A stretch of DNA of 64,000 nucleotides, from the NCBI GenBank assembly GCA_963677495.2, contig CAXXOU010000004.1:480001-544000 (forward strand). The letters are read 5' to 3'. Origin of the DNA: Candidatus Cloacimonadales bacterium (GTDB lineage Bacteria > Cloacimonadota > Cloacimonadia > Cloacimonadales > JAFGVF01). Positions within the stretch are counted from its first letter, which is position 1, and each line of letters starts with the position of its first letter. The position numbers and the translations under genes are program-made. Below, piece by piece: positions 1 to 64,000 of the stretch. The notes below the pieces were generated by a model. The model was not told the origin of the DNA and made no database searches. It was given only the letters and a program-made list of their open reading frames with translations.

Positions 1-625
1 AGGATATAAAGCCAACAACTGAACCAATCACAATTGCAAGGAACACCTCTTTCCCGGCTTCAAAGAAAGCTTCACCAACTGTCAGGCCATGACCTCCAAT
101 CAGAATTATGGCAACAGGGATTGCAATTGTATATAGCAGAAGTGAATAGATGTCATCTAAGCCCATTACTGCATAAAGGGTTTTAGTGACAATACCTTTA
201 GCTTTGTATTGTTTAATCACATCGGTAGTACCTGCAGGTGCTGTAGCGGATGCCAGAGCTCCATAGATCAATCCTAATGAGATACTTTTGGTAATTAGTG
301 CTGTGATTAACCCTACGACTAAAAACGTGATTGTTGCCTCAAAAATGACGATCCAGATTATCGATGAACCTAACTTCTTAAGCTCTCTTATTTGAAGTTC
401 ACCACCAATACCAAAACCAAGCAGTGATAGTGTGATTGTATTAATGATATCAAAATCCCCAATATTCTCTACTTTTATGATTCCCACAATCGCAGGACCT
501 AATATAGCACCACAAATGATATAGCCTAAAACAAGTGGAGACTTGATTATAGACACACCTTTAGCCATGACTAATGAGAACAGCAATACTGAGCCTAAAA
601 ATAAAAACATCAATGAATCTTGCAT
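1..625 (-). CDS. cation:proton antiporter (CPA2/KefB-like), 3' end runs off the window
   Basis: Manual translation from ATG at 625: MQDSLMFLFLGSVLLFSLVMAK...LGYIICGAILGP...GFGIGGEL...SATAPAGT...VMGLDD; hydrophobic; GAGG RBS upstream. Confidence 0.85.
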   Translation of the reverse strand, partial: MQDSLMFLFLGSVLLFSLVMAKGVSIIKSPLVLGYIICGAILGPAIVGIIKVENIGDFDIINTITLSLLGFGIGGELQIRELKKLGSSIIWIVIFEATITFLVVGLITALITKSISLGLIYGALASATAPAGTTDVIKQYKAKGIVTKTLYAVMGLDDIYSLLLYTIAIPVAIILIGGHGLTVGEAFFEAGKEVFLAIVIGSVVGFIS

Positions 626-781
626 CAGAACCTCTTATGAAATCTGAAATTGAGAGAACCAAGATTCCTCAACCGTGTATTTGTCAAATTATTATCTATT
701 AATTATGGGGTTACGAAGTACACCTCTGCTTCGTTCCCTTCTTTCCAATTTCTACAATTCCGCTCAAGGCGACATATCAGG

Positions 782-883
782 AGCAGTCACCAGTGCGAGT
801 TTACGAGCTTGGGGAAATGCGGAAAAGATATGTTATCCGGTACGCATTTCCCCTAACTCCCGATGGTCGTAATGGTGACTGCT
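782..883. repeat. nested inverted repeat (intergenic palindromic element)
   Basis: agcagtcacca...tggtgactgct outer arms and ggggaaatgcg...cgcatttcccc inner arms; a related arm recurs at 43835-43875. Confidence 0.8.
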
Positions 884-957
884 TTAGAATTACTAACACA
901 GTGCCTTTTGCAATGATTTAGAAACATTTTATGTCCTTTTTACTATCTTTTACTGCT

Positions 958-1073
958 CTATCCATCAACGCGCTGTGCACGCACTGTGATCCCACTGTGA
1001 AGGCACTGCCAACCCACTGTTTCACTGGGTTCACAGTGCGTGTACAGTGGGATGACTGTATTTTGGTGGATAG
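958..1073. repeat. 11-bp-period CACTG array followed by inverted copies
   Basis: c(a/g)ctg at 971, 982, 993, 1004, 1015; inverted acagtg units at 1032, 1043; closed by ctatccatcaa/ttggtggatag; close copy at 43962-44051. Confidence 0.9.
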
Positions 1074-1096
1074 TTAAGTTAATGAGCAAACCACTC

Positions 1097-1199
1097 TACC
1101 TTTCGAATGGTCGAAGACCTTCGAAATGGTACTCTTATAACACATGGTTAACAACTTCGAGTTGAACCATTTGCAAGGTCTTCGACCATTCCAAAGGTA
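1097..1199. repeat. 103-bp long inverted repeat (REP/MITE-like)
   Basis: tacctttcgaatggtcgaagaccttcgaaatggt ... accatttgcaaggtcttcgaccattccaaaggta; same-length relative at 61170-61272. Confidence 0.85.
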
Positions 1200-1213
1200 C
1201 GGAGATATCGATT

Positions 1214-1483
1214 GATACCAAAGAATTAAGGGAGTTTGCCAGAGCTGAATGTTAGTGAAGCGAAAGCGGACTTCCTCGATTCTTTGAAGTGGCTATGGAG
1301 TGCACCGCCTATGTCGGTGCGTCTTGTCACAGACTTAATGTTAGCCATCATTCGCTTGGTGCCGAACTCCTTTCAGTCGCTTGGGCTAGAACTTGGTGTC
1401 TTGAAAAGGTCTTTTTAGGAAGTCCGTTCTCCCGTTGGTCGTGACAAACTCCCTAAAAAGGGGTGGAAGTCAGCTTTGGTATC
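1214..1483. repeat. multi-arm palindromic element
   Basis: gataccaaag/ctttggtatc outer IR; agggagtttg..cggacttcct / aggaagtccg..caaactccct inner IR; one arm recurs at 43780-43816. Confidence 0.75.
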
Positions 1484-1503
1484 CCCGCCGGCAAATTCTC
1501 TAC

Positions 1504-1539
1504 AAAAAAGGAAAGGTTGCAGATTTCTCTGCAACCTTT
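1504..1539 (-). terminator. rho-independent terminator downstream of hcp
   Basis: aaaggttgcaga-tttc-tctgcaaccttt stem with an A-tract on its left (U-tract on - strand). Confidence 0.8.
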
Positions 1540-1563
1540 GGAGTCCTCTATATAACGATTAAG

Positions 1564-3222
1564 TTATCCAATCATCTTCTTAATATCTTCTTCAACAGTT
1601 GAGATACCACCAATATTGAAGTTCTCAACGAGAACATTCACAACATTTGGTGATAAGAACGCAGGGATTGTTGGTCCAAGGTGGATATTCTTCACACCAA
1701 GATAAAGAAGAGCGAGAAGCACGATTACAGCTTTCTGCTCGTACCAGGCGATGTTATAAGCGATAGGAAGATCATTAACAGATTCAAGTCCGAATACTTC
1801 CTGAAGCTTAAGAGCAATAAGTACTAGTGAGTAGCTGTCATTACACTGACCTGCATCAAGTACGCGTGGGATTCCACCGATATCACCAAGGTTCAGCTTA
1901 TTGTAGCGGAACTTAGCACAACCGGCTGTTAGGATAACTGTATCTTTTGGAAGAGCTTCAGCGAAATCTGTATAGTAGCTTCTACCTTTCTGACGGCCAT
2001 CACAACCAGCCATCACGACAAACTTCTTGATTGCACCTGATTTAACTGCATCTACTACCTTGTCAGCAAGAGCAAATACCTGCTCATGAGCAAATCCTCC
2101 AACAATGCTTCCAGTTTCAATTTCAGTTGGGGAAGGTAGTGTTTTAGCTAATGCAATAACTTCAGAGAAGTCTTTTGCTTCACCTTTCTTAGGTTCTGCA
2201 ATATGCTTAACACCATCGAAACCAACTGTGTTAGTTGTGAAAACTCTTTCTTTGTAAGAATCTTTTGGTGGAACAAGGCAGTTTGTTGTAAGAAGTACAG
2301 CGCCGTTAAAAGAATCAAATTCTTTATCCTGTAACCACCAGGCATTACCATAGTTACCTACAAAGTTATCATACTTTTTAAAAGCAGGATAGTAGTTAGC
2401 AGGAAGCATTTCACCATGTGTATAAACATCAACACCGGTGCCTTTTGTCTGCTCTAAGAGCTCTTCCATATCTTTAAGGTCATGACCAGAGATAAGGATC
2501 GCAGGATTATTGCGAACACCAATATTAACTTCTGTGAGTTCAGGATGTCCGTAAGCAGATGTATTAGCATTGTCTAAGAGAGCCATAGCATCTACACCGA
2601 ATTTACCACATTCAAGTACGAGGGGTACAAGTTCACCAACACCGAGAGTATCATCCAATGTTGCAAGGAAAGCTTTTTCCATGAACATAACGAGTTCTTT
2701 ATTTGTTTTTCCAAGGTGGAAAGCATGATCAGCATAGGCTGCAATACCTTTTACACCATAGATAAGGAGTTCCCTCAAAGAGCGAATATCTTCGTTTTCA
2801 GTAGTAAGAACACCAACTCTTGCGGCTTTCGCATCAATGTTTTCTTCTGTAACTGTGAAGTTAGCAGCATCATGGTCAGCAAATTTAGCTGTCATTCCCA
2901 TCTCAGCAACTTTCTGCTTACCCATCTCACGAAGTTCGATTGCTTTCATTATCTGGTTGATAAAGTACTTTCTGTCAAAATTAGCATTTGTAATAGTTGA
3001 GAACAAGCTTTCCATGAAGAACTTATCAATCTCTCCACACTGTTCAGCATACTGATTTCTTACTTCTAAAGTTGCTCCACTACGGAAGATAGCGATCCCC
3101 TTAAGTGCATAGATTAATAAATCCTGTAAGTTAGCTACATCAGCTTTCTTACCACATACTCCGTTAAATGTACATCCTTTGTTACCTGCGGTTTCCTGAC
3201 ATTGAAAACAAAACATACTCAT
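1564..3222 (-). CDS. hcp: hybrid cluster protein (hydroxylamine/NO reductase)
   Basis: N-terminal [11 protein letters not shown]5C cubane motif; GHDL, HGEM, TNC, AGCDG, AGC, GQCND, WYEQK hybrid-cluster ligand motifs; 552 aa. Confidence 0.97.
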
Positions 3223-3258
3223 TGTAATACTCCTTCTTTTTGTGTTTTTAGTTTATTT

Positions 3259-3498
3259 TTAGTAATTTATTCCTGCCGGTTTTACATTGTTTGGATCGAA
3301 TGCGTGACATGGAGTAACTCCATATACCATTCCACAATTCGGACACTTATCTTCAAAATTCTGCATTTCGAATGTAGTTCCACATTCACAGCTAATCTCC
3401 ATTGGTACCGGCATTGGCTGTTCTGCAAATCCCATCATTCTCACTTTATCCACTACTTGCTTGCCATTTTCAAAGCTTCCACTGCATCCTTCGTGCAT
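3259..3498 (-). CDS. small Cys-rich metal-binding protein (MHE N-terminus, CxC...CPxC)
   Basis: 79 aa, AGGAG RBS, co-oriented within the operon; MHEGC, CECG, CPNCG, TPCH. Confidence 0.8.
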   Translation of the reverse strand: MHEGCSGSFENGKQVVDKVRMMGFAEQPMPVPMEISCECGTTFEMQNFEDKCPNCGMVYGVTPCHAFDPNNVKPAGINY

Positions 3499-3507
3499 GA
3501 TATCTCC

Positions 3508-4524
3508 TTATCTTATCTTTTCTATGATTTCACCGTTTCTAAGTTTTGAACGATATGCGAGTAGGGTTCTATCCATCTCTTCAAGTGTAGAGAGAATCTC
3601 TCGCTCTTTATCAGTTGTTTCTATAACTTTATGGATTCCACCATTCTTGATTACGACTCTCTTATCTCCCATGAGGGCTAAGATTGGGTCATGAGTTGCC
3701 ATGAGAACTATCTTATCTTCTGAAAGAAGTAGTTTTAAGGCTTCCTTCCTATCGATTCCGGCATTCTCAATCTCATCTATGAGGATAATTGGTGATTTAC
3801 TTAAAATAGCAGTGTCTGCAATCATCAGAGCACGTGATTGCCCTCCCGATAAACTGGTTATGGGTGTGTTAGGTGAGAACTGCTCACCAGCCAGGTCATT
3901 TGCTTTATCTATAATCTTTTGAATCACAATCTCTTTGTTCTCTACAAGTCTGCTCTCAGCATGTAGCTCTACAAACTCATACACAGAGAGATCCATTACG
4001 AAATTCATATTCTGGGAGAGTTGTGCTACAAGCTTATCAGAAGATGAGAAACGCCATTTGCTATCAGGAACATCATTGTTGATGAGAACAGTTCTGGAAG
4101 TTGGTGTATCGTTCTGAGCTACCCATTCTATATCTCCGAGTAGTCGACTTTTACCTGATCCTGTTGGACCGACAATGCAGATTATCTCTCCCTGATGTAT
4201 TTCAAGATTCTCAAACTGCTCTGTATTCCCCGATTTATCAGTTCCCGGTTTGATTGTAACTGACTTTACTATCTCTTCATCCTGCCCTAAGAAGGCATTC
4301 ATCTGGTTTATGAACTCAGCAGTCTGAATATAGAGTTGTTCAATATCCATTGCATTATCTTCAATCGCTTCCTCATCAAACTCAGCAAAGAACTGCTCTA
4401 ATGTGAGATCCTCTTTGCCTGCAACAGCAAGGTTGTTATCTGCAAAGTATGCTGAAAGGTATGGATAGGATTCTAATAACTCAGAGATCTTATTTGTCCG
4501 TATAGTTTTGCTATTATAGTTCAT
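3508..4524 (-). CDS. ABC-family ATPase with N-terminal helical (DUF1858-like) extension
   Basis: GPTGSGKS Walker A, LSGGQ signature, ILIDE Walker B, ATHD; no transmembrane segments. Confidence 0.9.
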   Translation of the reverse strand: MNYNSKTIRTNKISELLESYPYLSAYFADNNLAVAGKEDLTLEQFFAEFDEEAIEDNAMDIEQLYIQTAEFINQMNAFLGQDEEIVKSVTIKPGTDKSGNTEQFENLEIHQGEIICIVGPTGSGKSRLLGDIEWVAQNDTPTSRTVLINNDVPDSKWRFSSSDKLVAQLSQNMNFVMDLSVYEFVELHAESRLVENKEIVIQKIIDKANDLAGEQFSPNTPITSLSGGQSRALMIADTAILSKSPIILIDEIENAGIDRKEALKLLLSEDKIVLMATHDPILALMGDKRVVIKNGGIHKVIETTDKEREILSTLEEMDRTLLAYRSKLRNGEIIEKIR

Positions 4525-4533
4525 CTTTACCTC

Positions 4534-5229
4534 TTAGTCTTCCAGATTCATCTTTCTAACATTACCCATCTGGTAGCTTTCACCAATACGGGTTTCACCA
4601 AGACAGTAGGAGCAAAGAGCTGAAGGCATTGGGAACCTTAATTCTTTACCAACAAGAGTTTCGATATCCTCAGCTTCATCATAGAGTAGGGTTGAGAGCT
4701 CAAAGCTACCTTGACCTGTCAGACCATTGATATGCATAATTGTTGCTGAAGGATTTACTGTATTCACTCGAGAAGCAAACACTTCTCGTTCTGCTTGCGA
4801 CACTATGTCACCTTTAGTGATTACAACAATATCAGCTGATTTAAGCATTGGTCCTATCTTCTTGGGAGTGTTGATTCCACTAAGATTATCAATAACGCAG
4901 ATAGCTTTAATGCCTTTTACATATGGAGAACAACGATTACACAGTCCGGCTGATTCACTAATAAGTATGTCGTAACCGTTCTCTACTCCCCATTTAGTCA
5001 CTTCCTCGATGTTACTAATGAAGTAATGATCAGGGCAAAGTGCACCGGAAAGACCTTTCTTTACCGGTATCCCGGCTTTTCTGTAAAGCTCATCATCATC
5101 TGTATAAAGACAATCGAACTTAGCTACAGCAACCTTCAAACCTTTCTTGTTAAGAGACTCTATTGTCTTCAGGATAACTGAAGTTTTACCGGATGAGGGG
5201 GGACCTGATATTGTAATCAAATTCATCAT
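4534..5229 (-). CDS. G3E-family (HypB/UreG-like) GTPase
   Basis: GPPSSGKT, LCPDH, ESAGLCNRC, TKGD, C-terminal CSYC. Confidence 0.88.
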   Translation of the reverse strand: MMNLITISGPPSSGKTSVILKTIESLNKKGLKVAVAKFDCLYTDDDELYRKAGIPVKKGLSGALCPDHYFISNIEEVTKWGVENGYDILISESAGLCNRCSPYVKGIKAICVIDNLSGINTPKKIGPMLKSADIVVITKGDIVSQAEREVFASRVNTVNPSATIMHINGLTGQGSFELSTLLYDEAEDIETLVGKELRFPMPSALCSYCLGETRIGESYQMGNVRKMNLED

Positions 5230-6462
5230 CTACTCCTTAATCAGAGATTCTTCAAACAGTTGTTCACAATGCTTTATCAAAGCAGAGATGTCATTGTTAT
5301 AAATGTAATCCCAACCGAGCCACATGAAGGTGTTCTCTTTAGGAATGTGATTATCGATGTCAGGATGAACACTTGGGAAGAGGCCACTATGGGCTAAGAT
5401 CTCTCCAACTTTCTTTGATGCAAAGAAGTCTACAACAGGTTGTAACTGCTGAATTCTTTCGCTCTTAGCAAGCATAAAGATAGGACTGATTATCGCTCCA
5501 TCTTCAGGCCAAACAGCTGCCATTGGACCGTTATCCTTAACCATCTTGGTGAAGAAATAGGGCATGATTGTTACGATCGGGCGATTCTCTTTCTTTCTAT
5601 CACTCTTAACCATTTGGGAGGGGTGTAATGACTCAAGCAAACTACGACCTAACTTCTTAACCCCTTCATCACCATAATGCTTCTGGATGTTAAGAAGGAT
5701 TCCATTGAAAAGGTCGAAGTCGCCAACAGGAAGAGATACCCTTTTCTCAAACTCAGGTTTAAGGATATCGGACCAGGTTCTAGGCATTGTGCGATCACCA
5801 AGCTCCTTCTTGTTTATAAGAAAGACAGCCGGTACTACACTTATCATTCCATAATGACGTTTAGGGTCCCGTAAATTGATACCATCAAACAGGCTGTTAA
5901 ATGATGGGAAATCTGTTGTATCCATGAAAGTATTTTGACGTTTGAATTTGCCAATCATCTCTTCATCAAAGAACATATCGAAACCGGCAGAGATGAACAG
6001 GTCTGGAAGTTGCTTGGCATCTGTGACACCAACAATATTCTTCTCAACCCATTCCAGACCGGTAGATGCGGCTTTGAGTTCATGATTCACTGTCACATCA
6101 TGTGTCTCTTTGTAGTTTGCTATGAACTTGTTAAATCCCTCTAAAAGCGGTATTCTTACAGGGCAGGGCAATAGTCCAACAATGTTCAACGCCTCTTCAT
6201 CACTGCTCCTCTTGTTGTCGGCGAGAGTGGCATCTATGTTATTCATTCCGGACTCAATAGCTTCAGTCAGCAGACTCATGAAAGTTTCTAAGTCTATCTG
6301 TTTTAGCATTAAAGCCATCTTTAGGGATATTGATCCGGCAAACTTAACCCTCTTCTCAACATCTTCCATCTGGGTAAAACCATTCGATGTGAATACAGGC
6401 ACTGTCTCCGGATATTTCTCTACTATCTCAAGTAGCGTATCATTTTCATCTATATATTTCAC
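5230..6462 (-). CDS. solute-binding-protein fold with N-terminal DUF1858-like domain, no signal peptide
   Basis: N-terminal TLLEIVEKYPETVPVF; LLPCPVR; PRTWSDIL and VWPEDGAIISP motifs typical of iron/polyamine-type SBPs. Confidence 0.8.
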   Translation of the reverse strand: MKYIDENDTLLEIVEKYPETVPVFTSNGFTQMEDVEKRVKFAGSISLKMALMLKQIDLETFMSLLTEAIESGMNNIDATLADNKRSSDEEALNIVGLLPCPVRIPLLEGFNKFIANYKETHDVTVNHELKAASTGLEWVEKNIVGVTDAKQLPDLFISAGFDMFFDEEMIGKFKRQNTFMDTTDFPSFNSLFDGINLRDPKRHYGMISVVPAVFLINKKELGDRTMPRTWSDILKPEFEKRVSLPVGDFDLFNGILLNIQKHYGDEGVKKLGRSLLESLHPSQMVKSDRKKENRPIVTIMPYFFTKMVKDNGPMAAVWPEDGAIISPIFMLAKSERIQQLQPVVDFFASKKVGEILAHSGLFPSVHPDIDNHIPKENTFMWLGWDYIYNNDISALIKHCEQLFEESLIKE

Positions 6463-6474
6463 TTCTTTTCCTCT

Positions 6475-6822
6475 TTATTCCTCTCCGGGGAACACAGTCT
6501 TAGTGACGGGCTTTGGGAGCTTCATCACAAGAACTCTAATATCACTGTCAGTTTCGTTGTAGATGCAGTGGATTATATTCTTAGGGCTCTCAATTATATC
6601 ATCTTTAGAAACTTGGACTTTCTCTTCACCTACGAGTATAGTCGGGCTACCTTCAAGAACATAAAACGCAACATCAACAGGTGTGATATGTGGTTTCAAA
6701 GCTTCACCTGCTTTAAGGAATAGGTGCATAATTAATGCATTTTCAGTATCATACAATTTTGTAGACTTAACTCCGTGAGGATTCTTCGCATCATTCAATT
6801 TCTTGTAGTTCTTAATCTCCAT
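6475..6822 (-). CDS. cupin domain protein
   Basis: LKPHITPVDVAFYVLEG...ESPKNIIHCIYN cupin motifs. Confidence 0.9.
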   Translation of the reverse strand: MEIKNYKKLNDAKNPHGVKSTKLYDTENALIMHLFLKAGEALKPHITPVDVAFYVLEGSPTILVGEEKVQVSKDDIIESPKNIIHCIYNETDSDIRVLVMKLPKPVTKTVFPGEE

Positions 6823-6832
6823 TATTACTCCT

Positions 6833-6852
6833 TTAGGTACTGTAATACCTAA
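6833..6852. promoter_or_regulatory. putative Rrf2 operator (7-6-7 palindrome) abutting the cupin RBS
   Basis: TTAGGTA-ctgtaa-TACCTAA perfect arms; related site at 7290-7309. Confidence 0.65.
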
Positions 6853-6867
6853 TTAACTGTAAAAAAA

Positions 6868-7269
6868 TTATTGAAAGTCAGATAACTTTATGTTCTTGAA
6901 CTCATCATAGAGTTCTTGAGTTATCTTATTTATCTTTGCGGTAAAGATACATGAACTGAAAGTACAAACAGTACGACCTAACGGGCAAGCACCAACGTTC
7001 ACTTTACCTTCTATCACTTCATATATTTCAAGAAAAGATATCTGATCCGCTGGTCTGCTAAGTGTGAAACCACCGGCAGGACCACGAGATGATTCAACGA
7101 TATCTGCTTTACTAAGTTTTTGAAAGACCTTTGCAAGATGAGCTGGAGATGCCTCGAGCTTTTCTGCAAGGACTTTCACATTCATACGGTTCGGATGATT
7201 CTTCACAATCAATGCTAAGCCGTGCAATGCAATCGAAGTTGCTTCTGACAAGTTAATCATATTCGACAT
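6868..7269 (-). CDS. Rrf2 family transcriptional regulator (3 Cys, likely Fe-S)
   Basis: winged HTH LAKVFQKLSKADIVESSRGPAGGF; CPLGRTVCTFSSC. Confidence 0.93.
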   Translation of the reverse strand: MSNMINLSEATSIALHGLALIVKNHPNRMNVKVLAEKLEASPAHLAKVFQKLSKADIVESSRGPAGGFTLSRPADQISFLEIYEVIEGKVNVGACPLGRTVCTFSSCIFTAKINKITQELYDEFKNIKLSDFQ

Positions 7270-7289
7270 CTGAGCTCCTTATTATTTAT

Positions 7290-7326
7290 TCTGTTACTAC
7301 AATACCTAATTAGCCTTTTGCGTCAA
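7290..7326 (-). promoter_or_regulatory. sigma70-type promoter of the Rrf2-hcp operon overlapped by a degenerate operator
   Basis: - strand TTGACG-16 bp-TATTGT; 7290-7309 matches the 6833 palindrome at 15/20 positions. Confidence 0.6.
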
Positions 7327-7489
7327 TATCTTTTTTCATTTAAAGCTCTTTATAATCTGTGGGGGAAGAGAGAGAAGCTGATAAAAACAGGTGTTTAGCT
7401 CTTAAAAATATATTTACATTTCTTATGCCATATTAGTTTTATATATCGGATTTATACGCTCTTGCTTGCAGATTTATTCGCAATCAATT

Positions 7490-7572
7490 CCTACTGGACT
7501 CTTACTAGACCCTTGCTACTCTCTTACTACTCACTTACTCAAAGCACTAAGTTAGTCACAAGTTGTGGATAA
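7490..7572. repeat. 11-bp-period CTTACT array next to a DnaA-box-like 9-mer
   Basis: cctact/cttact/cttgct at 7490, 7501, 7512, 7523, 7534; TGTGGATAA at 7564-7572. Confidence 0.75.
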
Positions 7573-7648
7573 CTATATGTTCTTTGTCATATATTTATTG
7601 AATGGGAGCGTGTAACTCGATCACCCCTGATCGAAGCATAAACATATT

Positions 7649-7840
7649 CGACCCACGTTGTGGTCGTCTGTTATTAGACATCTCCTAACCATGCATTTCA
7701 TACAGTACATGGCTACCCACATTTTATCCCTTTGGGATAATTCCAGCCAATTTATAATCCTGAAGGGATTACATAATAATAGCCATAGGTTTCAACCTAT
7801 GGAAATAGCCCCCCAACATTAACCGACCCTACATGGGTCG
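7649..7840. repeat. REP-like triple-hairpin modules in inverted doublet
   Basis: cgacc..ggtcg / ccatg..catgg / atccc..gggat, then the mirror order; right module repeated at 11139-11227. Confidence 0.75.
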
Positions 7841-8030
7841 CGCATAGCTACCTGAAATGACGAAATATGAGTGTCCCCAAATGCAATTCGGGGTTATGAA
7901 AAAGAGATAGACTTAACCCCAAAGAGTAACACAATTAAAACAATAATCCTGTTTCCTTGCATGAATTATGATATTAATCTCAATATGAGATTGTGCAAAC
8001 TGTTAGAATATCATTGGACTTTGGTACTTC

Positions 8031-8188
8031 ACTCCCTTTTATCTCAGCAGTAATTAGTGCTTTCAACAAAACTCTAACTTATTAACAAATTGTTTACTTC
8101 TTGGTAATTAACCCAAGGATTACCCAAGTGTTTCTCAAGGGTTACCCAAGAGTCTCTCAAGGATTACTGCTGTGAGATGAGGGGGAGT
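8031..8188. repeat. terminal-IR element containing an 11-bp-period C(C/T)CAAG array
   Basis: actcccttttatctcagcagtaat ... attactgctgtgagatgagggggagt; c(c/t)caag at 8112, 8123, 8134, 8145, 8156. Confidence 0.8.
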
Positions 8189-8190
8189 TG

Positions 8191-8281
8191 ATAGCCTACA
8201 GCGAGTAGCCTACAGTCTATAGCCTACAGCTTATAGCCTATAGCCTATAGCCTACAGCTTATAGCCTATAGCCTATAGTTT
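8191..8281 (+). repeat. tandem 7-mer array (ATAGCCT consensus, about 13 units)
   Basis: atagcct acagcga gtagcct acagtct atagcct acagctt atagcct... Confidence 0.92.
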
Positions 8282-8349
8282 TAAAGTCTGTAGGTTTCAC
8301 TAAATAATTATCTTATTGACATTTAGATGATTGCTATCAGTATATGATT

Positions 8350-8709
8350 ATGGAAAGGAAATGTATTATTAGTGATAAATCATTAGCGTTCGCTGTTAGG
8401 ATTGTAAATTTAAGTAAATACTTAAGAGATAAGTGTCATGAAAGAACCTTATCCGTTCAAATCCTTAGATCCGGTACATCAATTGGTGCGAATATTGAAG
8501 AAGCAAATGGAGCTCAATCAGATAAAGACTTTATCGCTAAAATGAGCATTGCCTATAAAGAATGCAGAGAAACAAAGTACTGGTTAACTTTACTCCACAA
8601 AACAGACTATCTTAATGAAGCTCAATATGAATCACTCATGAAAGACAATCTAGAACTACTCAAAATCATTATCGCAATTATCAAAACTAAAAAGCAAAAT
8701 ATGAAATAA
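8350..8709 (+). CDS. four helix bundle protein (IVP/TIGR02436-like), copy 1
   Basis: KSLAFAVRIV..QILRSGTSIGANIEEA..DFIAKMSIAYKECRETKYWL; start set to match copy 2 (ORF track 8344). Confidence 0.93.
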   Translation: MERKCIISDKSLAFAVRIVNLSKYLRDKCHERTLSVQILRSGTSIGANIEEANGAQSDKDFIAKMSIAYKECRETKYWLTLLHKTDYLNEAQYESLMKDNLELLKIIIAIIKTKKQNMK

Positions 8710-8787
8710 GCAATAGCTTATAGTCTGTAGGTTTTTACTAAATAATTATCTTATTGACATTTAGATGATTGCTATCAGTATATAATT

Positions 8788-9144
8788 ATGGAAAGGGAAT
8801 GTATTATTAGTGATAAATCATTAGCGTTCGCTGTTAGGATTGTAAATCTAAGTAAATACTTAAGAGATAAGTGTCATGAAAGAACCTTATCTGTTCAAAT
8901 CCTTAGATCCGGTACATCGATTGGTGCGAACATTGAAGAAGCGAATGGGGCTCAATCAGATAAAGACTTTATCGCTAAAATGAGCATTGCCTATAAAGAA
9001 TGCAGAGAAACAAAGTATTGGTTAACTTTACTTCACAAAACAGATTATCTCAATGAAGCTCAATATGAATCACTCATGAAAGACAATTTAGAACTACTCA
9101 AAATCATTATCGCAATTATCAAAACTAAAAAGAAGAAGATGTAA
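8788..9144 (+). CDS. four helix bundle protein, copy 2 (tandem duplicate, 438-bp unit)
   Basis: identical to copy 1 except K4E and the C-terminal tail. Confidence 0.93.
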   Translation: MERECIISDKSLAFAVRIVNLSKYLRDKCHERTLSVQILRSGTSIGANIEEANGAQSDKDFIAKMSIAYKECRETKYWLTLLHKTDYLNEAQYESLMKDNLELLKIIIAIIKTKKKKM

Positions 9145-9145
9145 A

Positions 9146-9205
9146 AAGCTATAGGCTGTAGGCTATTCGCTATAGGCTCTCTTTCAGCTATAGGCTTTTA
9201 GTTAT
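9146..9205 (-). repeat. 7-mer array, reverse complement of the 8191-8281 array
   Basis: aagctat aggctgt aggctat tcgctat aggctct ... agctat aggcttt. Confidence 0.85.
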
Positions 9206-9416
9206 CTTCAACTTAAGGAAAAAGGATCCCAACAAAGTTAATCCTGCTTGGAAAGGAATAAGTCTAAAATTAAAATCTTGACACACAAAAAATACGTCTT
9301 AATAATGTATGTATGAATTAGTTGAGTCCGTGCCTTCATTGAAGAGTAATGCTCTCACAGAATGCAGTTTCAACTTTACCAACAACAACCATTTAACCAA
9401 AACTGGAGGAAGTATT

Positions 9417-11084
9417 ATGAAAAAGCTTATCATGTTTTTACCCTTGTTTTTCCTCATCAGCAATGTTCTTACACAATCCAGAGAAGAGTGGATTTGGTCA
9501 GCAACAGCCGGTGGGAGTAACAACGACTGGGGTACAGGTATTGCCATCGATGAAAGTGGCAATAGCTATATAACAGGGACTTTTGAATTAACAGCAAATT
9601 TCGGATCAACGTCTATAACGAGTAACGGCACAAAGGATATCTTTGTTGCAAAACTAGACCCTGAAGGTAACTATCTTTGGTCAACACATGCCGGCGGTAA
9701 CATTGGTGACTGGGCTTATGACATATCTACGGATAATGAAGGTAACAGCTATGTCACAGGAGTGATAACAGGCACAGTCACTTTTGATGCAATAACACTC
9801 GTTTCCAATGGAGGATGGGATATCTTTGTTGCAAAATTAGATTCTCTTGGAAGCTGGGAGTGGGCTATTAATGCAGGAGGAGCTGCTGCAGATCAGGGTC
9901 TGGCAATTGCAACAAACGAAGAAGGAGATTCTTTTGTTACCGGAACTTTCGAAGATAATGCAACTTTTGGGATATTACCATTCACTAGTAATGGATGGGA
10001 TGATATCTTTGTTATGAAAGTTGATACTTGGGGTAATATCATTTGGGTATATCAATGCGGTGGAACCGGTTCAGATGAAGGAACCGGCATCACTGTTGAT
10101 GACAATGATAACTGCTTTTTTACAGGTTCATTCAGCGATACTGCTACTTTTGGACCAACATCCCTGACGAGTGACGGACAGTATGATATCTTCATTAGTA
10201 AAATTGACCAATATGGCAGTTGGCAGTGGACGAATCGTGCCGGAGGGACGGATGATGATTATGGAAGCTGTGTTGATTTAGATAATAGTGGATATTGCTA
10301 CATTGGTGGTGAGTTTGAAGGAACAGCTTCATTTGGACCATACTCTTTAATCAATAGTGGAAACTGGTATGATATTTATGTCGCAAAACTTGATGAATTC
10401 GGTAATTGGGAATGGGCTAACTCAGCTCATGGATCAACACCGGAAGATTGTGAAGCCATTGCTGTTGATAGTAGGGGTAATGCTACTATCACAGGCTATT
10501 TCAACGGTACTTTGGAGTTTGGATCAATAGTCCTTACAGACAGTGATGCTGTTACATTTGATGGTTATATCGCTAAAATCAACAATGCAGGTACCTGGTT
10601 ATGGGCTGAAAGTTTCGGTAACACCAATGGAGAAGATTGCAATGGTGTCGTAATCGATAATTTTGGTTCAAGCTACATAACCGGCTATTTTACAAATACT
10701 TTATCTATCGGTGGAGCGTGGTTAAATAGTCATGGTGGTAGAGACATATTAACTGCCAAGTATGGTTTTCCACCATTAGATAATGATGGAACAGCTTGTG
10801 AACCAAATTCTCTGCATATCAACAGTTATCCAAACCCATTCTGTACAACCAATAAGCTTACTTACAATGTTTCACAGACCGGGAACGTCAAGCTGGAAGT
10901 GTTTAACATGCGTGGACAACTTGTAAAACAGTTATTACATGATTACCAAACTAAGGGTGAACATTCATTAAGCTGGGATGGAATGGACGCAAACGGAAAG
11001 CAGGTTCCATCAGGTTTATATTTCTACAAGATTTCTTTAGATAATGCCATTATGACACATAAAGTAGTTGTTCTAAAAGATTAA
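9417..11084 (+). CDS. secreted SBBP-repeat beta-propeller protein with C-terminal FlgD-Ig/T9SS-like sorting domain
   Basis: GGAGG RBS then MKKLIMFLPLFFLIS signal; repeated D..GNSYITG.F...DIFVAKLD..G..W; SYPNPF...WDG.D.NG..V.SGLYFY. Confidence 0.9.
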   Translation: MKKLIMFLPLFFLISNVLTQSREEWIWSATAGGSNNDWGTGIAIDESGNSYITGTFELTANFGSTSITSNGTKDIFVAKLDPEGNYLWSTHAGGNIGDWAYDISTDNEGNSYVTGVITGTVTFDAITLVSNGGWDIFVAKLDSLGSWEWAINAGGAAADQGLAIATNEEGDSFVTGTFEDNATFGILPFTSNGWDDIFVMKVDTWGNIIWVYQCGGTGSDEGTGITVDDNDNCFFTGSFSDTATFGPTSLTSDGQYDIFISKIDQYGSWQWTNRAGGTDDDYGSCVDLDNSGYCYIGGEFEGTASFGPYSLINSGNWYDIYVAKLDEFGNWEWANSAHGSTPEDCEAIAVDSRGNATITGYFNGTLEFGSIVLTDSDAVTFDGYIAKINNAGTWLWAESFGNTNGEDCNGVVIDNFGSSYITGYFTNTLSIGGAWLNSHGGRDILTAKYGFPPLDNDGTACEPNSLHINSYPNPFCTTNKLTYNVSQTGNVKLEVFNMRGQLVKQLLHDYQTKGEHSLSWDGMDANGKQVPSGLYFYKISLDNAIMTHKVVVLKD

Positions 11085-11104
11085 CTTCTAGTTTTAGAAA
11101 CATG

Positions 11105-11137
11105 AGAAGGTTGTGAGAACAACCTTCTTTTCTTTTT
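11105..11137 (+). terminator. rho-independent terminator
   Basis: agaaggttgt-gaga-acaaccttct followed by a T-rich tract. Confidence 0.8.
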
Positions 11138-11138
11138 C

Positions 11139-11227
11139 TAATCCTATATGGATTACGTAACAATAGTCATAGGTTTCAATCTATGAGAAATGAATCTCCC
11201 AATCAATAATCGACCCTACATGGGTCG
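11139..11227. repeat. REP-like triple-hairpin module (copy of 7755-7840)
   Basis: taatcc..ggatta / cataggtttcaatctatg / cgaccctacatgggtcg. Confidence 0.8.
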
Positions 11228-11256
11228 CACTAAATCGTAGCCTATAGCCCAAAAAA

Positions 11257-11405
11257 TGCTTCCCAGAACCACCAGATTCATCTGGTGGCTAGACTAAAAC
11301 CAAAGAAACCCAACCCCACCCACATTCCGAAACGAAATGTGGGTGGGGAAGATAGTTCGGAAGATGCTACTGCCCCTACTTGAAAGTAGGGGTTTCGGGG
11401 AAGCA
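11257..11405. repeat. three-hairpin element closed by tgcttccc/gggaagca
   Basis: ccaccagattcatctggtgg; ccccacccacatt..aatgtgggtgggg; cccctacttgaaagtagggg. Confidence 0.75.
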
Positions 11406-11472
11406 AATCTCAATTATCGCTCTATTCCCATGCTTTTATCATGACTAATAACCACATAAATCTAAGGAGACT

Positions 11473-11545
11473 CTTGCATAACCCTTGCATAAATCCTGCA
11501 TAACTATGCAAGAGAGTTGTAAGATTCTTGTATGTTGGTTGAAGG
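11473..11545. repeat. 11-bp-period TGCATA array with inverted copies
   Basis: (t/c)tgcata at 11474, 11485, 11496; tgcaag/tgtaag/tgtatg/tgaagg at 11507, 11518, 11529, 11540. Confidence 0.7.
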
Positions 11546-11709
11546 GTTTGTGCGCTTGTTGTTCGGGGGTGATTCGAGTGAGAAAAGGGACAAGGGAGTA
11601 TCTTTTTAGCTAATGTTCTAACACTCTTGATTGGGTAGGAATAAGTTCATTCTTGACAACTGAATGTTAATATATATATTTAAAGCATAAAATATTACAA
11701 GGGATCATT

Positions 11710-13259
11710 ATGGGTAAAACATTGGTATTTTTATTTCTGTTTTTGGTAACTGCTTCTTTTGCTGAAATGAATCAACTAAGAATTGAAGGTAAAGCAAAAT
11801 TTCAAGATGGAATAATGATATCCAAGGATATTGTGGACAAGAATATGGAGCAAGCAGCTCTTATTGTGTTTCTGACTGATCTTGATGTTGACATAGTTTT
11901 TCGCCCATCCAATGGATTAGTACGCCCAGTTCTAGATAGAACACCTGGAAGATATGAGGTCTTTGTCTCTCCAGGTGAACGCTACATAACTGTTAATGCT
12001 ACAAAATATCAAGAATTCGAAGTTGTTCTATCGACTTATGGAATTCGTAGGTTAAGGAGTGGAGAAGTCTATGAGCTAAAAATCACATCAAAAGCAAAAG
12101 AAAACAACATAGCAATCAATATTTTTTCTGACCAAGAAGATGCGAGTGTTTTTCTTGATAATACTTATGTAGGCTTTATTAAAAATGGATTGTTACAAGT
12201 AGAAAATATCTTTACTGGTAAGCATCTACTTAAAATAAAGAAACCTGGCTTTAAACCATATAATGATGATATTTATGTAAGTTTAGAGAGCAATAGCTTC
12301 ACAGCAACTTTATTTGCTGCTGAACTAGATGCCGTTGATTTTCGATTTACTTCATACCCGAGTGGAGCAGAAATATATATTGATAACAAGTTGCAAGTTG
12401 ACTCAAAAACTAGCTGTGTTATTCCACTATATCCAGACAAGTATGAGATAACTCTTAAGCTTGATGAGTATATTGAACACCACACAGAAATAACGGTATC
12501 TCAGAAAGAAACGAAAATCCTGCACTATGATTTTCTGAAAAATGATATTTATAATAATTATGATAAAAATTTGCTTGATTTACTTTATCTAATAAAAGAC
12601 AATGGCTCCATAACTCAATTCAATAGTGGATTCTTGCTTGCTTCAAATCCCTTTAATAAGAGAAGCCGTAGAGGTGGATCTGTTTTTTTTAACACGCTTT
12701 ATACTTCTGCAGGTCTACAATATCACTTCCCTATACTTGCGAAAGGTTCTGTCATTGTACCAATAGATTCTTACAAGATAACTAAATCTTATTATGCTGG
12801 AGCAAGTCTAATCGGAGATATGATAATTGGGCAAGATAGTGCAATTATTGATTTACTATCTTTGAATTGTGGTCTAATTCTTTCTTCGAATAGCTTACGA
12901 CATAGGCTAATTTTAGATGTAGATGCCTTTGGGAAGATGATAGGATACCTTAACAATAAGTTTAAGTTGGATTCAGGTGTTTCAATAGTAGCTGTTGATG
13001 AAGAATCTAACGATACGGAATCTTTGCCTCTTGCATGGGTACCATTTCATTTGTCTGCTCGTTATGAAAACATTATTTATAAGTCTATAGGATTATCTGT
13101 TATAGCTGGTGCTTTTATTATAACTCCTCCTGATGTTAATTTGGGTTTATGGAAGATGACATCGATAACTGGTTACCAAATACAAGTGGAGAACAAAAAC
13201 CTGACATTTCAGTACTTGATTCGGTGATACCATACTTTGGAGTAGGTATCAGATTTTGA
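11710..13259 (+). CDS. PEGA domain-containing exported protein; frameshift near 13140-13150, true C-terminus probably ...PYFGVGIRF ending 13259
   Basis: signal peptide; two PEGA repeats (SDQEDASVFLDN..GKHLLKIKKPGF; TSYPSGAEIYID); ORF track stops at 13227 but another frame gives a beta-signal-like end. Confidence 0.8.
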
Positions 13260-13301
13260 CAGCGATTGTAATCTCGATTGGAAAAAAATTGTGTCCACGT
13301 T

Positions 13302-13600
13302 TTCTTAAGAACCAAATGCAACGAGAAAGTATTATCAAATCAAATCCTTAGATCCGGTACATCAATTGGTGCGAATATTGAAGAAGCAAATGGAGCTCAG
13401 TCTGATAAGGACTTTGTATCAAAATTGGAGCATTGCCTATAAAGAATGCCGTGAAAACGCTTTATTGGTTAACTCTCCTACATGAAACTGATTACATAGA
13501 TGACAACCAGTACAATTCTATGAGTCAAGATTGCACTGAGCTACTCAAGATAATAATCGTTAATATAAAGACAAAGAAGAAGAATATGGCAACATCTTAG
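13302..13600 (+). pseudogene. four helix bundle protein, 5'-truncated and frameshifted third copy
   Basis: FLRTKCNEKVLSNQILRSGTSIGANIEEANGAQSDKDFVSKL /+1/ SIAYKECRE /+1/ TLYWLTLLHETDY...KTKKKNMATS*; degenerate 7-mers follow at about 13620-13725. Confidence 0.85.
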
Positions 13601-13774
13601 TAATCTACAATTAATAATCAATAGTCTATAGTCATTTGCTGCCAGCTACTAAACAATAGATCATAAACTCTTAACTCTTATCTATAAACTGAAGATTATG
13701 GACTATCGACTATTAACTATAGCAATCAGCTATTTTCTCTTGACACTATCAAACCCTCTAAAACTGTTTAAGCT

Positions 13775-14941
13775 ATGGAAATAACAGTCAAAAAATTCGG
13801 TGGGACATCGGTTGCCAGCATAGAGAAGATAAAACGGATTGCGGAGAACCTTGCGGATGCTAAGCGTCGGGGGGAGAACATTGTGACCGTTGTGTCGGCT
13901 ATGGGGAAGACGACTGATAACCTTACCAGACTTGCATATAAAGTGACTGGTAACCCCGGGAAACGTGAGATGGATATGCTTTTGACAGCAGGGGAGAGGA
14001 TAAGTATGTCCCTGCTCTCTATCGCACTTCAGGACCTTGGGGTTGAGTCAATCTCATTTACCGGCTCACAGAGCGGGATAATCACTAACTGTAATCACGG
14101 TAATGCCCGGATTCTGGATGTGAAGGCTTTCAGAATCAGAGAGGAACTTGAAAAAGGTAAACTTGTGATTGTTGCCGGGTTCCAGGGAGTTAGCGGACAG
14201 AAAGAGGTTACGACCCTCGGAAGAGGTGGTTCTGATACAACAGCAGTGGCTTTAGCTGCATATCTTGGAGCAAAGCGTTGTGAGATCTATACAGATGTTG
14301 ACGGAATCTATTCAACTGATCCACGCTATAACGACAATGCCAACAGATTAGAGCAGATTGACTATGACAGTTGCATTGCCCTTGCAGCCCGTGGAGCACA
14401 GGTGATACACCCGCGAGCAGTTGAATTTGCAAGTATTTACGATATTAAAGTTGAAGTGAAATCGTCCTTCACATTTGCCGAAGGAACGATGATAGGAGAT
14501 ATAGAAGAGATGGAAGAACGCAGAATAACAGCAATAACATCAAAAGAGAAGCTTGTGGCAGTTACACTTGATGAGAATTGTGACTTTGGAAAAGTAATCG
14601 AAAGCATCACTTTTGGTCTGTTTGCTTATGAGATTGATAAAGGCAAGCTTGTTCTGTTCATTGAAGATAAATGCAAGGATGAACTGGTTGATGTTCTTAA
14701 TGAACTTGAATGTCAACCGTGCTTAATGCAGGACAAACTGAGCTGTCTGACAGCTGTGGGAGCAGGAATCCACTCGAATCTGAAGCTTGTGAAAGAACTG
14801 ATTGATTTCTTCAAAGCCAAAGATATTGACATTACTTATATGAACACACCGATAAATGGAATCTCCTTTTACTTGGAAAACATAGAAACAACAGAATTAG
14901 TAACTGAAATACATAATAGATTTATAGAAATTAAGGATTAA
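13775..14941 (+). CDS. lysC: aspartate kinase
   Basis: KFGGTSV, VVSAMG, TLGRGGSDTTA, IYTDVDG. Confidence 0.95.
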   Translation: MEITVKKFGGTSVASIEKIKRIAENLADAKRRGENIVTVVSAMGKTTDNLTRLAYKVTGNPGKREMDMLLTAGERISMSLLSIALQDLGVESISFTGSQSGIITNCNHGNARILDVKAFRIREELEKGKLVIVAGFQGVSGQKEVTTLGRGGSDTTAVALAAYLGAKRCEIYTDVDGIYSTDPRYNDNANRLEQIDYDSCIALAARGAQVIHPRAVEFASIYDIKVEVKSSFTFAEGTMIGDIEEMEERRITAITSKEKLVAVTLDENCDFGKVIESITFGLFAYEIDKGKLVLFIEDKCKDELVDVLNELECQPCLMQDKLSCLTAVGAGIHSNLKLVKELIDFFKAKDIDITYMNTPINGISFYLENIETTELVTEIHNRFIEIKD

Positions 14942-14944
14942 TAG

Positions 14945-16963
14945 ATGGGAAAATATTTAGTAACAAGTGCTTTGCCGTATGCGAACGGTAAACTTCATAT
15001 TGGGCATGTTGCCGGTGCTTATTTACCGGCTGATATATTTGTGAGATACAGAAGATTGCATGAAGAGGATGTAATCTATATTTGTGGAACTGATGAGCAT
15101 GGTGCACCAATCTCTATTGCAGCCGAGAAAGAGGGTTTGACCCCACAGGATATCGTTGATCGTTATCATAAGAGCATTAAAGATAGCTTTGACGGACTTA
15201 ACATAGACTTCGATAACTTCTCAGGAACTGCAAGAAAACCACATCATGGTCTTGCCCAACAGTTCTTCACTGAGCTCTTGGAAAATGGTTACATTACAAC
15301 AAAGCATGGAAAGCAGTTCTTTGATGAGAAAGAGAACAGATTCCTGCCTGATAGATATATAGAGGGTATATGCCCTCATTGTAAAGCTGAAGGTGCTCGT
15401 GGAGACCAATGCGATGCATGTGGTAAGCTTATTGACGCAGAAACCTTGATTAATCCTGTAAGTAAGATTTCAGGCTCTACACCTGTACTTAAAGAGACCT
15501 TCCACTGGTACCTTGACCTGCCTAAGTTTAATGAGAAACTGCAAACATGGCTCGGAAGTAAGGATTACTGGAAAGAGAATGTTGTGAACTTCATTATGAG
15601 TTGGTTGAAAGAGGGCCTTATCGAAAGAGCTATCACCAGAGACATTAATTGGGGTGTCCCGGTTCCTGTTGAAGAAGCAATAAACAAAGTTCTTTACGTA
15701 TGGTTTGACGCTCCAATCGGTTACATTTCATCTACCAAAGAGTGGGCTGCGCGTATCGGTGAACCTGAAAGATGGAAAGATTACTGGCTTGATCAGGAAA
15801 CTAAGATGATTCACTTTATCGGAAAAGATAATATTCCGTTCCATACGATTATCTGGCCTGCACTCTTAATGGGTCAGAATGAAGGTTATGTCTTGCCTTA
15901 CGATGTTCCTGCTAATGAATACCTTACACTTGAGGGTGATAAGATCTCTACAAGCCGTAATTGGGCTATCTGGGTAGAGGATTTCCTTAAGCACTTTGAT
16001 GGTGAGTATCTGAGATATGTCTTAGCTGCCAATGCACCTGAGAGTAAAGATGCAGATTTCAACTGGAAGGAGTTCCAGGGTAAGATAAACAGTGAACTGA
16101 ACAACGTATTCGGTAACCTTGTGAACCGTGTGTTCACATTTACAAAGAAACGCTTTGAAGGTGTTATTGCAAAACCTGATAATCTTAGTGATAGTGCTGT
16201 AAATGCACTTTTAGAAGTTGATGCACTTATCGCAGAAGTTGATAAAGCTTATGCAAACTATCAGGTACGAAGAGCTGTTAAAACAATTATGGACATTGCG
16301 CGTGTCGGTAATAAGTTCTTTGATGAAACCCAGCCTTGGAAGACTGTGAAAGAGACTCCTGAGCTTACAAAAGAGACTCTCTATGTTTGTGGTGAGATTA
16401 TCAGAAAGGTATCTGTTATCTTCTACCCTGTGATTCCAAAGCACATTGAACGCTTGAGAACTATGATGAATCTTGAACCAAAACCTGTTTGGAACAATAT
16501 TAATAAAGAACAAACGATTGAACTTGGAGAGATTACAGCACTGTTCAGTAAAGTTGAAGACAAGCAGGTTGAAGAGCAGTTAGCAATATTAGAAGCAAAT
16601 TCAAAAGCGAACCAGAAGAAAGAGGTTGTACCTTTCAAAGATGAGGTAGAGTTTGATGACTTCATGAAGTTAGACTTCAGAGTTGTGAAGATTATCTCTG
16701 CTGAGAAGGTTAAGAAAGCTAATAAGCTTCTTAAGGTGGAAGTTGAAGATGGCACAGGTATCAGAACAGTTGTTGCCGGTGTTGCCAAGTTCTACAAGCC
16801 GGAAGATATCGTTGGTAAGAAAGTTATCATGCTTGTAAATCTAAAACCAAGAAAGCTGAGAGGAATCGAGTCACAGGGTATGATTTTAGCATGCTCAGAC
16901 GATGAGAACCTTTCATTCCTTTCTCCTGAAAAAGACTTTGATCCGGGGACAATAGTATCATAA
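14945..16963 (+). CDS. metG: methionine--tRNA ligase with C-terminal tRNA-binding domain
   Basis: ALPYANGKLHIGH, CGTDEHG, YVWFDAPIGY, KISTS, C-terminal OB fold (NLKPRKLRGIESQGM). Confidence 0.98.
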   Translation: MGKYLVTSALPYANGKLHIGHVAGAYLPADIFVRYRRLHEEDVIYICGTDEHGAPISIAAEKEGLTPQDIVDRYHKSIKDSFDGLNIDFDNFSGTARKPHHGLAQQFFTELLENGYITTKHGKQFFDEKENRFLPDRYIEGICPHCKAEGARGDQCDACGKLIDAETLINPVSKISGSTPVLKETFHWYLDLPKFNEKLQTWLGSKDYWKENVVNFIMSWLKEGLIERAITRDINWGVPVPVEEAINKVLYVWFDAPIGYISSTKEWAARIGEPERWKDYWLDQETKMIHFIGKDNIPFHTIIWPALLMGQNEGYVLPYDVPANEYLTLEGDKISTSRNWAIWVEDFLKHFDGEYLRYVLAANAPESKDADFNWKEFQGKINSELNNVFGNLVNRVFTFTKKRFEGVIAKPDNLSDSAVNALLEVDALIAEVDKAYANYQVRRAVKTIMDIARVGNKFFDETQPWKTVKETPELTKETLYVCGEIIRKVSVIFYPVIPKHIERLRTMMNLEPKPVWNNINKEQTIELGEITALFSKVEDKQVEEQLAILEANSKANQKKEVVPFKDEVEFDDFMKLDFRVVKIISAEKVKKANKLLKVEVEDGTGIRTVVAGVAKFYKPEDIVGKKVIMLVNLKPRKLRGIESQGMILACSDDENLSFLSPEKDFDPGTIVS

Positions 16964-18369
16964 AAAGAATTATATCCTTAGCCCTCTTGCTATGTGCATT
17001 AGCATCACTCTTCTCATTTGAGATAGATGGGGAAGAGCTATATGTGCATGTATTGATTGCCTCCGGTGATTCGTTGATGCTCGATTCTGTGACCTTTGAT
17101 CTAGTAGGTAAAGAAGTGGAATCATTATCTACTCCGGTAAAAGTCACCATTGATACGACTTACGCTGACATTAAGTATCTTACAAAGGAAAGACAGCAGT
17201 ATGCTGATCGTTGGATTGAGCATAGGTTGTTCTTAAAAGATATGCATTTATCAGAGGTTGACGAGTGGTATTATAGGCTGAATAATCTGGAAGTTATGAT
17301 GCATAAGAAATCGGGTGGTGGAGAGCTAATTGAAAGAGAGATTCACTATGGCAGGTTCTTGCTGAATAGTAATGGGGAAGAGAGATATACTACTTCTAAT
17401 ATAACAAAATTCGATGCAGTTGCATTGACAATAGATGGTTTTGAGGGTACCTATTCCGGTACCTTCAGTTTACTTGCACATGAAGGCAAGATTGGGATTG
17501 TACAAAAAGTCCCATTTGAGGAATATGTGATTGGTGTTGTCGCTTCTGAGATAGGTGATTTTGCACCTGATGAAGCACTGAAAGCACAGGCTATTGCTGC
17601 CAGAACCAAGACAATACGAACACTTATGCATCCCAAAGTGATTACTCTTTACTTTGATTTCTGTAACACAACTACAACTCAAGTTTACAGAGGAACTGAT
17701 AAGGTAAGAGCTAATATCAGAGAAGCAGTAGAAGCCACAAAAAGTGAAGTTCTCACATACAATGATACTATTATTGATGCACTCTTTAGTAGCAACTGTG
17801 GGGGAGTGACAGAATCAAACAACAATGTGTGGAACGGTGATCCTATCCCTTACCTGCAAAGTGTTGTTGATATGAAAGCTGCCGGAAAGTATAACCTTAG
17901 AAGTGAATCAGGTGTTAAGAACTGGATAGATTCAAAGACCACACCAAAGACAAAGCAGAAGCTTGCCAGTTGGCAAAGGAAGTATTTCCATTGGGTTAGG
18001 CATGTCAGAGTTGAAGATGTGAAAGCTAAGACCGGATTAGATAGAGTTAAGAATATTAAAGTTCTTAAAAGAGGTGATTCCGGTAGAATCTTACAGTTAG
18101 AGATTAGTGGCAATGAGAAGATTGTCCTCAAAAACCAAAGTGAGATAAGGGCTACATTCGGTGGATTACCAAGCTCCATGTGTTACTTTGAAAGAACCAA
18201 AAGCGGATTCAAAGTAATCGGAAGAGGATACGGTCACGGAGTTGGTATGTGCCAATCGGGTGCAATAGTGAAAGCATTTCAAGGTTGGGATTACAAGAAA
18301 ATACTCATGCATTTTTACCAAAATGCAAAGATAGATACTATAAAGATTTTGGATATTTATAAGAAATAG
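16960..18369 (+). CDS. SpoIID/LytB domain protein (lytic transglycosylase-like); start probably ATA at 16960 (ORF track 16987)
   Basis: EEYVIGVVASE..EALKAQAIAART, QVYRG, FSSNCGG, GYGHGVGMCQ.GA; in-frame extension IKRIISLALLLCALASLFS forms a signal peptide. Confidence 0.9.
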   Translation: MKRIISLALLLCALASLFSFEIDGEELYVHVLIASGDSLMLDSVTFDLVGKEVESLSTPVKVTIDTTYADIKYLTKERQQYADRWIEHRLFLKDMHLSEVDEWYYRLNNLEVMMHKKSGGGELIEREIHYGRFLLNSNGEERYTTSNITKFDAVALTIDGFEGTYSGTFSLLAHEGKIGIVQKVPFEEYVIGVVASEIGDFAPDEALKAQAIAARTKTIRTLMHPKVITLYFDFCNTTTTQVYRGTDKVRANIREAVEATKSEVLTYNDTIIDALFSSNCGGVTESNNNVWNGDPIPYLQSVVDMKAAGKYNLRSESGVKNWIDSKTTPKTKQKLASWQRKYFHWVRHVRVEDVKAKTGLDRVKNIKVLKRGDSGRILQLEISGNEKIVLKNQSEIRATFGGLPSSMCYFERTKSGFKVIGRGYGHGVGMCQSGAIVKAFQGWDYKKILMHFYQNAKIDTIKILDIYKK

Positions 18370-18406
18370 AACTTCTATAGTTTCTTTCATATAAGTGGCA
18401 TACTCG

Positions 18407-18489
18407 ACCACGGGTTGACCACGGGTAAACCACGGGTTAACCACGGCTCCCGCCGTTTAGGCGTGGTTTACCCGTGGTTCATCCGAGGT
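18407..18489. repeat. 11-bp-period ACCACGG array with inverted copies
   Basis: accacgg at 18407, 18418, 18429, 18440; gcgtggt/ccgtggt/ccgaggt at 18461, 18472, 18483. Confidence 0.92.
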
Positions 18490-18650
18490 AAAATATGTCT
18501 TTGGTGGCAGACTGAGCATAAAGAATTAATGATTATCTTTGAACAATCTTTCCGGTAAAGATTTAGGAGAGATACAAATAATTATTGACTATGATATAAT
18601 ATTGTAGATAAGTTACATAAATAAATATTGAAGGAAGGAGATAAGGCACG

Positions 18651-19631
18651 ATGATTAATATGACAACCAAATATATGGGGTTAACACTTAAGAATCCAAT
18701 AGTAATTGCTTCAAGTGGATTAACCAATAACCTTGCATCTTTAAAAGAATTAGAAAAGAACAATGCAGGGGCAGTTGTCTTAAAATCCTTGTTTGAGGAA
18801 CAGATCCGTATGCAGGTTGAATCTGCACTTAAAGATAGCATTAATCAGTATCCGGGTGGAGAGGATTATCTCCGTTATTATGAAGAAAGAAATGTAGTTG
18901 ATAACTACTTAAGACTTATAAAAGATGCGAAGGCTAATCTTACTATTCCTGTGATTGCAAGTTTAAACTGCACAACAGGTGGCGAATGGACTAAGTTTGC
19001 TAAAGAGATTGAGAATGCAGGTGCTGATGCAATTGAAGTTAATATCTTCAGATTGCCTTTCGATCTTCAAGATAACAAAGCTGTTAATGAAGCAACTTAT
19101 GAAAGTATCATTAAAGATATTAAAGCAAATGTGAATATCCCTGTTGCTGCCAAGATAGGTAAGTTCTTTACTAACCCTGCAATTTTCATCCAGAAGCTTG
19201 CTTTCAGTGGTGCTGATGGTATCGTTTTATTCAATAGATTCTATGGTGTTGATATTGATTTAGATAATGAGAAAGTTACAACAGGTAATCATTACAGTAC
19301 TGCAAATGAGTTCTCTGATGCGATGAGATGGACAGCTTTCTTAGCTGATAGAATAGATGCTGATATCTGTGCAAGTACAGGCATTCACACTTGGGAAGAG
19401 GCTATGAAGATACTCCTTGCCGGTGCTCCAGCTTTTGAGATTGCTTCAACTCTCTACATCAATGGTATTGAGAGGATAAATGAGATTCTTGCAGGAATGA
19501 TTAAATGGATGGAAGCTCATAACTATACTAGTATTGAAAGCTTAGTTGGTAAACTGAAACATTCAGGAGATAAGAACAGTGAATTGTACGAAAGAGTACA
19601 GTTTATGTTATACCAATCAAAGCAAGACTAA
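18651..19631 (+). CDS. dihydroorotate dehydrogenase-like protein
   Basis: YMGLTLKNPIVIASS, GAVVLKSLFEEQI, GIVLFNRF, ASTGIH. Confidence 0.9.
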   Translation: MINMTTKYMGLTLKNPIVIASSGLTNNLASLKELEKNNAGAVVLKSLFEEQIRMQVESALKDSINQYPGGEDYLRYYEERNVVDNYLRLIKDAKANLTIPVIASLNCTTGGEWTKFAKEIENAGADAIEVNIFRLPFDLQDNKAVNEATYESIIKDIKANVNIPVAAKIGKFFTNPAIFIQKLAFSGADGIVLFNRFYGVDIDLDNEKVTTGNHYSTANEFSDAMRWTAFLADRIDADICASTGIHTWEEAMKILLAGAPAFEIASTLYINGIERINEILAGMIKWMEAHNYTSIESLVGKLKHSGDKNSELYERVQFMLYQSKQD

Positions 19632-19642
19632 ACATACATTTT

Positions 19643-19667
19643 AAAGGGCTCATGTAGCCCTTTTTTT
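19643..19667 (+). terminator. rho-independent terminator
   Basis: aaagggct-catgt-agcccttt followed by Ts. Confidence 0.75.
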
Positions 19668-19687
19668 GTTCCTATTTAGGAGGTTTC

Positions 19688-22132
19688 GTGAAAAGGCTAT
19701 TACTTTCTATAGTTGTTTTAAGTATTGGATTGCTCTCAGCAGTAAATATCTTAGTTAATATTCCGGGTGATAACAAAGCTGACTATGTTAATGCAGGTCG
19801 TGACATCGCTTGTTTCAAACCGGATGGCTCTATTGACATTGTTATCGATGAAACTGAGTTAACAGATTTCAAAGCGCAATATCCGCAGATGTCTGTAGTA
19901 ACAACAGATGAAGAACTAAGAAACAACTTTAGAAAAAAGACACGTGACCTTCCAGGGTACAGAGACTACGGAATGCTAACGCAGGAACTCTATAACCTTC
20001 AACTTGCACATGCCAATATTTGCATGCTTACTTCAATCGGTGAAAGCTGGGGGAAGATTCAGTTTGATCTGGGAAACTTTGATTACTATGACTACCAACA
20101 TGACCTTTATGCAATTAAAGTAAGTGATAACCCCGGTATTGAGGAAGATGAACCGGTAATTTACTTTGTAGGAGAGCATCATGCAAGAGAACCAATCTCC
20201 TTAGAAGTTGTTATGAATTTGCTCAATCATCTACTTGAAAACTACTATACTGATCCGCAGATTCAGGATTATGTTGATAATTATCAGATTTGGTTTATTC
20301 CACTCTTGAATCCTGATGGGCATAAGATCGTTACTGATGAAGGGGATATGTGGTGGCGTAAGAATATTAGAGACCATAATTATAATAATGAAGTTGATTT
20401 TCCTAGCTCATATGGCAACACATTTGATGGGGTAGACCTTAATAGAAACTATGGGTGGCACTGGGGAAACCATAATGCACCGGATGATATGAATGATGCT
20501 ACCTATCATGGAACCGGGCCTTTCTCTGAGCCTGAAACCCAAGCTTTTAGAGACTTCTTAGAAGAACATAAACCAGTAGCGGGACTCAGTTATCACTCCT
20601 ACGGTAATTATGTTCTTTTCCCATTTGGATATGGTTGGAATGCTGAGACAGCTGATCGCGAAGTAATGGTAAATCTTGCTGATGAAATGGCTCAAAGAAT
20701 TCACCGAGTTAACGGATTACCTTATCAATCATTTGTTGAGTGGCAACTCTATCCATGTATGGGTGGAACTGATGATTATGCATATGGTATGCACAGAACT
20801 ATTGCATTTACAATAGAGTTAGCAGATACCTTTATCCCTGATGCTTCACTTGTGCAGGGCATCTGTGATGAAAACCTCAATGGACAGTTGCACTTTCTTG
20901 ATAGATTCGAAAAATCAATCCTTAAAGGACATGTGACAGATAGCGTTTCAGGAGAACCAATTGGCGCAACTATCTTTATTGATGGTATTGATAATTTGGG
21001 ATCAGGGCAGACTGACTATATGTGCAACCCTCAGTGGGGTAGTTATTATCGAACTCTTCAACCCGGTGATTATACATTCGAAGTTTCAGCAAATGGGTAT
21101 ATTACACAGAGAGATATTCCTTTTACAATTACTGACAGCACAGAAACTGTTATTGATATTCAGCTCGAACTTCATGAAAACTCAACTCTGACAATAGAGG
21201 TGGTAGATGACAACAACGAGCCAATGCCTGAAACTGCAATTCAACTTGTTTCTTTAGTTACAGAGACCTACACTACTGCTGAAAACGGAACTGTTACAAT
21301 CCTTGATGTTCCTGTTGGAATGTACAATGTTAGGATAGATTGTCCGGGATATGGTTTGATTGATAAAATGCTTGAAGTAGGGGCTGGGGATACATTCTGG
21401 CACGTTAATTTATATCCTCATAGTTTGATATTTGACTTTGAGATAGACAGTAATGGATGGAACTGTTCAGGAGCTTGGGGCACAACAAATGATAACAGTT
21501 TAAATGGTGTCCAATCTCTTTCTAGTAAATATCCCGGATATTCTATGAGTACTGGTAGTTATGCAAAACTAATCCAACCATTAGATAACTCAGAAGGTGA
21601 TGTTAGTATTGAATTTTTCCTGACAAGTGATTATCAGCATGGAGATAATAACTCCTATTTTCAAATATCCGAAGATCAAACAACTTGGATTACGTTAGAA
21701 AGCTTTAGAGAGAATAGCGACTGGACAAAGTATTCATATGATTTAAGTCAGTATAATTGGGAAACTATGTATATTCGTTTCTTCCAGTATATGGAAACGG
21801 GAACATCGGGTGGTGTATATGTGGATGATTTTGCTATTTACCAGAATCAGGTAACAGTGCCAAATGATGAGAATAATCAACAGATACCTGTTGTGAAATC
21901 TTTAGTTGCATACCCAAATCCTTTCTCAAATGAACTAATCATTGAGACAAAGGGTTTATCGGATGAAAAAGTCCAAATATATAATATAAAGGGGCAACTT
22001 GTTAACGAGATCGAATCTTCAAAGGGTAAAGCCGTTTGGAATACTAAACTGGATAATGGACAAGCAGCAGGTAATGGAATCTACTTCATAAAGTGTGGGA
22101 ATATTAAACAGAAAACGTTACTTTTAAAGTAG
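19688..22132 (+). CDS. secreted M14 zinc carboxypeptidase with C-terminal sorting domain
   Basis: HHARE, NPDG, WRKN, GVDLNRNY, FSEPET, SYHSY; C-terminal AYPNPF..IYNIKGQLV..GIYF. Confidence 0.92.
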   Translation: MKRLLLSIVVLSIGLLSAVNILVNIPGDNKADYVNAGRDIACFKPDGSIDIVIDETELTDFKAQYPQMSVVTTDEELRNNFRKKTRDLPGYRDYGMLTQELYNLQLAHANICMLTSIGESWGKIQFDLGNFDYYDYQHDLYAIKVSDNPGIEEDEPVIYFVGEHHAREPISLEVVMNLLNHLLENYYTDPQIQDYVDNYQIWFIPLLNPDGHKIVTDEGDMWWRKNIRDHNYNNEVDFPSSYGNTFDGVDLNRNYGWHWGNHNAPDDMNDATYHGTGPFSEPETQAFRDFLEEHKPVAGLSYHSYGNYVLFPFGYGWNAETADREVMVNLADEMAQRIHRVNGLPYQSFVEWQLYPCMGGTDDYAYGMHRTIAFTIELADTFIPDASLVQGICDENLNGQLHFLDRFEKSILKGHVTDSVSGEPIGATIFIDGIDNLGSGQTDYMCNPQWGSYYRTLQPGDYTFEVSANGYITQRDIPFTITDSTETVIDIQLELHENSTLTIEVVDDNNEPMPETAIQLVSLVTETYTTAENGTVTILDVPVGMYNVRIDCPGYGLIDKMLEVGAGDTFWHVNLYPHSLIFDFEIDSNGWNCSGAWGTTNDNSLNGVQSLSSKYPGYSMSTGSYAKLIQPLDNSEGDVSIEFFLTSDYQHGDNNSYFQISEDQTTWITLESFRENSDWTKYSYDLSQYNWETMYIRFFQYMETGTSGGVYVDDFAIYQNQVTVPNDENNQQIPVVKSLVAYPNPFSNELIIETKGLSDEKVQIYNIKGQLVNEIESSKGKAVWNTKLDNGQAAGNGIYFIKCGNIKQKTLLLK

Positions 22133-22140
22133 GAGGAAGC

Positions 22141-22911
22141 ATGGAAACTAAGAAATATCAGTTGTTCTACTTCTCGGGTACAGGTAACACTTTACTCTTA
22201 GTTGAGAAAGCTGTTGAGATGCTAAAAAATAATAACGCAGAAGTCATTGTAGAACGTATTGAAGATAACCCGGTAGTTGATCCGAATACTTCAATAATAT
22301 TTGCATTCCCGATAGCATGTTTCTCAACATATCCGATAGTGTGGAAGTTTATCGAAAACTTACCTCAATCTAAGATAGCTACAAAAGTGAATGTAATGTA
22401 TGATATGGCAGGTAGATCATTTAACTTTGCCAGTTTACTACATAAGACATTTAGGAAGAAGGGGTATGCACCACAATCGCTAGGTATAATAATTATGCCC
22501 AGTAACATAACCAAAGAGGAATCAACTGAAGATAAGCATAAAACACTGTTTGATAAAGCTTTTGGAGATGTAGAAACTTTCGTAAACAATGTGAAGACAG
22601 GTCACAAGAATTGGAAGCAGAAGGGATTGGTTACCGGGCTTTATAACCGTATGGTTCAAAATATGAATTGGTTTAAGACTATGAAGTCATGGCAACCGAC
22701 ACTGGATGAAAGCAAATGTACTAAATGTGGTATTTGTGCAGAGCTATGTCCCACAAAAAGTATTGAGATGAATGAGTATCCTATTCACAAAGATACATGT
22801 CAGATTTGTCTTAGATGTATAGGTGTGTGCCCTATGAAAGCACTCAATCTTGGAAAGACTAAGAATATTCCTTATTGTGCAGTTCAACCTGAGAAATTTA
22901 GAAAACTATAA
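22141..22911 (+). CDS. EFR1-family flavodoxin-ferredoxin fusion
   Basis: YFSGTGNT; CTKCGICAELCP and CQICLRCIGVCP. Confidence 0.92.
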   Translation: METKKYQLFYFSGTGNTLLLVEKAVEMLKNNNAEVIVERIEDNPVVDPNTSIIFAFPIACFSTYPIVWKFIENLPQSKIATKVNVMYDMAGRSFNFASLLHKTFRKKGYAPQSLGIIIMPSNITKEESTEDKHKTLFDKAFGDVETFVNNVKTGHKNWKQKGLVTGLYNRMVQNMNWFKTMKSWQPTLDESKCTKCGICAELCPTKSIEMNEYPIHKDTCQICLRCIGVCPMKALNLGKTKNIPYCAVQPEKFRKL

Positions 22912-22937
22912 TTACCATGTTACCAAAATAAACATTT

Positions 22938-22959
22938 AGCCCCTGTGGACGCAGGGGCT
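22938..22959. terminator. hairpin between convergent genes (likely terminator)
   Basis: agcccctg-tggacg-caggggct. Confidence 0.6.
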
Positions 22960-23018
22960 TTAAGAGTTTTGCATAACTCATCAGTCTCGGCTGAGTGTTA
23001 ACACCCCGGAGAGACGTT

Positions 23019-23780
23019 TTACTCAATCTCAATCCCAACAGGGCAATGATCTGAGCCCATCACATCTTGCAGAATAAAGGCATTCTTTATTTCCGGAAGG
23101 AACTCTTCATTCACGAAGAAGTAATCAATTCTCCAGCCTGTATTTCTTTCACGAGCTTTGAATCTGTATGACCACCATGAATACTGCGCTTCTCTTTCAT
23201 CAAAATGCCTAAATGTATCAACAAAGCCATGCTCAACAAGCTTATCCAGCCATGCTCTTTCGATTGGTAGGAAACCTGATGTTTGCTCATTAGCTTTAGG
23301 TCTTGCAAGGTCAATAGGTTTATGAGCAGTATTATAGTCACCACATACAACAATGTTCTTCCCATTGTTCTTATACTCAAGCATAACTTCTAGAAGCCTG
23401 TCATAGAACTTTAGTTTATATGCAAGTCTATCCTCATTCATCTGTCCATTCGGGAAGTAGATATTGAAGAGAGTAAACTTCTCAAACTCAGTTGCAATAA
23501 TTCTGCCTTCAGTTTCAAACTCAGGTGCATCAACTTTTGTAGTATTACTTTTTACAGGTAGATCAGTAAACGTTACTACGCCTGAATATCCTTTCTTCTC
23601 TGCATAATCCCAGTATGAGTTTTCAAACGGTAACTGCTCAACTTCCTTTGGGATTTGACTCTCTTGCAGCTTTGTCTCTTGAAGACAGAGTATATCAGGT
23701 TTATGTGTATTTATTATATCTATGAAATCTTTCTTTACTATGGCTCTTAAACCATTCACATTCCAGGACCAGATAATCAT
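23019..23780 (-). CDS. xth: exodeoxyribonuclease III
   Basis: SWNVNGLRA, LQETK, GYSGV, GDYNTAH, GWRIDY, GSDHCP. Confidence 0.97.
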   Translation of the reverse strand: MIIWSWNVNGLRAIVKKDFIDIINTHKPDILCLQETKLQESQIPKEVEQLPFENSYWDYAEKKGYSGVVTFTDLPVKSNTTKVDAPEFETEGRIIATEFEKFTLFNIYFPNGQMNEDRLAYKLKFYDRLLEVMLEYKNNGKNIVVCGDYNTAHKPIDLARPKANEQTSGFLPIERAWLDKLVEHGFVDTFRHFDEREAQYSWWSYRFKARERNTGWRIDYFFVNEEFLPEIKNAFILQDVMGSDHCPVGIEIE

Positions 23781-23782
23781 GG

Positions 23783-24448
23783 TTACTCCTTACTATATTT
23801 TGTTTTCACTCCAACTCTGTGACAATAATCATAAATTGGGCAAGTAGAACATTTAGGGTTTATAGGACGGCAATGGTTTTGACCAAATGCTACTAAATAT
23901 GAGTTTATATTTAACCAGTACTTTTCAGGAAGTTTTGCTCGCAATGCCATCTCAGTATCAAATGGTGTCTTTGTCTCAACATAGCCAAATCTGTTACTGA
24001 TTCTATGCACATGAATATCTACACAAATAGCGGGTTTCTTGAAGGCAATCGCTCTGACAAGATTTGCTGTTTTACGTCCAACTCCAGGCAATTGTGTTAA
24101 GTCATCTATCTCATCAGGGATGTTACCCTTGAATTTCTCATCCAATACATCTGGTAGTTTTTGTAAGTATTTAGCTTTTTGTCGAAAAAACCCGACGGGA
24201 AACACAAGCTGTTCCAACTCCTCTGCAGAGAACTTGCGTAAGTCTTTATATGTATCAACTACTTTAAACAGTTTCTTTACTACTTCGGTAGTAGTTTCAT
24301 CTTTTGTTCTAGCGCTTAAAATTGTAGCGACAAGAATCTTAAAAGGGTCATGGGTCTGTGCTTCAACCAGGTCAACAACCGGGGTCTGATATGTTACGAA
24401 GTATTCACCTAACACTTCATAAATTGCATCAATATTAACGTCCTTCAT
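23783..24448 (-). CDS. nth: endonuclease III
   Basis: LPGVGRKTA HhH, VDIHVHR, C-X6-C-X2-C-X5-C cluster. Confidence 0.95.
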   Translation of the reverse strand: MKDVNIDAIYEVLGEYFVTYQTPVVDLVEAQTHDPFKILVATILSARTKDETTTEVVKKLFKVVDTYKDLRKFSAEELEQLVFPVGFFRQKAKYLQKLPDVLDEKFKGNIPDEIDDLTQLPGVGRKTANLVRAIAFKKPAICVDIHVHRISNRFGYVETKTPFDTEMALRAKLPEKYWLNINSYLVAFGQNHCRPINPKCSTCPIYDYCHRVGVKTKYSKE

Positions 24449-24512
24449 ACTGCTCCAATTTAGTTTGATTTAATATTAACATATTCGATATTGATGTCAT
24501 GTCGAGAAATAA

Positions 24513-24704
24513 TTAATCAAAAATAAAGATTTCCTCTATGGATAACTTAAACACTTTTGCGATATCATATGCAAGTTTAAGCGAAGGATTGTATTTTCCT
24601 TTCTCAAGAAACACTATGGTTTCTCGTCTCACTCCAACGGCTTTGGCTAGTTGGCTTTGAGTGATGTCATCCCTAGCTCTGAGCTCTTTAATCCTTGTTT
24701 TCAT
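24513..24704 (-). CDS. XRE/Cro-family helix-turn-helix regulator
   Basis: [31 protein letters not shown]. Confidence 0.92.
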
Positions 24705-25101
24705 TGTATGTAAACCTTATAATGATATAAGAGATAATGAAAGTCAACACACTTAAAAAGAAACCGATACCCATTAGTGATTCAATTGATTCAATTTTAC
24801 TTCCAAATCTATCCAATTCTATCCAGATAAATAGATTTAGTCCACCTGCTAAAGCATATGCCCTATTCCTAATTTTTAGAGACAGCTCATCATTTTCAGG
24901 TTCACCAGCACGTTTTCTTTTTATCGTTGTGTAAATAATTATAAATAGCAAAACTACAACCGCAAGCACATACGCAAAATCTAACAGACATGAGCTGTTT
25001 AATAAATCAGTTTTTTCAAGCACTTTCAAGATGATTACTACAAATAACTGGTGAATCATTATTCCCATACCAAAATGTAAAAGTGGAACATGTTTCTTCA
25101 T
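24688..25101 (-). CDS. membrane protein (DUF2178-like partner of the XRE regulator)
   Basis: four hydrophobic segments, [21 protein letters not shown]. Confidence 0.7.
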
Positions 25102-25227
25102 TACACCTCCTCATGTTATAAATATATAACACAAAGTTAGAAATAAATAACTATGAGTCAACTTCTTTTTTTATATAAGCACGAGGTTTGTGTACTCTTT
25201 AGCAATTCAGTTACACGCTTTATCCCA

Positions 25228-25356
25228 CTCTTTCAACTCACGGGAGACGGAGGGGATTTCATCGCGAATACAACGGGAATTACTCGAGCAAAGCCCCGAG
25301 AGAGTCCCGAGTGATTCCCGGGAGATTCCCGTGTGAGTCCCGATAATTGAAAGAGG
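25228..25356. repeat. palindromic element: 5+5 CGGGA/TCCCG units at 11-bp period
   Basis: cggga-like at 25241, 25252, 25263, 25274, 25285; (t/c)cccg at 25294, 25305, 25316, 25327, 25338; closed by ctctttcaa/ttgaaagag. Confidence 0.9.
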
Positions 25357-25430
25357 GCATAGGGAGAGCTTGAAGAATGTGAGATTATATTCCGTTGACA
25401 TGAAATTGCAGGTAATAGTAATTAGCGAGT

Positions 25431-27614
25431 ATGAAGTATATAGAACTAACACCGAAAAATTTTATAGATGAGATGCAAAAGGTTTCTCCCAATGTAGATA
25501 GCGTGCGCTTAAAGAAAGTATGGGATTATGCATTAAATGCTCATGGAGAGCAAAAGAGAGCATCAGGAGAGCGTTACATAATTCATCCTATGAATGTAGC
25601 TTATATATTAGCTCAGATGGAGATGGATTGTACAACAATCACTGCCGGTATCCTGCACGATGTAGTAGAGGATACTGGGATTACAGAAAATGAGATTCGT
25701 GAAATATTTGGAGAACAAGTAGCCAAGCTAGTTGATGGTGTTACAAAGGTTGGAAAACTTTCATATTCGATGCAAGCAAGTCCTTTTGAGCAGCAAGCCG
25801 AGAACTATAGAAAGCTTCTGTTTGCTGTTGTCGAAGATGTAAGGGTTATATTTATTAAGCTTGCTGATCGAATCCACAATATGCGTACACTGAAGTATCT
25901 TTCACCTGAAAAGCAGAAGACAATTGCAAGTGAGACATTAGAGATTTATGTTCCTTTAGCCAATCGATTTGGTATAACCTCTTTGAAATGGGAGTTGGAG
26001 GATCTTTGTCTGAAGCATCTATATCCAGAGCAATACAAAGAGATTAATGCACATATCCATGAGAAAAGGACTACACGAGACAGCTATGTTAAGTACTTTG
26101 TAAAGCAAGTTGAAGAATACTTAAATGATATAGGGATTAACGCTAGTATTTCAGGGAGAAGCAAACATTTCTTTAGTATCTTTCGTAAGAAAATGAGAAG
26201 AAGACTTTCTTACGAAGAGATATATGATTACACGGCTATAAGAATTATAGTGGAAAGTATTGATGATTGTTATAAAAGTTTGGATATTATCAACTCCAAG
26301 TTTATCCCCCTCCCGGAGAGGTTTAAAGACTATATAGCTCAGCCTAAGCAGAATGGATATCGGTCGATACATCATGTGGTTATAAGTGAAGAGGGTTGGA
26401 ATGTAGAAATCCAGATACGAACCCATGAGATGCATGCAGAGGCTGAGGAGGGACGAGCAGCTCACTGGAGATACAAAGAGTTTTATGATGTTGGGCAAAA
26501 AGTCAATAAAAGGCTTGCTGTACAGACAGAAAATATTGCAAAGCAGGTACAATGGTTGAGAACATTCTTAAAGAACCATCCTGATGCAGATCCATCTGAA
26601 TTTGTACGATCTCTGAAATCAGACCTTAACATGGATAATGTAATTGTTAAGACTCCTAAAGGTGATTATTTAGAGTTGCCTGCAGGGTCAACAGCCTTGG
26701 ACTTTGCTTTCTCAGTGCATACTGATCTGGGATTCAAGTGTAAAGGTGCAAAGATAAATGGAAAGATTGCTACCCTTGATACTATCCTTAGTAACGGGGA
26801 CTTGGTTGAAGTTGTAAGTGGAAAGGTAGTTAAACCTAGTAAAGATTGGCTTCTTTTCTTAAAAACAACTAGAGCAAAACAAAGAGTAAGAAGCTGGTTT
26901 AGGCAAAAAGAACTCGAGGATGCATATGTACTAGGGCAGAAGCTATTTGATAGATTTTATAAAAAGACACCGAAAAAGAAGAAGCGAGATGCTCTTTTAA
27001 CACAAGCTGTTGAGTTATGCAAGTTTGAAGATGATAGAGAACTTCTAATTGCGTTAGGCCGTGGTACACTTGATCCAATAAAAGTATGGGAACTGCTTTA
27101 TCCACCTGAAGCTGAAGTGGAAGATTCAGGTGAGGAGATCAGTTTAAAACCATATGATACAATAAAAAATGCAATCTCATTAGATGGAATCGATAATCTC
27201 ATGGTTCATTTTGCAAAATGTTGCAATCCTGTTAGAGGAGATGATATTGTGGGATATGTCACAAGAGGACGAGGTTTAACGATTCATCTTAAGGATTGTA
27301 AAAATCCTGCATTCAAGAATCTTCTTGAAACAGAAAGTGAACGGATAGTAAATGTAGTTTGGGATAAGCGAGGTAAGGGTAAGGATCTCTTCCCGGTCAG
27401 AATAGTTGTGGAGGCTATGAATAAACCACACCTCTATGACAAAGTGATGATAGTTGTCGCGAAAGCGAAAGTGAAAGTTCATGATCATCGATTAGTTCCG
27501 GAAAAAGAGATGCTGAAAGTGTTTATGACAGTTTTGGTTACAGATAAAAAACAATTGGAAAGTTTGCAGAATAAGATTAAGAAGATAAAGGGGATTATTG
27601 CTGTTAAGGCGTAA
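25431..27614 (+). CDS. relA: bifunctional (p)ppGpp synthetase/hydrolase (long RSH)
   Basis: LHDVVEDT, KLADRIHNMRTL, RFKD, GYRSIH, EIQIRT, TGS domain, AKCCNP, ACT-like end. Confidence 0.95.
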   Translation: MKYIELTPKNFIDEMQKVSPNVDSVRLKKVWDYALNAHGEQKRASGERYIIHPMNVAYILAQMEMDCTTITAGILHDVVEDTGITENEIREIFGEQVAKLVDGVTKVGKLSYSMQASPFEQQAENYRKLLFAVVEDVRVIFIKLADRIHNMRTLKYLSPEKQKTIASETLEIYVPLANRFGITSLKWELEDLCLKHLYPEQYKEINAHIHEKRTTRDSYVKYFVKQVEEYLNDIGINASISGRSKHFFSIFRKKMRRRLSYEEIYDYTAIRIIVESIDDCYKSLDIINSKFIPLPERFKDYIAQPKQNGYRSIHHVVISEEGWNVEIQIRTHEMHAEAEEGRAAHWRYKEFYDVGQKVNKRLAVQTENIAKQVQWLRTFLKNHPDADPSEFVRSLKSDLNMDNVIVKTPKGDYLELPAGSTALDFAFSVHTDLGFKCKGAKINGKIATLDTILSNGDLVEVVSGKVVKPSKDWLLFLKTTRAKQRVRSWFRQKELEDAYVLGQKLFDRFYKKTPKKKKRDALLTQAVELCKFEDDRELLIALGRGTLDPIKVWELLYPPEAEVEDSGEEISLKPYDTIKNAISLDGIDNLMVHFAKCCNPVRGDDIVGYVTRGRGLTIHLKDCKNPAFKNLLETESERIVNVVWDKRGKGKDLFPVRIVVEAMNKPHLYDKVMIVVAKAKVKVHDHRLVPEKEMLKVFMTVLVTDKKQLESLQNKIKKIKGIIAVKA

Positions 27615-27640
27615 AAAAAGGGTCATACAGGATGACCCTT
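27613..27640. terminator. terminator hairpin between convergent rel and rfbB
   Basis: aagggtcat-acagg-atgaccctt with a left A-tract. Confidence 0.75.
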
Positions 27641-27645
27641 AAATG

Positions 27646-28704
27646 TTATCTATTGGAGTAGTTTGTTTCTATCCATTTCAGATAGTCACCACTTTTAATG
27701 TCATCCATCCACTCTTTGTTGGACAGATACCATTTAATCGTTTTTCTAATGCCTGCAGCGAAATCAACACTTAGTTTAAATCCAAGTTCATCTTTTAACT
27801 TGTCCATATTGATTGCATAACGCCAATCATGACCAGGTCTATCCTTCACATAAGTGATTAATTGTTTGTAATAGTCTTTCTCTTTACCAAGTTCTTCTGC
27901 CATTAGTTCACAAAGGGTATGAACAATGTCAATGTTACGTATTTCGTTCTCTCCACCAATGTTATATGTCTCACCCTGTTTACCTAATTGAATAATATTC
28001 CATATTGCTCTACAATGGTCTTCAACATAAAGCCAATCTCGAACATTGAGTCCTTTACCATAGATAGGAAGAGGTTTCATCTCTAACATATTGTTTATCA
28101 TTACAGGTATGAGTTTCTCAGGGAACTGATAAGGTCCATAATTGTTGGAACAATTTGAGATAGTGACAGGAAGGTTGTATGTGTGGAAATATGCACTTAC
28201 CAAATGATCACTTGCTGCTTTTGAAGCTGAATATGGAGAATGTGGGTCATAGGCCGTAGTTTCATAAAAGAAGCCTTCATCAGTCAGCGAACCATATACT
28301 TCATCAGTTGAAACATGGTGGAAAAGAACATCAGTTCTATCCTTCCATAGCTTTCTGGCACATTCTAAAAGATTGAATGTACCATTGATATTTGTATCTA
28401 TAAATTCTTTTGGTCCTGTAATTGATCTATCCACATGACTCTCAGCAGCAAAATGGACTATTGTGTCAGGATTGTATTTTTCAAACACTTTTTCAAGTGC
28501 ATCGTAGTCTGCAATATCTACTTTTTCAAAATGATAATTATTGGAGTAGTTCTTCTGAATATCATTTAAACTAAGAGGATTCCCTGCATAAGTAAGTTTA
28601 TCAACATTGATAATCTTTATCTCGTCTTTATGTTCTGAAAACAGAAAATGAATGAAATTAGAACCGATAAAACCAGCTCCTCCGGTTATAAGTATAGTCT
28701 TCAT
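27646..28704 (-). CDS. rfbB: dTDP-glucose 4,6-dehydratase
   Basis: TGGAGFIG, AAESHVDRS, STDEVYG, YSASK, NNYGPYQFPEKLIP, DRPGHD. Confidence 0.97.
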   Translation of the reverse strand: MKTILITGGAGFIGSNFIHFLFSEHKDEIKIINVDKLTYAGNPLSLNDIQKNYSNNYHFEKVDIADYDALEKVFEKYNPDTIVHFAAESHVDRSITGPKEFIDTNINGTFNLLECARKLWKDRTDVLFHHVSTDEVYGSLTDEGFFYETTAYDPHSPYSASKAASDHLVSAYFHTYNLPVTISNCSNNYGPYQFPEKLIPVMINNMLEMKPLPIYGKGLNVRDWLYVEDHCRAIWNIIQLGKQGETYNIGGENEIRNIDIVHTLCELMAEELGKEKDYYKQLITYVKDRPGHDWRYAINMDKLKDELGFKLSVDFAAGIRKTIKWYLSNKEWMDDIKSGDYLKWIETNYSNR

Positions 28705-28852
28705 AATACCTCATGTCAGTTTACTTAGTTAACAAGAACAAATATAAAAGATTAAGGGTCAAGTTAAAAAAAGAAGTAGAAACAATTTTCAAAAACAGTC
28801 CCAATATAATGCGGTATATCTTTTTGTTTGTTAACGGAGTTGTTCTTCTCAT

Positions 28853-28951
28853 TTATAATCTTCGGGACTAATAGGGGATCTTAATTGGAATTTGTAGGGA
28901 TTACTCGGGCAAAGTCCCGCGAGATTCGTGCGAAAGTCCCGAGTATTATAA
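28853..28951. repeat. palindromic element related to 25228-25356
   Basis: ttataatcttcgggact...agtcccgagtattataa; shared core ttactcg(a/g)gcaaag(c/t)cccg; near-11-bp spacing of ggga/tcccg. Confidence 0.8.
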
Positions 28952-29370
28952 GGTTGTAATAGAGTAGACGTTAATGAAAAGTATGGCAATTTGGAGAATA
29001 GCACGATTTCAAGAACTAAGAGTATGAGTTTGACACATAATAGTTCAAGTCAACTACCAACCAAACAAATCACTTGACACACTTGCTACAATCGCATAAA
29101 TAGAATGAATTGATGGGGTGTATGATACACCAAAATTAGTTGAAGAGAAGCGATTCTTTTGAAGCAACATAAAAGTTAATAGAGGGTATTCTCTTCATCT
29201 AATCTAACGATGAATGTAAAATGTAATCAAGCGATGAGTTTTTCTTAAAAATGTTAATAATAACGAGATTAGGCTAAGAAATGGATTTTTATAGATTTAA
29301 TCTAGCTTACTTTTACAAAGACTCATACATTTATCACTACAAAACATTGATATACAGACTGTGAGGTATA

Positions 29371-30513
29371 ATGAAGCATCATGAATATAATCAGAACTTT
29401 AAGTTCTTTGTAGAGCCTGTAGAATTTGATAAGAACACAGATAGAGAGTTGTTACAGTATTGTGTAGGAGCTACGCTTTATATGCCGGGGACAAAAGAAA
29501 TATTACACAAAATCATCAACAACAAATTAGATGGATTAACTTCCATGGTTATGTGTTTCGAAGATGCAATACAAGAATCTGACTTACCTTCAGCTGAATG
29601 CAATGTTTTGTATCATTTAGAAGAGTTAGTAAAAGCCATTAATAATGGAGATACAACAATTGATAGGATCCCATTAATCTTTGTACGTGTTAGAAATCCT
29701 CTTCAATTTAAAGAGTTTACAAAGAGATTGTCATCTACTCAAGCAAAGATTCTTTCTGGTTTTGTATTTCCCAAATTCTATAGTAGCAATGCAAAAGAGT
29801 ATTTAGAGCATCTTAAAGATGTTAATGAGAAGTTTCAAACAGTTTTATATGGCATGCCAATTTTTGAAGGAAAAACTCTTGCTTTGAAAGAAACTCGTAT
29901 TGGAGAGTTAATCACTATCTCTAATACCTTGCGTCCTTACAAAGATTTGATACTCAACATAAGGGTTGGAGGAACAGACTTTTCATCAATATTTGGAGTT
30001 AGACGAGGTATCAACTACTCTATTCATGACATTCATACAGTTCGGGATTGTTTGTCTGATATATTGAATGTGTTCACAAGAGATGACAACAATTATGTGG
30101 TCTCAGGTCCGGTTTGGGAATATTTCTTAGCTCATAAGAAAGAGGATTTAAAAGAGCTACTTGAAGAGGACATCCATCGCTCCTTAATGAAGAGGAATAC
30201 TATTCTTAATGAGGCAATTGACGGCTTATTACGAGAAGTCATTTTAGATAAAGCCAATGGGTTTGTTGGTAAAACTATTATTCATCCATCACATCTAAAG
30301 TTTGTTAATGCAATGCAAACAGTTACTAAAGAAGAGTATGAGGATGCAACCCAGATTCTTGGAACAAAGGGTGGCGTAATTAAGAGTAAAAAAGCAAACA
30401 AGATGAATGAGATAAATCCGCATAGGAATTGGGCGAAGAAGATTGTTAATCGTGCGAAGGCTTATGGAGTTATTGAGAGCGAAACAGAATATCTTAAACT
30501 CTGTTTATATTAA
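29371..30513 (+). CDS. HpcH/HpaI-citrate lyase-like TIM-barrel C-C bond lyase (Ter-associated type)
   Basis: GATLYMPG, CFEDAI, FVRVR, FPKF, RVGGTD, SGPVWEYF, LDKANGFVGKTIIHPSH. Confidence 0.88.
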   Translation: MKHHEYNQNFKFFVEPVEFDKNTDRELLQYCVGATLYMPGTKEILHKIINNKLDGLTSMVMCFEDAIQESDLPSAECNVLYHLEELVKAINNGDTTIDRIPLIFVRVRNPLQFKEFTKRLSSTQAKILSGFVFPKFYSSNAKEYLEHLKDVNEKFQTVLYGMPIFEGKTLALKETRIGELITISNTLRPYKDLILNIRVGGTDFSSIFGVRRGINYSIHDIHTVRDCLSDILNVFTRDDNNYVVSGPVWEYFLAHKKEDLKELLEEDIHRSLMKRNTILNEAIDGLLREVILDKANGFVGKTIIHPSHLKFVNAMQTVTKEEYEDATQILGTKGGVIKSKKANKMNEINPHRNWAKKIVNRAKAYGVIESETEYLKLCLY

Positions 30514-30526
30514 AAGAAGGCAGTAA

Positions 30527-31882
30527 TTGTTGAAGGAAAATTTAACGAACAGGTTTATTGATAACCTTTTTCGACTGAAGAAAGAACATATACCGGAAGA
30601 AGTATACACACAAGCTAAGATTTGCTTGATTAGCCATATAGGTTCTGTGTATGCAGGAAAGAGAATACTTGGAAGTAAGATTGATAGGCTTGTTGAAGAC
30701 TTAGATATCGATGCAGGAATGAGCACTATTATTGGTTATAATAAGAAGAACAGTATTCACAATACAGTTCTTCTAAACAGTTTGATGTGTCATGCTTCCG
30801 AGATTGATGATGGTGAACGTTTCGGAATGGTACATCCTGGAGCTACAGTGATCCCGGCAGTTTTAGCAAAAGCAGAGAGTGAGAACTTGAACGGAGTTGA
30901 TATACTCTTTGGGATAATTGTTGGATATGAAGCAGTAATAAGTCTTGCACATATTATGCAACCAGCTCTTAAGCTAAATGGTTATCATGCAACCGGGATT
31001 TGCGGTTCTATTGGTGCTGCAATGGGTGTAGCTTTTAGTCTTGGACTTTCAAATGAAAAGGTGAAAGCTACACTTTCCGCTGCAGGGACTGCATCATCCG
31101 GTTTGTTAGAGACTATTATGGATGGTTCAGATTTAAAACCTTTCAATGCTGCAAACGCTTCTCTTGCTGGATTAATGTCTGTGAATATGGGATTGGCAGG
31201 ATTTGAAGGTCCGAATGATGTTCTTGGAGGAGAAAGAGGATTAGTGAAAAACATCTGTGGAAATAGACATAATGATCTGTTACCTATATCAGAGCAGAAC
31301 TCTTTCAAGATAAACGAAATCTATTTGAAACCTTATGCTGCTTGTCGACATAGTCATTCAGCAATAGATTCTACCCTAAAGATTCTTAGTGACCATGATT
31401 TTGCTTTAAGCGATATAGAGACTATTACTGTTGAGACCTATGATTTAGCAGTTAGAGGTCATGAACATAAATCAATCCCAAACATTAATTCTGCAAAAAT
31501 GAGTATACCATTTAGTATCGCAGTAGCTTTGATTTATGGAAAAGCCGGAGTGCTGGAATTTAGTAAAGAGACCTTAGAGAATAGGGAAATTTATTCTTTA
31601 ATGGATAAAATGACAATAAAAGCAGATGCTGAGTTATCCTCCAGAGTTCCTAAAGAGAGAGGAGCAAGAGTTTTAATTAAGCTTTCTAACAAGGAATCGT
31701 TTAATGCTGAGGTTGTATTACCCAAAGGTGAACCTGAGACACAAATAACATCAGCAGAAATTAATGATTTATTTATTGACCTTTTGATATATGGTGGGAA
31801 AACACTCTCTGAAGCCAAAACGCTTTTGAACTGCATTTGGGATATAGAAAATAGATTCCAAGATTTAATGCATAACCTATAG
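30527..31882 (+). CDS. MmgE/PrpD family protein
   Basis: HASEIDD..HPG, GYHATG, KPYAACRHSH, AKMSIP, PKGEPE. Confidence 0.92.
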   Translation: MLKENLTNRFIDNLFRLKKEHIPEEVYTQAKICLISHIGSVYAGKRILGSKIDRLVEDLDIDAGMSTIIGYNKKNSIHNTVLLNSLMCHASEIDDGERFGMVHPGATVIPAVLAKAESENLNGVDILFGIIVGYEAVISLAHIMQPALKLNGYHATGICGSIGAAMGVAFSLGLSNEKVKATLSAAGTASSGLLETIMDGSDLKPFNAANASLAGLMSVNMGLAGFEGPNDVLGGERGLVKNICGNRHNDLLPISEQNSFKINEIYLKPYAACRHSHSAIDSTLKILSDHDFALSDIETITVETYDLAVRGHEHKSIPNINSAKMSIPFSIAVALIYGKAGVLEFSKETLENREIYSLMDKMTIKADAELSSRVPKERGARVLIKLSNKESFNAEVVLPKGEPETQITSAEINDLFIDLLIYGGKTLSEAKTLLNCIWDIENRFQDLMHNL

Positions 31883-31914
31883 AAATAGATAACTTTAATA
31901 GAAATGGAGGTTAA

Positions 31915-32799
31915 ATGAAACAGACTAGAGATTTCTTAAAGAAAATAGGGCTACCGACCGGTGATTTGTTTAGTATACCAACTTCCGAGAAGAGATTCGA
32001 TGATGGTGGGCAGTATCGCTTTGAAGTACCTGGTATCCAGAATCCCACCTCAATGAAGGCATTGTTAGAAGAAATAGATTCTTTAGATTTAAGTATACAT
32101 AGAGTTACGCAAACCAAGGGCATAATGCTTCTTTCTGATAAAGATATTACTGAAATGGTATCATTGGCAAAGATAGGTAAAGTTGATTTAGTATTATCAA
32201 TTGGTCCAAGAGCAACTTATGATACAAGTGCATCAGTTCACACTGACGAAGGGCAGAGAATGGGTTTGCGACTTAGAGGCCAAGAACAGATAGTCAGAGC
32301 AATTGAAGATGTAAAAAGAGCTAATGCTCTTGGGTGTAATACTTTCTTGCTCTATGATGAAGGTTTGTTATGGGTACTGAATCAGATGCGAGAACTTGGA
32401 GAGTTACCAAAGGCAGTGAATTTCAAGATTTCTGCACATACAGGTCATGGAAATCCATGCTCTTTTAAGTTGCTTGAAAGTTTAGGTGCAAACTCAATAA
32501 ATCCGGTTCGTGATTTACAGATACCGATGCTTTCAGCGCTAAGGCAAGCGATAGATGTACCAATTGATTTACACACAGAGAATCCAAAATCATCAGGTGG
32601 ATTTATACGTCATTATGATGTCCCCGAAATGATTAGAGTAGCTGCACCTATTTACCTCAAAACAGGTGGGTCTGTTGCAAAAACACATGGTTGGGATACA
32701 ACTGTTGCTGAAGCTAAACAAAGAGCTAAACAAGTAGGGCTGGTTAATCGAGTAATTAAACAGTACTATTCAGATGCTATCTATAGCCCTAAAAAGTAG
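31915..32799 (+). CDS. short U32-peptidase-like TIM-barrel protein
   Basis: YRFEVP, DEGLLWVL, FKISAH.GHGNP, GANSINP.RDL, GGFIRHY, APIYLKTG. Confidence 0.75.
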   Translation: MKQTRDFLKKIGLPTGDLFSIPTSEKRFDDGGQYRFEVPGIQNPTSMKALLEEIDSLDLSIHRVTQTKGIMLLSDKDITEMVSLAKIGKVDLVLSIGPRATYDTSASVHTDEGQRMGLRLRGQEQIVRAIEDVKRANALGCNTFLLYDEGLLWVLNQMRELGELPKAVNFKISAHTGHGNPCSFKLLESLGANSINPVRDLQIPMLSALRQAIDVPIDLHTENPKSSGGFIRHYDVPEMIRVAAPIYLKTGGSVAKTHGWDTTVAEAKQRAKQVGLVNRVIKQYYSDAIYSPKK

Positions 32800-32810
32800 T
32801 ATTGGTAAAA

Positions 32811-33779
32811 ATGCCAAATATTTTGTTTACTAACTACTACAAAGGTAGAGCATTAGAGATTATCCGAAGTATTATTCCTTCAGACTATAATGTTTTGCTA
32901 TTATCTAGGCCTGGTAGAGAAGAGATTCTTAAACTTATACCACAGGCAGATTACTTGATTGCCGGTGGGAGGACAAAAGTGGATCACGAACTTCTTAAAA
33001 ATGCAAAAAGGCTAAGAATGGTACAAAGATCAGGTGCCGGTCTGGATAGTATCGATTTGCAGTATCTCCGGCTTTCAGACATACCACTTTACGTAAATAG
33101 AGGTGTTAACGCAAAATCAGTCGCAGAGCACACCGTTTTACTAATATTATCTGTTTTGAGAAAACTTACTCTTTGTGATCATAGTGTTAGAAAAGGTAAA
33201 TGGGAAAAGCATGAACTAGGGTTACAAAGCAGGGATCTAGGCTCAAAATCTGTTGGTTTGATTGGTCTAGGTAAAATTGGTGAACATGTTTCAAAACTAA
33301 TAAGAGCTTTTGGATCAGAAATATTCTATTTTGATATAAAACGTATTCCCAAAGAAGAGGAGCAGAAGCTTAGTATTAGTTATCTGGAGCTGGATGAACT
33401 ATTGAAAAGGTCAGATATTATTAGCCTCCATTGTCCATTAACAGATAATACTTTGAATCTGGTAGATAAAGAGTTTATTGAAAAAATGAAGCAAAACTCG
33501 ATTATTGTTAATACTGCTAGAGGTAAGTTAATTGTTGAAGAAGATCTAGCTCAAGCTTTGATAAGTAATAGAATTAGCGGGGCGGGACTTGATGTGTTTT
33601 ACCAAGAACCAGTTAGTGATACGAATCCCTTTAAAAGCTTAGAGAATGTTATCATGACTCCGCATGTTGGTGGGGTTTCTTATGACTCATTTAGCAAAAT
33701 AATCAGTAGTGCTTTTGAAAACATAAACCTGCATAATCTAGGCAAGGTTCAAGAAATTGAACATAAACGTGTTTATTAA
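32811..33779 (+). CDS. D-isomer-specific 2-hydroxyacid dehydrogenase
   Basis: GLIGLGKIG, SLHCPLT, NTARG, AGLDVF..EP, TPHVGG (alternative TTG start 32802). Confidence 0.93.
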   Translation: MPNILFTNYYKGRALEIIRSIIPSDYNVLLLSRPGREEILKLIPQADYLIAGGRTKVDHELLKNAKRLRMVQRSGAGLDSIDLQYLRLSDIPLYVNRGVNAKSVAEHTVLLILSVLRKLTLCDHSVRKGKWEKHELGLQSRDLGSKSVGLIGLGKIGEHVSKLIRAFGSEIFYFDIKRIPKEEEQKLSISYLELDELLKRSDIISLHCPLTDNTLNLVDKEFIEKMKQNSIIVNTARGKLIVEEDLAQALISNRISGAGLDVFYQEPVSDTNPFKSLENVIMTPHVGGVSYDSFSKIISSAFENINLHNLGKVQEIEHKRVY

Positions 33780-33798
33780 ACATATGTAGAGATAAATA

Positions 33799-35022
33799 AT
33801 GAAAACAAAAAAAGCGTTGGTACTCGCTGGCGTCAGTGCTCATATACCATTACTCAGAGACTTAAGAAAAAGAGGGTATTATACAATATTAGTTGATTAC
33901 TTCAAGCATCCTCCTGCACGTGATTACTGTGATGAACATATTCAGGAAAGTACACTTGATATGGACCTTGTTTTGGAAGTTGCAAAGCAGAAACAAGTCG
34001 ATCTTGTTGTAACAACCAATATGGATCAAGCAAATGTTACAGCCTGCTATGTCTCTGAAAAACTAAATCTACCCAAGCCGTATTCATATGCTACTGCACT
34101 CAATGTTACTAACAAGGGGTTAATGAAAAGAATAATGGTCGAGAACCAGATACCAACTCCCAAACATGCCTATGTGACAAACTTAAATGAGTTTGATTTC
34201 AATGACATGTCCTTTCCTTTGGTGGTTAAACCTGCGGATAGTAATGGTTCTAAAGGTGTAAAGCGTGTTGAGAACGTCCAACAATTGAGGTCAGGATTGG
34301 CAGAAGCTCTTGAGATAAGTAGAACAAACCAGGGAATCATTGAGGAGTTCATAAATGGAGTTGAGATTCAAATTGATTGCTTTGTTAGGAATGGTTCGGT
34401 TGAAGTTCTAATGACCAAAGAGAGAAGAAACTTGTACACACCAGAAGGTTCGGTATTACAAACTATTGGCTCAACTGTACCCGCAGAGTTAACAGTAAAG
34501 CTACAACAACAGATTCAGCATATCGCAGATAGTATTGCTTTTGCATTTAAACTAGATAATACACCTCTTTTCATCCAAGCGATTATCAAATATGACGATA
34601 TTTATGTCCTAGAATTTGCACCTAGGATTGGTGGAGGATTAAGTAATAAGATGATCGAAATTCATACTGGTATCAACATTGTACATGAATCAGTGAATTC
34701 ATTACTAAAGTCTGAATCGAGTTTCGAAGTTATGTATCCAAAGACAAATTTGATGACATATTTGATTTATGCTAAACCAGGAGTATTCTCATCTATCGCA
34801 GGTGGTGATGAATTAATAGAAAGTGGTGTTATAAAAGACTTTTATACATATAAAACTACGGGCATGAGTATTGGGGCTGACTTAAGGAGTAGTGATAGAG
34901 TTGGAGCTTTTATCGTAGTTGGTGAAAATCAAAAAGAGATGGAAGAGAAAGTTAAGATTGCAAAAAAGACTTTAGAAGTATTGAATTCAGATGGTGAAAA
35001 CATCATGTATAATGATTTTTAG
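33799..35022 (+). CDS. ATP-grasp domain ligase
   Basis: TNKGLMK, FPLVVKPADSNGSKGV, IIEEFING.E, LEFAPRIGG. Confidence 0.9.
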   Translation: MKTKKALVLAGVSAHIPLLRDLRKRGYYTILVDYFKHPPARDYCDEHIQESTLDMDLVLEVAKQKQVDLVVTTNMDQANVTACYVSEKLNLPKPYSYATALNVTNKGLMKRIMVENQIPTPKHAYVTNLNEFDFNDMSFPLVVKPADSNGSKGVKRVENVQQLRSGLAEALEISRTNQGIIEEFINGVEIQIDCFVRNGSVEVLMTKERRNLYTPEGSVLQTIGSTVPAELTVKLQQQIQHIADSIAFAFKLDNTPLFIQAIIKYDDIYVLEFAPRIGGGLSNKMIEIHTGINIVHESVNSLLKSESSFEVMYPKTNLMTYLIYAKPGVFSSIAGGDELIESGVIKDFYTYKTTGMSIGADLRSSDRVGAFIVVGENQKEMEEKVKIAKKTLEVLNSDGENIMYNDF

Positions 35023-35035
35023 TAGAGAGGTAAAG

Positions 35036-35776
35036 ATGTCCAATATTAGCAATTCATCAATTGTAATTGAGTCAGATATCAGCGAAAAGGCAAAAGTTTT
35101 TAATCATGCAGAGATAAAGAAAAGTAAGATATTAGAAGGGGCTTCTATCGGCGATTATGCAATGATAGTTGAATCTACAATCAATAGATATGCATCTATA
35201 AACCGTAGGAACTACATATTTAAATCGACACTTGGAGAGTTTACATATACAGGATTAAACACCATGATTATATCAACAAATATTGGAAAGTATTGCTCCT
35301 TAAGCTGGAATATCTCGATTGGTGGTGGTAATCACGACTATAAAAATGTCACCTCTTATCCCCATTGGAGATTCAATACAATGATGAAAGGAATTGTTAA
35401 CCACAACGATAACAAATTCATCAAGAAACGATTGATGAAAATTGGGACTACTGAAATTGGTAATGATGTATGGATTGGAACAGGTGCAATAATTTTTCGG
35501 GGAGTGAAGATAGGTCATGGAGCAATTATTGGTGCCGGAGCAGTAGTTACGAAAGATGTAGAACCATATGCAATCATAACTGGAGTTCCAGGTAGAGAAA
35601 TTAAACGTCGCTTTAGTGATGAGCAGATAAAAAGATTATTGAAGATAGAATGGTGGTATTGGCCAAACAGCCTTATTGAGGAACATTCTGAAATCATTTT
35701 TACTAACCAAGTTAATGATGATGTTCTAAGTAAGATGGAAGCAATTTCGAAACAATTATTGATAGGAACAGAGTAA
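35036..35776 (+). CDS. hexapeptide-repeat (CatB/Vat-like) acetyltransferase
   Basis: IGKYCS, GGGNH, IGNDVWIG.GA.I..GV.IGHGAIIGAGAVVTKDV.PY, WW; GAGG RBS before ATG 35036. Confidence 0.9.
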   Translation: MSNISNSSIVIESDISEKAKVFNHAEIKKSKILEGASIGDYAMIVESTINRYASINRRNYIFKSTLGEFTYTGLNTMIISTNIGKYCSLSWNISIGGGNHDYKNVTSYPHWRFNTMMKGIVNHNDNKFIKKRLMKIGTTEIGNDVWIGTGAIIFRGVKIGHGAIIGAGAVVTKDVEPYAIITGVPGREIKRRFSDEQIKRLLKIEWWYWPNSLIEEHSEIIFTNQVNDDVLSKMEAISKQLLIGTE

Positions 35777-35777
35777 C

Positions 35778-36290
35778 ATGAAAGAAGTTAAGAAAATCAA
35801 CATGCCTATAAGTCAGGAACAGGTCAATGAGTTAGAAGTAGGGGATTTTATCGAGTTAACCGGGTACATCTTTACGGGACGTGATGCTGCTCTTCCTAAA
35901 CTTGTTGAACTCATCGAGAAGGATGCATTAGAAGATCTGAATCTTGAAGGATCAGCTATCTTCCATACAGCTGTTAGTGCTGCTGGAATAGGTCCCACAT
36001 CAAGTAACAAGTTTGAGATAGAAAGTTCTATCCCAGCTTTATCGAAAGCTGGAGTGAAGATTCATATTGGTAAAGGAGAACTACGTTCTACAACTATTGA
36101 TGAACTCAAAAGAAATGGTTCTATCTACGCAATAACTCCTCCACTGTCTGCGTTACTAACTAGTAAAGCTAAATCCATTGAAGTCGTAGCTTTTCCGGAT
36201 GAAGGTATAGAAGCCCTTCACAAATTATACGTTGAGAACTTTCCAATCGTTATCGCTGCTGCTCATGGCAGGATCATGAAAGATTGTTAA
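35778..36290 (+). CDS. Fe-S hydro-lyase (fumarate hydratase/tartrate dehydratase) beta subunit, divergent
   Basis: LEVGDFIELTGYIFTGRDAA, GPTSS, IGKG, GIEALHKLYVENFP. Confidence 0.85.
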   Translation: MKEVKKINMPISQEQVNELEVGDFIELTGYIFTGRDAALPKLVELIEKDALEDLNLEGSAIFHTAVSAAGIGPTSSNKFEIESSIPALSKAGVKIHIGKGELRSTTIDELKRNGSIYAITPPLSALLTSKAKSIEVVAFPDEGIEALHKLYVENFPIVIAAAHGRIMKDC

Positions 36291-36302
36291 ATGGAGGAAA
36301 AC

Positions 36303-37148
36303 ATGAACTCAGTCATTGAAAAAGTTGCAAAAGGCGTGATTGACGCTTCAACGAAATATACTGATGAGCATAAACAAGCTCTAAGGGACTATATGGTGAA
36401 AGAAAGGTGTTCTCATGCAAAATGGATGATTGAAAAGATTTTAGAGAATGCTGAGATTGCAGAAAAAGAGAAGAAACCGCTTTGTGATGACACTGGCATT
36501 CCTCAGTTGATTCTTGAAGTCGGAAAAAATAGACAGATTACAGGCCGAATTCTTGAAGATATTCAGAATGGAATAGCTGAAGGGTTGCGTATGCTTCCAG
36601 GCAGACCGATGGCAGTTTTAGGAAATGATATTGAGAGAGTAGAACAGACGGCAGGATTATCGGAAGACTCAGGTCAGTTAAAACCAGCTCCAATGATAAT
36701 AAAGTATATAGATGGAGATTTGATTAAGTTGCATATACTCTTACAAGGTGGGGGACCTGAAATAAGAGGGAAAACTTTCAGAATTTTCCATAAACGTTCT
36801 ATTGATACTGTACTGGAAGAAGTACTAACTTGGGCAAAAGAAGGAGCTGCATTGTTAGGTTGTACTCCTTGTGTTCCATTTATTGGTATTGGTAGAACTC
36901 ATTCTGAAGCTACTTCTTTGATGCTGGAAGCAATGGTGAAATCTGATTTCAGCGTACAAAATGAATATGAGAAGATGTTCACTAATAAGTTGAATGAAAC
37001 TAATATCGGCCCACTAGGAATTGGGGGGGACACTACTGCTATTGCAACATTTATTAATATAGGGAACCAACGTGCAAGCGGAGTAAGAATAGTTTCTTTG
37101 CGATTGAATTGCATTGTTGAACCAAGACGAGCAACTGTTTTATTATAG
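36303..37148 (+). CDS. Fe-S hydro-lyase alpha subunit, divergent
   Basis: PLCDDTG, GGGPE, GCTP, NIGPLGIGG, LNC; GGAGG RBS favours ATG 36303 over 36291. Confidence 0.85.
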   Translation: MNSVIEKVAKGVIDASTKYTDEHKQALRDYMVKERCSHAKWMIEKILENAEIAEKEKKPLCDDTGIPQLILEVGKNRQITGRILEDIQNGIAEGLRMLPGRPMAVLGNDIERVEQTAGLSEDSGQLKPAPMIIKYIDGDLIKLHILLQGGGPEIRGKTFRIFHKRSIDTVLEEVLTWAKEGAALLGCTPCVPFIGIGRTHSEATSLMLEAMVKSDFSVQNEYEKMFTNKLNETNIGPLGIGGDTTAIATFINIGNQRASGVRIVSLRLNCIVEPRRATVLL

Positions 37149-37164
37149 ATTAGGATTAAAAACT

Positions 37165-38091
37165 GTGAAATACTCTAATGTAATACCTGTTTATAACTCA
37201 GAAAAGTCATTACCTGAGTTATGTGAAAGAATAAAAAATGTATATGAAACAACAGTGAATGCAGATTATGAAATTATTCTTGTAAATGATTGTTCAAAGG
37301 ATAACTCATGGAAAGTTCTTAAGGAACTACATGAAAAGTATGATAAGGTAAAAGCAATTAATCTATCAAAGAACTCAGGTCAACATTCAGCTACCCAGTG
37401 TGGATTTAAATATTGTACTGGTGATTATGTTGTTATTCTTGATGATGATTTACAAAATCCACCAGAAGAGATTCCCAAACTTATTAATCATATACTAGAG
37501 AACGAAGATATTGATGTAGTAATTGGGACATATATATCTAAGCAACACTCTATAGTTAGAAACATAGGAACCAAGCTGATGAAAGTCTTCAGTTCTATTA
37601 TGTTTAAAACAGATGGTAAACTGAAGTTTACAACTTTTCGAATAGTAAGAGGAAGCATTGCTAAAGAGATTTCCGGAATTAGGATAGCAAGACCTGGTAT
37701 AGGTAGTATGATTAGGGCTACAACTAGTAGGATTTCATCAGTAATGGTCGAGCATAAGGAGAGAAAGTTTGGACGTAGTGGCTATTCATTTAATAGACTT
37801 GTTAAAAGATTCTTTAATAATATTTTTGATAACTCCATATTACCTTTAAAGTTTATCAGCTTCTTAGGAGTCTTCTTTGCTTTCCTAGGATTGGGTTATG
37901 CAGGCTACTTAGTAGTAAGATACTTTTTACATGGTTCTTCTATAAAGGGATGGACATCATTAATGGTGATGGTAACTTTTTTTTCAGGAACGATATTGTT
38001 TACTCTAGGTATAGTTGGTGAATATCTTCTTAGAATACTGATTGAAACTAGAAAACTACCCACTCATCTTGAAAGAGAGAAGTTGTTATAA
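37165..38091 (+). CDS. GT2 polyprenyl-phosphate glycosyltransferase (GtrB/ArnC-like)
   Basis: IPVYNSE, VNDCSKD, NSGQH, DDDLQNPPE, R.FG.SGY, two C-terminal TM helices ending GIVGEY. Confidence 0.92.
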   Translation: MKYSNVIPVYNSEKSLPELCERIKNVYETTVNADYEIILVNDCSKDNSWKVLKELHEKYDKVKAINLSKNSGQHSATQCGFKYCTGDYVVILDDDLQNPPEEIPKLINHILENEDIDVVIGTYISKQHSIVRNIGTKLMKVFSSIMFKTDGKLKFTTFRIVRGSIAKEISGIRIARPGIGSMIRATTSRISSVMVEHKERKFGRSGYSFNRLVKRFFNNIFDNSILPLKFISFLGVFFAFLGLGYAGYLVVRYFLHGSSIKGWTSLMVMVTFFSGTILFTLGIVGEYLLRILIETRKLPTHLEREKLL

Positions 38092-39086
38092 TGCAATTAA
38101 AACTGAGTAAAAATCTATTCAAGTCTAAAGGATTTAAGACATTAGTAAATATTATTGTCTTTCTAATCTGTGTCTTATTTCTCTTCTTGAACATTGATTT
38201 TAGTAGAGTTTATGAACAATTAAAACATGTTTACCTACCAATATATGGTGTTACAATTTGCATCTCTCTATTCAGAACATGGTTAGCAGGAATGAGATGG
38301 AAAAATATGCATCCTGATCATGATTCTCAACTCAGCAACTGGTCATATTTCAGACTTACAATGATCTCACACCTTTTCAATAAGATAATGCCTGGAGCTC
38401 TTGGGGGAGATTTCGTCAAGACTCTATATGCAATAAAGGAGAAGAAGGGAAGTGGGATTAAAAATGTTATTGCAGTTGTTATTGATCGAGTCATTGGATT
38501 GATATCGATTTTTATTTTTGGACTTATTGCTCTTATGTTTTCTAGTCAACAGTTAGACATCCAATTATGGAAGATAATACTCGTTTTTTTATTTTTCACT
38601 GGATGTATGTACGCAGCTTTCAACAGAAGAGTATTGGATTTTATAGAAGTGATTTCACAGAAAGTAAACATTAAACATGTTTGGATAAAAAGTATTTTGG
38701 ACAACTGGAGGCAATCAATATCGTTTTATGTAGAGAATAAAGGAAGAGTATTTAAATCATTATTGTTGTGCGTTCCAATACACTTTGCATCATTTGTTAT
38801 TTTCTTTCTGTTTAGTAGAAGTATTGGGATGGAAGTAGGTTTTACAGATGTGATTTTTGTTGTAACAATAATGTGGTTAATTACTGCTCTACCTATTAGC
38901 ATTGGAGGTATGGGAGTTAGAGAACTATCCTTTGTGTGGCTTTTCAGCCTTTACAATATATCTTCAGAACAAGCTATAGCCTTATCATTTCTCTGGTATA
39001 TCAATACATTAGTAATGTCAGTAATATCATTACCTCTATTGTTTGATCTAAAGAAGAGAAAAAAAGTTCTTCCAGAATCTGTTTAG
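38091..39086 (+). CDS. lysylphosphatidylglycerol-synthase-TM (flippase-like) membrane protein
   Basis: RW, FNKIMPGALGGD, DRVIGL, LPISIGGMGVRE. Confidence 0.9.
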   Translation: MQLKLSKNLFKSKGFKTLVNIIVFLICVLFLFLNIDFSRVYEQLKHVYLPIYGVTICISLFRTWLAGMRWKNMHPDHDSQLSNWSYFRLTMISHLFNKIMPGALGGDFVKTLYAIKEKKGSGIKNVIAVVIDRVIGLISIFIFGLIALMFSSQQLDIQLWKIILVFLFFTGCMYAAFNRRVLDFIEVISQKVNIKHVWIKSILDNWRQSISFYVENKGRVFKSLLLCVPIHFASFVIFFLFSRSIGMEVGFTDVIFVVTIMWLITALPISIGGMGVRELSFVWLFSLYNISSEQAIALSFLWYINTLVMSVISLPLLFDLKKRKKVLPESV

Positions 39087-39248
39087 TTAAGTATTCGAGG
39101 ACAAGACCAATAGGTATCTATTCACATTCTATCAATCCAAAAATCTTTGAAAATCATCTGGTTTTCCTAATTCTTGATTTGCGAAATCCTTCATTATAAC
39201 TATACTTTAGTTGACATACTTAAAAATACTACATGGATGAATTATAAT

Positions 39249-41639
39249 ATGCAACATAACAAAGCTTTCTTGAGAAGGATTTTCCTTATTTTCATTGTTT
39301 CCTTAATTGTTACTATCTCACTACAACATTTTAACTTTAGGAGGAATTTTAAAGCCTGGGTTGACTTCAAGACTAACAGTACAATTAAAACGATGGAGAT
39401 TATTGATGATGATTTCTCAACAGCTTCTTCTGACTTTATAAGAGTTGTCAATAGGGATGCCTTGATAACGAAGATCGTTAATGATGCATCTTATCACCAT
39501 AAGGTATCAACTAAATTATTGGATAATATCAAGACTAAATTGATTACTGATGATATAACAGAATGGATTCGATCTCAAGACGAAAGCTATACTTTCGTAA
39601 ACTCCTTTGTCGAGAGTCAGAAACTTCATGATTTAGTCAGAGATAATGACGAGATATTAAAACTTGTTAAAGAAAACAAAAGATCTCAGATCCAGTTAAA
39701 TGCATATAGACAAAAACTGTTTAGAAAACTTTCTCCATTTTATCGCTTAAGCCATACGCTAACTATGGATCAGGTTAGAGTTTTGTTTGATGATGGTTCT
39801 GTTTTGGTTACAATTGATAATCAAGACAGCTTTAACTCTCTGAATAACTCTTTTGGTTATCTGAGTGAAGTGAAGGGAATTGATTCACTTAATTGCAATA
39901 GTGAGCTTTTTCTCAAAGCAAAAGATAATAATCATTTTGCTTTGCGTCAGATCGTTCCACTCCATCAAAATAGTAGTGTAGTTGGTAGTGTCGAGTGTAA
40001 CAAAGGTTTGTTTAGTGTTGAAGAGTTACTTGAAAAACAGGAAAGCTCAAGCAACGAATATCTATGGCTAAAAAACAATATTTTGGTAGATACAGAAAAT
40101 GAGGGTCAATCTATAAAAACGTTGTTTAATGATAGTTTCACACTTTTTGATAATGCTGATAGCCAGGAAGGTGATGTTAAGCTTATGGCATCATCTATTG
40201 AGCAGGTATACTACACTCAGATTCGTGATAAGTTTTACAAACTCAGACCATTTAGTACAAAGCTGTCAAAAGACGGTATTTCAATGTTTGCTCTTTTTCT
40301 CCCAATACTTGATTCCGATAATAATCATTTCGGATTTTTCATTAGATCGATTGATGGTGATTACTATAATGTAATGGTTACAAAGCGAAATGTTACAACT
40401 TTACTTACTGTTGTATTCGTTGCATCTGTGTTAATGCTAATCTATTTCATTCAGTGCAGAAGAACTGAAAAAGGACGTGTAAATCAAGCCTTAGGAACTG
40501 TTACTGAAAAATTGTTAGAAGGCTTGTTTGTGATCAACAGAAACGGAACAATACGTTTTGCTAATAAAGCCGGTACTCTTTTCTTTGGAATGAAGAAAGA
40601 AGATATCATTGGAATTAAAGTAGAGAACTTGCTAAAGAAGATAACCTTTGAAGGCTCAGACAACTGGGACACAATTATCGCAAATATTGATAAGAGTGGC
40701 TACTATACAAATGATGAATGCATTATTAAACTTGATAATGTCACTATCGCTGTTAGCTTAATGGGTATCTACATTGCTCCTCAAGAGGAGATTATTCATG
40801 ATTTCCAGGATAGCATTGTTCTTATGGTGAATGATATTACTCATCACAAATTGTATGAGCGTCAACTGCTTAGAGCTAAAGAGGAAGCAGAAGTTAATGA
40901 TAGACTTAAGTCAACTTTCCTTAATAACTTCTCTCATGAAATTAGAACTCCGCTTAATTCAATCGTTGGATTCTCATACCTAATGAAGAATGAGGAGACA
41001 CCTAAAGAGACCGTTGAGAGGTATGTCGATATCATACATACAAACTCAGATTATCTTCTGCGAGTCGTTCAAAATATTATTGAGATATCTCAACTGGAAC
41101 AGGATGAATACAAGCTTTATCCTGATGAATTCAGTATTAATGCAATGATGAAAGAATTGTTTAATGATGTAGAGAGTACAATTAAAAACTCAAGAAAACC
41201 GATAAAACTTATATGCAAAACAGGTCTTGAAGATGATCAAGATCACACATTCAGCGATGCAAAGAGACTTAGAGCGGTTCTGGAACACTTGCTTGATAAT
41301 GCTGTTAAATTTACTGAATTAGGGCATATTGAGTTTGGTTATCAGGTTCATGATAACGACAACTTACTTTTCTGGGTAAAAGACACAGGCATAGGAATTG
41401 ATTCTTCAGAACAGTATAAGATATTCAAGCCTTTCTACCAGATTAAGGATGGTAACCATATAAAGTTCTCCGGAACTGGATTAGGACTATCCATTGCCTC
41501 AAGAGTAGTTCAGCTGATGGGTGGAAACATTTGGGTTAAATCTGAATATACCCAGGGTACAACAATGTATTTTGCTATCCCATTCATCACTAGAAACAGT
41601 ATTGATGATGAATTGGCAATGCTGGGAATTGAGGAATAG
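39249..41639 (+). CDS. membrane sensor histidine kinase with PAS domain
   Basis: two TM segments, PAS (GLFVINRNGTIRFAN), FSHEIRTPLNSI, LLDNAVKFT, DTGIGI, GTGLGL; start uncertain (39174-39249). Confidence 0.92.
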   Translation: MQHNKAFLRRIFLIFIVSLIVTISLQHFNFRRNFKAWVDFKTNSTIKTMEIIDDDFSTASSDFIRVVNRDALITKIVNDASYHHKVSTKLLDNIKTKLITDDITEWIRSQDESYTFVNSFVESQKLHDLVRDNDEILKLVKENKRSQIQLNAYRQKLFRKLSPFYRLSHTLTMDQVRVLFDDGSVLVTIDNQDSFNSLNNSFGYLSEVKGIDSLNCNSELFLKAKDNNHFALRQIVPLHQNSSVVGSVECNKGLFSVEELLEKQESSSNEYLWLKNNILVDTENEGQSIKTLFNDSFTLFDNADSQEGDVKLMASSIEQVYYTQIRDKFYKLRPFSTKLSKDGISMFALFLPILDSDNNHFGFFIRSIDGDYYNVMVTKRNVTTLLTVVFVASVLMLIYFIQCRRTEKGRVNQALGTVTEKLLEGLFVINRNGTIRFANKAGTLFFGMKKEDIIGIKVENLLKKITFEGSDNWDTIIANIDKSGYYTNDECIIKLDNVTIAVSLMGIYIAPQEEIIHDFQDSIVLMVNDITHHKLYERQLLRAKEEAEVNDRLKSTFLNNFSHEIRTPLNSIVGFSYLMKNEETPKETVERYVDIIHTNSDYLLRVVQNIIEISQLEQDEYKLYPDEFSINAMMKELFNDVESTIKNSRKPIKLICKTGLEDDQDHTFSDAKRLRAVLEHLLDNAVKFTELGHIEFGYQVHDNDNLLFWVKDTGIGIDSSEQYKIFKPFYQIKDGNHIKFSGTGLGLSIASRVVQLMGGNIWVKSEYTQGTTMYFAIPFITRNSIDDELAMLGIEE

Positions 41640-41654
41640 AAATTATTTAAACAT

Positions 41655-41684
41655 AAAAAGGGTCAGATTTATTCTGACCCTTTT
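41655..41684. terminator. bidirectional terminator
   Basis: aaaagggtcaga-tttat-tctgaccctttt between convergent genes. Confidence 0.85.
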
Positions 41685-41702
41685 CTATAATTATCTTTAT
41701 TT

Positions 41703-43076
41703 CTACAGGATATATTTCGACAGATCCTCGTTTTGGATTAGGTTTCCAAGATGCTCATCAACTAGTTCAGGTGTGATTACAACTTTCTTCAACTTCTTGT
41801 CCGGCATCTGGAACTGATACTCTTCAAGCAGTTTATTCAGAATTGTCTGTAATCTTCTCGCTCCAATATCTTCCATCATCTCGTTAGCTTGATAAGCATA
41901 TTGAGCTAATGAACTAATCGCTTCCTTCTCAAATGTTAGTTTAACCTTCTCAGCTCCAAAGATAGCTTGATACTGTTTTGTTAAAGCTGTTTCCGGTTCT
42001 GTAAGGATGCGCTCAAAGTCCTCTTTAGTTAAACTGTTAAGCTCTTCTCGTATTGGGAAACGGCCTTGTAACTCAGGGATCAAGTCAGATGGTTTTGCTA
42101 CATGGAAAGCTCCGGCAGCGATAAACAGTATATGCGATGTATTTACCATACCATGCTTAGTAGGAACATTAGAGCCCTCAACAATTGGGAGAAGGTCACG
42201 TTGAACACCACTACGGGATACATCAGCACCATGACGCTCCTTGTTCTCTGCAATTTTATCAATCTCGTCTATGAAGATAATTCCATTGTTCTCCACTCTT
42301 TCCTTTGCGATTCTGACAACTTCATCCTTCTTTACAAGGTTTGCAGCCTCAGTATCAGCCATAACTCTAAGGGCGTCAGAAATCTTGGACTTCTTATTTT
42401 TCTTTTTATTTCTTCCGGGCATGATGTTACTGAGCATATCATTTATGTTAAAATCCATTGTCTCCATATTCACATTAGAGAACACTTCGATATGAGATGG
42501 TTTTGGTGCATCATCTATCTGAATTTCAATCTCTTTGTCATCAAGTTCGCCATTCTCTAGCTTTTCAGCCATCTTATCGCGTGAACGTTTTGCTCTTGCT
42601 AATCTTTCCTCATACTCTTCAGTTGTTTCACTGTCTCTTCGAGTATTATCAGGAGGGGAGAGGAGCTTGTTTAAGACTTTTTCAAAAGCAATCTTCTTTG
42701 CTTTCGGTTGCATCTGATCCATCAGCTCGGTTCTTACTTTATTGATTGAGATATCCAATAACTCACGAATCATTGACTCTACATCTCTACCTACGTATCC
42801 AACTTCAGTGAATTTAGAAGCTTCTACCTTAATGAAAGGTGCATTTGCAAGTCTGGATAAACGTCTTGCAATCTCTGTTTTTCCAACACCGGTTGGTCCT
42901 ATTAATATAATGTTGTTAGGAACAATCTCGTTCTGTAGGTCACCCTCTACCTGTTGTCTTCTCCATCTGTTACGAAGGGCAATAGCAACGGCTTTTTTCG
43001 CGTCATTCTGTCCGATAATATATTTATCAAGTTCTTCAACAATTCTTTTAGGTGTTAAATCACTTACTTTTACCAT
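41703..43076 (-). CDS. hslU: ATP-dependent protease ATPase subunit HslU
   Basis: ALRNRWRR, GPTGVGKTEIARRL, GYVGRDVES, VQRDLLP. Confidence 0.98.
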   Translation of the reverse strand: MVKVSDLTPKRIVEELDKYIIGQNDAKKAVAIALRNRWRRQQVEGDLQNEIVPNNIILIGPTGVGKTEIARRLSRLANAPFIKVEASKFTEVGYVGRDVESMIRELLDISINKVRTELMDQMQPKAKKIAFEKVLNKLLSPPDNTRRDSETTEEYEERLARAKRSRDKMAEKLENGELDDKEIEIQIDDAPKPSHIEVFSNVNMETMDFNINDMLSNIMPGRNKKKNKKSKISDALRVMADTEAANLVKKDEVVRIAKERVENNGIIFIDEIDKIAENKERHGADVSRSGVQRDLLPIVEGSNVPTKHGMVNTSHILFIAAGAFHVAKPSDLIPELQGRFPIREELNSLTKEDFERILTEPETALTKQYQAIFGAEKVKLTFEKEAISSLAQYAYQANEMMEDIGARRLQTILNKLLEEYQFQMPDKKLKKVVITPELVDEHLGNLIQNEDLSKYIL

Positions 43077-43610
43077 TTACAACTCCTCAACTACTAAATT
43101 GTGGTTAGTATAAATGCAGATATCAGCTGCAATATGCAGTGATTTCTCTGCTATCTCTCTAGCTGAAAGCTCAGTGTTTTGATAAAGTGCTCTTGCTGAT
43201 GATAATGCATAATTACCACCTGAACCGATAGTGATAATATTGTCATCTGATTCCAATACATCACCTAGTCCACTTATAAGGAGCAACCCATTTTTATCAC
43301 CAACAATAATCATTGCTTCCAGTTTTCTTAAAACTCTATCTGATCTCCATGCTTTTGCTAACTCAACTGCTGCTCTTTTAAGATTGCCTTTTGTGGCTTT
43401 AAGGTTCTCTTCGAATCTTTCAAAAAGTGTGAAAGCATCTGCAGTTGCTCCTGCAAATCCTGCTACTACATTACCATTGTATAATTTTCTGATCTTTAAT
43501 GCTTTACCTTTAATAACTGTACTGCCTAATGTGACCTGACCATCTCCTGCAATCACAGTTTTACCGTCTTTCCTAACACCAATAATTGTGGTTCCATGAA
43601 AAGCTTCCAT
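43077..43610 (-). CDS. hslV: ATP-dependent protease peptidase subunit HslV
   Basis: [30 protein letters not shown]. Confidence 0.98.
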
Positions 43611-43747
43611 TTATCACCTCCATGATGATTTTTATCAATCGAAAGAAGAGACTGCTAATTTGTCAAGGATTATCTGTAGGAAGCATTTTTTACGCGGATT
43701 ATGAATTAAAGCAATTAACAGGGTTATCTCCAATCATAAAGAGGTAC

Positions 43748-44066
43748 ACAGCGCAATTTGCAACAACTTACGGCATTTCAGGGAGTTTGTCAGCCTGATA
43801 AGGCAACGGACTTCCTTAAAATGCACTCCGAAGTCGCAATTCCCCAAGCTCGCGAACTCACACTGGTGACCGCTTCAGGGTGACATAGACAGTGCAATTT
43901 GCAACAACTTAGCCATATTTACTGCCCCTTTTACTCTCTTTTACTGTACTTTTCATCAACGCACTGTGCTCCCACTGTGTTCGCACTGTGAAGGCACTGC
44001 CAACCCACTGTTTCACTGGGTGCACAGTGCGTGCACAGTGGGAAAACAGTGGGATGACTGCGATTT
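43748..44066. repeat. composite repeat: 23-bp direct repeats, IR half-arms and 11-bp-period CACTG array
   Basis: acag(c/t)gcaatttgcaacaactta at 43748 and 43889; cactg at 43962, 43973, 43984, 43995, 44006; inverted at 44023, 44034, 44045; 43835-44066 aligns with 843-1064. Confidence 0.88.
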
Positions 44067-44124
44067 GTCTTAGGGATTGTAGCAACAGCATAGATGCTAC
44101 GATTTAGATAATCGTTTTTTCCCA

Positions 44125-44153
44125 TTGACATTACAGTAATGAAGTGGTATAAA
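44125..44153 (+). promoter_or_regulatory. sigma70-type promoter
   Basis: TTGACA-17 bp-TATAAA with a TGn extension, upstream of an AAGGAG RBS. Confidence 0.7.
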
Positions 44154-44189
44154 TGAATTACTACACCGTTAATGAAAAAGGAGTTTATA

Positions 44190-45575
44190 ATGAACAAAAA
44201 ATTGTTATTTTTTTTGATTAGTATTCTTTCGATTTATTCTCTGAGCTTATATGCTCAGAACAATTGCTTGGAGTTTGACGGAAGCGATGATTATGTTGAT
44301 TGTGGCTTTGATGTTTCATTAGACATTACAGATAATACAGTATCAATTGAAGCATGGCTGTTCCCAACGGATTTCAAGGATGCTCATTGGAAGAATACAA
44401 TAGTTGCTAATGACTATTGGGACATAAATAATTCCGCAGGATATGTATTCCGATATGGAGGTCCCAACGGAGATTTAGATTTCACATTTTCAAATATTGG
44501 AGGGAATTGGGTTTCCGTAACAGCTAACAGTGTATTACTCCTGAATACATGGCAACATGTTGCCGTTATATATAATGGTACAACCGCCAAACTTTATGTA
44601 GATGGAGAAGAAAAAGCAAGTAGCAATCTGAGCAATAATATTTTAAGCTCAACTCAACCATTAAACATTGGCCGCTCAACAGGTGACCCATCCGGTAGAA
44701 TGCTTGTCGCTAAGTTAGATGAGTTAAGAATCTGGGGAGATGCTAGAACTCAAACTGAAATAGTTGATAACATGAACAGAGAAATTACAGGTACTGAGCA
44801 AGATTTAGTTGCATACTATAGATTCAACGAAGGTTCCGGTCAGGTTGTAAATGATGCTACAGGTACTAATGATGGGATTCTAGGTTCCGGTACATTATCA
44901 GATTCGGCTGATCCCACTTGGGTTTTATCTGATATGCCACTTCCTGTCACCCTTTCTAACTTCACAGCCGCTTATATTCAGGATAGCGAAATGGTCTCAA
45001 TTTCTTGGATTACACAATCGGAAATCAACAGCATTGGCTGGAATATATACCGTTCTACTGAAAATGAAGACTTTCTTAAATTGAATGGTGATATCATTAT
45101 TGGAGCAGGAACATCTTCAGAGCCCACTCATTATTCTTTTTCTGATGACTGGGTACTGACTGAAAATACTACTTATGAATACTGGCTAGAGAATCTTGAT
45201 ATTTCTAATATTAATGTAATGTATGGACCAATTTCAGTAAAGATTCATATGGATGAAGATGAAGAAGATGGTGAAGTGCCAGATCTCATCGATAACTTTG
45301 GGCTATTCCAGAACTATCCAAATCCTTTTAATCCAAATACAACCATTAGCTTTTGTATGCAAGAAGATACCACTGTTGAGCTTATTATCTTCGATATCAA
45401 GGGGAAGATAGTGAGAACTCTCGTAAAGAATCAAATCATTTCCAAAGGTAAAGTCTGCAATTATACTTGGAATGGATTAAATGATAATGGTGAAGTTGTT
45501 GGTTCCGGTATATATTTCTATAAGTTAAAAGCTGATAGTTATGAAACGACAAAGAAGATGATATTAATGAAGTAA
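44190..45575 (+). CDS. secreted LamG-like jellyroll protein with C-terminal FlgD-Ig/T9SS-like domain
   Basis: signal peptide; LEFDGSDDYV, WQHVAV.YNG, LDELRIW, LVAYYRFNEG; LPVTLS.F; QNYPNPFNP.T.I. Confidence 0.9.
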   Translation: MNKKLLFFLISILSIYSLSLYAQNNCLEFDGSDDYVDCGFDVSLDITDNTVSIEAWLFPTDFKDAHWKNTIVANDYWDINNSAGYVFRYGGPNGDLDFTFSNIGGNWVSVTANSVLLLNTWQHVAVIYNGTTAKLYVDGEEKASSNLSNNILSSTQPLNIGRSTGDPSGRMLVAKLDELRIWGDARTQTEIVDNMNREITGTEQDLVAYYRFNEGSGQVVNDATGTNDGILGSGTLSDSADPTWVLSDMPLPVTLSNFTAAYIQDSEMVSISWITQSEINSIGWNIYRSTENEDFLKLNGDIIIGAGTSSEPTHYSFSDDWVLTENTTYEYWLENLDISNINVMYGPISVKIHMDEDEEDGEVPDLIDNFGLFQNYPNPFNPNTTISFCMQEDTTVELIIFDIKGKIVRTLVKNQIISKGKVCNYTWNGLNDNGEVVGSGIYFYKLKADSYETTKKMILMK

Positions 45576-45591
45576 AGGTTTCTTATTCTAT

Positions 45592-45622
45592 AAAGACCAT
45601 TCCTTTGAGGAGTGGTCTTTTT
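45592..45622 (+). terminator. rho-independent terminator
   Basis: aaagaccattcct-ttg-aggagtggtcttt followed by Ts. Confidence 0.8.
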
Positions 45623-45699
45623 ATATTGTGCTGAATAAGACTCTGTAGAAATATTGACAACTTTCACTCTCATTAAAAGATGTTTGCTAAGGAGACAAG

Positions 45700-45900
45700 A
45701 TGGATAACATAGTCGGAAGAAGAATAATTGCAGAAGTCAATGGCAAGAAGCAAACTGTCAGAGTTAAGCTTGAAAATAATAGATTAGTTGTTACTGATTG
45801 GGATAGTGGTGAGAGTATAATAAAGTTTAGAGTTGTAAACGCCAATCCTGTAAATCCGATAGTGGTTATCAGCTCTTTGGAATGCGATGATGAGAAGTAG
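45700..45900 (+). CDS. small hypothetical protein, first gene of the ABC operon
   Basis: AAGGAG RBS, upstream TTGACA, overlaps the next start. Confidence 0.6.
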   Translation: MDNIVGRRIIAEVNGKKQTVRVKLENNRLVVTDWDSGESIIKFRVVNANPVNPIVVISSLECDDEK

Positions 45901-46786
45901 ATTTACATTTTTAATAGTACTAATAGTGGCTACTCTTTCTCTTCAAGCAATAGAGTTATGGGTACCACCTTCTAATATTGCTTATCCTTTTGCAAAAGTT
46001 GCAGAGACAAATGAGAAGATTAATCTAAATTTGTATAGAGATGTAAATACAGAGTTGCTTCCAACCCTTATGAAGCAGAAAGCAGGTTTGTACCTACTTC
46101 CATCCAATGTTGCTGCAAAGTTATATAACAATGGAATTCAGTTAGATTTGGTTGCTACTTTCTCAACTGATATGTTGATTATTCTTTCCGACAATCCGGA
46201 GATACATGAGTTGAAAGATTTAAATGGGCAATCATTCTATGCTGGTGGACAGGGTAGTTCTCCGGACATAGTATCACGATACCTTTTTGGTCAGAACGCT
46301 ATTGAAGTTGATATGCAGTATGGCAACTCACCTGAGATTGCTAAGTTCTTTGTTTCAGGGAAATACAATAATGTTGTTCTTCCTCAGCCATTGGCATCTT
46401 TTGTTTTGAATAAAGCAGAAAGACCGATAAATCAAATCAACCTTACAAAAGAGTGGATTAGGTTGAACCCTGAGAGTAAGGGTATTCCACAACTGGCTTT
46501 AGTATCTATAAAAGTAGAATCTGATGAGCTGGTAGAAAGTTTGATAGAGTCTTTTGAGAAGTATCAACAAGAGATGAATACAGAAAAGAAGAGTTCTGCT
46601 GTAAAGATAAAGAAGCTGTTAGGATACAAGTTTAATGATAATGTTATTGAAGAAAGTATTGCTCCAATCAATGTATATACCGATAAGACGGCAATGAGGG
46701 AGTTGAAGCAATACTTTAAAGCTATAATGAAAGTTGCCCCTAAATCAATCGGTAGTAAACTCCCTGATGAAGAGTTTTTTAACTAA
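45887..46786 (+). CDS. NitT/TauT-family ABC transporter substrate-binding protein
   Basis: signal peptide; PSNVAAKLYN, GQGSSPDI, VLPQP, SIGSKLPDEEF. Confidence 0.85.
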   Translation: MMRSRFTFLIVLIVATLSLQAIELWVPPSNIAYPFAKVAETNEKINLNLYRDVNTELLPTLMKQKAGLYLLPSNVAAKLYNNGIQLDLVATFSTDMLIILSDNPEIHELKDLNGQSFYAGGQGSSPDIVSRYLFGQNAIEVDMQYGNSPEIAKFFVSGKYNNVVLPQPLASFVLNKAERPINQINLTKEWIRLNPESKGIPQLALVSIKVESDELVESLIESFEKYQQEMNTEKKSSAVKIKKLLGYKFNDNVIEESIAPINVYTDKTAMRELKQYFKAIMKVAPKSIGSKLPDEEFFN

Positions 46787-47507
46787 CAAACTACTACCTT
46801 TTATTGCGTTCATTGTTGTATGGCAATTAGTTTCATTGCTGTTCAGTTCTTTGATCCTGCCTTCACCGATTGAAGTAGCAAAATCGATTGGTTCTATTGT
46901 TGTGACGGGTGGATTCTATTCTTCTATTTCAATTACTTTATTGAGAGCTGTTGTCGGATTAGTAATTTCCTTACTGTTAGGAATATTACTTGGATTCCTT
47001 ATGCACTTCTCAAAAGCAGTTGATAGCATTATGCACCCAATAATAATAGTGCTCCAATCATTACCAATCATCTCATGGTTGTTACTTGCATTGATTTGGT
47101 TTGAAAACTCAGTAATACCTGTATTCATTGTGGCAATTTCTACTTTACCAATCATAATTCTTAATGTCTATGAAGGTCTAAAAGAGATAAGTGGAGAATA
47201 TCTTGAACTTGTGCATTTCTATAAACTAAGTTTTAGCAAGTGTCTGAAAGGACTTTATTTGCCTACTATAATGACATTTATTGTTTCTGCATACAAGATA
47301 ATCATCGGACTTTGCGTGAAAACATCAGTAATGGCAGAAGTTATAAGTCGCGTGAAGCAGGGGATAGGTAATGATTTGAACACTGCTTGGATTAACATTG
47401 ATACTACTGAGGTTCTGGCTTATACAGTGATTATTGTACTATTTACATATCTACTTGAGCGTGGAATATCGATTAGTTTTAGTAGGATTTTGAGGAATTA
47501 CAGATGA
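46767..47507 (+). CDS. NitT/TauT-family ABC transporter permease
   Basis: ILPSPIEV, TLLR, LQSLPIISWLLLALIWF, VMAEV. Confidence 0.9.
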   Translation: MKSFLTNKLLPFIAFIVVWQLVSLLFSSLILPSPIEVAKSIGSIVVTGGFYSSISITLLRAVVGLVISLLLGILLGFLMHFSKAVDSIMHPIIIVLQSLPIISWLLLALIWFENSVIPVFIVAISTLPIIILNVYEGLKEISGEYLELVHFYKLSFSKCLKGLYLPTIMTFIVSAYKIIIGLCVKTSVMAEVISRVKQGIGNDLNTAWINIDTTEVLAYTVIIVLFTYLLERGISISFSRILRNYR

Positions 47508-48196
47508 TAAGTTTTACTAATCTTACTAAGAAATTTGGGGATAAGGTTATTTTTGATAATCTTGATATTCATATTAATCCGGGAAAGACAGTAATTCTCG
47601 GTCCATCCGGTTCCGGTAAGACGACACTTTTGAGAATCATTGCCGGACTTGATGACGATTATGAAGGAGTAATTGAGTCTGAATCAGCTAATCTAAGTTA
47701 TGTGTTTCAAGAAGATAGATTGCTTCCATGGAAGACTTTAAGGCAGAATATTGAGTTTATTCTTCCCAACCCGGAGCAATTTATGGCAAGAATTAATCAA
47801 GTAGCGAAATCGTTGCATATAGATGATCTCCTGGATAAAAGAACATACGTAATAAGTGGTGGTCAAAAGCGCAGATGTGCAATAGCCAGAGGTTTTATCT
47901 ACCCATCCGATACGATTCTCATGGATGAACCATTCAGCTCGCTTGACCTTTATTTGAAGCTACATATTATCGATGATTTAAAAGAGCTTTTAGAGCATGA
48001 TTCCAGAAACCTTATTCTCATAACTCATGATATTAATGAAGCACTGCTTTTAGCGGATGAGATTATTATCTTCAAACATACACCTGTGAGTGAGTTCCGA
48101 AGAATCAAAGTAGACTTGAAAGAGCGTCGCATTGATAATGATGAGTTTAACAGACTCAGTAAAGAGATTTATCATTATCTACTGGAAAGGAGTTAA
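47504..48196 (+). CDS. NitT/TauT-family ABC transporter ATP-binding protein
   Basis: GPSGSGKTT, VFQEDRLLPW, ISGGQ, MDEPFSSLD, THD. Confidence 0.93.
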   Translation: MISFTNLTKKFGDKVIFDNLDIHINPGKTVILGPSGSGKTTLLRIIAGLDDDYEGVIESESANLSYVFQEDRLLPWKTLRQNIEFILPNPEQFMARINQVAKSLHIDDLLDKRTYVISGGQKRRCAIARGFIYPSDTILMDEPFSSLDLYLKLHIIDDLKELLEHDSRNLILITHDINEALLLADEIIIFKHTPVSEFRRIKVDLKERRIDNDEFNRLSKEIYHYLLERS

Positions 48197-48197
48197 G

Positions 48198-48572
48198 ATG
48201 ATCTACGGTATCGGTACAGACATAATTGAAGTTGCAAGAATCGAGAGAAGTCTAACTAAAACTCCAACCATGAAAGGTAGATTATTCAGTGATTCAGAAC
48301 AAACTTATTGCGAAAGTAAAGCACGTAAATATGAACACTATGCTGCCCGTTTCGCTGCAAAAGAAGCTTTTGTTAAGGCCTTAGGTACCGGATTAAGAAA
48401 CGGACTTGCATTTCATGAGATTGTCATCACCAATGATGAGTTAGGTGCTCCTGCAATCAAACTCGTTGGTGAGACTGAGAAGATAGTGACAAAGCTATCA
48501 CTGACCAATATCAAAGTATCACTTTCCCACCTAAAAGATACAGCTATTGCATTCGTAGTTGTTGAGAGATAA
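48198..48572 (+). CDS. acpS: holo-[acyl-carrier-protein] synthase
   Basis: GIGTDIIE, AARFAAKEAFVKALGTG, VSLSH. Confidence 0.96.
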   Translation: MIYGIGTDIIEVARIERSLTKTPTMKGRLFSDSEQTYCESKARKYEHYAARFAAKEAFVKALGTGLRNGLAFHEIVITNDELGAPAIKLVGETEKIVTKLSLTNIKVSLSHLKDTAIAFVVVER

Positions 48573-48609
48573 GTGCCCTCACTTGTACATAGCTATCATA
48601 ATATGATTT

Positions 48610-48808
48610 AGCCTTGAAGAGGCGTCAGTTCAATAGCCACATGCTTGGGCATGTGGTAATGTAATAAAAAAAATATTGTAGCCCTATAGGGGCGAAAGAT
48701 GAGCACGCTCGAGCTCTTGCGCCCCTTCAGGGCTAAAACAATGTCCGAGGTCTTTAACCCCAAGCGACAAGTCGCATGGGGCTATTAAACAATCGCTCTT
48801 TCAGAGCT
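48610..48808. repeat. REP-like triple-hairpin inverted doublet
   Basis: agccttgaagaggcg..aatagcc..agccctataggggcg / cgccccttcagggct..ggctatt..cgctctttcagagct. Confidence 0.8.
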
Positions 48809-48837
48809 GGAACGTAGATCAATATTGCAAGTCATAT

Positions 48838-48997
48838 TGTAGGGCATGCAGCCTGCCTGCCCACAGCTCGATAGAGCTGTATTCCCCTCGACAGAACCTG
48901 ATTATTTTTAGCTAAAGAGCTTTAGTGATTTATACCAATAAACATCAGTGGAAGCGCTTAGCTGTGCTAAGCGGACAAGCTGGTAGCATGTCCTACA
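48838..48997. repeat. GTAG-type REP doublet (REPIN-like)
   Basis: tgtagggcatgc ... gcatgtcctaca terminal IR with internal hairpins. Confidence 0.65.
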
Positions 48998-49261
48998 TTT
49001 CGACATGCAACATCGAAGTCGTTTGAAGAATGTCTGATGGAAATAATGTATCCTCTCCTACCTCACACGGGGACCACTCGGGGATCTCCCCCGCCTAGCC
49101 CCGAGAGGACCGGGGGAGGAGCGGATGCAAAGCAGGGGAAAATCTCAGACTTCTGCCATACATCTAGCAGAGTTCGACTGAATAGCTGAATAGCTGTCTT
49201 TAGAGAAAAGTCCTAAATATATTGTGCTTTCATTGACTCGATAGCAACACAGCCAATACGT

Positions 49262-49840
49262 TTAGTCGAATTTGTCCCTAATCTTAACACAAGGCATAGG
49301 GAAATGAATACCGGAATTATCTATTGGAAGGTGCTCATCTAAGAGTTTTTTCATCTCCTTGTATGGTGTAAGATACTTAGGAGAACCCCATAAAAACCAG
49401 TTAATTGAATCTGATCGTTCTAAAAAATCCCAGTCATTGATTGATTTCTTTCCTGCTTTAAAATGCTCGAAATTGAGGAGCATATTGTTTTGTACTCCTA
49501 AAGTTTTTCTGTCACCATTAGTTCTATATAACTTAATTTCTCCGAGAAGTTCAGTGATTGAGAAGGGAGAGTAGAGATTTATAGAATAACTTGCTTGCCT
49601 GAAGAACCAGTCGGCAATTATCTTATCAATATCTTTCAGCACTTTGTTGGTGACACAGGGGATAAAGAAAGTGAAGTAAGTTTTAGAATTAGTAATAAAC
49701 CAGCATTTCTTTCTGTTCAGATATATTAGGCGGATGTTCCAAGTTCCAAGTGGATGTTCAGTAGGCTCTTTTGGTGCCTTTTCCAGTTTGAATGGTAGTG
49801 TCTTCTCTAATTTAGTACTTACGTGAAAACGAGTAATCAT
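49262..49840 (-). CDS. hypothetical protein (DUF6933-like)
   Basis: 192 aa with GGAG RBS; LGTWN..RKKCWFITNSKTYF..RTNGDRKTLG. Confidence 0.65.
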   Translation of the reverse strand: MITRFHVSTKLEKTLPFKLEKAPKEPTEHPLGTWNIRLIYLNRKKCWFITNSKTYFTFFIPCVTNKVLKDIDKIIADWFFRQASYSINLYSPFSITELLGEIKLYRTNGDRKTLGVQNNMLLNFEHFKAGKKSINDWDFLERSDSINWFLWGSPKYLTPYKEMKKLLDEHLPIDNSGIHFPMPCVKIRDKFD

Positions 49841-50210
49841 AATACTCCTCCTGAAATAAAAATGTACAGCATAAAATTATTGTCAATTATAGTTATCAGA
49901 TATTGGTCACAACTCGAATATGATGCACTTCCAGGATAAAAGTTAGTAGTTGGAAAACTCATGCTTCTAATCTTTGCAGTATAGAAAGATAGCAAAAAAA
50001 TATGATATAATTACCCAATGAGCTGAATAAGCTAAAATACTGTGATATAGGCAGGTTATGGGTTTATAAGGCTTGTTTGAGGAGAATCGGAGTAATAATG
50101 CAACCCCAAGAATCTTTATAAAAAGTGAAATATTCCTTTACAAAGGCATTGATTTGATATATATAGCAAGTGACTTAAAATGGATAAATATATACATTAG
50201 AAGGTGCGAA

Positions 50211-50423
50211 ATGAAGGAAATGAAACTTGAGAAAGCACTTCAGCGAATTGAAGAAATTGTAGAAAAACTGGAGTCCGGTGAATTAGAGCTGGAAGAAACT
50301 ATTCAATACTTCAAAGAGGGAACTGAGCTTGTTAAGCTTTGCACTTCAAAAATTGATAATCTGGAGATGAAGATTACTCAGTTATCTACAGAATTAGGGT
50401 CGGTAGAAAAAGAGGAGATTTAA
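50211..50423 (+). CDS. xseB: exodeoxyribonuclease VII small subunit
   Basis: LEKALQRIEEIVEKLESGELELEETIQYFKEGTELVKLC; upstream of ispA. Confidence 0.92.
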   Translation: MKEMKLEKALQRIEEIVEKLESGELELEETIQYFKEGTELVKLCTSKIDNLEMKITQLSTELGSVEKEEI

Positions 50424-51322
50424 TGGCTGAACCAACAAAAAAAGCCCTGAAGAAAGATTTAAAAGAGAAGAAAGAGTGGGTTAATATTGTTTTAGACAGA
50501 TTCCTACCGAGAAAAGATGAGTATCCGAAAGATATTCATAAGGCTATGAGACATACACTCTTTGCCGGTGGTAAGAGACTTCGTCCTTATCTTATGATAA
50601 GAACCTTCCTGCTTTTTAGTAATGAAGTAGAGAAGATATCTCATCTTGCAGCAGCGATAGAGTTACTACATACATATTCCCTAATCCAGGATGATCTTCC
50701 TGAAATCGATAATGATGATACAAGAAGGGGAAGACAGGCTTGTCATATTTTATATGGTAGTAATATTGCTTTGTTAGCATCTGATGCCCTCCTTGTAAGT
50801 GCATTTGAGATTCTATCTGCAGCTAAACTTCCTGATGCCCTTAAGATTAAACTAATAGCAGAATTTGCTTCTGATATGGGTATCAAAGGTTTGCTTGCAG
50901 GTCAGATGGAAGATATTGCTTGTGAAGGTTTAAACAAACCGGATAAACGTAAGTTAACATATATACATAACAATAAGACAGCAAAGCTGATAAACCTTTC
51001 TATCCGTTTTGCCTGCTATGCAGCCGGTGCATCAGAAAAAGAAACGCAGAAGATGGAAAAGGTTGGCACTAAGCTTGGAATGGCTTTCCAGATAGTAGAT
51101 GATATCCTAGATATCGAAGGCACATCAGGTATGATGGGAAAGACTGTCGGAAAAGACGTTGCACAAGGTAAAATGACTTTCCCTGCAGTTTACGGTCTCG
51201 AAAAATCAAGAGAGATGGCTGAGAAGTATGTCAATGATAGTATCAAACTACTCAACAGTTATGGGGATAAAGCTGAATTGTTAGTGATGTTATCGGACTT
51301 TATCCTTACACGTAAATTCTAA
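50423..51322 (+). CDS. ispA: polyprenyl (farnesyl/geranylgeranyl) diphosphate synthase
   Basis: GGKRLRP, DDLPEIDNDDTRRG, GQ, KT, AFQIVDDILD, GKD..GKMTF. Confidence 0.92.
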   Translation: MAEPTKKALKKDLKEKKEWVNIVLDRFLPRKDEYPKDIHKAMRHTLFAGGKRLRPYLMIRTFLLFSNEVEKISHLAAAIELLHTYSLIQDDLPEIDNDDTRRGRQACHILYGSNIALLASDALLVSAFEILSAAKLPDALKIKLIAEFASDMGIKGLLAGQMEDIACEGLNKPDKRKLTYIHNNKTAKLINLSIRFACYAAGASEKETQKMEKVGTKLGMAFQIVDDILDIEGTSGMMGKTVGKDVAQGKMTFPAVYGLEKSREMAEKYVNDSIKLLNSYGDKAELLVMLSDFILTRKF

Positions 51323-51762
51323 TGATAGAACTCAAAATCAAGAAATTAAGAGAATCTGCTGTTTTACCTAAGCAGATGTCTGATTCTGCAGCAGGATTCG
51401 ACTTAACTGCAGACTTGGAAACTTCATTGATACTGAAACCCGGCACAGTTGAGCTTGTTCCTACCGGACTTGCTATGAGTATCCCACATGGATATGAAGG
51501 ACAAGTACGTCCTCGTAGTGGTTTAGCAATCAAACATGGTATCGGAGTTTTAAACTCTCCGGGCACCATAGATGCTGATTATAGGGGAGAGGTGAAAGTT
51601 ATACTCTTCAACTTCAGTAAAGATGAGTTTGTTATAGAGCATGGTATGCGAATTGCCCAGATAGTGTTTAATCAAATTGCCCCAATCTCTTTAAAAGTTG
51701 TTGAAGAGCTTGATGAAACCGAACGGGGAGCAGGTGGGTTTGGACATACTAAATTGAAATGA
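51322..51762 (+). CDS. dut: dUTP diphosphatase
   Basis: AGFDL, RPRSGLA, GTIDADYRGE, RIAQ, RGAGGFGHT. Confidence 0.98.
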   Translation: MIELKIKKLRESAVLPKQMSDSAAGFDLTADLETSLILKPGTVELVPTGLAMSIPHGYEGQVRPRSGLAIKHGIGVLNSPGTIDADYRGEVKVILFNFSKDEFVIEHGMRIAQIVFNQIAPISLKVVEELDETERGAGGFGHTKLK

Positions 51763-51770
51763 GGTAATAA

Positions 51771-52676
51771 ATGACTGAATTACAAAAGAAAATTATAGAG
51801 TTAAAAGAAGAGAAAGAAGCAGTTATCCTTGCTCACAGTTACCAGACTTTGGATGTGCAGGAAATTGCTGATTTTGTTGGAGATTCCTTACAACTATCGA
51901 TTAAATCATCTCAGGTAGAGAATGATCTTATTATATTCTGCGGAGTGAAGTTTATGGCAGAAACTGCTAAGATTCTTAAGCCTGATGCAAAGGTGATACT
52001 ACCGGTAGCAGAAGCAGGTTGCCCTATGGCTGACATGATTACCGGTGCACAGCTTAGACAATTTAAAGCTGATCATCCCGGGGCAGTAGTTGTCTGCTAT
52101 GTCAATTCTACAGCTGAAGTTAAAGCTGAGAGTGATATATGCTGTACCTCTTCTAATGCGGTTGAAGTGTTAAAATCAATCCCGGAAGATAGAGAGATTC
52201 TCTTTGTGCCTGACCAAAACCTGGGTAAATGGGCATCTGCTCAATGTGGAAGAGATGTGATTGTCTGGGATGGTTACTGCTTAGTACACCATTTTGGCAT
52301 TAAACCGGGAAGAATCAAAAAGATGAGAAAGATGTATCCTGATCATAAGATTATTGTACATCCGGAATGCCCACCTGCAGTTACAGAATTAGCCGATATG
52401 GTAGGCTCAACTGCAATGATGGCAAAGTTTGCAGAGGAGAATGATAAAGTCATTATCGGTACTGAGATTGGTTTATGTGAACAGCTCCAAGCAAAGTATC
52501 CGGAGAAGAGTATTATCACATTATCACCCGATGCAATTTGTCGCAATATGAAGAAAACTAAGCTTATAGATGTGTACAATGCTTTAGCAGATGAAACTCC
52601 GGAGATTACACTTGATAAAGATGTAATGGAGAAAGCTAAGAGAAGCGTTTTTAACATGATGGAGTTGTCTAAATAA
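51771..52676 (+). CDS. nadA: quinolinate synthase
   Basis: LAHSYQ, GDSL, CGVKFMAE, GCPMA, YVNS, CTSSNA, HPEC, C.NMK. Confidence 0.97.
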   Translation: MTELQKKIIELKEEKEAVILAHSYQTLDVQEIADFVGDSLQLSIKSSQVENDLIIFCGVKFMAETAKILKPDAKVILPVAEAGCPMADMITGAQLRQFKADHPGAVVVCYVNSTAEVKAESDICCTSSNAVEVLKSIPEDREILFVPDQNLGKWASAQCGRDVIVWDGYCLVHHFGIKPGRIKKMRKMYPDHKIIVHPECPPAVTELADMVGSTAMMAKFAEENDKVIIGTEIGLCEQLQAKYPEKSIITLSPDAICRNMKKTKLIDVYNALADETPEITLDKDVMEKAKRSVFNMMELSK

Positions 52677-52679
52677 GCA

Positions 52680-53297
52680 ATGTCCATTGCATCTAAACAG
52701 CCGGTCTTACTACCATTTAGTGCAACCATATATCAAAACAGTAAAGGACAAAAGATAACTGAAGACTCAGCCCGACTTATAGAGATTGTAACGAGTAAGG
52801 TGAAGACACAAAGTTTACGTGTCCTTGATATCGGTAGTGGAACAGGAATTATCTCGATTATGCTCTCACACTATACCGATTGGGAGATTAAAGGATTCGA
52901 GATACAGAAGCAGTTAGTTGAGTTAGCTCGAGAGAATAATGTTCATGCATCAACAGAGGTTGAGTTTATTGAACATGACATACGTGAGAAGCATAGTGAC
53001 TTTCATGAGTATTTTGATTTGATAGTTTCTAATCCACCTTATTTTAAAGCTGATGGTAGGATTAGTCCTAATCCTGAAAGACGAATATCTCGGTCTGATG
53101 AGACATGTAAACCTATAGAGCTTCTTACTGCTTGTGCGTATTACCTTAAACCCGGGGGAACTGCTTTAGTAATTTACCCCGATAGCAGGTTGGCAGAGAT
53201 AGATAGAATTATTATAGAAGCTGGATTCGAGTTAAAGAACAGATACTCAATACAGGCAAAGGTACCTAAAACTATATTGGAAGTTAAGAGAATATGA
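52680..53297 (+). CDS. N6-adenine methyltransferase (TrmN6/YfiC-like)
   Basis: VLDIGSGTG, FEIQ, VSNPPYF. Confidence 0.8.
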   Translation: MSIASKQPVLLPFSATIYQNSKGQKITEDSARLIEIVTSKVKTQSLRVLDIGSGTGIISIMLSHYTDWEIKGFEIQKQLVELARENNVHASTEVEFIEHDIREKHSDFHEYFDLIVSNPPYFKADGRISPNPERRISRSDETCKPIELLTACAYYLKPGGTALVIYPDSRLAEIDRIIIEAGFELKNRYSIQAKVPKTILEVKRI

Positions 53298-54070
53298 GAA
53301 GTATTATGAGTTTGATAGTTATAACAGCTATACTATTTGGGTGGTTGTTTTTGGACACAACTCTCAATACATATAAACAGGAAAGCTTAGAGTCGTTCGA
53401 TAAATACCCGATTATCATTTTTTCAAGAGATACAGCTTTACTTGCAAAGCTTTCTGAAACAATAAATGATACACTTTTTATTCAGAGTTCAACATTAGAA
53501 AAGAGGAACGAACTTTCTGACAGGTTGGTGAATAAGTACTCTCTTAAAAATGCAAAGCGTTATTTGGATGTGAAGCAACTTCCAGATGTATTAACGATTA
53601 GGTTTAATGGAATTGCAGCTAGTATTGAAGGTAGAAAAGTCATTTTAACCAGTTTGGGAAAACTCAGCGATAAGGTTGTTGTAAGATATAATGAAGAGAA
53701 TTGGCAGCAAATCGTTGAAAACTATAGTAAAATAGATAGATTCATTAGATTAATAAACCTGATTTTAATCGGAGTAGTGGCTTGTTTTGTGTTCGTTGTA
53801 AGACTGCTCCAAGAGAAGGCAACTACTGAGTCGATTATCAGAAGAAGAAGACTTAATCCGCTAATAGGAAAAAACAGATATAATATCTTCATAGAAACAA
53901 TAATCTATACAGTTGTTCCTGTTGGCTTGATTACACTTTTCTACTTTAACATGTTTACAAAAAATGGAGTAAACGTAGTCTTTGACAAGGTCGATATATT
54001 GGTTGTAACTGCTATATATTTAGTAGCGAACAGCTTAGTAATAATATTTACGGATAGGAATTATGATTAA
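53294..54070 (+). CDS. membrane protein, distantly FtsX-like topology
   Basis: one N-terminal TM, extracytoplasmic loop with LPDVLTIRF, three C-terminal TMs. Confidence 0.55.
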   Translation: MRSIMSLIVITAILFGWLFLDTTLNTYKQESLESFDKYPIIIFSRDTALLAKLSETINDTLFIQSSTLEKRNELSDRLVNKYSLKNAKRYLDVKQLPDVLTIRFNGIAASIEGRKVILTSLGKLSDKVVVRYNEENWQQIVENYSKIDRFIRLINLILIGVVACFVFVVRLLQEKATTESIIRRRRLNPLIGKNRYNIFIETIIYTVVPVGLITLFYFNMFTKNGVNVVFDKVDILVVTAIYLVANSLVIIFTDRNYD

Positions 54071-54599
54071 TAAGAATATACCAAACATTTTAACAACCGG
54101 TCGAATGTTACTGGTCCCAGTGTTTCTTTATTATGCTATAGTGCAAAACTGGGTTGTTGCACTTAGTATCTTCGTTATTGCAAGTTTAACAGATTTCTTT
54201 GATGGTTATCTTGCACGTAAGTATAAGATTGTAAGTAATTATGGAAAGCTTATGGATCCGCTTGCTGATAAGCTTTTAGTACTTGCAGCAGCCTTTGTAA
54301 TCTGTTTTTATCCGGTGAAACTTATTCACCCAATTGTATTCATTATTTTAGCACTGCGTGAAATTGCAGTAACAATCCTACGTGATGTCTATGCAAGAAA
54401 GCAGATTATCATACCTGCTAATATGTGGGGAAAAGTAAAAACTGTAACTCAGATGATTGGTCTGATTGCTGCTATGCTGATTTTGATTCTTAGTCCTGAA
54501 CATGCTGTATTATTAACAGCAATAAAGATATACTTCTGGCTTGTAGCCGGTATCACTGTCCTATCAGGCAGTAACTACTTCTTTGTAAGGAGGAAATAG
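54063..54599 (+). CDS. pgsA: CDP-diacylglycerol--glycerol-3-phosphate 3-phosphatidyltransferase
   Basis: PNILTTGR, TDFFDGYLARK..S.YGKLMDPLADK, GKVKTV.Q. Confidence 0.95.
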   Translation: MINKNIPNILTTGRMLLVPVFLYYAIVQNWVVALSIFVIASLTDFFDGYLARKYKIVSNYGKLMDPLADKLLVLAAAFVICFYPVKLIHPIVFIILALREIAVTILRDVYARKQIIIPANMWGKVKTVTQMIGLIAAMLILILSPEHAVLLTAIKIYFWLVAGITVLSGSNYFFVRRK

Positions 54600-54600
54600 T

Positions 54601-55659
54601 ATGAAGATTTTCAGAGTAATTCTTTTGGCTAGTATTTTAGCTTTAATACTAGGTTGCAATGTTGAAGAGAAAGATGCAGTAAATAATCTTTCTCAAAAAA
54701 TATCCAACATGCCACTATCCTGGGGGCAGGAGCAATACATTTATGTTTTTGCTGATCATGATTTATGGAAAGTGATGGGAGAAGATATAGAGAAGAATCT
54801 TGAACGCTACACAATGACAACGAGCGAAGAGGCATTATTTGAGATTAAACGTGGTGATGTGACAAAAATGGATGACTTCTACAAGTTTAGAAATCTCTTC
54901 TTTGTTGCAGATATTAGTGACCATCAAGCAGTTGCATCATATATTAAAGAACAGTTCGACAATGATGTTTTAGATAAAGTAAAGAAAGATGGTTATGGTT
55001 TCTTCGTGAAGAATGATCTTTGGGCTCGTGAGCAAACAGTTGCTTTTCTTTTTGCAGATGGTTTAGGACAGTTAAAGACAGTTCACAGCAATATCAATGA
55101 TATGATATATTCTCGATATGAAGATGCTTTAGTGCAAAGAATAGCAAGGAAATATAGCCATAAAGTTTCTGTTAGGGGAGAGCTGTTTGAAGGATTACCA
55201 TTCTATGTAGATATTCCAAAACAATATGTAGTTTATAAAGATTGGAAAGAAAAAAATGTAATCTCCTTCCTTTACAGGCATTATAAACAAGAAGGTGATA
55301 AACCTGATAAATATGTGACTGTGTATTATGAAAAGTCTGATAAAAACCCAATTAATCAGGATTGGTTATTCAACAAACGCAGTAAGCTTGGTTGGGATGT
55401 ATATGATAAAGATGAAATCAATGCTGAACATGTAAGGTTCTCTGATTTTAATTGGGGCAAGAAGAAAGGTCTTAAAATGGCTGGAAGATGGAGTAATATG
55501 ACTTATTTGATTGGTGGTGCATTCCAAAGTTTTGCTTTCTGGGATGAAGCAACAAATACTGCATATATTGTTGATAACTCTATCTTTTTCCCGGCTGGAA
55601 ACAAGCTTTATCATCTATTAGAGCTTGAAGCAGTGAGTAGAAGTATAAAATTAAAGTGA
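54601..55659 (+). CDS. lipoprotein (DUF4837-like)
   Basis: lipobox ILGC; DLWAREQ, GRW..GGAF.S, FFPAGNK. Confidence 0.75.
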   Translation: MKIFRVILLASILALILGCNVEEKDAVNNLSQKISNMPLSWGQEQYIYVFADHDLWKVMGEDIEKNLERYTMTTSEEALFEIKRGDVTKMDDFYKFRNLFFVADISDHQAVASYIKEQFDNDVLDKVKKDGYGFFVKNDLWAREQTVAFLFADGLGQLKTVHSNINDMIYSRYEDALVQRIARKYSHKVSVRGELFEGLPFYVDIPKQYVVYKDWKEKNVISFLYRHYKQEGDKPDKYVTVYYEKSDKNPINQDWLFNKRSKLGWDVYDKDEINAEHVRFSDFNWGKKKGLKMAGRWSNMTYLIGGAFQSFAFWDEATNTAYIVDNSIFFPAGNKLYHLLELEAVSRSIKLK

Positions 55660-55666
55660 GGAGAGT

Positions 55667-56446
55667 ATGAAAAGAGTTTTAATCATAGCATTTTTGTTAA
55701 TAAGTATCAGTTTCGCTTTTGCTAATACTTTTACCTATACTGTTGGTGCTCCTACAGCGAATGTGTTGGAACAGGGAGAGTACAATATTTGGACAAAGAT
55801 CTACAAAGCTAATGGTATGCTTGCAGGGACACAAATAGGTCTGTTACCTTATATAACCTTAGGATTAAGCTATGGTGCTGAGAATATGGTTGGTAATCTG
55901 AGTCCTGAATGGCACGATATGGTGGATGCTAATGTCAAGTTTAGATTTATACAGGAAACTCAAATGATACCTGCGCTTGCAATAGGTTTTGATTCCATGG
56001 GGCATGGAGCTTGGCATAGTGAATACAACCGTTACGATATTAAGTCGAAAGGATTCTATCTGGCAGCATCTAAACACAACATTTTACTTCCGGGCTTTGC
56101 AGCTCATATAGGTATAAATCGTTCTCTTGAAATTGAAGATGATGATAAAGATATTTCCGGTTGGATTGCTGTTCAACAGAGTATTGGTGATGTTGTACAT
56201 GTGTTTGCTGAATATGATATTGCAACCAATGACAATGATAGATCTATTGAAGATGATGTTATTGATGTTACAGGTGATGGAAAGGGGTATTTAAATGCCG
56301 GATTCCTAGTGTCTGTTTCAGAGAATATAGATATACGATTAAGCTTCTATGATATACTCAAGAACAATCCTCATTTAGGAAATTATAATGATGACAGTAT
56401 CGGAGTTGATAGAGCAATAAAAATAAACTTTAGGACAACTTTTTGA
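55667..56446 (+). CDS. outer-membrane beta-barrel protein (YjbH-like)
   Basis: signal peptide, PTANVL, PALAIGFD, GYLNAG, terminal F. Confidence 0.7.
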   Translation: MKRVLIIAFLLISISFAFANTFTYTVGAPTANVLEQGEYNIWTKIYKANGMLAGTQIGLLPYITLGLSYGAENMVGNLSPEWHDMVDANVKFRFIQETQMIPALAIGFDSMGHGAWHSEYNRYDIKSKGFYLAASKHNILLPGFAAHIGINRSLEIEDDDKDISGWIAVQQSIGDVVHVFAEYDIATNDNDRSIEDDVIDVTGDGKGYLNAGFLVSVSENIDIRLSFYDILKNNPHLGNYNDDSIGVDRAIKINFRTTF

Positions 56447-58377
56447 AGAAATTAACGATACTTCTTGTATTCATTCTTGCACTTGTCGCTTGTTCTAATA
56501 ATAAGCTACAGAAAGTACAATCTATTGAGGAAGTGGTTACAGAACCTCAAAGACCTTCATATCCAGCAATCCCATTATCTAATCCGACTCCAATGTCGTT
56601 AAGGTTTTATGCACAAGGTGATATGGCTGCTACCCAGGGTGATTATGCTAATGGCCTAAAACTTCTTAAGATAGCTATGTCGATTGATTCTACTTCTGTA
56701 TCTATTAAACAGAGATTAGTTGAAGTAATGTTGGATAGTGCTCAAGCGGAACCTGAACTTCTTTCGGAAGCTTTAAAGATTGCTGAAGAGATTTACAATC
56801 AAGGCTTCTTTAATAGTGATACACTAACAAGTCTTGCTCAACTATATCTCCATAATAATCAAACCGAGAAAGCACTGGCTATTTACGAAGTTAAGCTGGA
56901 ACATGATCCACAAGGTGAAGACTATTTTAGAGTGTTCGTAATTAATGCCAAATACCTTAAGAATGTTCAGCTTGAGTTACTGGATAAAGCATATGAGATG
57001 AGTAGAAACAATCACTTGCTTATTAAATCTATTGCTGAAGTTAGAGCTGTTTGGCAACAGGCTGAAACCATAGCAATGCTTAAAGATTCTTTAGATAAAA
57101 GCTATCATCCAACGATAATGGAATTATTGATAAGGATGCTTTCTCAAAACAAAGATGAACAAGGATTGGTTGATGCTCTGGAAAAGCATATCTCCAGTAT
57201 ATCAGAGTTTCAACGTGGAATTCTGATTGAACTTTTATATCAGCAAGAGAAGTTTGAGAAGATTGTTGAGGACTTCGATTACTATTATGATACAAATGAA
57301 GCTCAGATACAAAGATACCTTTTCTCCAGTTGTGTTGGTAAAGATCATCTGTTTCTCATGGATAAGATTTACGATAAATTGATTGTACATGAGGATTTTG
57401 ATGATGAAGATAGGGATATTTTCTCTTTAATGGCAGCAGAATCATGGTGGATAATTAGAAACCAGGAGAAAGCAGCAAGCTATCTGGCAGAAATCAAAGA
57501 CTTTGCGATTGTACATGATTTCTTTATTAAACGCTTTATTAGTAACTTCTCGCAAGAGGAGGAAGACAATATTGATTATCTTCTCTTAAGTCTAAACCAA
57601 TATGGTGTTGAACAAGACTATATCGACTTCTTGTTTGCAAGGAAATATTACCTTCAGGATGCAAATGCCCTAGCATACGAATTCGCAAAAAAAGTTAATC
57701 CTGAGCTACTCAAAAAGTACAATCTTGTTTCGACTCTTGCTGTTATCTATCTCCACTGTGGAGATGATGTTGAGACTTCTGATAGACTCTTCGATTTGAG
57801 AAATGATGAGGAAACTCTTAGAAAGAATGAGATATATGCTCAATACTACTATCAGAATGAGAATTATGTAGAAGCTGAGAAATATATTGACCTCGAACTT
57901 AAAAGTAACGAGAAACCTTCTCTATATGCCTTCAGGCTTAAGATTGCAATACTTGATCTGGAGAAAAAGTTTGATGAGGAGATTGAAATTCTCGAACAGA
58001 CACTTGTTCTCTATCCGGATGAGTCATTCATATTAAACGCTCTTGCGTATCTTCTTACAGAGACTAATCAGTTAAGTGACAAAATTCCCTACTATCTTGA
58101 AATTGCACTTGAAAGAGAACCTGATAATGTGAACTTTATTGATAGCTATGCGTGGTACTATTACAAGATTGGTGAGTTTGAAAAAGCAAGAGAAAGTATG
58201 AACAAGGTAATTAAGCTTGGATTTGAATCTAGTGTTATCGCTTATCATATTGGTGCAATTCATCATAAACTTGACAATCTGGAAACTGCTAAGGAATACT
58301 ATCTTAAAGCTCAGATGCTGGATAACGACACAGAGGCTGTGGAATCTGCAACAAAGGCGTTGAGCTTAATTAACTAA
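56443..58377 (+). CDS. tetratricopeptide repeat lipoprotein
   Basis: lipobox LVAC; LNALAY..P.N..FIDSYAWYYYKIG..YHIG TPR tail. Confidence 0.85.
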   Translation: MKKLTILLVFILALVACSNNKLQKVQSIEEVVTEPQRPSYPAIPLSNPTPMSLRFYAQGDMAATQGDYANGLKLLKIAMSIDSTSVSIKQRLVEVMLDSAQAEPELLSEALKIAEEIYNQGFFNSDTLTSLAQLYLHNNQTEKALAIYEVKLEHDPQGEDYFRVFVINAKYLKNVQLELLDKAYEMSRNNHLLIKSIAEVRAVWQQAETIAMLKDSLDKSYHPTIMELLIRMLSQNKDEQGLVDALEKHISSISEFQRGILIELLYQQEKFEKIVEDFDYYYDTNEAQIQRYLFSSCVGKDHLFLMDKIYDKLIVHEDFDDEDRDIFSLMAAESWWIIRNQEKAASYLAEIKDFAIVHDFFIKRFISNFSQEEEDNIDYLLLSLNQYGVEQDYIDFLFARKYYLQDANALAYEFAKKVNPELLKKYNLVSTLAVIYLHCGDDVETSDRLFDLRNDEETLRKNEIYAQYYYQNENYVEAEKYIDLELKSNEKPSLYAFRLKIAILDLEKKFDEEIEILEQTLVLYPDESFILNALAYLLTETNQLSDKIPYYLEIALEREPDNVNFIDSYAWYYYKIGEFEKARESMNKVIKLGFESSVIAYHIGAIHHKLDNLETAKEYYLKAQMLDNDTEAVESATKALSLIN

Positions 58378-58388
58378 AAGGATATCTT

Positions 58389-58586
58389 ATGAATAAAAAT
58401 AGCAAAGATCGTTTGAACATCTCAATGATGAATCTTCTCATCATGGTTGTTGCGGTTGTTTTAATAACAATCGGGTACATTATTATGGCTACTGGTGAGA
58501 TCACAATCTCTCCAATCATCGTTGTAATGGCATATGTAGTTGTAATACCGGTTGCTTTACTTATCCCGATTGGCAAAAAGGATTAG
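58389..58586 (+). CDS. small two-TM membrane protein (DUF3098-like)
   Basis: N..I..V.VVLITIGYIIM..ITISPIIVVMAYVVVIP. Confidence 0.7.
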   Translation: MNKNSKDRLNISMMNLLIMVVAVVLITIGYIIMATGEITISPIIVVMAYVVVIPVALLIPIGKKD

Positions 58587-59474
58587 ATGTCTGAGAAAGT
58601 AATCAATGATTCCCTACTAGCAAGACTCGATAGTTTTCATTTAAAAACAAAGAGTATTGTCGAAGGCTTCATGGTTGGTTTACATAAATCACCATATCAT
58701 GGGTTCAGCGTAGAATTTGCAGACCATAGACAGTATATTCCCGGTGATCCCATAAGGAATATTGACTGGAAGCTTTATGCAAAAACAGACCGTTATTATC
58801 TAAAACGCTTTGAAGAGGAAACCAACGTAAGGTCATACATTCTTCTTGATCATAGCAACTCGATGTCATTTAAGTCCGGAACAACTTCCAAACTGGATTA
58901 TGCTGTAAGCTTAGCAGCTGCTCTTTCATACTTGATAGTTAAACAAAAGGATGCGATTGGTTTAATATCTTACTCAGATAAAGTAACTAGTCATCTTCCA
59001 CCTAAAGCTTATTCAGGTTATTTAAATCTACTTTTTGAGCAGTTACTATCCTTAGAGCCGGAGTCAACAACCGGAACACTATCTGCAATGCATTCAGTAG
59101 CTGAGAATCTGAAGAAGAGAAGTTTGATTATACTGATTACTGATCTTCTTGATGACCCTAATGAACTAGTAAAAGGGCTTCAGCATTTTAAGTATCAGAA
59201 ACATGAAGTTCTGGTGTTCCACATTCTCGATAATCAGGAAAAAGAGTTTAACTATAAAGCTGAGACAGAGTTCATAGATGCTGAAACAGGGAAGAAGATA
59301 ACTGTTAATCCCTGGCAGATTAAAAATAGGTACAAAGAGGAGCTCAGTTCATTTATTGAAAAAATACGCAACGAATGTTTCAAAGCAGGAATTGAGTATA
59401 ATCCAATTAACACATCTATCCCTATCGAGGATAATCTACTTAAGTATCTGCACAAACGGATGCTTTTCCAATAG
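58587..59474 (+). CDS. DUF58 domain protein
   Basis: GLHKSPYHGFSVEFADHRQYIPGD..IDWK..KRFEEETN..LDHSNSM. Confidence 0.93.
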   Translation: MSEKVINDSLLARLDSFHLKTKSIVEGFMVGLHKSPYHGFSVEFADHRQYIPGDPIRNIDWKLYAKTDRYYLKRFEEETNVRSYILLDHSNSMSFKSGTTSKLDYAVSLAAALSYLIVKQKDAIGLISYSDKVTSHLPPKAYSGYLNLLFEQLLSLEPESTTGTLSAMHSVAENLKKRSLIILITDLLDDPNELVKGLQHFKYQKHEVLVFHILDNQEKEFNYKAETEFIDAETGKKITVNPWQIKNRYKEELSSFIEKIRNECFKAGIEYNPINTSIPIEDNLLKYLHKRMLFQ

Positions 59475-59489
59475 ATATTTTACAATAAG

Positions 59490-59519
59490 AAAAAGGCTGA
59501 TGATTCAATCATCAGCCTT
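59490..59519. terminator. terminator between convergent DUF58 gene and rpsT
   Basis: aaggctgatgatt-c-aatcatcagcctt with a left A-tract. Confidence 0.8.
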
Positions 59520-59537
59520 AAATCTATATCTTCTGAA

Positions 59538-59804
59538 TTATTCAGCTGCGTTGTCTAATTTCTTTACATAAGCGGCAAGACGAGCTTTTCTGCGAGAAGC
59601 TGTGCGTTTGTGAATAACACCTTTCTTCGCTGCTTTATCAAGCTTTGAATAAAGCTCTACGAGAAGTTGTTTCTTCTCTTCAATTGGTAAGTCACTTACC
59701 ATTTTTTTTGACAATGTATTAATTGTACTCTTCACAAAGTTATTTCTTGCGGCTCTTTTTTTATCCTGTCTAAGTCTTTTACGCGGTGATGCTGAATTTG
59801 GCAT
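59538..59804 (-). CDS. rpsT: 30S ribosomal protein S20
   Basis: MPNSAS..KRLRQ..RN..KS..LDKAAKKGVIHKRTASRRKARL. Confidence 0.96.
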   Translation of the reverse strand: MPNSASPRKRLRQDKKRAARNNFVKSTINTLSKKMVSDLPIEEKKQLLVELYSKLDKAAKKGVIHKRTASRRKARLAAYVKKLDNAAE

Positions 59805-59979
59805 TCAATCCTCCATTTACTATATTTAAATTATTATTTGTCTCCAAATTAGTTAACCGCTTTTCTTGTCAATAGAAATCTATAGAATTTCAAAATATAT
59901 TTTTTGGACACTCTAAACAGCTTAGCTATTCTTATTGTTTACTTTATGCTGTTAAACTTTTCTGAGTAAGTTTAGAATC

Positions 59980-61050
59980 TCAGTTTTGTATAGGCTCTAA
60001 CCCCAATGCCATAAAGTATCCTAAGCTTCTTCTTCTCCGCTTATACTGTCTTTTTAATCTAGTTCCCTGCATAACAAATGTAGTGTCATTTTCCAAAAAG
60101 ATTGAATCAACTCGGTACTCAAGACCATGCAATAATGGAACAGTATCTGTTTGCTTTGATTGCATTTCAAAAATATTCAACTTAACACCGGACAGCTCTT
60201 TTGGATTTAAATAGCTAAGTGAATAAATCTTACTATTATTCTTCAGAGCAAATGGTAAGGAATAAGATGATAGCTTCTTCGTATCCATAATTTCTGTATT
60301 AACGCTATACAGATCTAATGATTTATTCCTATAAACTAAGCACTCATAATCTGAATAAACAACATTTTCTAAATCATTGATCTCCAATGTGAACAATGAA
60401 TATTTATCACTATCAGATAGGAGGCTATATCGCTTTAGGATTGAACTTTGAGGGTTATACAGATGTAAGTAATCACCTACGACGAAGAATCTACTTCCTT
60501 CGAATCCTATTGTCATTGTAGATTTAGATTCATTGATACTACCAATATACTTCACAACTACACTCTTTTCATCTGAAGAAATTAAGTGTAAATTCTGTTC
60601 AGTTTTTGCAAACTTATAATTCAAAGTGTTATCTAAATCGATAGATTCAATAACTTGCAAAGAATCGTTTAATACAACCAAAGTTTGATTTGCACTCTTA
60701 ACGTCGTTTTGGAGAGTATATATTTTACTTGATGATATTTCAACATCTGTGATGCTGATATTAGGTAGTAGGATACTCTTCTTAATCATTTCACGATGAG
60801 GATTCTTTATATACAAAGTTGATTGTATATCACCTGTACGGGGTAAAAGATCTTCAGTTGCTACGATAAAACTCCCATCCTCGGTTATCTTGTACGCTGA
60901 AATGGAGGTGCTATGCCACTGCTCACTATGGTATTCATCTATCCATTGCAGCCTATAAAATAACTCTTCTGTTCCCGCTTTTTGATAGCTCTTAGTCTTA
61001 CATCCAAATGCAACTATCATCGCTAAAATCATGATTAAATACTTTCTCAA
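59980..61050 (-). CDS. hypothetical lipoprotein
   Basis: 356 aa; MRKYLIMILAMIVAFGC lipobox; GAGG RBS. Confidence 0.7.
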   Translation of the reverse strand: MRKYLIMILAMIVAFGCKTKSYQKAGTEELFYRLQWIDEYHSEQWHSTSISAYKITEDGSFIVATEDLLPRTGDIQSTLYIKNPHREMIKKSILLPNISITDVEISSSKIYTLQNDVKSANQTLVVLNDSLQVIESIDLDNTLNYKFAKTEQNLHLISSDEKSVVVKYIGSINESKSTMTIGFEGSRFFVVGDYLHLYNPQSSILKRYSLLSDSDKYSLFTLEINDLENVVYSDYECLVYRNKSLDLYSVNTEIMDTKKLSSYSLPFALKNNSKIYSLSYLNPKELSGVKLNIFEMQSKQTDTVPLLHGLEYRVDSIFLENDTTFVMQGTRLKRQYKRRRRSLGYFMALGLEPIQN

Positions 61051-61169
61051 ATAATAACCTCATCAATATAGTTTATACTTTATCTCCTAAAATGCATATT
61101 CTATGCAAGAGAAATAATATATTTAATCATATCTTGAACAATTATCCAAACCTTTGGGCCGGTCAACTG

Positions 61170-61272
61170 TACCTTCTGAATGGTCCTTAGGCCTTCAGAT
61201 GGTACACTTCGAAGCAGTTAATGCTATTTACAAGAGCACTATTTTGAAGGTCTAAGGACTAATAGGAAGGTA
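61170..61272. repeat. 103-bp long inverted repeat, relative of 1097-1199
   Basis: taccttctgaatggtccttaggccttcagatggt ... actattttgaaggtctaaggactaataggaaggta. Confidence 0.75.
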
Positions 61273-61411
61273 GAATCAAACTGCTATATTTCACTATTGC
61301 TAAAATTCCATTCAGTCATTGTGAATCAGCTTTTCCTACTTTATCAATAGCTTCTCTTTATCTTGTCGCATCAAGACATTCTTTGCACCGTTAAGTAAAT
61401 TATGCACACGA

Positions 61412-61473
61412 TGTGGATAACTTTAGGGGTTCATAGGGAGGGTCTAGGGAGGCTAAAGGGAGGGATAAGCGAG
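61412..61473. repeat. DnaA-box-like 9-mer followed by an 11-bp-period AGGGAG array
   Basis: TGTGGATAA at 61412-61420; agggag at 61435, 61446, 61457, agcgag at 61468. Confidence 0.7.
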
Positions 61474-61771
61474 ATTCAAGGTTCTTGATGAGATTAGATA
61501 AAGAGAAGATTGAGACCAGATGCTAGTTTAAAACATAGTAATAACACATTGGAAAGATTAAGGACATTGATTTTATGATAACAACAGTGGTCATAGAAGC
61601 ATTAACTGAAGGAATTTAGTCATATGATTGTCATAATACGTATGGCAGTAGTTGAATATTAAAAGAAAGAAGTTTTTTAGATTACAAGAATCAAACTGTT
61701 GGAAAAGAAAAGTATTGACAAAAATGACAAAAAATTAAAGAATAGACTTGCGTCAAATGTAGGAGTAAGAA

Positions 61772-61969
61772 ATGGAAAAGAAAGAAAAAGTAAAGGATTT
61801 ATGGCAAAGAACTAATGGGAAGTGCCAAATTTGCGGGGCTGAATTAGTCTGGGAACAAAGAGATTGTACTAGATATGTAGGTGGATGGACAGTGTTACGT
61901 CCAGAAGAGAACGGTGAAGATAAGGAGATTATCTGTTGTTGTGTATGTGAAAAGATAAGAAATCGATAG
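61772..61969 (+). CDS. small Cys-rich zinc-finger protein (degenerate HNH-like)
   Basis: AGGAG RBS, upstream TTGACA-17-AAGAAT; LWQRTNGKCQICG...CCCVC. Confidence 0.65.
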   Translation: MEKKEKVKDLWQRTNGKCQICGAELVWEQRDCTRYVGGWTVLRPEENGEDKEIICCCVCEKIRNR

Positions 61970-61974
61970 AAACC

Positions 61975-62760
61975 TTATCTTTTTTCTGCTACAACTATAA
62001 GCCCATTGCCGATCTTGTTGTTGGAATTCATGTCCAACTTCATAAACAGATACACAAGCGGATATGTTATCAGCATCCAGATTGAAGCACAAATCATCCC
62101 AAGAATACCCTTCCCGGCCATTGAAATAGGTTTCTTCATTCCCATAATCCAAGCCTTTTTACCCCATTTACCATAACTGTAATATGATTCCAATATACTA
62201 AATCCTGCTGTTGTGACCTTATTTTCCAACTCATCTTTTGCATATCCCGGTCTCACATGCTCTTCCGTGAAGGCCGCAGCCTCATCGAAATTGCTGGGGC
62301 TTGAGATAATTAGCCTACTACCTTTATTCATACTCTGAAAGAAATTAGCTAATACTGCTCTATCATCTTCAATATGCTCAAGAATATCTATTGCAATGGC
62401 TAAATCATACTTATCATTAGAGATGTAGTTCTGAAGGTCTGCTTGTTCAACAATAAACTTCCCTTTATGATTGTTCTCCGCATAAAACTTAAATGACTCA
62501 ACATAGTCAGTTTTTATGTCGACTGCTAGAACATTTGAGTTAGGATATCTCTTAAGTACATAGTCTGAATATTGACAGAATCCGGCACCGGCGTCATAAA
62601 AATTTATGCTTGTTCCAACAGGATAAAGCTTAGATATCTCTTTTTTTACATACTTCTGTCTTAATAGAATCAAATCCAAAAAGAGATAGAACACTTTTCG
62701 TGTAGTTGGAAAGAGTTCTATAATTCGGGCAAACTTATCTTTAACTATATCATATTTCAT
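61975..62760 (-). CDS. class I SAM-dependent methyltransferase
   Basis: YDAGAGF, YDLAIAIDILEHIEDD, EHVRPGY. Confidence 0.88.
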   Translation of the reverse strand: MKYDIVKDKFARIIELFPTTRKVFYLFLDLILLRQKYVKKEISKLYPVGTSINFYDAGAGFCQYSDYVLKRYPNSNVLAVDIKTDYVESFKFYAENNHKGKFIVEQADLQNYISNDKYDLAIAIDILEHIEDDRAVLANFFQSMNKGSRLIISSPSNFDEAAAFTEEHVRPGYAKDELENKVTTAGFSILESYYSYGKWGKKAWIMGMKKPISMAGKGILGMICASIWMLITYPLVYLFMKLDMNSNNKIGNGLIVVAEKR

Positions 62761-62858
62761 TATTAAACCTCCACTCTGACAGTTCCAAATAAAGATTGAC
62801 TTCCTAAATGTAAATATTTTTTATGAATAATAGAGAAAAAGTATATAAAAGGGGCGTA

Positions 62859-63704
62859 ATGAATCGCATAGACCTACATATTCATACCAACGAATCTGAT
62901 GGCTGTCATACACCTGTAGAGATAATCCAGATGGCAAAGAACGCACAATTGGATATCATTTCGATAGCTGATCATGATACGGTGGAAGGTTACAAAAAGG
63001 CTAAGTATCTTGCTGAACGTTATGGGATCGATTTACTAATTGGGGCAGAGATGTCCTGTCGACTAAATAACTCAGATGTACATATACTAGCTTACGAATT
63101 TGATTATGAGTACTCTGAGATTAAAGAAGCTATGGAGTTCCTTTTCCATGGAAGAGTGATCAGAGCAAAAAAGATTATTGATGAACTTAAGAAGTTTGAC
63201 ATTCACATTGACTATGATGCTGTAACAGAACTCGCAGGACAAAAAGGCCTTATCGGAAGACCGCATATTGGACGCGCAGTTGTGAATGCAGGTTATTGTA
63301 CCAACTTGCAGATGGTGTTTGATAAGTTCATTGGTGAAGGTAAACCTGCCTTTATCCCTAAACCTGAGCTTACTCCAAGAGAGATGATAGATATAATTCA
63401 CAACGCTAGTGGTTATGCTGTTTTAGCACATCCGGGTAAACTTAGAGATCAATCACTAGTTAAACATATTATCCAGGATGGAATTGATGGCTTAGAAGTT
63501 TTTTATCCTGCTCACAACTTAGGACAAACAGATACATACTTACAGTTCTGCCTTAATCACAATATCATCCCAACATGTGGCTCTGATTACCACGGGAAAG
63601 ATATTAGTAGTATCGAGTTAGGTAACTTTACCGGGCCTGAAATGGTGAATGGTTACATTAAGAATATGAGAAGGCAAACAAGGGAAAATACTGATAATGA
63701 ATAA
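62859..63704 (+). CDS. PHP domain protein (TrpH/YciV-like)
   Basis: DLHIHTNESDG, ADHDT, VHILAY, GRPH, LAHP, GSDYHG. Confidence 0.93.
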   Translation: MNRIDLHIHTNESDGCHTPVEIIQMAKNAQLDIISIADHDTVEGYKKAKYLAERYGIDLLIGAEMSCRLNNSDVHILAYEFDYEYSEIKEAMEFLFHGRVIRAKKIIDELKKFDIHIDYDAVTELAGQKGLIGRPHIGRAVVNAGYCTNLQMVFDKFIGEGKPAFIPKPELTPREMIDIIHNASGYAVLAHPGKLRDQSLVKHIIQDGIDGLEVFYPAHNLGQTDTYLQFCLNHNIIPTCGSDYHGKDISSIELGNFTGPEMVNGYIKNMRRQTRENTDNE

Positions 63705-64000
63705 TATACCTGAGAATAAGATGACATTGCCACAGAAGATTAGATTCAATGTGTTCGCCAGATATTTCACTATTTTCATGGCTTTACTTGCTACTTTTTA
63801 TGCTGTATATGTAATGTTTTTTAGAATTACATCTGAGAGTTCAGCTCTGTTTAAAGCTATACCAATAATTATTACTTTTTTAGCACTTGATTCGCTTATG
63901 CGAAACTGCATGAACTTAAACACAGTATATTTAACTGAAGACTTTATTGAGTTCGGCTTCCTTTTAAAACCAAACAAGCGTGTAAAATGGGAAGATATTA
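63697..64000 (+). CDS. membrane protein, partial (runs off the window)
   Basis: open frame MNNIPENKMTLPQKIRFNVFARYFTIFMALL...; two hydrophobic segments; start overlaps the end of the PHP gene. Confidence 0.7.
   Translation, partial: MNNIPENKMTLPQKIRFNVFARYFTIFMALLATFYAVYVMFFRITSESSALFKAIPIIITFLALDSLMRNCMNLNTVYLTEDFIEFGFLLKPNKRVKWEDI

Follow-up and report, generated by a model that had tools for sequence, protein, structure and literature searches.

The locus analyzed here recalls SufBC2D, HypB and UreG (with HypA and UreE), ABC importers with an FbpA/FutA-type binding protein (SBP), and RIC/YtfE/ScdA with the HcpR/HcpR2 regulons. In Suf, as PMC6006206 describes the contact, partner helices bind SufC at the Q-loop, between its two subdomains. 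G3E GTPases are defined in PMC9164220 by a G1 P-loop and a D-to-E G3 motif, with CxCC as the motif of COG0523, and the four subfamilies in its table include none with an ABC ATPase partner. PMC1274295 gives GTAAC-N4-GTTAC as the HcpR2 motif and predicts regulons for Fusobacterium nucleatum and Treponema denticola that consist of hcp alone.

The window, a stretch of 64,000 nt from a Candidatus Cloacimonadales bacterium, carries hcp together with a membrane-free three-protein core. We consider the chances about even that the core's ATPase grips its Cys-rich GTPase via the Q-loop groove and that the machine repairs Fe-S-type centers damaged by nitric oxide (NO). Like SufBC2D, it has a membrane-free ABC ATPase, a partner with Cys/His ligands, a soluble partner helix at the ATPase Q-loop groove (here a prediction from a model), and, as some organisms show for Suf, a predicted induction by stress through a regulator of the Rrf2 type. 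It differs in that the partner is a P-loop GTPase rather than the SufB/SufD beta-helix, that a binding-protein fold belongs to the module, and that the nearest solved relatives of the ATPase are MacB/BceA/MJ0796-type nucleotide-binding domains (NBDs); PF01458 (SufB/SufD) has no match in the operon or its own genome. With HypB/UreG, the module shares the GTPase fold, G1, a G3 with Glu, a G4-like TKGD, a C-P-D-H after the switch region, and a small Cys-rich neighbor gene, but its GTPase has extra CxxC pairs and an invariant SQAERE helix, a motif that alignments of HypB and UreG do not show. ABC importers are matched in the SBP fold (Z 22), in intact NBD motifs and, as predicted by modeling, in a helix that enters the NBD in the manner of a permease coupling helix (PMC3688454), whereas the module has neither a permease nor an SBP signal peptide. 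Motif evidence suggests that it belongs to an NO regulon, as RIC/YtfE/ScdA do, and the DUF1858 domain of its SBP bears a weak resemblance (E 0.06) to the N-terminus of ScdA; unlike these proteins, it has no hemerythrin domain, is energy-driven, and comprises several proteins.

Table 1. Features of the operon and its borders (positions in the window)
Feature	Position	Strand	Basis or remark
Sigma-70-like promoter match TTGACG-16-TATTGT ahead of rrf2	7299..7326	-	Consensus match only
Predicted Rrf2 operator 1, imperfect palindrome, core GGTA-N6-TACC	7290..7309	.	Matrix rank 2 genome-wide
rrf2, Rrf2-family regulator	6868..7269	-	PF02082 and TIGR00738 above cut-off
Predicted Rrf2 operator 2, perfect 7-bp arms (repeat D7)	6833..6852	.	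Top genome-wide matrix score, 27.2 bits
Cupin (Cupin_2), accessory	6475..6822	-	Pfam Cupin_2
SBP, DUF1858 plus FbpA/FutA-fold binding protein, cytoplasmic	5230..6462	-	Pfam DUF1858 and SBP_bac_6; GTG start
G3E-type GTPase, unnamed subfamily	4534..5229	-	Pfam cobW (PF02492) above cut-off
GTPase residues 141-150, helix after G4	4780..4809	-	Predicted dock in ATPase Q-loop groove (coupling-helix mimic), from model
Soluble ABC ATPase	3508..4524	-	Pfam ABC_tran
Small Cys protein, 79 aa, zinc-ribbon-like, accessory	3259..3498	-	HypA match below Pfam cut-off only
hcp, hybrid cluster protein	1564..3222	-	Pfam Prismane; NCBIfam NF003658 and TIGR01703 above cut-off
Intrinsic-terminator-like hairpin closing operon	1512..1539	-	12-pair stem and T run, 25 nt past hcp stop

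The operon of seven genes was confirmed, and its borders are marked by a promoter-like site, a pair of Rrf2-type palindromes, and a terminator (Table 1). As the first-pass annotation had it, the genes are co-oriented and tightly spaced: an ORF check placed all seven on the minus strand (1564-7269), with gaps of 45, 12, 0, 9, 9, and 36 nt from rrf2 to hcp and a purine-rich, RBS-like stretch ahead of each. That annotation named the gene content correctly and missed the DUF1858 domain of the SBP, the N-terminal domain of the ATPase, the operators, and the terminator. Its proposal of Rrf2 control agrees with the family-level match and with the two predicted autoregulatory palindromes at the operon front, both scored with a matrix trained on 22 sites, all from other genomes. 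Operator 1 overlaps the -10 part of the promoter match, a kind of sigma-70 consensus match that is as frequent in shuffles (15 vs 15.2); operator 2 sits between rrf2 and the cupin gene, beside the RBS of the latter. Exact GGTA-N6-TACC occurs in 16 of 30 upstream regions led by rrf2 or the cupin gene, in no shuffle, and in none of 58 upstream regions of rrf2-less copies. The three Cys residues reported for Rrf2 are Cys95, Cys102, and Cys107, and its sequence predicts an Fe-S-sensing repressor. It falls under the equivalog cut-offs of NsrR (35.8/182 bits) and IscR (53.4/207.6 bits), and its TIGR02944 match is likewise under cut-off. The identity of Hcp is secure, with scores of 844/367 and 750/360.8 bits against the cut-offs of both NCBIfam models, an N-terminal four-Cys motif, and the hybrid-cluster ligand motifs, which we take to be the marks of this protein.

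The description of the GTPase as HypB/UreG-like holds for its fold and G motifs only. The model (pLDDT 86.8) has HypB, UreG, and MeaB as top Foldseek matches (fold E 1e-11 against HypB 2hf8), the G1 P-loop is GPPSSGKT (9-16), G3 is ESAG (92-95; E92, A94, and G95 invariant in 73 rows), and G4 is TKGD rather than NKxD. Yet the protein scores far under the cut-offs of HypB (TIGR00073, 52.5 vs 121.2 bits) and UreG (TIGR00101, 26.9 vs 204.2 bits); the CxCC motif of COG0523 (CobW/ZigA) is absent as well. Its Cys residues lie at 40, 65, 97, 100, 111, 206, and 209, and Cys65, His68, Cys97, Cys100, Cys206, and Cys209 are invariant. So are D141 and V143-E149, in all 73 rows, which range from 36 to 90% identity. 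The ATPase has intact motifs (Walker A GPTGSGKS, Q-loop Q171, LSGGQ, Walker B ILIDE, H-switch H278), invariant at key positions in 73 rows, and an N-terminal domain of about 85 residues weakly related to the SBP N-terminus (E 6.7e-6, SBP N-terminal profile). The small Cys protein, present in 60 of 69 GTDB loci, combines an N-terminal M-H-(D/E)-G-C, two Cys pairs, and a C-terminal P-C-H. It scores below cut-off as HypA (PF01155, 16.6 vs 28.9 bits, E 0.008), and HypA is not among its PDB profile matches.

The claims that the operon encodes no transmembrane helices, an SBP without a signal peptide, and hence no complete importer stood up throughout. By our own hydropathy script (not SignalP or TMHMM), the 19-residue maximum is 1.86 in Hcp and at most 1.44 in the other six proteins. 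The SBP begins with its DUF1858 domain, and a simple hydropathy rule (not SignalP) found an N-terminal hydrophobic signal in 0 of 126 SBP representatives of at least 300 aa, among 150 listed; the single lipobox-like match among relatives is a conserved Cys motif. The SBP fold is of the FbpA type (Z 22.2, rmsd 3.7, 289 aligned), with conserved cleft-type residues C100 (119 of 127 rows), H280 (116 of 127), F303, and F304. By topology mapping only, the Phe-Phe pair would stand in place of the tyrosines that bind iron in FbpA. Inside the module, no ORF with three or more hydrophobic segments occurs in 57 GTDB or 45 metagenome loci. Hydrophobic ORFs flank it in 3 of 57 and 3 of 45, namely, MatE, NAD-binding oxidoreductase (2), cytochrome bd, EamA, and PepSY.

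The conserved core consists of the SBP, the G3E-like GTPase, and the ABC ATPase, in an order fixed across many anaerobic phyla: among GTDB loci with sufficient flank, the SBP gene lies upstream of the GTPase gene in 77 of 77 and the ATPase gene downstream in 78 of 78. All seven genes occur together in 13 of 80 loci and a close cupin homolog in 15 of 80; rrf2, the cupin, and the small Cys protein are lineage-specific additions. These locus counts are not independent, since the loci surveyed are best matches to the window GTPase, many of them related to one another (e.g., Marinifilaceae). The GTPase forms more than 6,400 clusters, with archaeal ones present in the Atlas, and the module occurs in 59 of 101 Fusobacteriota genomes. 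No description of it was found in the literature searched, in line with the earlier statement that no characterized system has this composition.

Because of fusions and a complex model, the parts of the module appear to behave as one machine. Among 92 long GTPase homologs, fusions of the order GTPase-ATPase number 84, those of the order ATPase-GTPase 3, and those of SBP and GTPase (SBP-GTPase) 3, so that GTPase and ATPase share one chain in 87; 12 sampled fusions placed on the tree need eight label changes, at least six of them forced by starred branches. Multimer modeling predicted assembly for the ATPase-GTPase pair, which scored 0.76 against 0.00 for the best of three controls. The pair thereby passed a threshold that 116 of the 157 solved complexes and 2 of the 215 mismatched pairs attain; its contacts agree to 92% or more, and partner pLDDT is no lower than 83. 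In the model, the invariant GTPase helix occupies the ATPase Q-loop groove, with D141 and V143-E149 as the interface core, facing ATPase residues 164-177, 184-192, and 234-242. Conservation is only modestly higher at the interface than in other columns (GTPase, 0.76 vs 0.71; ATPase, 0.77 vs 0.66). The complex was folded 1:1, whereas the mechanism proposed below needs a 2:2 assembly, and the pass may mirror likeness to solved NBD-helix complexes.

The proposed link to nitrosative stress is supported by the HcpR2 motif, which, allowing one mismatch, lies ahead of 27 of the 58 close copies that lack rrf2 (0.5 on average in shuffles), over half of these copies having no near-exact operator. It also precedes 13 of 23 GTDB module copies without hcp within 5 kb, as well as copies in hcp-less genomes, and in 12 genomes checked it occurs at 9 module promoters and at 11 of the 16 hcp promoters that 11 of these genomes contributed. 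As mid-distance relatives (54-67%) have an NO operator in only 4 of 26 cases and the most distant in 0 of 16, NO stress is not a family-wide role.

The first-pass annotation had offered two targets, the Hcp cluster or other Fe-S centers under nitrosative stress. For a dedicated maturase or repair factor of the Hcp hybrid cluster speak the single transcript at the window locus, the operators common to module and hcp promoters, and the window's phylum, where hcp occurs in 18 of 20 GTPase genomes, within 5 kb in all 18. Yet among loci with full flanks, hcp is found within 5 kb at just 15 of 43 from GTDB and 3 of 26 from metagenomes. The refuting condition set by the first-pass annotation, homologous clusters being usually unlinked to hcp, is thus borne out in part. 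In the phylum sample, 98 of 116 genomes with hcp show no GTPase match; in a clostridial family sample, at most 113 of 141 show no module match. The 101 Fusobacteriota genomes divide into 42 with both, 17 with the module only (four of these nearly one contig), 29 with hcp only, and 13 with neither; the hcp search control was positive in Escherichia coli, where the hypB-model control gave no sign either way. Because most hcp genomes show no module and 17 of the 59 Fusobacteriota with the module have no hcp match, we judge a machine specific to Hcp to be quite unlikely; other Fe-S centers under nitrosative stress are the best fit. Farther out, relatives at mid-distance adjoin Mo/Fe/Ni-type importers and methyltransferases, with permease genes near 7 of 10 loci scanned, and annotation names read transporter. 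That these are importer parts with a permease encoded elsewhere is barely credible all the same: no SBP checked bears a signal, the neighboring importer owns an ATPase in five of those seven loci, the ATPase is often fused to the GTPase, and the latter is predicted to fill its permease-docking groove.

In distant paralogs, the GTPase-ATPase pair is accompanied by an Fe-S-domain protein and adjoins NifS-like, NifU-like, Mrp, and Cys/Met genes. Examples are SAM riboswitch-metY-metA-ATPase-GTPase-FeS protein with cysK nearby (L135), metY/metC/cysK (L133), metA (L147), and a NifS-like gene directly upstream with APS kinase downstream (L288). These operons, the six invariant Cys/His of the GTPase, and the cleft Cys of the SBP would suit a machine that mobilizes or rescues sulfur in thiol or persulfide form (or S-nitrosothiols), its SBP capturing a thiol ligand. 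We think this unlikely, as such neighbors occur in just 5 of 14 distant loci examined (46 of 151 neighbor proteins were hand-picked for scanning), the close subfamily has none among the genes annotated, and the HypB/UreG-like and Fe-binding-protein folds indicate metal; still, the two readings overlap, because Fe-S repair also requires sulfur. The Fe-S-domain partner argues against a nucleotide-driven switch whose SBP senses a cytoplasmic ligand and whose ATPase-GTPase relays its state, with no cofactor built. SBP folds do serve as sensors (6lkg is among the fold matches) and no client enzyme co-occurs consistently, but no conserved member has an output domain and the invariant Cys residues are more than a switch needs, which makes this improbable. 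Highly improbable, too, is a nickel chaperone pair like HypA/HypB or UreE/UreG, suggested by the top GTPase folds and by the weak HypA match and M-H-E/D start of the small Cys protein, a start that presumably resembles the HypA nickel motif. In contrast to HypB/UreG, no nickel client was found in the module's own 99.5% complete genome, where searches for [NiFe]-hydrogenase, Ni-CODH, LarA, and urease gave nothing and no HypB exceeded its cut-off; three of five module genomes tested had none of four nickel enzymes, and neither PF00374 ([NiFe]-hydrogenase; own genome included) nor PF00449 (urease) was found in any of the five.

For the repair of NO-damaged Fe-S-type centers, we picture the following course. 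NO or related stress would inactivate the Rrf2 repressor; elsewhere, HcpR2-type regulators would turn the module on. The cytoplasmic SBP would capture iron, iron-thiol, or nitrosyl-iron species via its cleft Cys100/His280, and a GTPase dimer would, by analogy with HypB/UreG, hold the metal or cluster on Cys65/His68/Cys97/Cys100/Cys206/Cys209. The ATPase dimer would work on the GTPase as SufC does on SufB/SufD, its ATP-driven closing reshaping the metal-thiolate site so that cargo is exposed or released, and the small Cys protein, where present, may hand the cargo on. Centers hurt by NO would thus be stripped or rebuilt in many client proteins, although cargo and clients are conjectural; co-regulated Hcp is possibly one of them, not an obligatory one. 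More tentatively, the module may represent a new ABC class with a G3E GTPase in the permease's place, in which an invariant coupling helix joins the two enzymes, the cytoplasmic SBP delivers cargo, and ATP and GTP cycles build or repair Fe-S centers on the GTPase dimer. The ATPase-GTPase core would then be old, shared by bacteria and methanogens, with sulfur or Fe-S work in one branch and NO defense in another.

How strict anaerobes repair Fe-S or metal-thiolate centers after NO damage is poorly known, and the module, though highly conserved, is mis-annotated as transporter parts. The model offers a concrete, testable architecture, in which an ABC ATPase would use its permease-docking groove to drive a metallochaperone GTPase. 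A single-chain fusion occurs naturally (P0308, labeled Clostridium beijerinckii by its source), and its biochemistry is therefore directly approachable. If our reading is true, the module would give anaerobes a route of Fe-S repair or biogenesis that has been overlooked.

Seven open reading frames, running from rrf2 to hcp, occupy the minus-strand position where the first-pass annotation had placed them, separated by gaps of 45, 12, 0, 9, 9, and 36 nt. In gene order, their products match Rrf2, Cupin_2, DUF1858 plus SBP_bac_6, cobW, ABC_tran, HypA (below the cut-off), and Prismane, with Hcp scoring above its NCBIfam cut-offs. Each gene is single-copy in its genome according to tblastn, generic ABC matches excepted. 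The edges of the unit and its surroundings are listed in the table.

Coordinates of the operon, its edges and neighbors in the window, and features elsewhere in the same genome (C1) and in homologous loci (L-numbers)
Feature	Location	Strand	Details
Module operon	1564-7269	minus	Seven ORFs
Promoter-like match	7326-7299	minus	One edge of unit; such matches by themselves are no commoner than chance predicts
Terminator-like hairpin	1539-1512	minus	Other edge of unit
Matrix-predicted GGTA-N6-TACC-type sites	6833-6852; 7290-7309		Top-ranked in own genome
Two long REP-like hairpins	965-1199		Downstream of operon; arms 983-1019/1023-1059 and 1097-1130/1166-1199 (91% complementary)
Tandem near-identical four-helix-bundle genes (TIGR02436)	8186-9205		Genes 8344-8709 and 8788-9144; 97% over 300 nt, spacing 438; bordered by short 7/14-nt repeat arrays, mutually inverted across pair
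SBBP-repeat beta-propeller protein	9309-11084		591 aa; C-terminal T9SS-type/FlgD-like sorting domain
NifU-type scaffold	C1:655162		One in own genome
IS605/TnpB-type gene	L159:5929-8570		Between GTPase and ATPase genes
Close module, then NifH-like and nitrogenase-component-1-like genes and FecCD-type importer	L165:1130-8707
Distant trio	L135:6878-11829		Behind SAM riboswitch-metY-metA run
Distant trio	L288:1058-9027		Between NifS-like gene and Rrf2, oxyanion importer, and APS kinase

We examined the module in the best 80 of 541 confirmed GTDB loci (78 to 94% identity), which come from Cloacimonadota, Spirochaetota, Fermentibacterota, Bacteroidota, Bacillota, and Fusobacteriota. Within these best 80, the binding protein (SBP) gene lies upstream in 77/77 loci and the ATPase gene downstream in 78/78 loci with enough flank, the small-protein gene is present in 60/69, and hcp lies within 5 kb of the module in 15/43; rrf2 occurs in 30, a close cupin gene in 15, and all seven genes in 13 of the 80. 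Four apparent SBP absences were artefacts of start calling. In 80 metagenome loci, the corresponding figures are 77/78 for the ATPase, 71/74 for the SBP, 30/62 for the small protein, and 3/26 for hcp. All these counts are descriptive, since the loci are best matches and include kin. The predicted lack of a permease was borne out: across 57 GTDB and 45 metagenome loci, the module contains no ORF that has three or more hydrophobic segments; six hydrophobic ORFs flanking it belong to unrelated families. Given the conserved gene presence and the lack of membrane ORFs inside, we take SBP-GTPase-ATPase to be the core. A plasmid collection yielded a single match, an unannotated Fusobacterium record of chromosome size. 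In open PMC and bioRxiv full text, no description of the module was found. The accessible portions of PMC13056359, PMC1274295, PMC12915319, PMC5701242, PMC6006206, PMC3688454, and PMC9164220 do not mention it; the neighborhood supplements of the first or the figures of the second could list its genes, and the GTP-binding proteins in the accessible text of PMC5701242 are other genes than the module GTPase.

Two lines of evidence, fusions and a complex model, indicate that GTPase and ATPase form a single unit. Among 92 long homologs, 84 are GTPase-ATPase, 3 ATPase-GTPase, and 3 SBP-GTPase fusions, and 2 contain the GTPase only; some singletons may be assembly errors, and the natural single-chain fusion P0308 (source name Clostridium beijerinckii) represents 61 sequences. 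On the tree, the 12 fusions sampled do not group together but require eight changes, at least six of them forced. Apparent 583-aa open frames in clostridial family genomes proved to be two ORFs on inspection. A complex model of ATPase residues 84-338 with the GTPase scored 0.76, against 0.00 for the best of three controls; the mark for this score, which 116 of 157 solved complexes attain but only 2 of 215 mismatched pairs, is rough here, given our own alignments. The runs shared at least 92% of contacts, with partner pLDDT of at least 83, and the model supports binding, short of demonstrating it. Predicted contacts join GTPase 141-156 to ATPase 126-141, 158-177 (Q-loop), 184-192, and 234-242. 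GTPase D141 and V143-E149 are invariant, and aligned HypB and UreG sequences lack this motif; conservation of the interface overall is only modestly above that of the remainder of the proteins. According to the available text of PMC6006206, SufC binds helices of SufD whose motion exposes SufB Cys405, and the SufC surface involved corresponds to the ATPase surface predicted to contact the GTPase. Permeases dock to NBDs through a coupling helix, as the portion of PMC3688454 at hand describes.

Import of a substrate is highly improbable. The SBP model (pLDDT 92.8) has an FbpA/FutA fold at residues 88-410. None of the seven proteins has a convincing membrane segment, and an N-terminal hydrophobic signal is present in 0/126 SBP representatives of at least 300 aa among 150 listed, in agreement with the first-pass annotation on both points. 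Cys100 and His280 are near-invariant (119 and 116 of 127 rows); in the model, the former caps the first strand and the latter follows strand 275-278, a topology that would place both at cleft-lining positions. In 73/73 aligned GTPase sequences, down to 36% identity, C65, H68, C97, C100, C206, and C209 are kept, and the ATPase retains every catalytic motif. A nickel chaperone is very unlikely: the modeled GTPase fold resembles HypB/UreG, but the protein falls below both the HypB and UreG NCBIfam cut-offs, and none of the four nickel clients sought (hydrogenase, CODH, LarA, and urease) was found in its 99.5% complete genome. The small protein keeps H2, C5, C37, C52, C55, and C64 in 30/30 sequences (picked from 57) and matches no named family, nor the GTPase in a profile comparison. 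No solved close relative was found for it, the SBP, the GTPase, or the ATPase; matches to RecA were concatemer artefacts. A maturase specific to Hcp, the main idea of the first-pass annotation, is unlikely. Of 151 genomes of the window's own phylum, Cloacimonadota, 20 encode the GTPase, 116 hcp, and 18 both, adjacent in all 18. Hcp as a required client does not hold, with many hcp genomes lacking the module and some module genomes lacking hcp. Namely, a clostridial family has the module in at least 28/146 genomes and hcp in 141/146 (five unscored genomes left out), and the Fusobacteriota comprise 42 genomes with both, 17 with the module only, 29 with hcp only, and 13 with neither. Among the module-only Fusobacteriota genomes, four were inspected; each is assembled almost into one contig and retains an HcpR2-like site at 0 to 2 mismatches. 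Elsewhere the module occurs in 34/301 Bacillota and 12/201 Spirochaetota.

An exact GGTA-N6-TACC core precedes 16/30 units led by rrf2 or cupin genes (24/30 within one mismatch), with none in shuffles or in 58 rrf2-less units. A matrix built on 22 sites found in other genomes ranked two window sites highest in the genome; the next 11 hits, checked for a wider Rrf2 regulon, all lay within ORFs. The HcpR2 motif, GTAAC-N4-GTTAC in the accessible part of PMC1274295, precedes, within one mismatch, 27/58 close rrf2-less copies (shuffle mean, 0.5), 4/26 mid-distance copies (54 to 67% identity), and 0/16 distant ones (36 to 42%). It also precedes 13/23 GTDB and 7/23 metagenome copies that have no hcp gene within 5 kb, 11/18 Fusobacteriota/Spirochaetota copies and, in a directly checked genome set, 9/12 modules and 11/16 hcp genes. 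CRP and FNR consensus searches gave no pattern. Five Fermentibacterota loci (L018, L023, L025, L026, and L032) share a different TTGTT-N7-GCACAA-like motif upstream of the SBP gene, which suggests a third regulator. Parts of two papers report that HcpR activates C. difficile hcp under NO (PMC12915319) and that NO induces a cupin neighboring hcp in Desulfovibrio (PMC5701242). We infer that the window Rrf2 senses NO. That the module itself is a sensing switch is decidedly unlikely.

Handling of sulfur or thiols is unlikely as the function here. Mid-distance relatives keep the GTPase and ATPase, mostly with an SBP, near molybdate, FecCD-type, NMT1-type, or peptide/nickel-type importers, ModD-like genes, methyltransferases, AnfO, or DUF364; permeases lie near 7/10 scanned loci, in five cases together with a separate ATPase that belongs to them. 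Distant relatives form one clade with a Cys-rich protein in place of the SBP (PF04060 in 5/14 scanned, E of 1e-8, to which the remainder align). Five of 14 distant loci lie near Met/Cys genes, a SAM riboswitch, or Mrp/NifU-like or NifS-like genes, with 46/151 neighboring proteins scanned. The Atlas includes methanogen-rich clusters and one cobW+FeS fusion cluster. The distant trio at L135 and L288 is an unnamed sulfur-linked system made up of an ATPase, a GTPase, and a Cys-rich protein of PF04060 type in which GCPIPH and FCMM motifs are conserved. On one contig (L190), a close module and a distant trio lie within 7.5 kb, each on a different strand.

The most probable reading, with about an even chance of being right, is a soluble machine fed by a cytoplasmic binding protein that would repair Fe-S-type centers after NO damage; its architecture alone is likely. 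The binding protein would feed the ATPase-GTPase machine, in which an ATPase dimer would work a GTPase dimer much as SufC acts on SufB/SufD, and the machine would then repair centers damaged by NO. SufB/SufD gave no match in this genome, while all 14 control genomes were positive. The common thread of the family is metal-sulfur chemistry; for the branch to which the window module belongs, the proposed role is NO defense. We place the module among NTPase-driven metallocenter machines, and there is a real chance that a GTPase in the place of the permease defines a new class.

Follow-up and report, generated by a model that had tools for sequence, protein, structure and literature searches.

Dispersed intergenic arrays with an 11-bp period in a Cloacimonadota genome and a linked family of 150-aa proteins

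The DNA analyzed here is a window of 64,000 nucleotides from a Candidatus Cloacimonadales bacterium (G000:C4:480001-544000; the source genome, G000, has 3.41 Mb in four contigs). At the index locus, four direct 11-bp units with the core ACCACGG (18406..18446, plus strand; 38 copies of the family in the genome) are followed by an inverted arm of three CGTGGT-type units, also at 11 bp (18455..18489, plus strand). The outer inverted repeats of this copy (18407) are the array arms only, and the module is able to fold back on itself (DNA minimum free energy -31.6 kcal/mol, z -6.6). It lies in a 215-bp stretch (18358..18572) that is missing at the orthologous site of the sister species G001, with a SpoIID-domain gene on one side and a dihydroorotate-dehydrogenase-domain gene on the other; the sequence that flanks the module in this stretch is unique. 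Both arms are present in short-read contigs, which argues against an assembly artefact but, as these contigs come from the same sample, gives no independent support. Four sequencing runs of that one sample contained no joint skipping the index insertion in the region 7001-26500, and a promoter and terminator scan of the locus gave no signal above shuffles.

Further modules of this kind were found in the window, all on the plus strand. The CACTG family has one copy with direct and inverted arms at 958..1073 (outer inverted repeat 958-968 / 1063-1073) and a second at 43956..44057. A copy of the CTTACT (GTAAG) family (7476..7572; 12 BLAST copies) is followed by one TGTGGATAA box at 7564-7572, and a CCAAG copy (8034..8183) has its array at 8111-8161 and an outer inverted repeat at 8034-8054 / 8163-8183. 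The TGCATA array (11470..11555) is single in G000; in G001, this repeat stands upstream of a paralogue of the protein family described below and has 3 copies in 960 kb. The remaining modules are a CCCGAG copy (25228..25355) and a degenerate CCCGAG-type copy below the threshold of our scan (28853..28951), both with outer inverted repeats, a CGGGG/CCGGG-type copy (49047..49129; 7 BLAST copies), and an AGGGAG copy (61351..61508; 35-36 copies) that has an array at 61434-61473, an outer inverted repeat, and an inverted box pair, TTATGCACA-n3-TGTGGATAA, at 61400-61420.

The preliminary description of this DNA had reported intergenic arrays with a strict 11-bp period and had proposed a comparison of lag-11 autocorrelation between intergenic and coding DNA. 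Among the 22 intergenic regions of the window, seven contain a lag-11 array, against a mean of 0.015 (maximum 1) in 200 dinucleotide shuffles, and none contains an array at lags 10, 12, or 13. Genome-wide, 5-mer self-matches in intergenic DNA amount to 9.9 per 1000 positions at lag 11, 5.9 at lag 22, and 3.6 at lag 33, compared with 1.5-3.6 at lags not divisible by 11 and with 1.36 at lag 11 in coding DNA. A segment scan of G000 at a score of at least 10 found 393 lag-11 segments, 342 of them intergenic, versus 14 segments at lag 10; merging of these lag-11 segments left 292 loci, including a few false positives of low complexity. Successive ACCACG cores are 11 (91 times), 22 (26 times), or 33 bp (five times) apart, with no other spacing found up to 35 bp. 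The arrays are therefore real, both in the window and across the genome. Eight of the ten loci named at the outset passed the lag-11 scan; the other two, 28863 and 49068, scored below 10 and have 7 BLAST-detectable genome copies each. A strict 11, with no alternation between 10 and 11, fits a spacing set by a protein as well as simple tandem duplication, and the sequence would be compatible with both.

Clustering of the 292 loci gave about 15 dispersed families. A family module spans approximately 100-250 bp and is built from an array of 3-5 units, in many cases a second array in inverted orientation, and short inverted repeats on the outside; in several families all arrays are direct. By BLAST, G000 contains 65 copies of CACTG, 38 of ACCACGG, 37-38 of CCAAG, 35-36 of AGGGAG, 24 of CACGAGAG, 14-24 of CCCGAG (depending on the query), 16-26 of TAACGGG, and 2-8 of several others. 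Identity to the query copy is typically 80-96%, and similarity among ACCACGG copies stops at the module edge. The earlier view that each locus has a different core was not borne out, as only the array at 11474 is single and the families of the nine other named loci have 7 to 65 copies each. Spacers, which had been described as variable, do differ from unit to unit inside an array, yet the copies of a family have largely the same spacers. The terminal inverted repeats said to close the arrays were found at most window copies; they measure approximately 10-26 bp, differ from family to family, and were not detected at 11474. Over six families, novel substitutions affect 5.8% of core and 10.3% of spacer positions, alignment noise included. 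This contrast is strongest in CACTG and CACGAGAG, and AGGGAG does not have it (3.8% vs. 4.3%).

For comparison, we sampled 960 kb of G001, which belongs to the same genus (median ortholog identity 84%). The SpoIID-domain and dihydroorotate-dehydrogenase-domain genes are 70 bp apart in G001 versus 281 bp in G000. Only nine of the 292 G000 loci had colinear flanks in this sample, and two of these are low-complexity false positives; at all seven remaining loci the array is missing in G001, with a much shorter gap in six. In the reverse direction, one of 39 G001 arrays had colinear G000 flanks, and the G000 site is empty. The presence/absence comparison that had been suggested for orthologous loci thus revealed empty sites throughout, with the direction, gain or loss, not fixed by this single pair of genomes. 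The ACCACGG module occupies at least 29 loci in G000, has one 29-bp partial match in G001, and was not found in 29 other genomes searched. Direct repeats flanking the modules of seven families showed no excess in a scan able to detect only duplications longer than about 5 bp, and the empty orthologous sites are too diverged for target-site duplications to be read. The preliminary description had also considered the arrays as ends of an unrecognised mobile element. Their dispersal as lineage-specific repeats and the empty orthologous sites support the idea of a mobile element, but the arrays are whole elements and not the ends of a larger one.

Gene order is strongly shuffled between G000 and G001, with colinear blocks of approximately 0.5-11 kb, and more than 90% of the spacers of at least 500 bp lie at breakpoints. 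Arrays as rearrangement breakpoints were considered and rejected: after matching for spacer length (at least 500 bp), the counts are 50/54 vs. 55/59, with some gene pairs counted twice, and there is no excess.

The short outer inverted repeats, the dozens of copies, and the empty sites would also be expected of MITEs or leftover insertion-sequence ends mobilised by a DDE or serine transposase encoded in the same genome. A precedent comes from the IS607 family, in which, according to the accessible part of the source, four helically phased direct motifs at the ends nucleate cooperative binding by the serine transposase TnpA, motifs differ between elements, and no target duplication is made (PMC6188088). 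In our case, the outer repeats differ by family, the array stands on one side only of the linked gene, gene-less copies far outnumber genes, and the linked protein has no match to a transposase family, the serine-recombinase and MerR-type domains of TnpA-like proteins included (Pfam and NCBIfam). G000 also contains six near-identical IS3-like copies (G000:C2:142625, C2:235206, C2:359505 (L236), C3:93495, C4:221018, and C4:1237849) with HTH and rve ORFs and TG...CA ends. All six lie in the same orientation beside the same end of a CCAAG array, at distances of 3-37 bp (by eye 3, 12, 13, 14, 15, and 37). However, these copies have their own ends, 3-bp duplications in four of six cases, and variable distances, which indicates that they inserted next to pre-existing arrays. 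IS3-family elements that target REP sequences are known, but those insert into the repeat itself, as far as the available portion of the report describes (PMC1525189). With this one IS3-like element as the insertion sequence examined, we regard an origin of the arrays as MITEs or insertion-sequence remnants as most improbable.

The preliminary description had asked whether a gene is recurrently linked to the arrays, and one was found. Clustering of the ORFs near arrays yielded a 22-member paralogue family of approximately 150 aa in G000. A lag-11 array lies within 1.5 kb upstream of 15 of the 22 full-length paralogues and within 800 bp downstream of none. On a quick tree of the paralogues, upstream arrays are present at 14 of the 15 members outside one array-poor subclade and at one of the seven inside it. 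The partner of ACCACGG is G000:C4:453465-453917 (minus strand), with an ACCACGG copy 529 bp upstream. Ten distinct families are represented among the 12 nearest upstream arrays that entered the count (P = 0.012, with 388 other genes as the reference); this count misses three paralogues with arrays, owing to the coding filter or the score threshold. In other genomes, 26 of 59 homologues have an array in the 600 bp upstream, and none of the 59 has one downstream. A second set of 28 further loci had five upstream arrays and no downstream one; all five are at the seven GK.DG-type proteins and none at the 21 others, a grouping made post hoc.

Several observations suggest that gene and array travel together. 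The same repeat is found at sister proteins between G000 and G001 (CCAAG, CCTTGG, GTAAG, and CACTG), G000 and G002 (AGGGAG), G001 and G003 (CAACGGG), and G013 and G025 (ACGGTA and GATGC), although such common repeats may come from linkage alone. For the CCTTGG partner, the alignment with its G001 ortholog is an isolated block of 491 bp, which indicates that array and gene stayed together while their neighbours changed. In a recent 822-bp duplication (96.8% identical), which runs from a repeat-module edge through the leader and the gene to 5 bp past the stop codon, repeat and gene were copied as one unit. Among the neighbours of the 22 paralogues, which were Pfam-scanned in part, there are only four homologous pairs, none of them recurrent.

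The copy number of a family often follows its partner gene. The CCCGTTG pattern has 26 matches in G001 (which has the partner), five in G003, and one in G000 (without the partner); ACGGTA has 67 in G013, 17 in G025, and none in three other genomes. Random 80-kb samples contained three lag-11 arrays in G013 (12 homologues) and eight in G014 (nine homologues), most of them with units that match those upstream of the homologues of these genomes, and none in G024 (no homologue) or G004. There are exceptions. G027 has 24-32 homologues, yet a single AT-rich lag-11 segment in 80 kb; TAACGGG (16-26 copies) and CATATAG (7-8 copies) lack a cognate partner in G000; CCAAG in G001 has gene and array but no further copies in 960 kb; and CCCGAG has five copies in the same 960 kb, with no partner found among the G001 homologues examined (11 full-length and one fragment, of 13 matches).

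The orphan families among these exceptions bear on the view that the arrays are functionless minisatellites collecting in long spacers, in which case the gene link would reflect co-inherited neighbouring DNA and the period would have been frozen by accident from one ancestral 11-mer. This view also draws on matched comparisons: among spacers of at least 400 bp, an array lies upstream of 8/16 paralogues vs. 226/501 other genes (P = 0.80), and among those of at least 200 bp, of 12/22 vs. 273/814 (P = 0.065). Upstream presence is not enriched because arrays are so common in long spacers. Heptamer and REP-like repeats also collect in paralogue leaders. Moreover, cores of different families align on a C-H-C scaffold, which suggests shared descent; its information is 8.06, compared with a maximum of 6.51 over 30 shuffles, and the 8.06 is inflated because the units taken from the genus include related ones. 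However, such repeats would not be expected to lie upstream only (26/59 vs. 0/59; 5/28 vs. 0/28), to be retained beside the gene while dispersed copies turn over, to have constrained cores, or to keep a period of 11 in four families of the order that have different units. We therefore find passive minisatellites very unlikely and the pairing of gene and array well supported.

Some subclades of the protein family have no 11-bp arrays, namely, the FDSGW subclade in G000 and YSGT-type proteins elsewhere; loci of this sort include L066, L088, and L061-L065, as well as those of many homologues outside G000. The leaders of some array-less G000 paralogues have heptamer runs instead. Paralogue leaders also carry the motif TATA-n1-5-TAGAG(G/A)G (e.g., G000:C4:454043 and 454107), which has 18 matches in intergenic DNA, 10 of them no more than 500 bp upstream of a paralogue, and is possibly a family-specific promoter. 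One paralogue (L238, G000:C4:469533-469769) is broken: only its C-terminal part is left, and a CCGGG-type array stands where the front is missing. This repeat has seven copies, including the one at 49068 of the window. The window ORF at 24688-25101, beside the array at 25241, has no paralogue and was rejected as a partner.

The 150-aa protein family comprises 366 cluster representatives at E ≤ 0.001. It has matches in 80 of 121 Cloacimonadota genomes (1-32 each) and was not found in the other 41, and the Atlas neighbours of one homologue are unnamed clusters of the same phylum. Searches of Pfam (20 and 138 members), PHROGs, and NCBIfam gave no meaningful family match. An HMG_box match was obtained for two of 138 homologues at E 0.006, and Y1_Tnp matched none of the 20 or 138 members. 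We take DUF6266 (PF19781) to comprise small multicopy proteins of the FCB group with a similar N-terminal GKxG...R.Y.P pattern; it matched none of the 138 homologues at E ≤ 0.05, and its search of the genome, in which the controls were silent too, found nothing. The predicted model (pLDDT 85) has a three-stranded N-terminal beta-meander, a long helix, and a helical C-terminal part. Residues 1-45 have a median net charge of +5 and are positively charged in 96% of the 138 homologues, and the C-terminal part is acidic. Gly14, Tyr72, Arg33, Lys2, and Leu109 are each kept in more than 90% of the homologues; the alignment of all 138 contains no conserved-His column and no recognisable catalytic motif. 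Foldseek found no match at E ≤ 0.001 in PDB or BFVD, and the best Z from VIA-align was 4.0 with the whole model and 2.9 with residues 1-64 (AP2 domain: Z 2.2, rmsd 7.9), results that establish neither a fold nor fold novelty. Helix matches of the ribbon-helix-helix type are weak (Z 3.0-3.8) and not above unrelated rows; they include TraM (Z 3.8, rmsd 2.5, 49 aligned), CopASO (Z 3.6), and PutA (Z 3.6).

Our preferred reading, for which the chances appear about even, is a partnership similar to that of REPINs and RAYTs: approximately 15 dispersed families, most with their own paralogue, whose product is a predicted reader of double-stranded DNA that would aid their spread. Phased protein-binding arrays would fit both the strict period and the rarer substitutions in cores. 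The protein likely binds the word of its repeat on double-stranded DNA, cooperatively and with one protomer per 11-bp unit, and its basic N-terminal beta-meander would read the core. The copy upstream of the gene may serve as master copy and autoregulatory operator. Protein and core would diverge together, with the period held at 11 by the spacing of protomers. Two-fold symmetry of the bound complex would come from the mirrored arm and outer repeats. The bound array could then be the substrate for copying, and the copies would seed short gene-less modules. Catalysis may be supplied by a host recombinase or by the 150-aa protein itself.

A stronger version, which we hold to be rather doubtful, is a replicator pair in which a protein of unmatched fold reads its own array and itself catalyses or directs the copying, with or without its gene. 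The paralogues would then be orthogonal reader-movers, each for a 5-7-bp word of its own, and the Tyr kept in 99% of the homologues, together with conserved Arg, Asp, and Asn, would be catalytic or substrate-binding.

The proteins could instead be domesticated nucleoid or regulatory factors, with arrays that spread by ordinary recombination and gene conversion and were kept for chromosome organisation or for titration of proteins such as DnaA. Genome-wide, there are 49 distinct inverted pairs of the form TTATCCACA-n3-TGTG(G/C)ATAA, of which 45 lie within 80 bp of AGGGAG, CACGAGAG, or CCTTGG arrays; GTAAG and ATCAAG modules have a single box each. We take these pairs and the TGTGGATAA-type boxes to correspond to the DnaA-box consensus, and such pairs beside arrays could titrate DnaA. 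A role of this kind also agrees with the stronger constraint on cores than on spacers, with the avoidance of genes by arrays, and with the position of one end of the duplicated cassette inside the dispersed repeat, as expected from recombination through the repeat. The differing array positions between sister species, the turnover of families inside one genus, and the presence of the protein in 1 to 32 matches in some genomes and its absence from the 41 others count against it. Strand bias relative to GC skew is inconsistent as well, being nominally significant in two of 12 families, in opposite directions, on a skew that is itself mosaic. A nucleoid role has been proposed for constant-size repeats, as stated in the accessible part of the work by Subirana and Messeguer (PMC8161180). 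On balance, we consider this explanation of the arrays unlikely.

The outer inverted repeats and the strong folding of the index copy (z -6.6) raise the question of whether the modules act as single strands. They would then be ssDNA or RNA hairpins, REPIN-like, moved by resident Y1 transposases or via RNA, with the 150-aa genes as passengers or RNA-binding partners. An A-form helix has 11 bp per turn, and in the stems of two families out of six, G-T (71 and 99) outnumbers A-C (34 and 50, respectively), as strict-pair counts over non-independent copies; counts based on RNAalifold were discarded because they are circular. G000 contains 14 Y1_Tnp matches, including G000:C1:910675, and two of them adjoin paralogues. 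However, 13 of the 14 are flanked by repeated 16-mers (4-43 copies), the commonest of which are other repeats, unrelated to the 11-bp modules; the genome probably also has many ordinary REP-RAYT pairs. REPs and REPINs are marked by a GTAG/CGTC-type tag 5' of a short palindrome, and tags of the GTAG/GGAG/CGTC type are under background at our array ends (51/584 vs. 17.6%, counted from array ends and not from outer stems). Compensatory changes are few (nine vs. 7.3 expected in ACCACGG and seven vs. 5.0 in CACTG) and outnumbered by pair-breaking ones. Several families consist of direct arrays only, and searches with RVT_1 in the genome and with Rfam in the window gave no match. A single-stranded mode of action is thus quite unlikely.

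Returning to the partnership of array and double-strand reader, the closest known system is REPIN-RAYT, in which several dispersed extragenic families each lie beside their own gene, as set out in the available part of that study (Bertels and Rainey, PMC3116915). Both systems have several extragenic families, each with a copy beside a distinct, mostly single-copy gene, an inverted architecture, and an inferred co-evolution of gene and repeat. They differ in that REPINs are doublets of short palindromes, whereas here an 11-bp-period array is found with an upstream copy only, and in that the partner of REPINs is a Y1 HUH transposase. The present system is not a member of REPIN-RAYT because its partner is no Y1 transposase.

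Constant-size tandem repeats of 20-21 and 52 nt have been described in bacteria, and a polymerising DNA-binding protein was proposed for them (Subirana and Messeguer, PMC8161180). As portrayed in the available part of that paper, they resemble our arrays in having several non-coding families that agree in repeat length, differ in sequence, and retain a short conserved word. The arrays differ from them in their period of 11, in being short (3-5 units) and often mirrored, and in the linked candidate partner gene; for the 52-nt repeats, that same part states that there is no evidence for a Cas-like partner protein. No 11-nt class is named in the accessible part of PMC6749651, and families of 11 nt could be listed in the tables of satellite families of PMC6749651 and PMC8161180.

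In type II partition, the ParR protein of R1 needs two 11-bp repeats and ParR families bind their cognate parC only, according to the portion of the source available (PMC9426499). As in ParR-parC, direct repeats here lie upstream of a gene for a small protein, for which DNA binding is predicted; unlike it, there are hundreds of chromosomal copies and no recurring motor gene adjoins the partner. The predicted mode of binding has parallels in both ParR-parC and the IS607 ends. A partition-like role, raised in the preliminary description, gained no support since no gene recurs beside the partner genes. The literature searched, with most subscription papers outside its coverage, contained no description of the 11-bp arrays or of the 150-aa protein, and the system is real, widespread in one phylum, and apparently undescribed in that literature.

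To our knowledge, bacterial dispersed repeats and constant-size satellites mostly have no known protein that propagates or reads them, RAYTs being the main exception. A phylum-restricted family tied clade by clade to its own array makes the period and spread of such repeats testable. If binding is specific, the 150-aa family would be a natural panel of small orthogonal DNA readers; if the replicator-pair reading is true, Cloacimonadota would hold hundreds of natural protein-word pairs and hence a readable recognition code. The repeats also shape G000, with approximately 290 loci, many with inverted DnaA-box pairs, and with CCAAG attracting every IS3-like copy.

Other repeats and gene clusters were noted in the same DNA. 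Lag-7 arrays occur in 59 intergenic cases genome-wide. In the window (8190-9150), two 23S_rRNA_IVP genes (four-helix-bundle; 8344-8709 and 8788-9144) come after runs of the heptamer TAGCCTA. Furthermore, a long run of plus-strand genes occupies 29371-39086 and opens, among the first three ORFs scanned, with genes for a C-C bond lyase (TIM barrel) and MmgE/PrpD.

Follow-up and report, generated by a model that had tools for sequence, protein, structure and literature searches.

The locus studied here raises the question of why genes for organic-acid enzymes should share an operon with genes for the transfer of sugars to a lipid carrier. Within the window, which is the whole 64,000-nucleotide stretch of DNA analysed, the operon spans positions 29371 to 39086 and has the following surroundings and content:

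27646 to 28704, minus strand: rfbB/rmlB, dTDP-glucose 4,6-dehydratase (TIGR01181, 474.8 bits; cut-off 365.1)
28705 to 29370, no strand: divergent spacer of 666 bases, AT-rich, 32% G+C (sequence read, G+C computed)
29371 to 30513, plus strand: g1, CitE/malyl-CoA lyase/malate-synthase-like TIM barrel (PF15617 C-C_Bond_Lyase, 387.5 bits)
30527 to 31882, plus strand: g2, MmgE/PrpD family (Pfam N domain 137.5 bits, C domain 112.4 bits)
31915 to 32799, plus strand: g3, 294-aa U32/CutC-like TIM barrel without conserved cysteines (atlas clusters, AF2 model)
32802 to 33779, plus strand: g4, D-isomer-specific 2-hydroxyacid dehydrogenase, PGDH/McyI/glyoxylate-reductase-like (Pfam, 198.2 bits)
33799 to 35022, plus strand: g5, ATP-grasp ligase of the L-amino-acid-ligase kind (ATP-grasp_4, Dala_Dala_lig_C, LAL_C2)
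34991 to 35776, plus strand: g6, hexapeptide-repeat acyltransferase, xenobiotic-acetyltransferase-like (Hexapep, Pfam)
35778 to 36290, plus strand: g7, Fe-S hydro-lyase beta subunit, FumA C-terminus/TtdB family (Fumerase_C, 79.7 bits)
36291 to 37148, plus strand: g8, Fe-S hydro-lyase alpha subunit (Fumerase, 173.9 bits)
37114 to 38091, plus strand: g9, GT2 of the ArnC/GtrB/PgfS kind (Glycos_transf_2, 115.5 bits)
38091 to 39086, plus strand: g10, LPG_synthase_TM/flippase-like polytopic membrane protein (PF03706, 152 bits; TIGR00374, 76.6 bits)
39174 to 41639, plus strand: PAS sensor histidine kinase (HisKA, HATPase_c, PAS_9; Pfam)

The ORF listing of the window revealed ten co-directional plus-strand ORFs that touch or overlap, with spacings from the 35-base overlap of g8 and g9 to a 32-base gap; g9 and g10 overlap by 1 base. 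Together with the Pfam and NCBIfam matches, this bears out the ten-gene operon and the domains that an earlier note on this DNA had named, as well as its divergence from rfbB, which lies on the minus strand across the 666-base spacer. The spacer is presumed to be the promoter region of both rfbB and the operon; promoter and terminator scans found sites no more frequently than in shuffled sequences, so no promoter was assigned in it. The histidine kinase begins 87 bases downstream of the operon, on the same strand.

The core genes recur together in 35 other loci, so the grouping is not due to chance. The conserved unit is a cassette of six genes, encoding the CitE/malyl-CoA-lyase-like enzyme (g1), the MmgE/PrpD protein (g2), the U32/CutC-like barrel (g3), the ATP-grasp ligase (g5) and the two subunits of the Fe-S hydro-lyase (g7, hydB; g8, hydA). 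Its most conserved gene is g3 (65-83% identity across the other 35 loci), which is found with g1 (59-72% identity to its orthologs) in 30 of the 35, the two being direct neighbours in 24; PrpD, ATP-grasp, hydB and hydA come next on every contig of sufficient length. Identity between g7 and its orthologs is 45-60%, and C65, C191 and C274 of g8 are invariant among 14 sequences. Orthologs of g5 (41-50% identity) were found in 16 loci, while in five others its place is taken by distant ATP-grasps (23-28% identity), one or two per locus, that lie upstream. The ten genes did not hold up as a conserved unit, since g6, g9 and g10 are add-ons of this window. A g6 homolog (40% identity) occupies the same position in only one of the 35 loci (L019), g9 has a close counterpart in one (G041, 61% identity, directly after hydA) and a 29% match in L020, and a g10-like flippase gene was found in none of the 35.

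The step represented by g4 is swappable and was found in three forms. Orthologs of g4 (45-47% identity) are present in 6 other loci, an Ldh_2 dehydrogenase resembling L-sulfolactate dehydrogenase (302 bits) replaces it in 5, and 14 loci carry a phosphonopyruvate-decarboxylase-like (Ppd-like) TPP enzyme, which scores above the Ppd equivalog cut-off (409.9 bits; cut-off 312.5) and always has an aldo-keto reductase (AKR) as its partner on contigs that extend over both genes. Judging by sequence, all three alternatives would act on 2-oxoacids. Two loci (L008 and L030) have, in place of the Fe-S hydratase, a 3-carboxymuconate-cycloisomerase-like Lyase_1 and a PF04199 hydrolase, a pair that would give net hydration via a lactone, and this route would need an aconitate-like tricarboxylate. 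The earlier note knew of no characterised pathway with this gene set, and a literature search found no paper on it; the cassette is a widespread, undescribed set of organic-acid enzymes.

Neighbourhood analysis agreed with the supposition that the acid genes are co-conserved with glycan genes and not with transporters (17 against 1 of the 18 loci with Pfam-annotated flanks). The 17 are polysaccharide loci, with genes for Wzx/Polysacc_synt, DegT, GT1/GT2, Bac_transf, Wzz/Wza or RmlA-D; most loci are of the Wzx/Wzy type, and the cassette is usually preceded immediately by Wzx and a sugar aminotransferase. Such an aminotransferase (a DegT homolog) is present in 19 of the 35 loci, directly upstream of g3 in 13, and a glycosyltransferase directly follows hydA in other loci too. 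The single transporter-context locus is L032, in which PrpD, g3 and hydA are accompanied by DUF3100 membrane proteins, glycan genes are absent, and a protein with a citrate-synthase C-terminal domain occupies the place of g1. None of the family's 11 other genomes carries the cassette, 2 of the 231 other genomes searched in the phylum do, and the operon was probably acquired horizontally.

A genome-wide search with TIGR01181 gave a single match over the cut-off, the rfbB gene next to the operon, and no rmlC was found in the same genome (G000). The genome's one rmlA lies on another contig and shares an operon with genes for a 2,3-dehydratase, a GFO 3-ketoreductase and a WecE-like transaminase (458.9 bits; cut-off 375). 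The aminotransferase is missing from the window, as the earlier note had stated, and a candidate is available elsewhere in the genome; its tie to the operon rests on the fact that the genome holds a single dTDP-hexose route. In G119 the same four sugar functions lie directly upstream of the cassette.

The best NCBIfam match of g9 is ArnC (169.8 bits, below the cut-off of 529), with PgfS at 130.1 bits, and its hydrophobic segments at 240-263 and 280-303 form two C-terminal membrane helices, as in polyprenyl-phosphate GT2s. Both scores of g10 exceed their cut-offs, and it has at least six hydrophobic segments. No GT-C gene was found near the operon, the sole PMT_2 match (27 bits) being on another contig. 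Since acid enzymes of glycan loci are here joined to a lipid-carrier sugar transferase, the most likely product of the operon is an unusual acid, attached as a decoration to a cell-surface amino sugar.

The first three genes bear on how such an acid could be built. In a structure search with the AF2 model of g1 (mean pLDDT 76.6; mostly above 85 over the first ~200 residues, below 50 in three later stretches), the nearest solved structures were CLYBL (Z 23.2) and malyl-CoA lyases (Z 22.7 and 22.5), with malate synthase H (Z 20.1), CitE (Z 18.1) and RipC also among the closest, and the next kinds of fold, such as pyruvate kinases, reaching only about Z 14. The modelled fold matches that of acyl-CoA Claisen enzymes, and the motif GKTIIHPSH is kept. 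The PrpD equivalog models of NCBIfam gave g2 at most 37.5 bits (cut-offs 458-950), and its closest solved structures by sequence are the B. subtilis IRG1 homolog 7bra (2.3e-28) and IDS epimerase. Since these IRG1 decarboxylase and IDS epimerase relatives are closer to g2 than PrpD is, it may decarboxylate or isomerise instead of dehydrating. No match to g3 was found in Pfam, NCBIfam or PDB sequence searches; it falls into 'U32 peptidase' clusters of the protein atlas (scores 0.97-0.99), and its AF2 model (pLDDT 94.4) is a TIM barrel for which CutC (Z 15.9), U32 Mk0906 (Z 15.2) and class II aldolases (Z 14.9) are effectively tied, with no stand-out relative among them (Z 15-16). Its invariant residues are S24, E37, G140 and R210, with no conserved Cys. 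Plasmids of Thermomicrobium and Enterobacter carry more distant g3 homologs (33-42% identity) outside any glycan context. A role for g3 as a lyase or decarboxylase releasing a 2-oxoacid is a guess that would fill the one empty step of the pathway.

The same genes could be read, though we consider this unlikely, as a 2-oxoacid chain elongation modelled on LeuA/LeuCD/LeuB instead of a methylcitrate-like cleavage. In this scheme g1 would add acetyl-CoA to a 2-oxoacid, g2 and g7/g8 would isomerise the resulting hydroxy acid, the 2-hydroxyacid dehydrogenase, Ldh_2 or AKR would oxidise it, g3 would be a beta-keto-acid decarboxylase, and the elongated oxo- or hydroxy-dicarboxylate would be ligated to the sugar. 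Gene content fits the order synthase, dehydratase, hydratase and dehydrogenase; among the Foldseek matches of g3 are carboxyltransferase domains from three enzymes (oxaloacetate decarboxylase, pyruvate carboxylase, transcarboxylase 5S), and a wide search with g3 also gave isopropylmalate and homocitrate synthases (Z 13-14). McyI, a solved relative of g4 (1.3e-45), oxidises 3-methylmalate. However, the TPP decarboxylase and AKR of 14 loci fit decarboxylation followed by reduction of the aldehyde better than an oxidation, the pathway would stop at a 2-oxoacid or aldehyde with no finishing enzyme, and the conserved histidines that would be expected at a DRE-TIM metal site are missing from g3.

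Besides McyI, the PDB sequence matches of g4 are PGDH (1wwk, 2.6e-51) and glyoxylate/hydroxypyruvate reductases, and those of g5 are 4dim (3.1e-20) and the L-amino-acid ligase 3vot (6e-18). By analogy with VanH and VanA, the cassette product could be the nucleophile instead of the acyl donor, a hydroxy acid or alcohol from the variable step that is esterified by the ATP-grasp to the carboxylate of a uronic acid or of a sugar-borne amino acid. A free hydroxyl would end all three variants, including the decarboxylase form without a C1 carboxylate, g4 and g5 match VanH (122.6 bits) and D-Ala-D-Lac ligase (35.9 bits) models, both far below cut-off, and several loci have extra ATP-grasps and ATPgrasp_ST genes, with a UDP-glucose dehydrogenase in L003. 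We regard this as quite improbable, given that the constant neighbour is a sugar aminotransferase and not a uronic-acid gene, that the partner pathway in this genome would yield an amino sugar, and that g5 orthologs would need to accept D-hydroxy, L-hydroxy and primary-alcohol nucleophiles.

As to family scores of the remaining enzymes, g6 reaches 150.8 bits with TIGR03308 (cut-off 201.65), 119.5 with CatB and 118.3 with Vat, g7 88.3 bits with TIGR00723, and g8 113.9 bits with TIGR00722, over the cut-off of 100.65, with a PDB sequence match to 7xky (2e-20). The TIGR03308 likeness of g6, the L-sulfolactate-dehydrogenase likeness of Ldh_2 and the TPP enzyme, which besides passing the Ppd cut-off is 40-44% identical to a Ppd adjoining PEP mutase (G232), could point to a phosphonate or sulfonate. 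It would be made without PEP mutase, by way of a 2-oxoacid resembling phosphonopyruvate or sulfopyruvate, and the variable enzymes would stand at known early branchings of the phosphonate pathway. In passages of PMC8942020, Ppd and a VlpB-type dehydrogenase figure as such branch points, and malate dehydrogenase and fumarase are predicted to act on phosphonopyruvate analogues beside ATP-grasps. No PEP mutase over cut-off was found in G000, G041 or G119, in keeping with such a route. Yet this origin is very unlikely, as the g1 model is CitE/malyl-CoA-lyase-like and not ICL/PEP-mutase-like, PrpD and the hydratase indicate carboxylates, and none of the 172 flanking proteins of 18 loci is a PEP mutase or LicD-type transferase by Pfam (a cytidylyltransferase-like domain occurs once, in L023). 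We know of no chemistry by which the cassette enzymes would form C-P or C-S bonds.

Ordinary organic-acid catabolism or anaplerosis adjoining an unrelated GT2 and membrane-protein pair is likewise highly improbable, for although L032, the plasmid contexts of distant g3 homologs and the lack of co-conservation of g9 and g10 would suit it, nearly all annotated loci are glycan loci, the window has neither a transporter nor a regulator for acid catabolism, the cassette includes an ATP-grasp ligase, the g8/g9 and g9/g10 genes overlap, and glycosyltransferases directly follow hydA elsewhere.

Our preferred reading, held with moderate confidence, is a glycan-tailoring pathway in which a 2-oxoacid built by a methylcitrate-cycle-like route would be reduced and then attached to a dTDP-amino-deoxyhexose, with polyprenyl phosphate as the carrier for export. 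The sugar, which would be supplied by RmlB and the rmlA, 2,3-dehydratase, 3-ketoreductase and WecE-like operon, is probably a 4-amino-2,4,6-trideoxyhexose, to which the ATP-grasp g5 would join the acid through an amide bond. A free hydroxyl may be acylated by g6, possibly as an O-acetylation, g9 would transfer the sugar to polyprenyl phosphate, g10 would flip the lipid-linked sugar, and a GT-C enzyme could make the final transfer onto LPS, another glycan or protein. The acid itself would be a D-2-hydroxy acid in this window, formed by g4 from the 2-oxoacid, presumably the opposite stereoisomer in the Ldh_2 loci, and one carbon shorter, ending in an alcohol, in those with the Ppd-like enzyme and AKR. 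The product of the decarboxylase form would have no C1 carboxylate, and a second carboxylate would be needed there to form the amide; the obvious acyl-CoA donors of one, succinyl-CoA and glutaryl-CoA, lead back to central metabolites, which counts against the model. The acid-building core would follow the logic of the methylcitrate cycle: g1 would condense an acyl-CoA with oxaloacetate or another 2-oxoacid to a citrate-like adduct, g2 would dehydrate it, the Fe-S hydro-lyase g7/g8 would rehydrate the aconitate-like intermediate to an isocitrate-like acid, and g3 would cleave this to release a 2-oxoacid without any dehydrogenase.

The ten contiguous genes described in the earlier note were confirmed as ten ORFs on the + strand at 29371-39086, where neighbouring genes overlap by up to 35 bases or are separated by up to 32, with overlaps at the g8/g9 and g9/g10 pairs. 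Each of the domains it had named was recovered by Pfam and NCBIfam, as follows.

Genes of the operon at 29371-39086, in order (Pfam/NCBIfam; Pfam for g2)
g1, + strand, PF15617 'C-C bond lyase'
g2, + strand, MmgE/PrpD, with both domains
g3, + strand, 294 aa, no family match
g4, + strand, D-2-hydroxyacid dehydrogenase (D-2-HADH)
g5, + strand, ATP-grasp with an L-amino-acid-ligase C2 domain (LAL_C2)
g6, + strand, hexapeptide transferase, TIGR03308-like
g7 and g8, + strand, Fe-S hydro-lyase beta (hydB) and alpha (hydA) subunits
g9, + strand, ArnC-like GT2
g10, + strand, LPG_synthase_TM 'flippase-like' protein

The rfbB gene is divergent from the operon, as had been stated, with a spacer of 666 bases and 32% G+C between them. 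A promoter and terminator scan gave 53 promoter-like sites against 53.1 in shuffled sequences, and 6 terminator-like sites against 5.5. A PAS sensor histidine kinase of 821 aa (39174-41639, same strand) starts 87 bases past g10 and may be co-transcribed with the operon; no response regulator adjoins it. Por_Secre_tail or FlgD_ig C-terminal sorting domains of type IX secretion were found at 9309-11084 and 19688-22132 of the window and at L055:2619-7014, on contig 2 of the same genome (G000), and an M14 carboxypeptidase is among the proteins that carry them. Their presence on several proteins places the organism in the FCB-type bacteria.

The C-C lyase gene g1, whose family PF15617 was reportedly defined in a study of the Ter operon, was not found in the three other genomes of the genus or the eight others of the family, the sole 'match' within the family covering 49 residues with 20 bits. 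At E <= 1e-20 it was present in 3/232 genomes of the phylum set, G000 counted. The region compared with a genome of the same genus (G001, 20 kb) had spoT alone in common, with 86% identity. A search of a large protein collection returned 5448 proteins at E <= 0.001; the best 119 of these, other than g1 itself, are 64-72% identical to g1, and their named sources include Pedobacter, Flavobacterium and Bacteroidales. A search based on g3 recovered related loci from fermentation and other metagenomes. Distant g3 homologs encoded on plasmids (Thermomicrobium, 42%; Enterobacter, 33%) lack the partner genes.

Besides the window, 35 loci were compared, namely L003 from a Clostridiales MAG, L006 and L007 from two same-order genomes, and 32 metagenome contigs recovered with g3, and gene presence was scored by a tblastn matrix. 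Both g3 and g1 are present in 30/35 loci and are direct neighbours in 24; the five exceptions are two contigs of <1.4 kb and three loci (L017, L032 and L034) with no g1 in the available DNA. Homologs of PrpD, ATP-grasp, hydB and hydA join them in every contig of sufficient length. The most conserved gene is g3 (65-83% identity across loci), then g1 (58-72%), hydA/B (45-60%) and PrpD (28-45%). The remaining genes behave differently: a g6 homolog occurs in one of the 35 loci (L019, 40%), a close match to g9 also in one (L006, 61%, likewise directly 3' of hydA) with a weak match in L020 (29%), and g10 is absent from all of them. In other loci a different GT2 occupies the g9 position directly 3' of hydA, and five relatives showed GT2s of merely 27-32% identity to g9, positioned elsewhere. 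These counts indicate that the conserved unit is a cassette of six core genes plus one variable step, so that the ten genes do not hold as a single conserved pathway. The core cassette is widespread and, within the scope of our literature searches, no published description of the gene set was found.

Pfam annotation covered the flanks of 18 loci, of which 17 are polysaccharide loci with genes for Wzx/Polysacc_synt, DegT, GT1/GT2, Bac_transf, Wzz/Wza, UpxY-like NusG, RmlA-D and pyruvyl transferases. The setting that the earlier note had named as adverse to its reading, catabolic loci dominated by transporters, was therefore not what these 17 loci showed. The commonest gene order is Wzx, DegT, g3, g1, (AKR), PrpD, (Ppd-like or Ldh_2), ATP-grasp, hydB, hydA and GT2, and a DegT homolog is present in 19/35 loci, in 13 of them directly upstream of g3. 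The lone exception among the 18, L032:562-8117, contains no glycan gene; it encodes two DUF3100 membrane proteins, PrpD (28% identical to g2), g3 (65%), hydA (48%), a 264-aa citrate-synthase C-terminal-domain protein and a nitroreductase, with V-type ATPase genes adjoining, and may use this chemistry for catabolism or salvage. The operon in the window is most likely a biosynthetic glycan-decoration operon.

Other observations concern the make-up of individual loci. Within the cassette, L010:5546-6904 and L010:14517-15854 are insertions of genes that encode Schlafen AlbA_2 and HATPase_c_4 domains, one between DegT and g3 and the other between hydB and hydA, with the adjoining ORFs intact; another lies at L017:754-2133. 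Five loci (L003, L008, L016, L029 and L036) are without the g5-type ATP-grasp (the class of 41-50% identity) and have instead one or two distant ATP-grasps (23-28%) upstream of the cassette. ATPgrasp_ST genes occur in several loci and a Mur-ligase-like gene in L036. These distant or extra ligases suggest longer, acyl-peptide-like decorations.

The variable step takes one of three forms, which never occur together. A D-2-HADH of the g4 type is found in the window and six loci, an Ldh_2 dehydrogenase in five loci, and an AKR with a TPP enzyme of ~380 aa in 14 loci, four of whose contigs end after the AKR, which is all that is visible there; 10 loci are too short or have no assigned form. The best NCBIfam match of the Ldh_2 protein is L-sulfolactate dehydrogenase, with 302 bits, under the cut-off of 500. 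The TPP enzyme, which is absent from the window by Pfam, passes the phosphonopyruvate decarboxylase (Ppd) equivalog TIGR03297 (409.9 vs a cut-off of 312.5 bits) and is 40-44% identical to a Ppd that adjoins a real PEP mutase in G232, a Clostridiales MAG that also carries the cassette. Judged by their families, all three forms would act on 2-oxoacids: D-2-HADH and Ldh_2 presumably reduce the oxo group, to opposite stereoisomers, and in the third form the TPP enzyme would remove C1 and the AKR reduce the aldehyde. Most simply, a single 2-oxoacid would come out of the core and then be diversified by the variable step.

Fold and motif together assign g1 to the CitE/malyl-CoA lyase/CLYBL family. 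Its model has a mean pLDDT of 76.6 (mostly >85 in the first ~200 residues, <50 in three later stretches), and the closest fold is human CLYBL (Z 23.2, 280 residues aligned, rmsd 3.4), other matches being malyl-CoA lyases (22.7 and 22.5), an acyl-CoA lyase beta subunit (20.3), malate synthase H (20.1), RipC and CitE (18.1), with background folds far lower (pyruvate kinases ~14, HpcH aldolases ~13). Across 27 sequences a GKTIIHPSH motif shows little or no variation, and K-x-x-I-H-P near the C-terminus is the signature of this family. Weak RipC and CitE model matches fall on residues 283-332, and no PDB sequence match was obtained at E <= 0.1. From the modelled fold, g1 would be a CitE/CLYBL-like acyl-CoA Claisen-type enzyme, with predicted CoA dependence. 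A candidate role as a novel PEP mutase was dropped, since the fold search gave CLYBL and malyl-CoA lyases and nothing ICL/PEP-mutase-like.

The nearest solved proteins to g2 are IRG1 homologs and IDS epimerase, ahead of PrpD, and its PrpD equivalog scores are 27.8-37.5 bits vs cut-offs of 458-950. The g7/g8 pair is of the class I (Fe-S) fumarase/tartrate dehydratase kind (Fumerase_C 79.7 bits, Fumerase 173.9 bits); g8 is over the cut-off of TIGR00722 with 113.9 bits and has C65, C191 and C274 invariant in 14 sequences, and the fumarase and tartrate dehydratase equivalogs are all under cut-off. At L008:8138-10515 and L030:11251-13686 a Lyase_1/ADSL_C protein and a PF04199 'cyclase' hydrolase stand in place of the Fe-S hydratase pair. 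The Lyase_1 protein is about equally similar to 3-carboxymuconate cycloisomerase, adenylosuccinate lyase and the CoM enzyme XcbD, under every cut-off. These two proteins appear to take over hydration as an oxygen-tolerant substitute that is not orthologous to the pair. A cycloisomerase acting before a lactone hydrolase would achieve net hydration, a route for which an aconitate-like tricarboxylate would be required. A citrate-synthase-like protein stands in for g1 in L032.

The description of g3 as a U32-like barrel stood at the level of fold and not at that of family. AlphaFold predicts a TIM barrel with high confidence (pLDDT 94.4), and Foldseek and a wide structural search gave tied best matches to CutC (Z 15.9), the U32 protein Mk0906 (Z 15.2) and, with Z 14.9, class II aldolases. 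Its atlas neighbours (0.97-0.99) are U32-named clusters, 15-18% of whose members are named U32. No Pfam family was found at E <= 0.001 and no PDB sequence match at E <= 1, and no cysteine is conserved in 42 sequences. The peptidase U32 family PF01136 includes the UbiU/UbiV, RlhA and TrhP hydroxylases, with their Fe-S cluster cysteines; with neither a PF01136 match nor a conserved cysteine, g3 is not a UbiU/RlhA-type Fe-S enzyme. Prediction of a g1 + g3 complex scored 0.00 in two runs, which is no answer and not informative either way.

The fold of g1, the family of g2, the cysteines of g8 and the substitutions in L008/L030 and L032 together fit the logic of the methylcitrate cycle. The core would condense, dehydrate, rehydrate and split, yielding a 2-oxoacid with no dehydrogenase, and g3 would be the splitting enzyme because no other core gene remains for that step. 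We infer this assignment of roles with slightly less than an even chance of its being right. More tentatively, the cysteine-free U32/CutC-like barrel may be a new kind of alkyl-isocitrate lyase in a methylcitrate-like biosynthetic module. The main problem is that the amide of the decarboxylase form would need a second carboxylate, and no acyl-CoA supplying one could be named.

Two other schemes would use the same enzymes. In the first, a chain elongation of the leucine type that we consider unlikely, the variable enzyme would be the oxidant and g3 the beta-decarboxylase. The second, quite unlikely in our view, is a scheme like that of VanH and VanA, with the hydroxy product as nucleophile, and the D-2-HADH gene g4 does lie directly before the ATP-grasp ligase gene g5, as in VanH-VanA. 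However, the VanH and D-Ala-D-Lac ligase models match g4 and g5 weakly (122.6 vs 540 and 35.9 vs 550 bits), g5 is of the L-amino-acid-ligase type, and the genes lie in a glycan locus, whereas VanH-VanA belongs to peptidoglycan remodelling.

Where PEP mutase is absent from the genome, the TPP enzyme passes the Ppd cut-off, the enzymes that take its place in other loci are similar to sulfolactate and phosphoglycerate (PGDH-like) dehydrogenases, and g6 is TIGR03308-like, all of which would suit a PEP-mutase-independent route to a phosphonopyruvate- or sulfopyruvate-like 2-oxoacid. According to PMC8942020, early phosphonate pathways branch at a 3-substituted pyruvate, which undergoes either decarboxylation and reduction (Ppd, then an alcohol dehydrogenase) or reduction to a 2-hydroxy acid (VlpB-type reductase), with ATP-grasps nearby, and the three forms of the variable step parallel these branch points. 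Such a route is nevertheless highly improbable, since the core enzymes are carboxylate enzymes, g1 does not resemble the ICL/PEP-mutase family, and PEP mutase (PF13714) is not over cut-off in G000 (best 23 vs 31.5 bits) or in the cassette carriers G041 and G119 and has no match among the 172 flanking proteins of the 18 annotated loci. The alkyl-isocitrate-lyase reading of g3 is ranked as likelier. In G232, a canonical Ppd adjoins a PEP-mutase-family gene with a 669-aa open frame (contig C36, L070:8875-11916) and the cassette lies on another contig, indicating that ordinary phosphonates are made separately there. Were the phosphonate route true, surface glycans in many phyla would carry phosphonate or sulfonate decorations through unknown C-P or C-S chemistry.

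In the methylcitrate-like model, g5 would ligate the acid to a dTDP-linked amino-deoxyhexose. The aminotransferase is indeed absent from the window, as had been noted, and was located on contig 2 of G000, a genome that is 99.5% complete. It is a WecE-like transaminase (458.9 vs a cut-off of 375 bits) in a four-gene operon on the - strand (L055:7074-11540) with the single rmlA of the genome (420 bits), a two-domain NDP-hexose 2,3-dehydratase (435.6 bits) and a GFO-family reductase. T9SS-sorted FG-GAP proteins flank this operon. The rfbB gene adjoining the operon in the window is the single dTDP-glucose 4,6-dehydratase over cut-off in G000, and rmlC was not found in this genome, which indicates that there is no rhamnose route. 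By deoxysugar logic, the contig 2 enzymes together with RmlB would presumably make dTDP-4-amino-2,4,6-trideoxyhexose; such 2,6-dideoxy-amino-sugar routes are unusual outside antibiotic producers. In G119 the same four functions are encoded immediately upstream of its cassette. That this amino sugar is the partner of g5 has circumstantial but specific support.

For export, g9 has a GT2 domain (115.5 bits) followed by two C-terminal hydrophobic helices (240-263 and 280-303), and g10 has the PF03706 MprF-type flippase domain (152 vs 33.4 bits; TIGR00374, 76.6 vs 43.2) and at least 6 hydrophobic/membrane segments, and is predicted to be a flippase-like PF03706 protein. The best models for g9, ArnC (169.8 vs a cut-off of 529 bits) and PgfS, are both under cut-off, and g9 is therefore not ArnC itself. 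By analogy with Arn/Gtr systems, the decorated sugar would likely be attached to polyprenyl phosphate here for use outside the cytoplasm. The single PMT_2 match of G000 (27 bits) is in a glycan locus on contig 3. L055:8909-10405 and L006:2059-3483 were considered as a shared GT-C and rejected; they have no mutual similarity, and the former is the NDP-hexose 2,3-dehydratase.

Serotype, phage receptors and immune recognition are set by the non-sugar decorations that capsules and O-antigens carry, and to our knowledge the genes for most of these decorations are not known. The cassette is common, and with its three exchangeable forms a single core would yield three related decorations, a ready-made way of varying surface chemistry. 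Methylcitrate-like logic would here be rebuilt from other enzyme families, and g3 is an 80%-conserved enzyme of the cassette. Identification of the product would annotate thousands of genes and could explain unassigned acyl groups in published glycan structures.

In the methylcitrate cycle an acyl-CoA and an oxoacid are condensed, PrpD dehydrates the product, and after rehydration a TIM-barrel lyase releases a 2-oxoacid. The order of chemistry proposed for the cassette is the same as that of PrpC, PrpD, AcnB or AcnD/PrpF, and PrpB, but PrpD is the only common family, and g2 is far under every PrpD equivalog cut-off. Whereas the methylcitrate synthase PrpC is citrate-synthase-like, g1 is CitE/CLYBL-like, and by Pfam the Citrate_synt domain is absent from the operon, a citrate-synthase C-terminal-domain protein being present in L032 only. 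The hydratase is an aconitase in the cycle and a two-subunit Fe-S enzyme of the FumA/TtdAB type in the cassette. PrpB belongs to the ICL/PEP-mutase family, and the candidate lyase g3, a U32/CutC-like barrel, would be its analogue by position only. PMC2147049 deals with an ordinary methylcitrate pathway and is not relevant to the cassette, whose setting, in contrast to the cycle, is biosynthetic and inside glycan loci.

The cassette belongs among the non-sugar substituent pathways of polysaccharide loci, a kind of pathway that is already known. In hydroxy-acid N-acylated O-antigen sugars, the amide is on a 4-amino-4,6-dideoxyhexose made via a 4-keto-6-deoxy intermediate and a DegT-type transaminase. 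The O-antigen of Vibrio cholerae O1, perosamine with 3-deoxy-L-glycero-tetronic acid, resembles the proposed product in having a small hydroxy acid amide-linked to an amino-deoxyhexose. Its tetronate pathway uses an acyl carrier protein, an AMP-ligase and reductases, and we know of no CitE-like, PrpD, Fe-S hydratase, U32-like or ATP-grasp genes in it.

The Arn pathway of lipid A modification (ArnB, ArnA, ArnC, ArnE/F, ArnT) N-acylates a 4-amino sugar nucleotide, transfers the sugar to undecaprenyl phosphate by a GT2 that ends in membrane helices at its C-terminus, flips it and attaches it outside the cytoplasm, and ArnC is the best NCBIfam match of g9. No ArnT-like gene adjoins the operon, and the proposed flippase is an MprF-type PF03706 protein instead of ArnE/F. 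The Arn sugar route is based on UDP-GlcA, whereas that of G000 is dTDP-based (RmlA/RmlB), and the acyl group, which is formate in Arn, would in this operon be a purpose-built acid.
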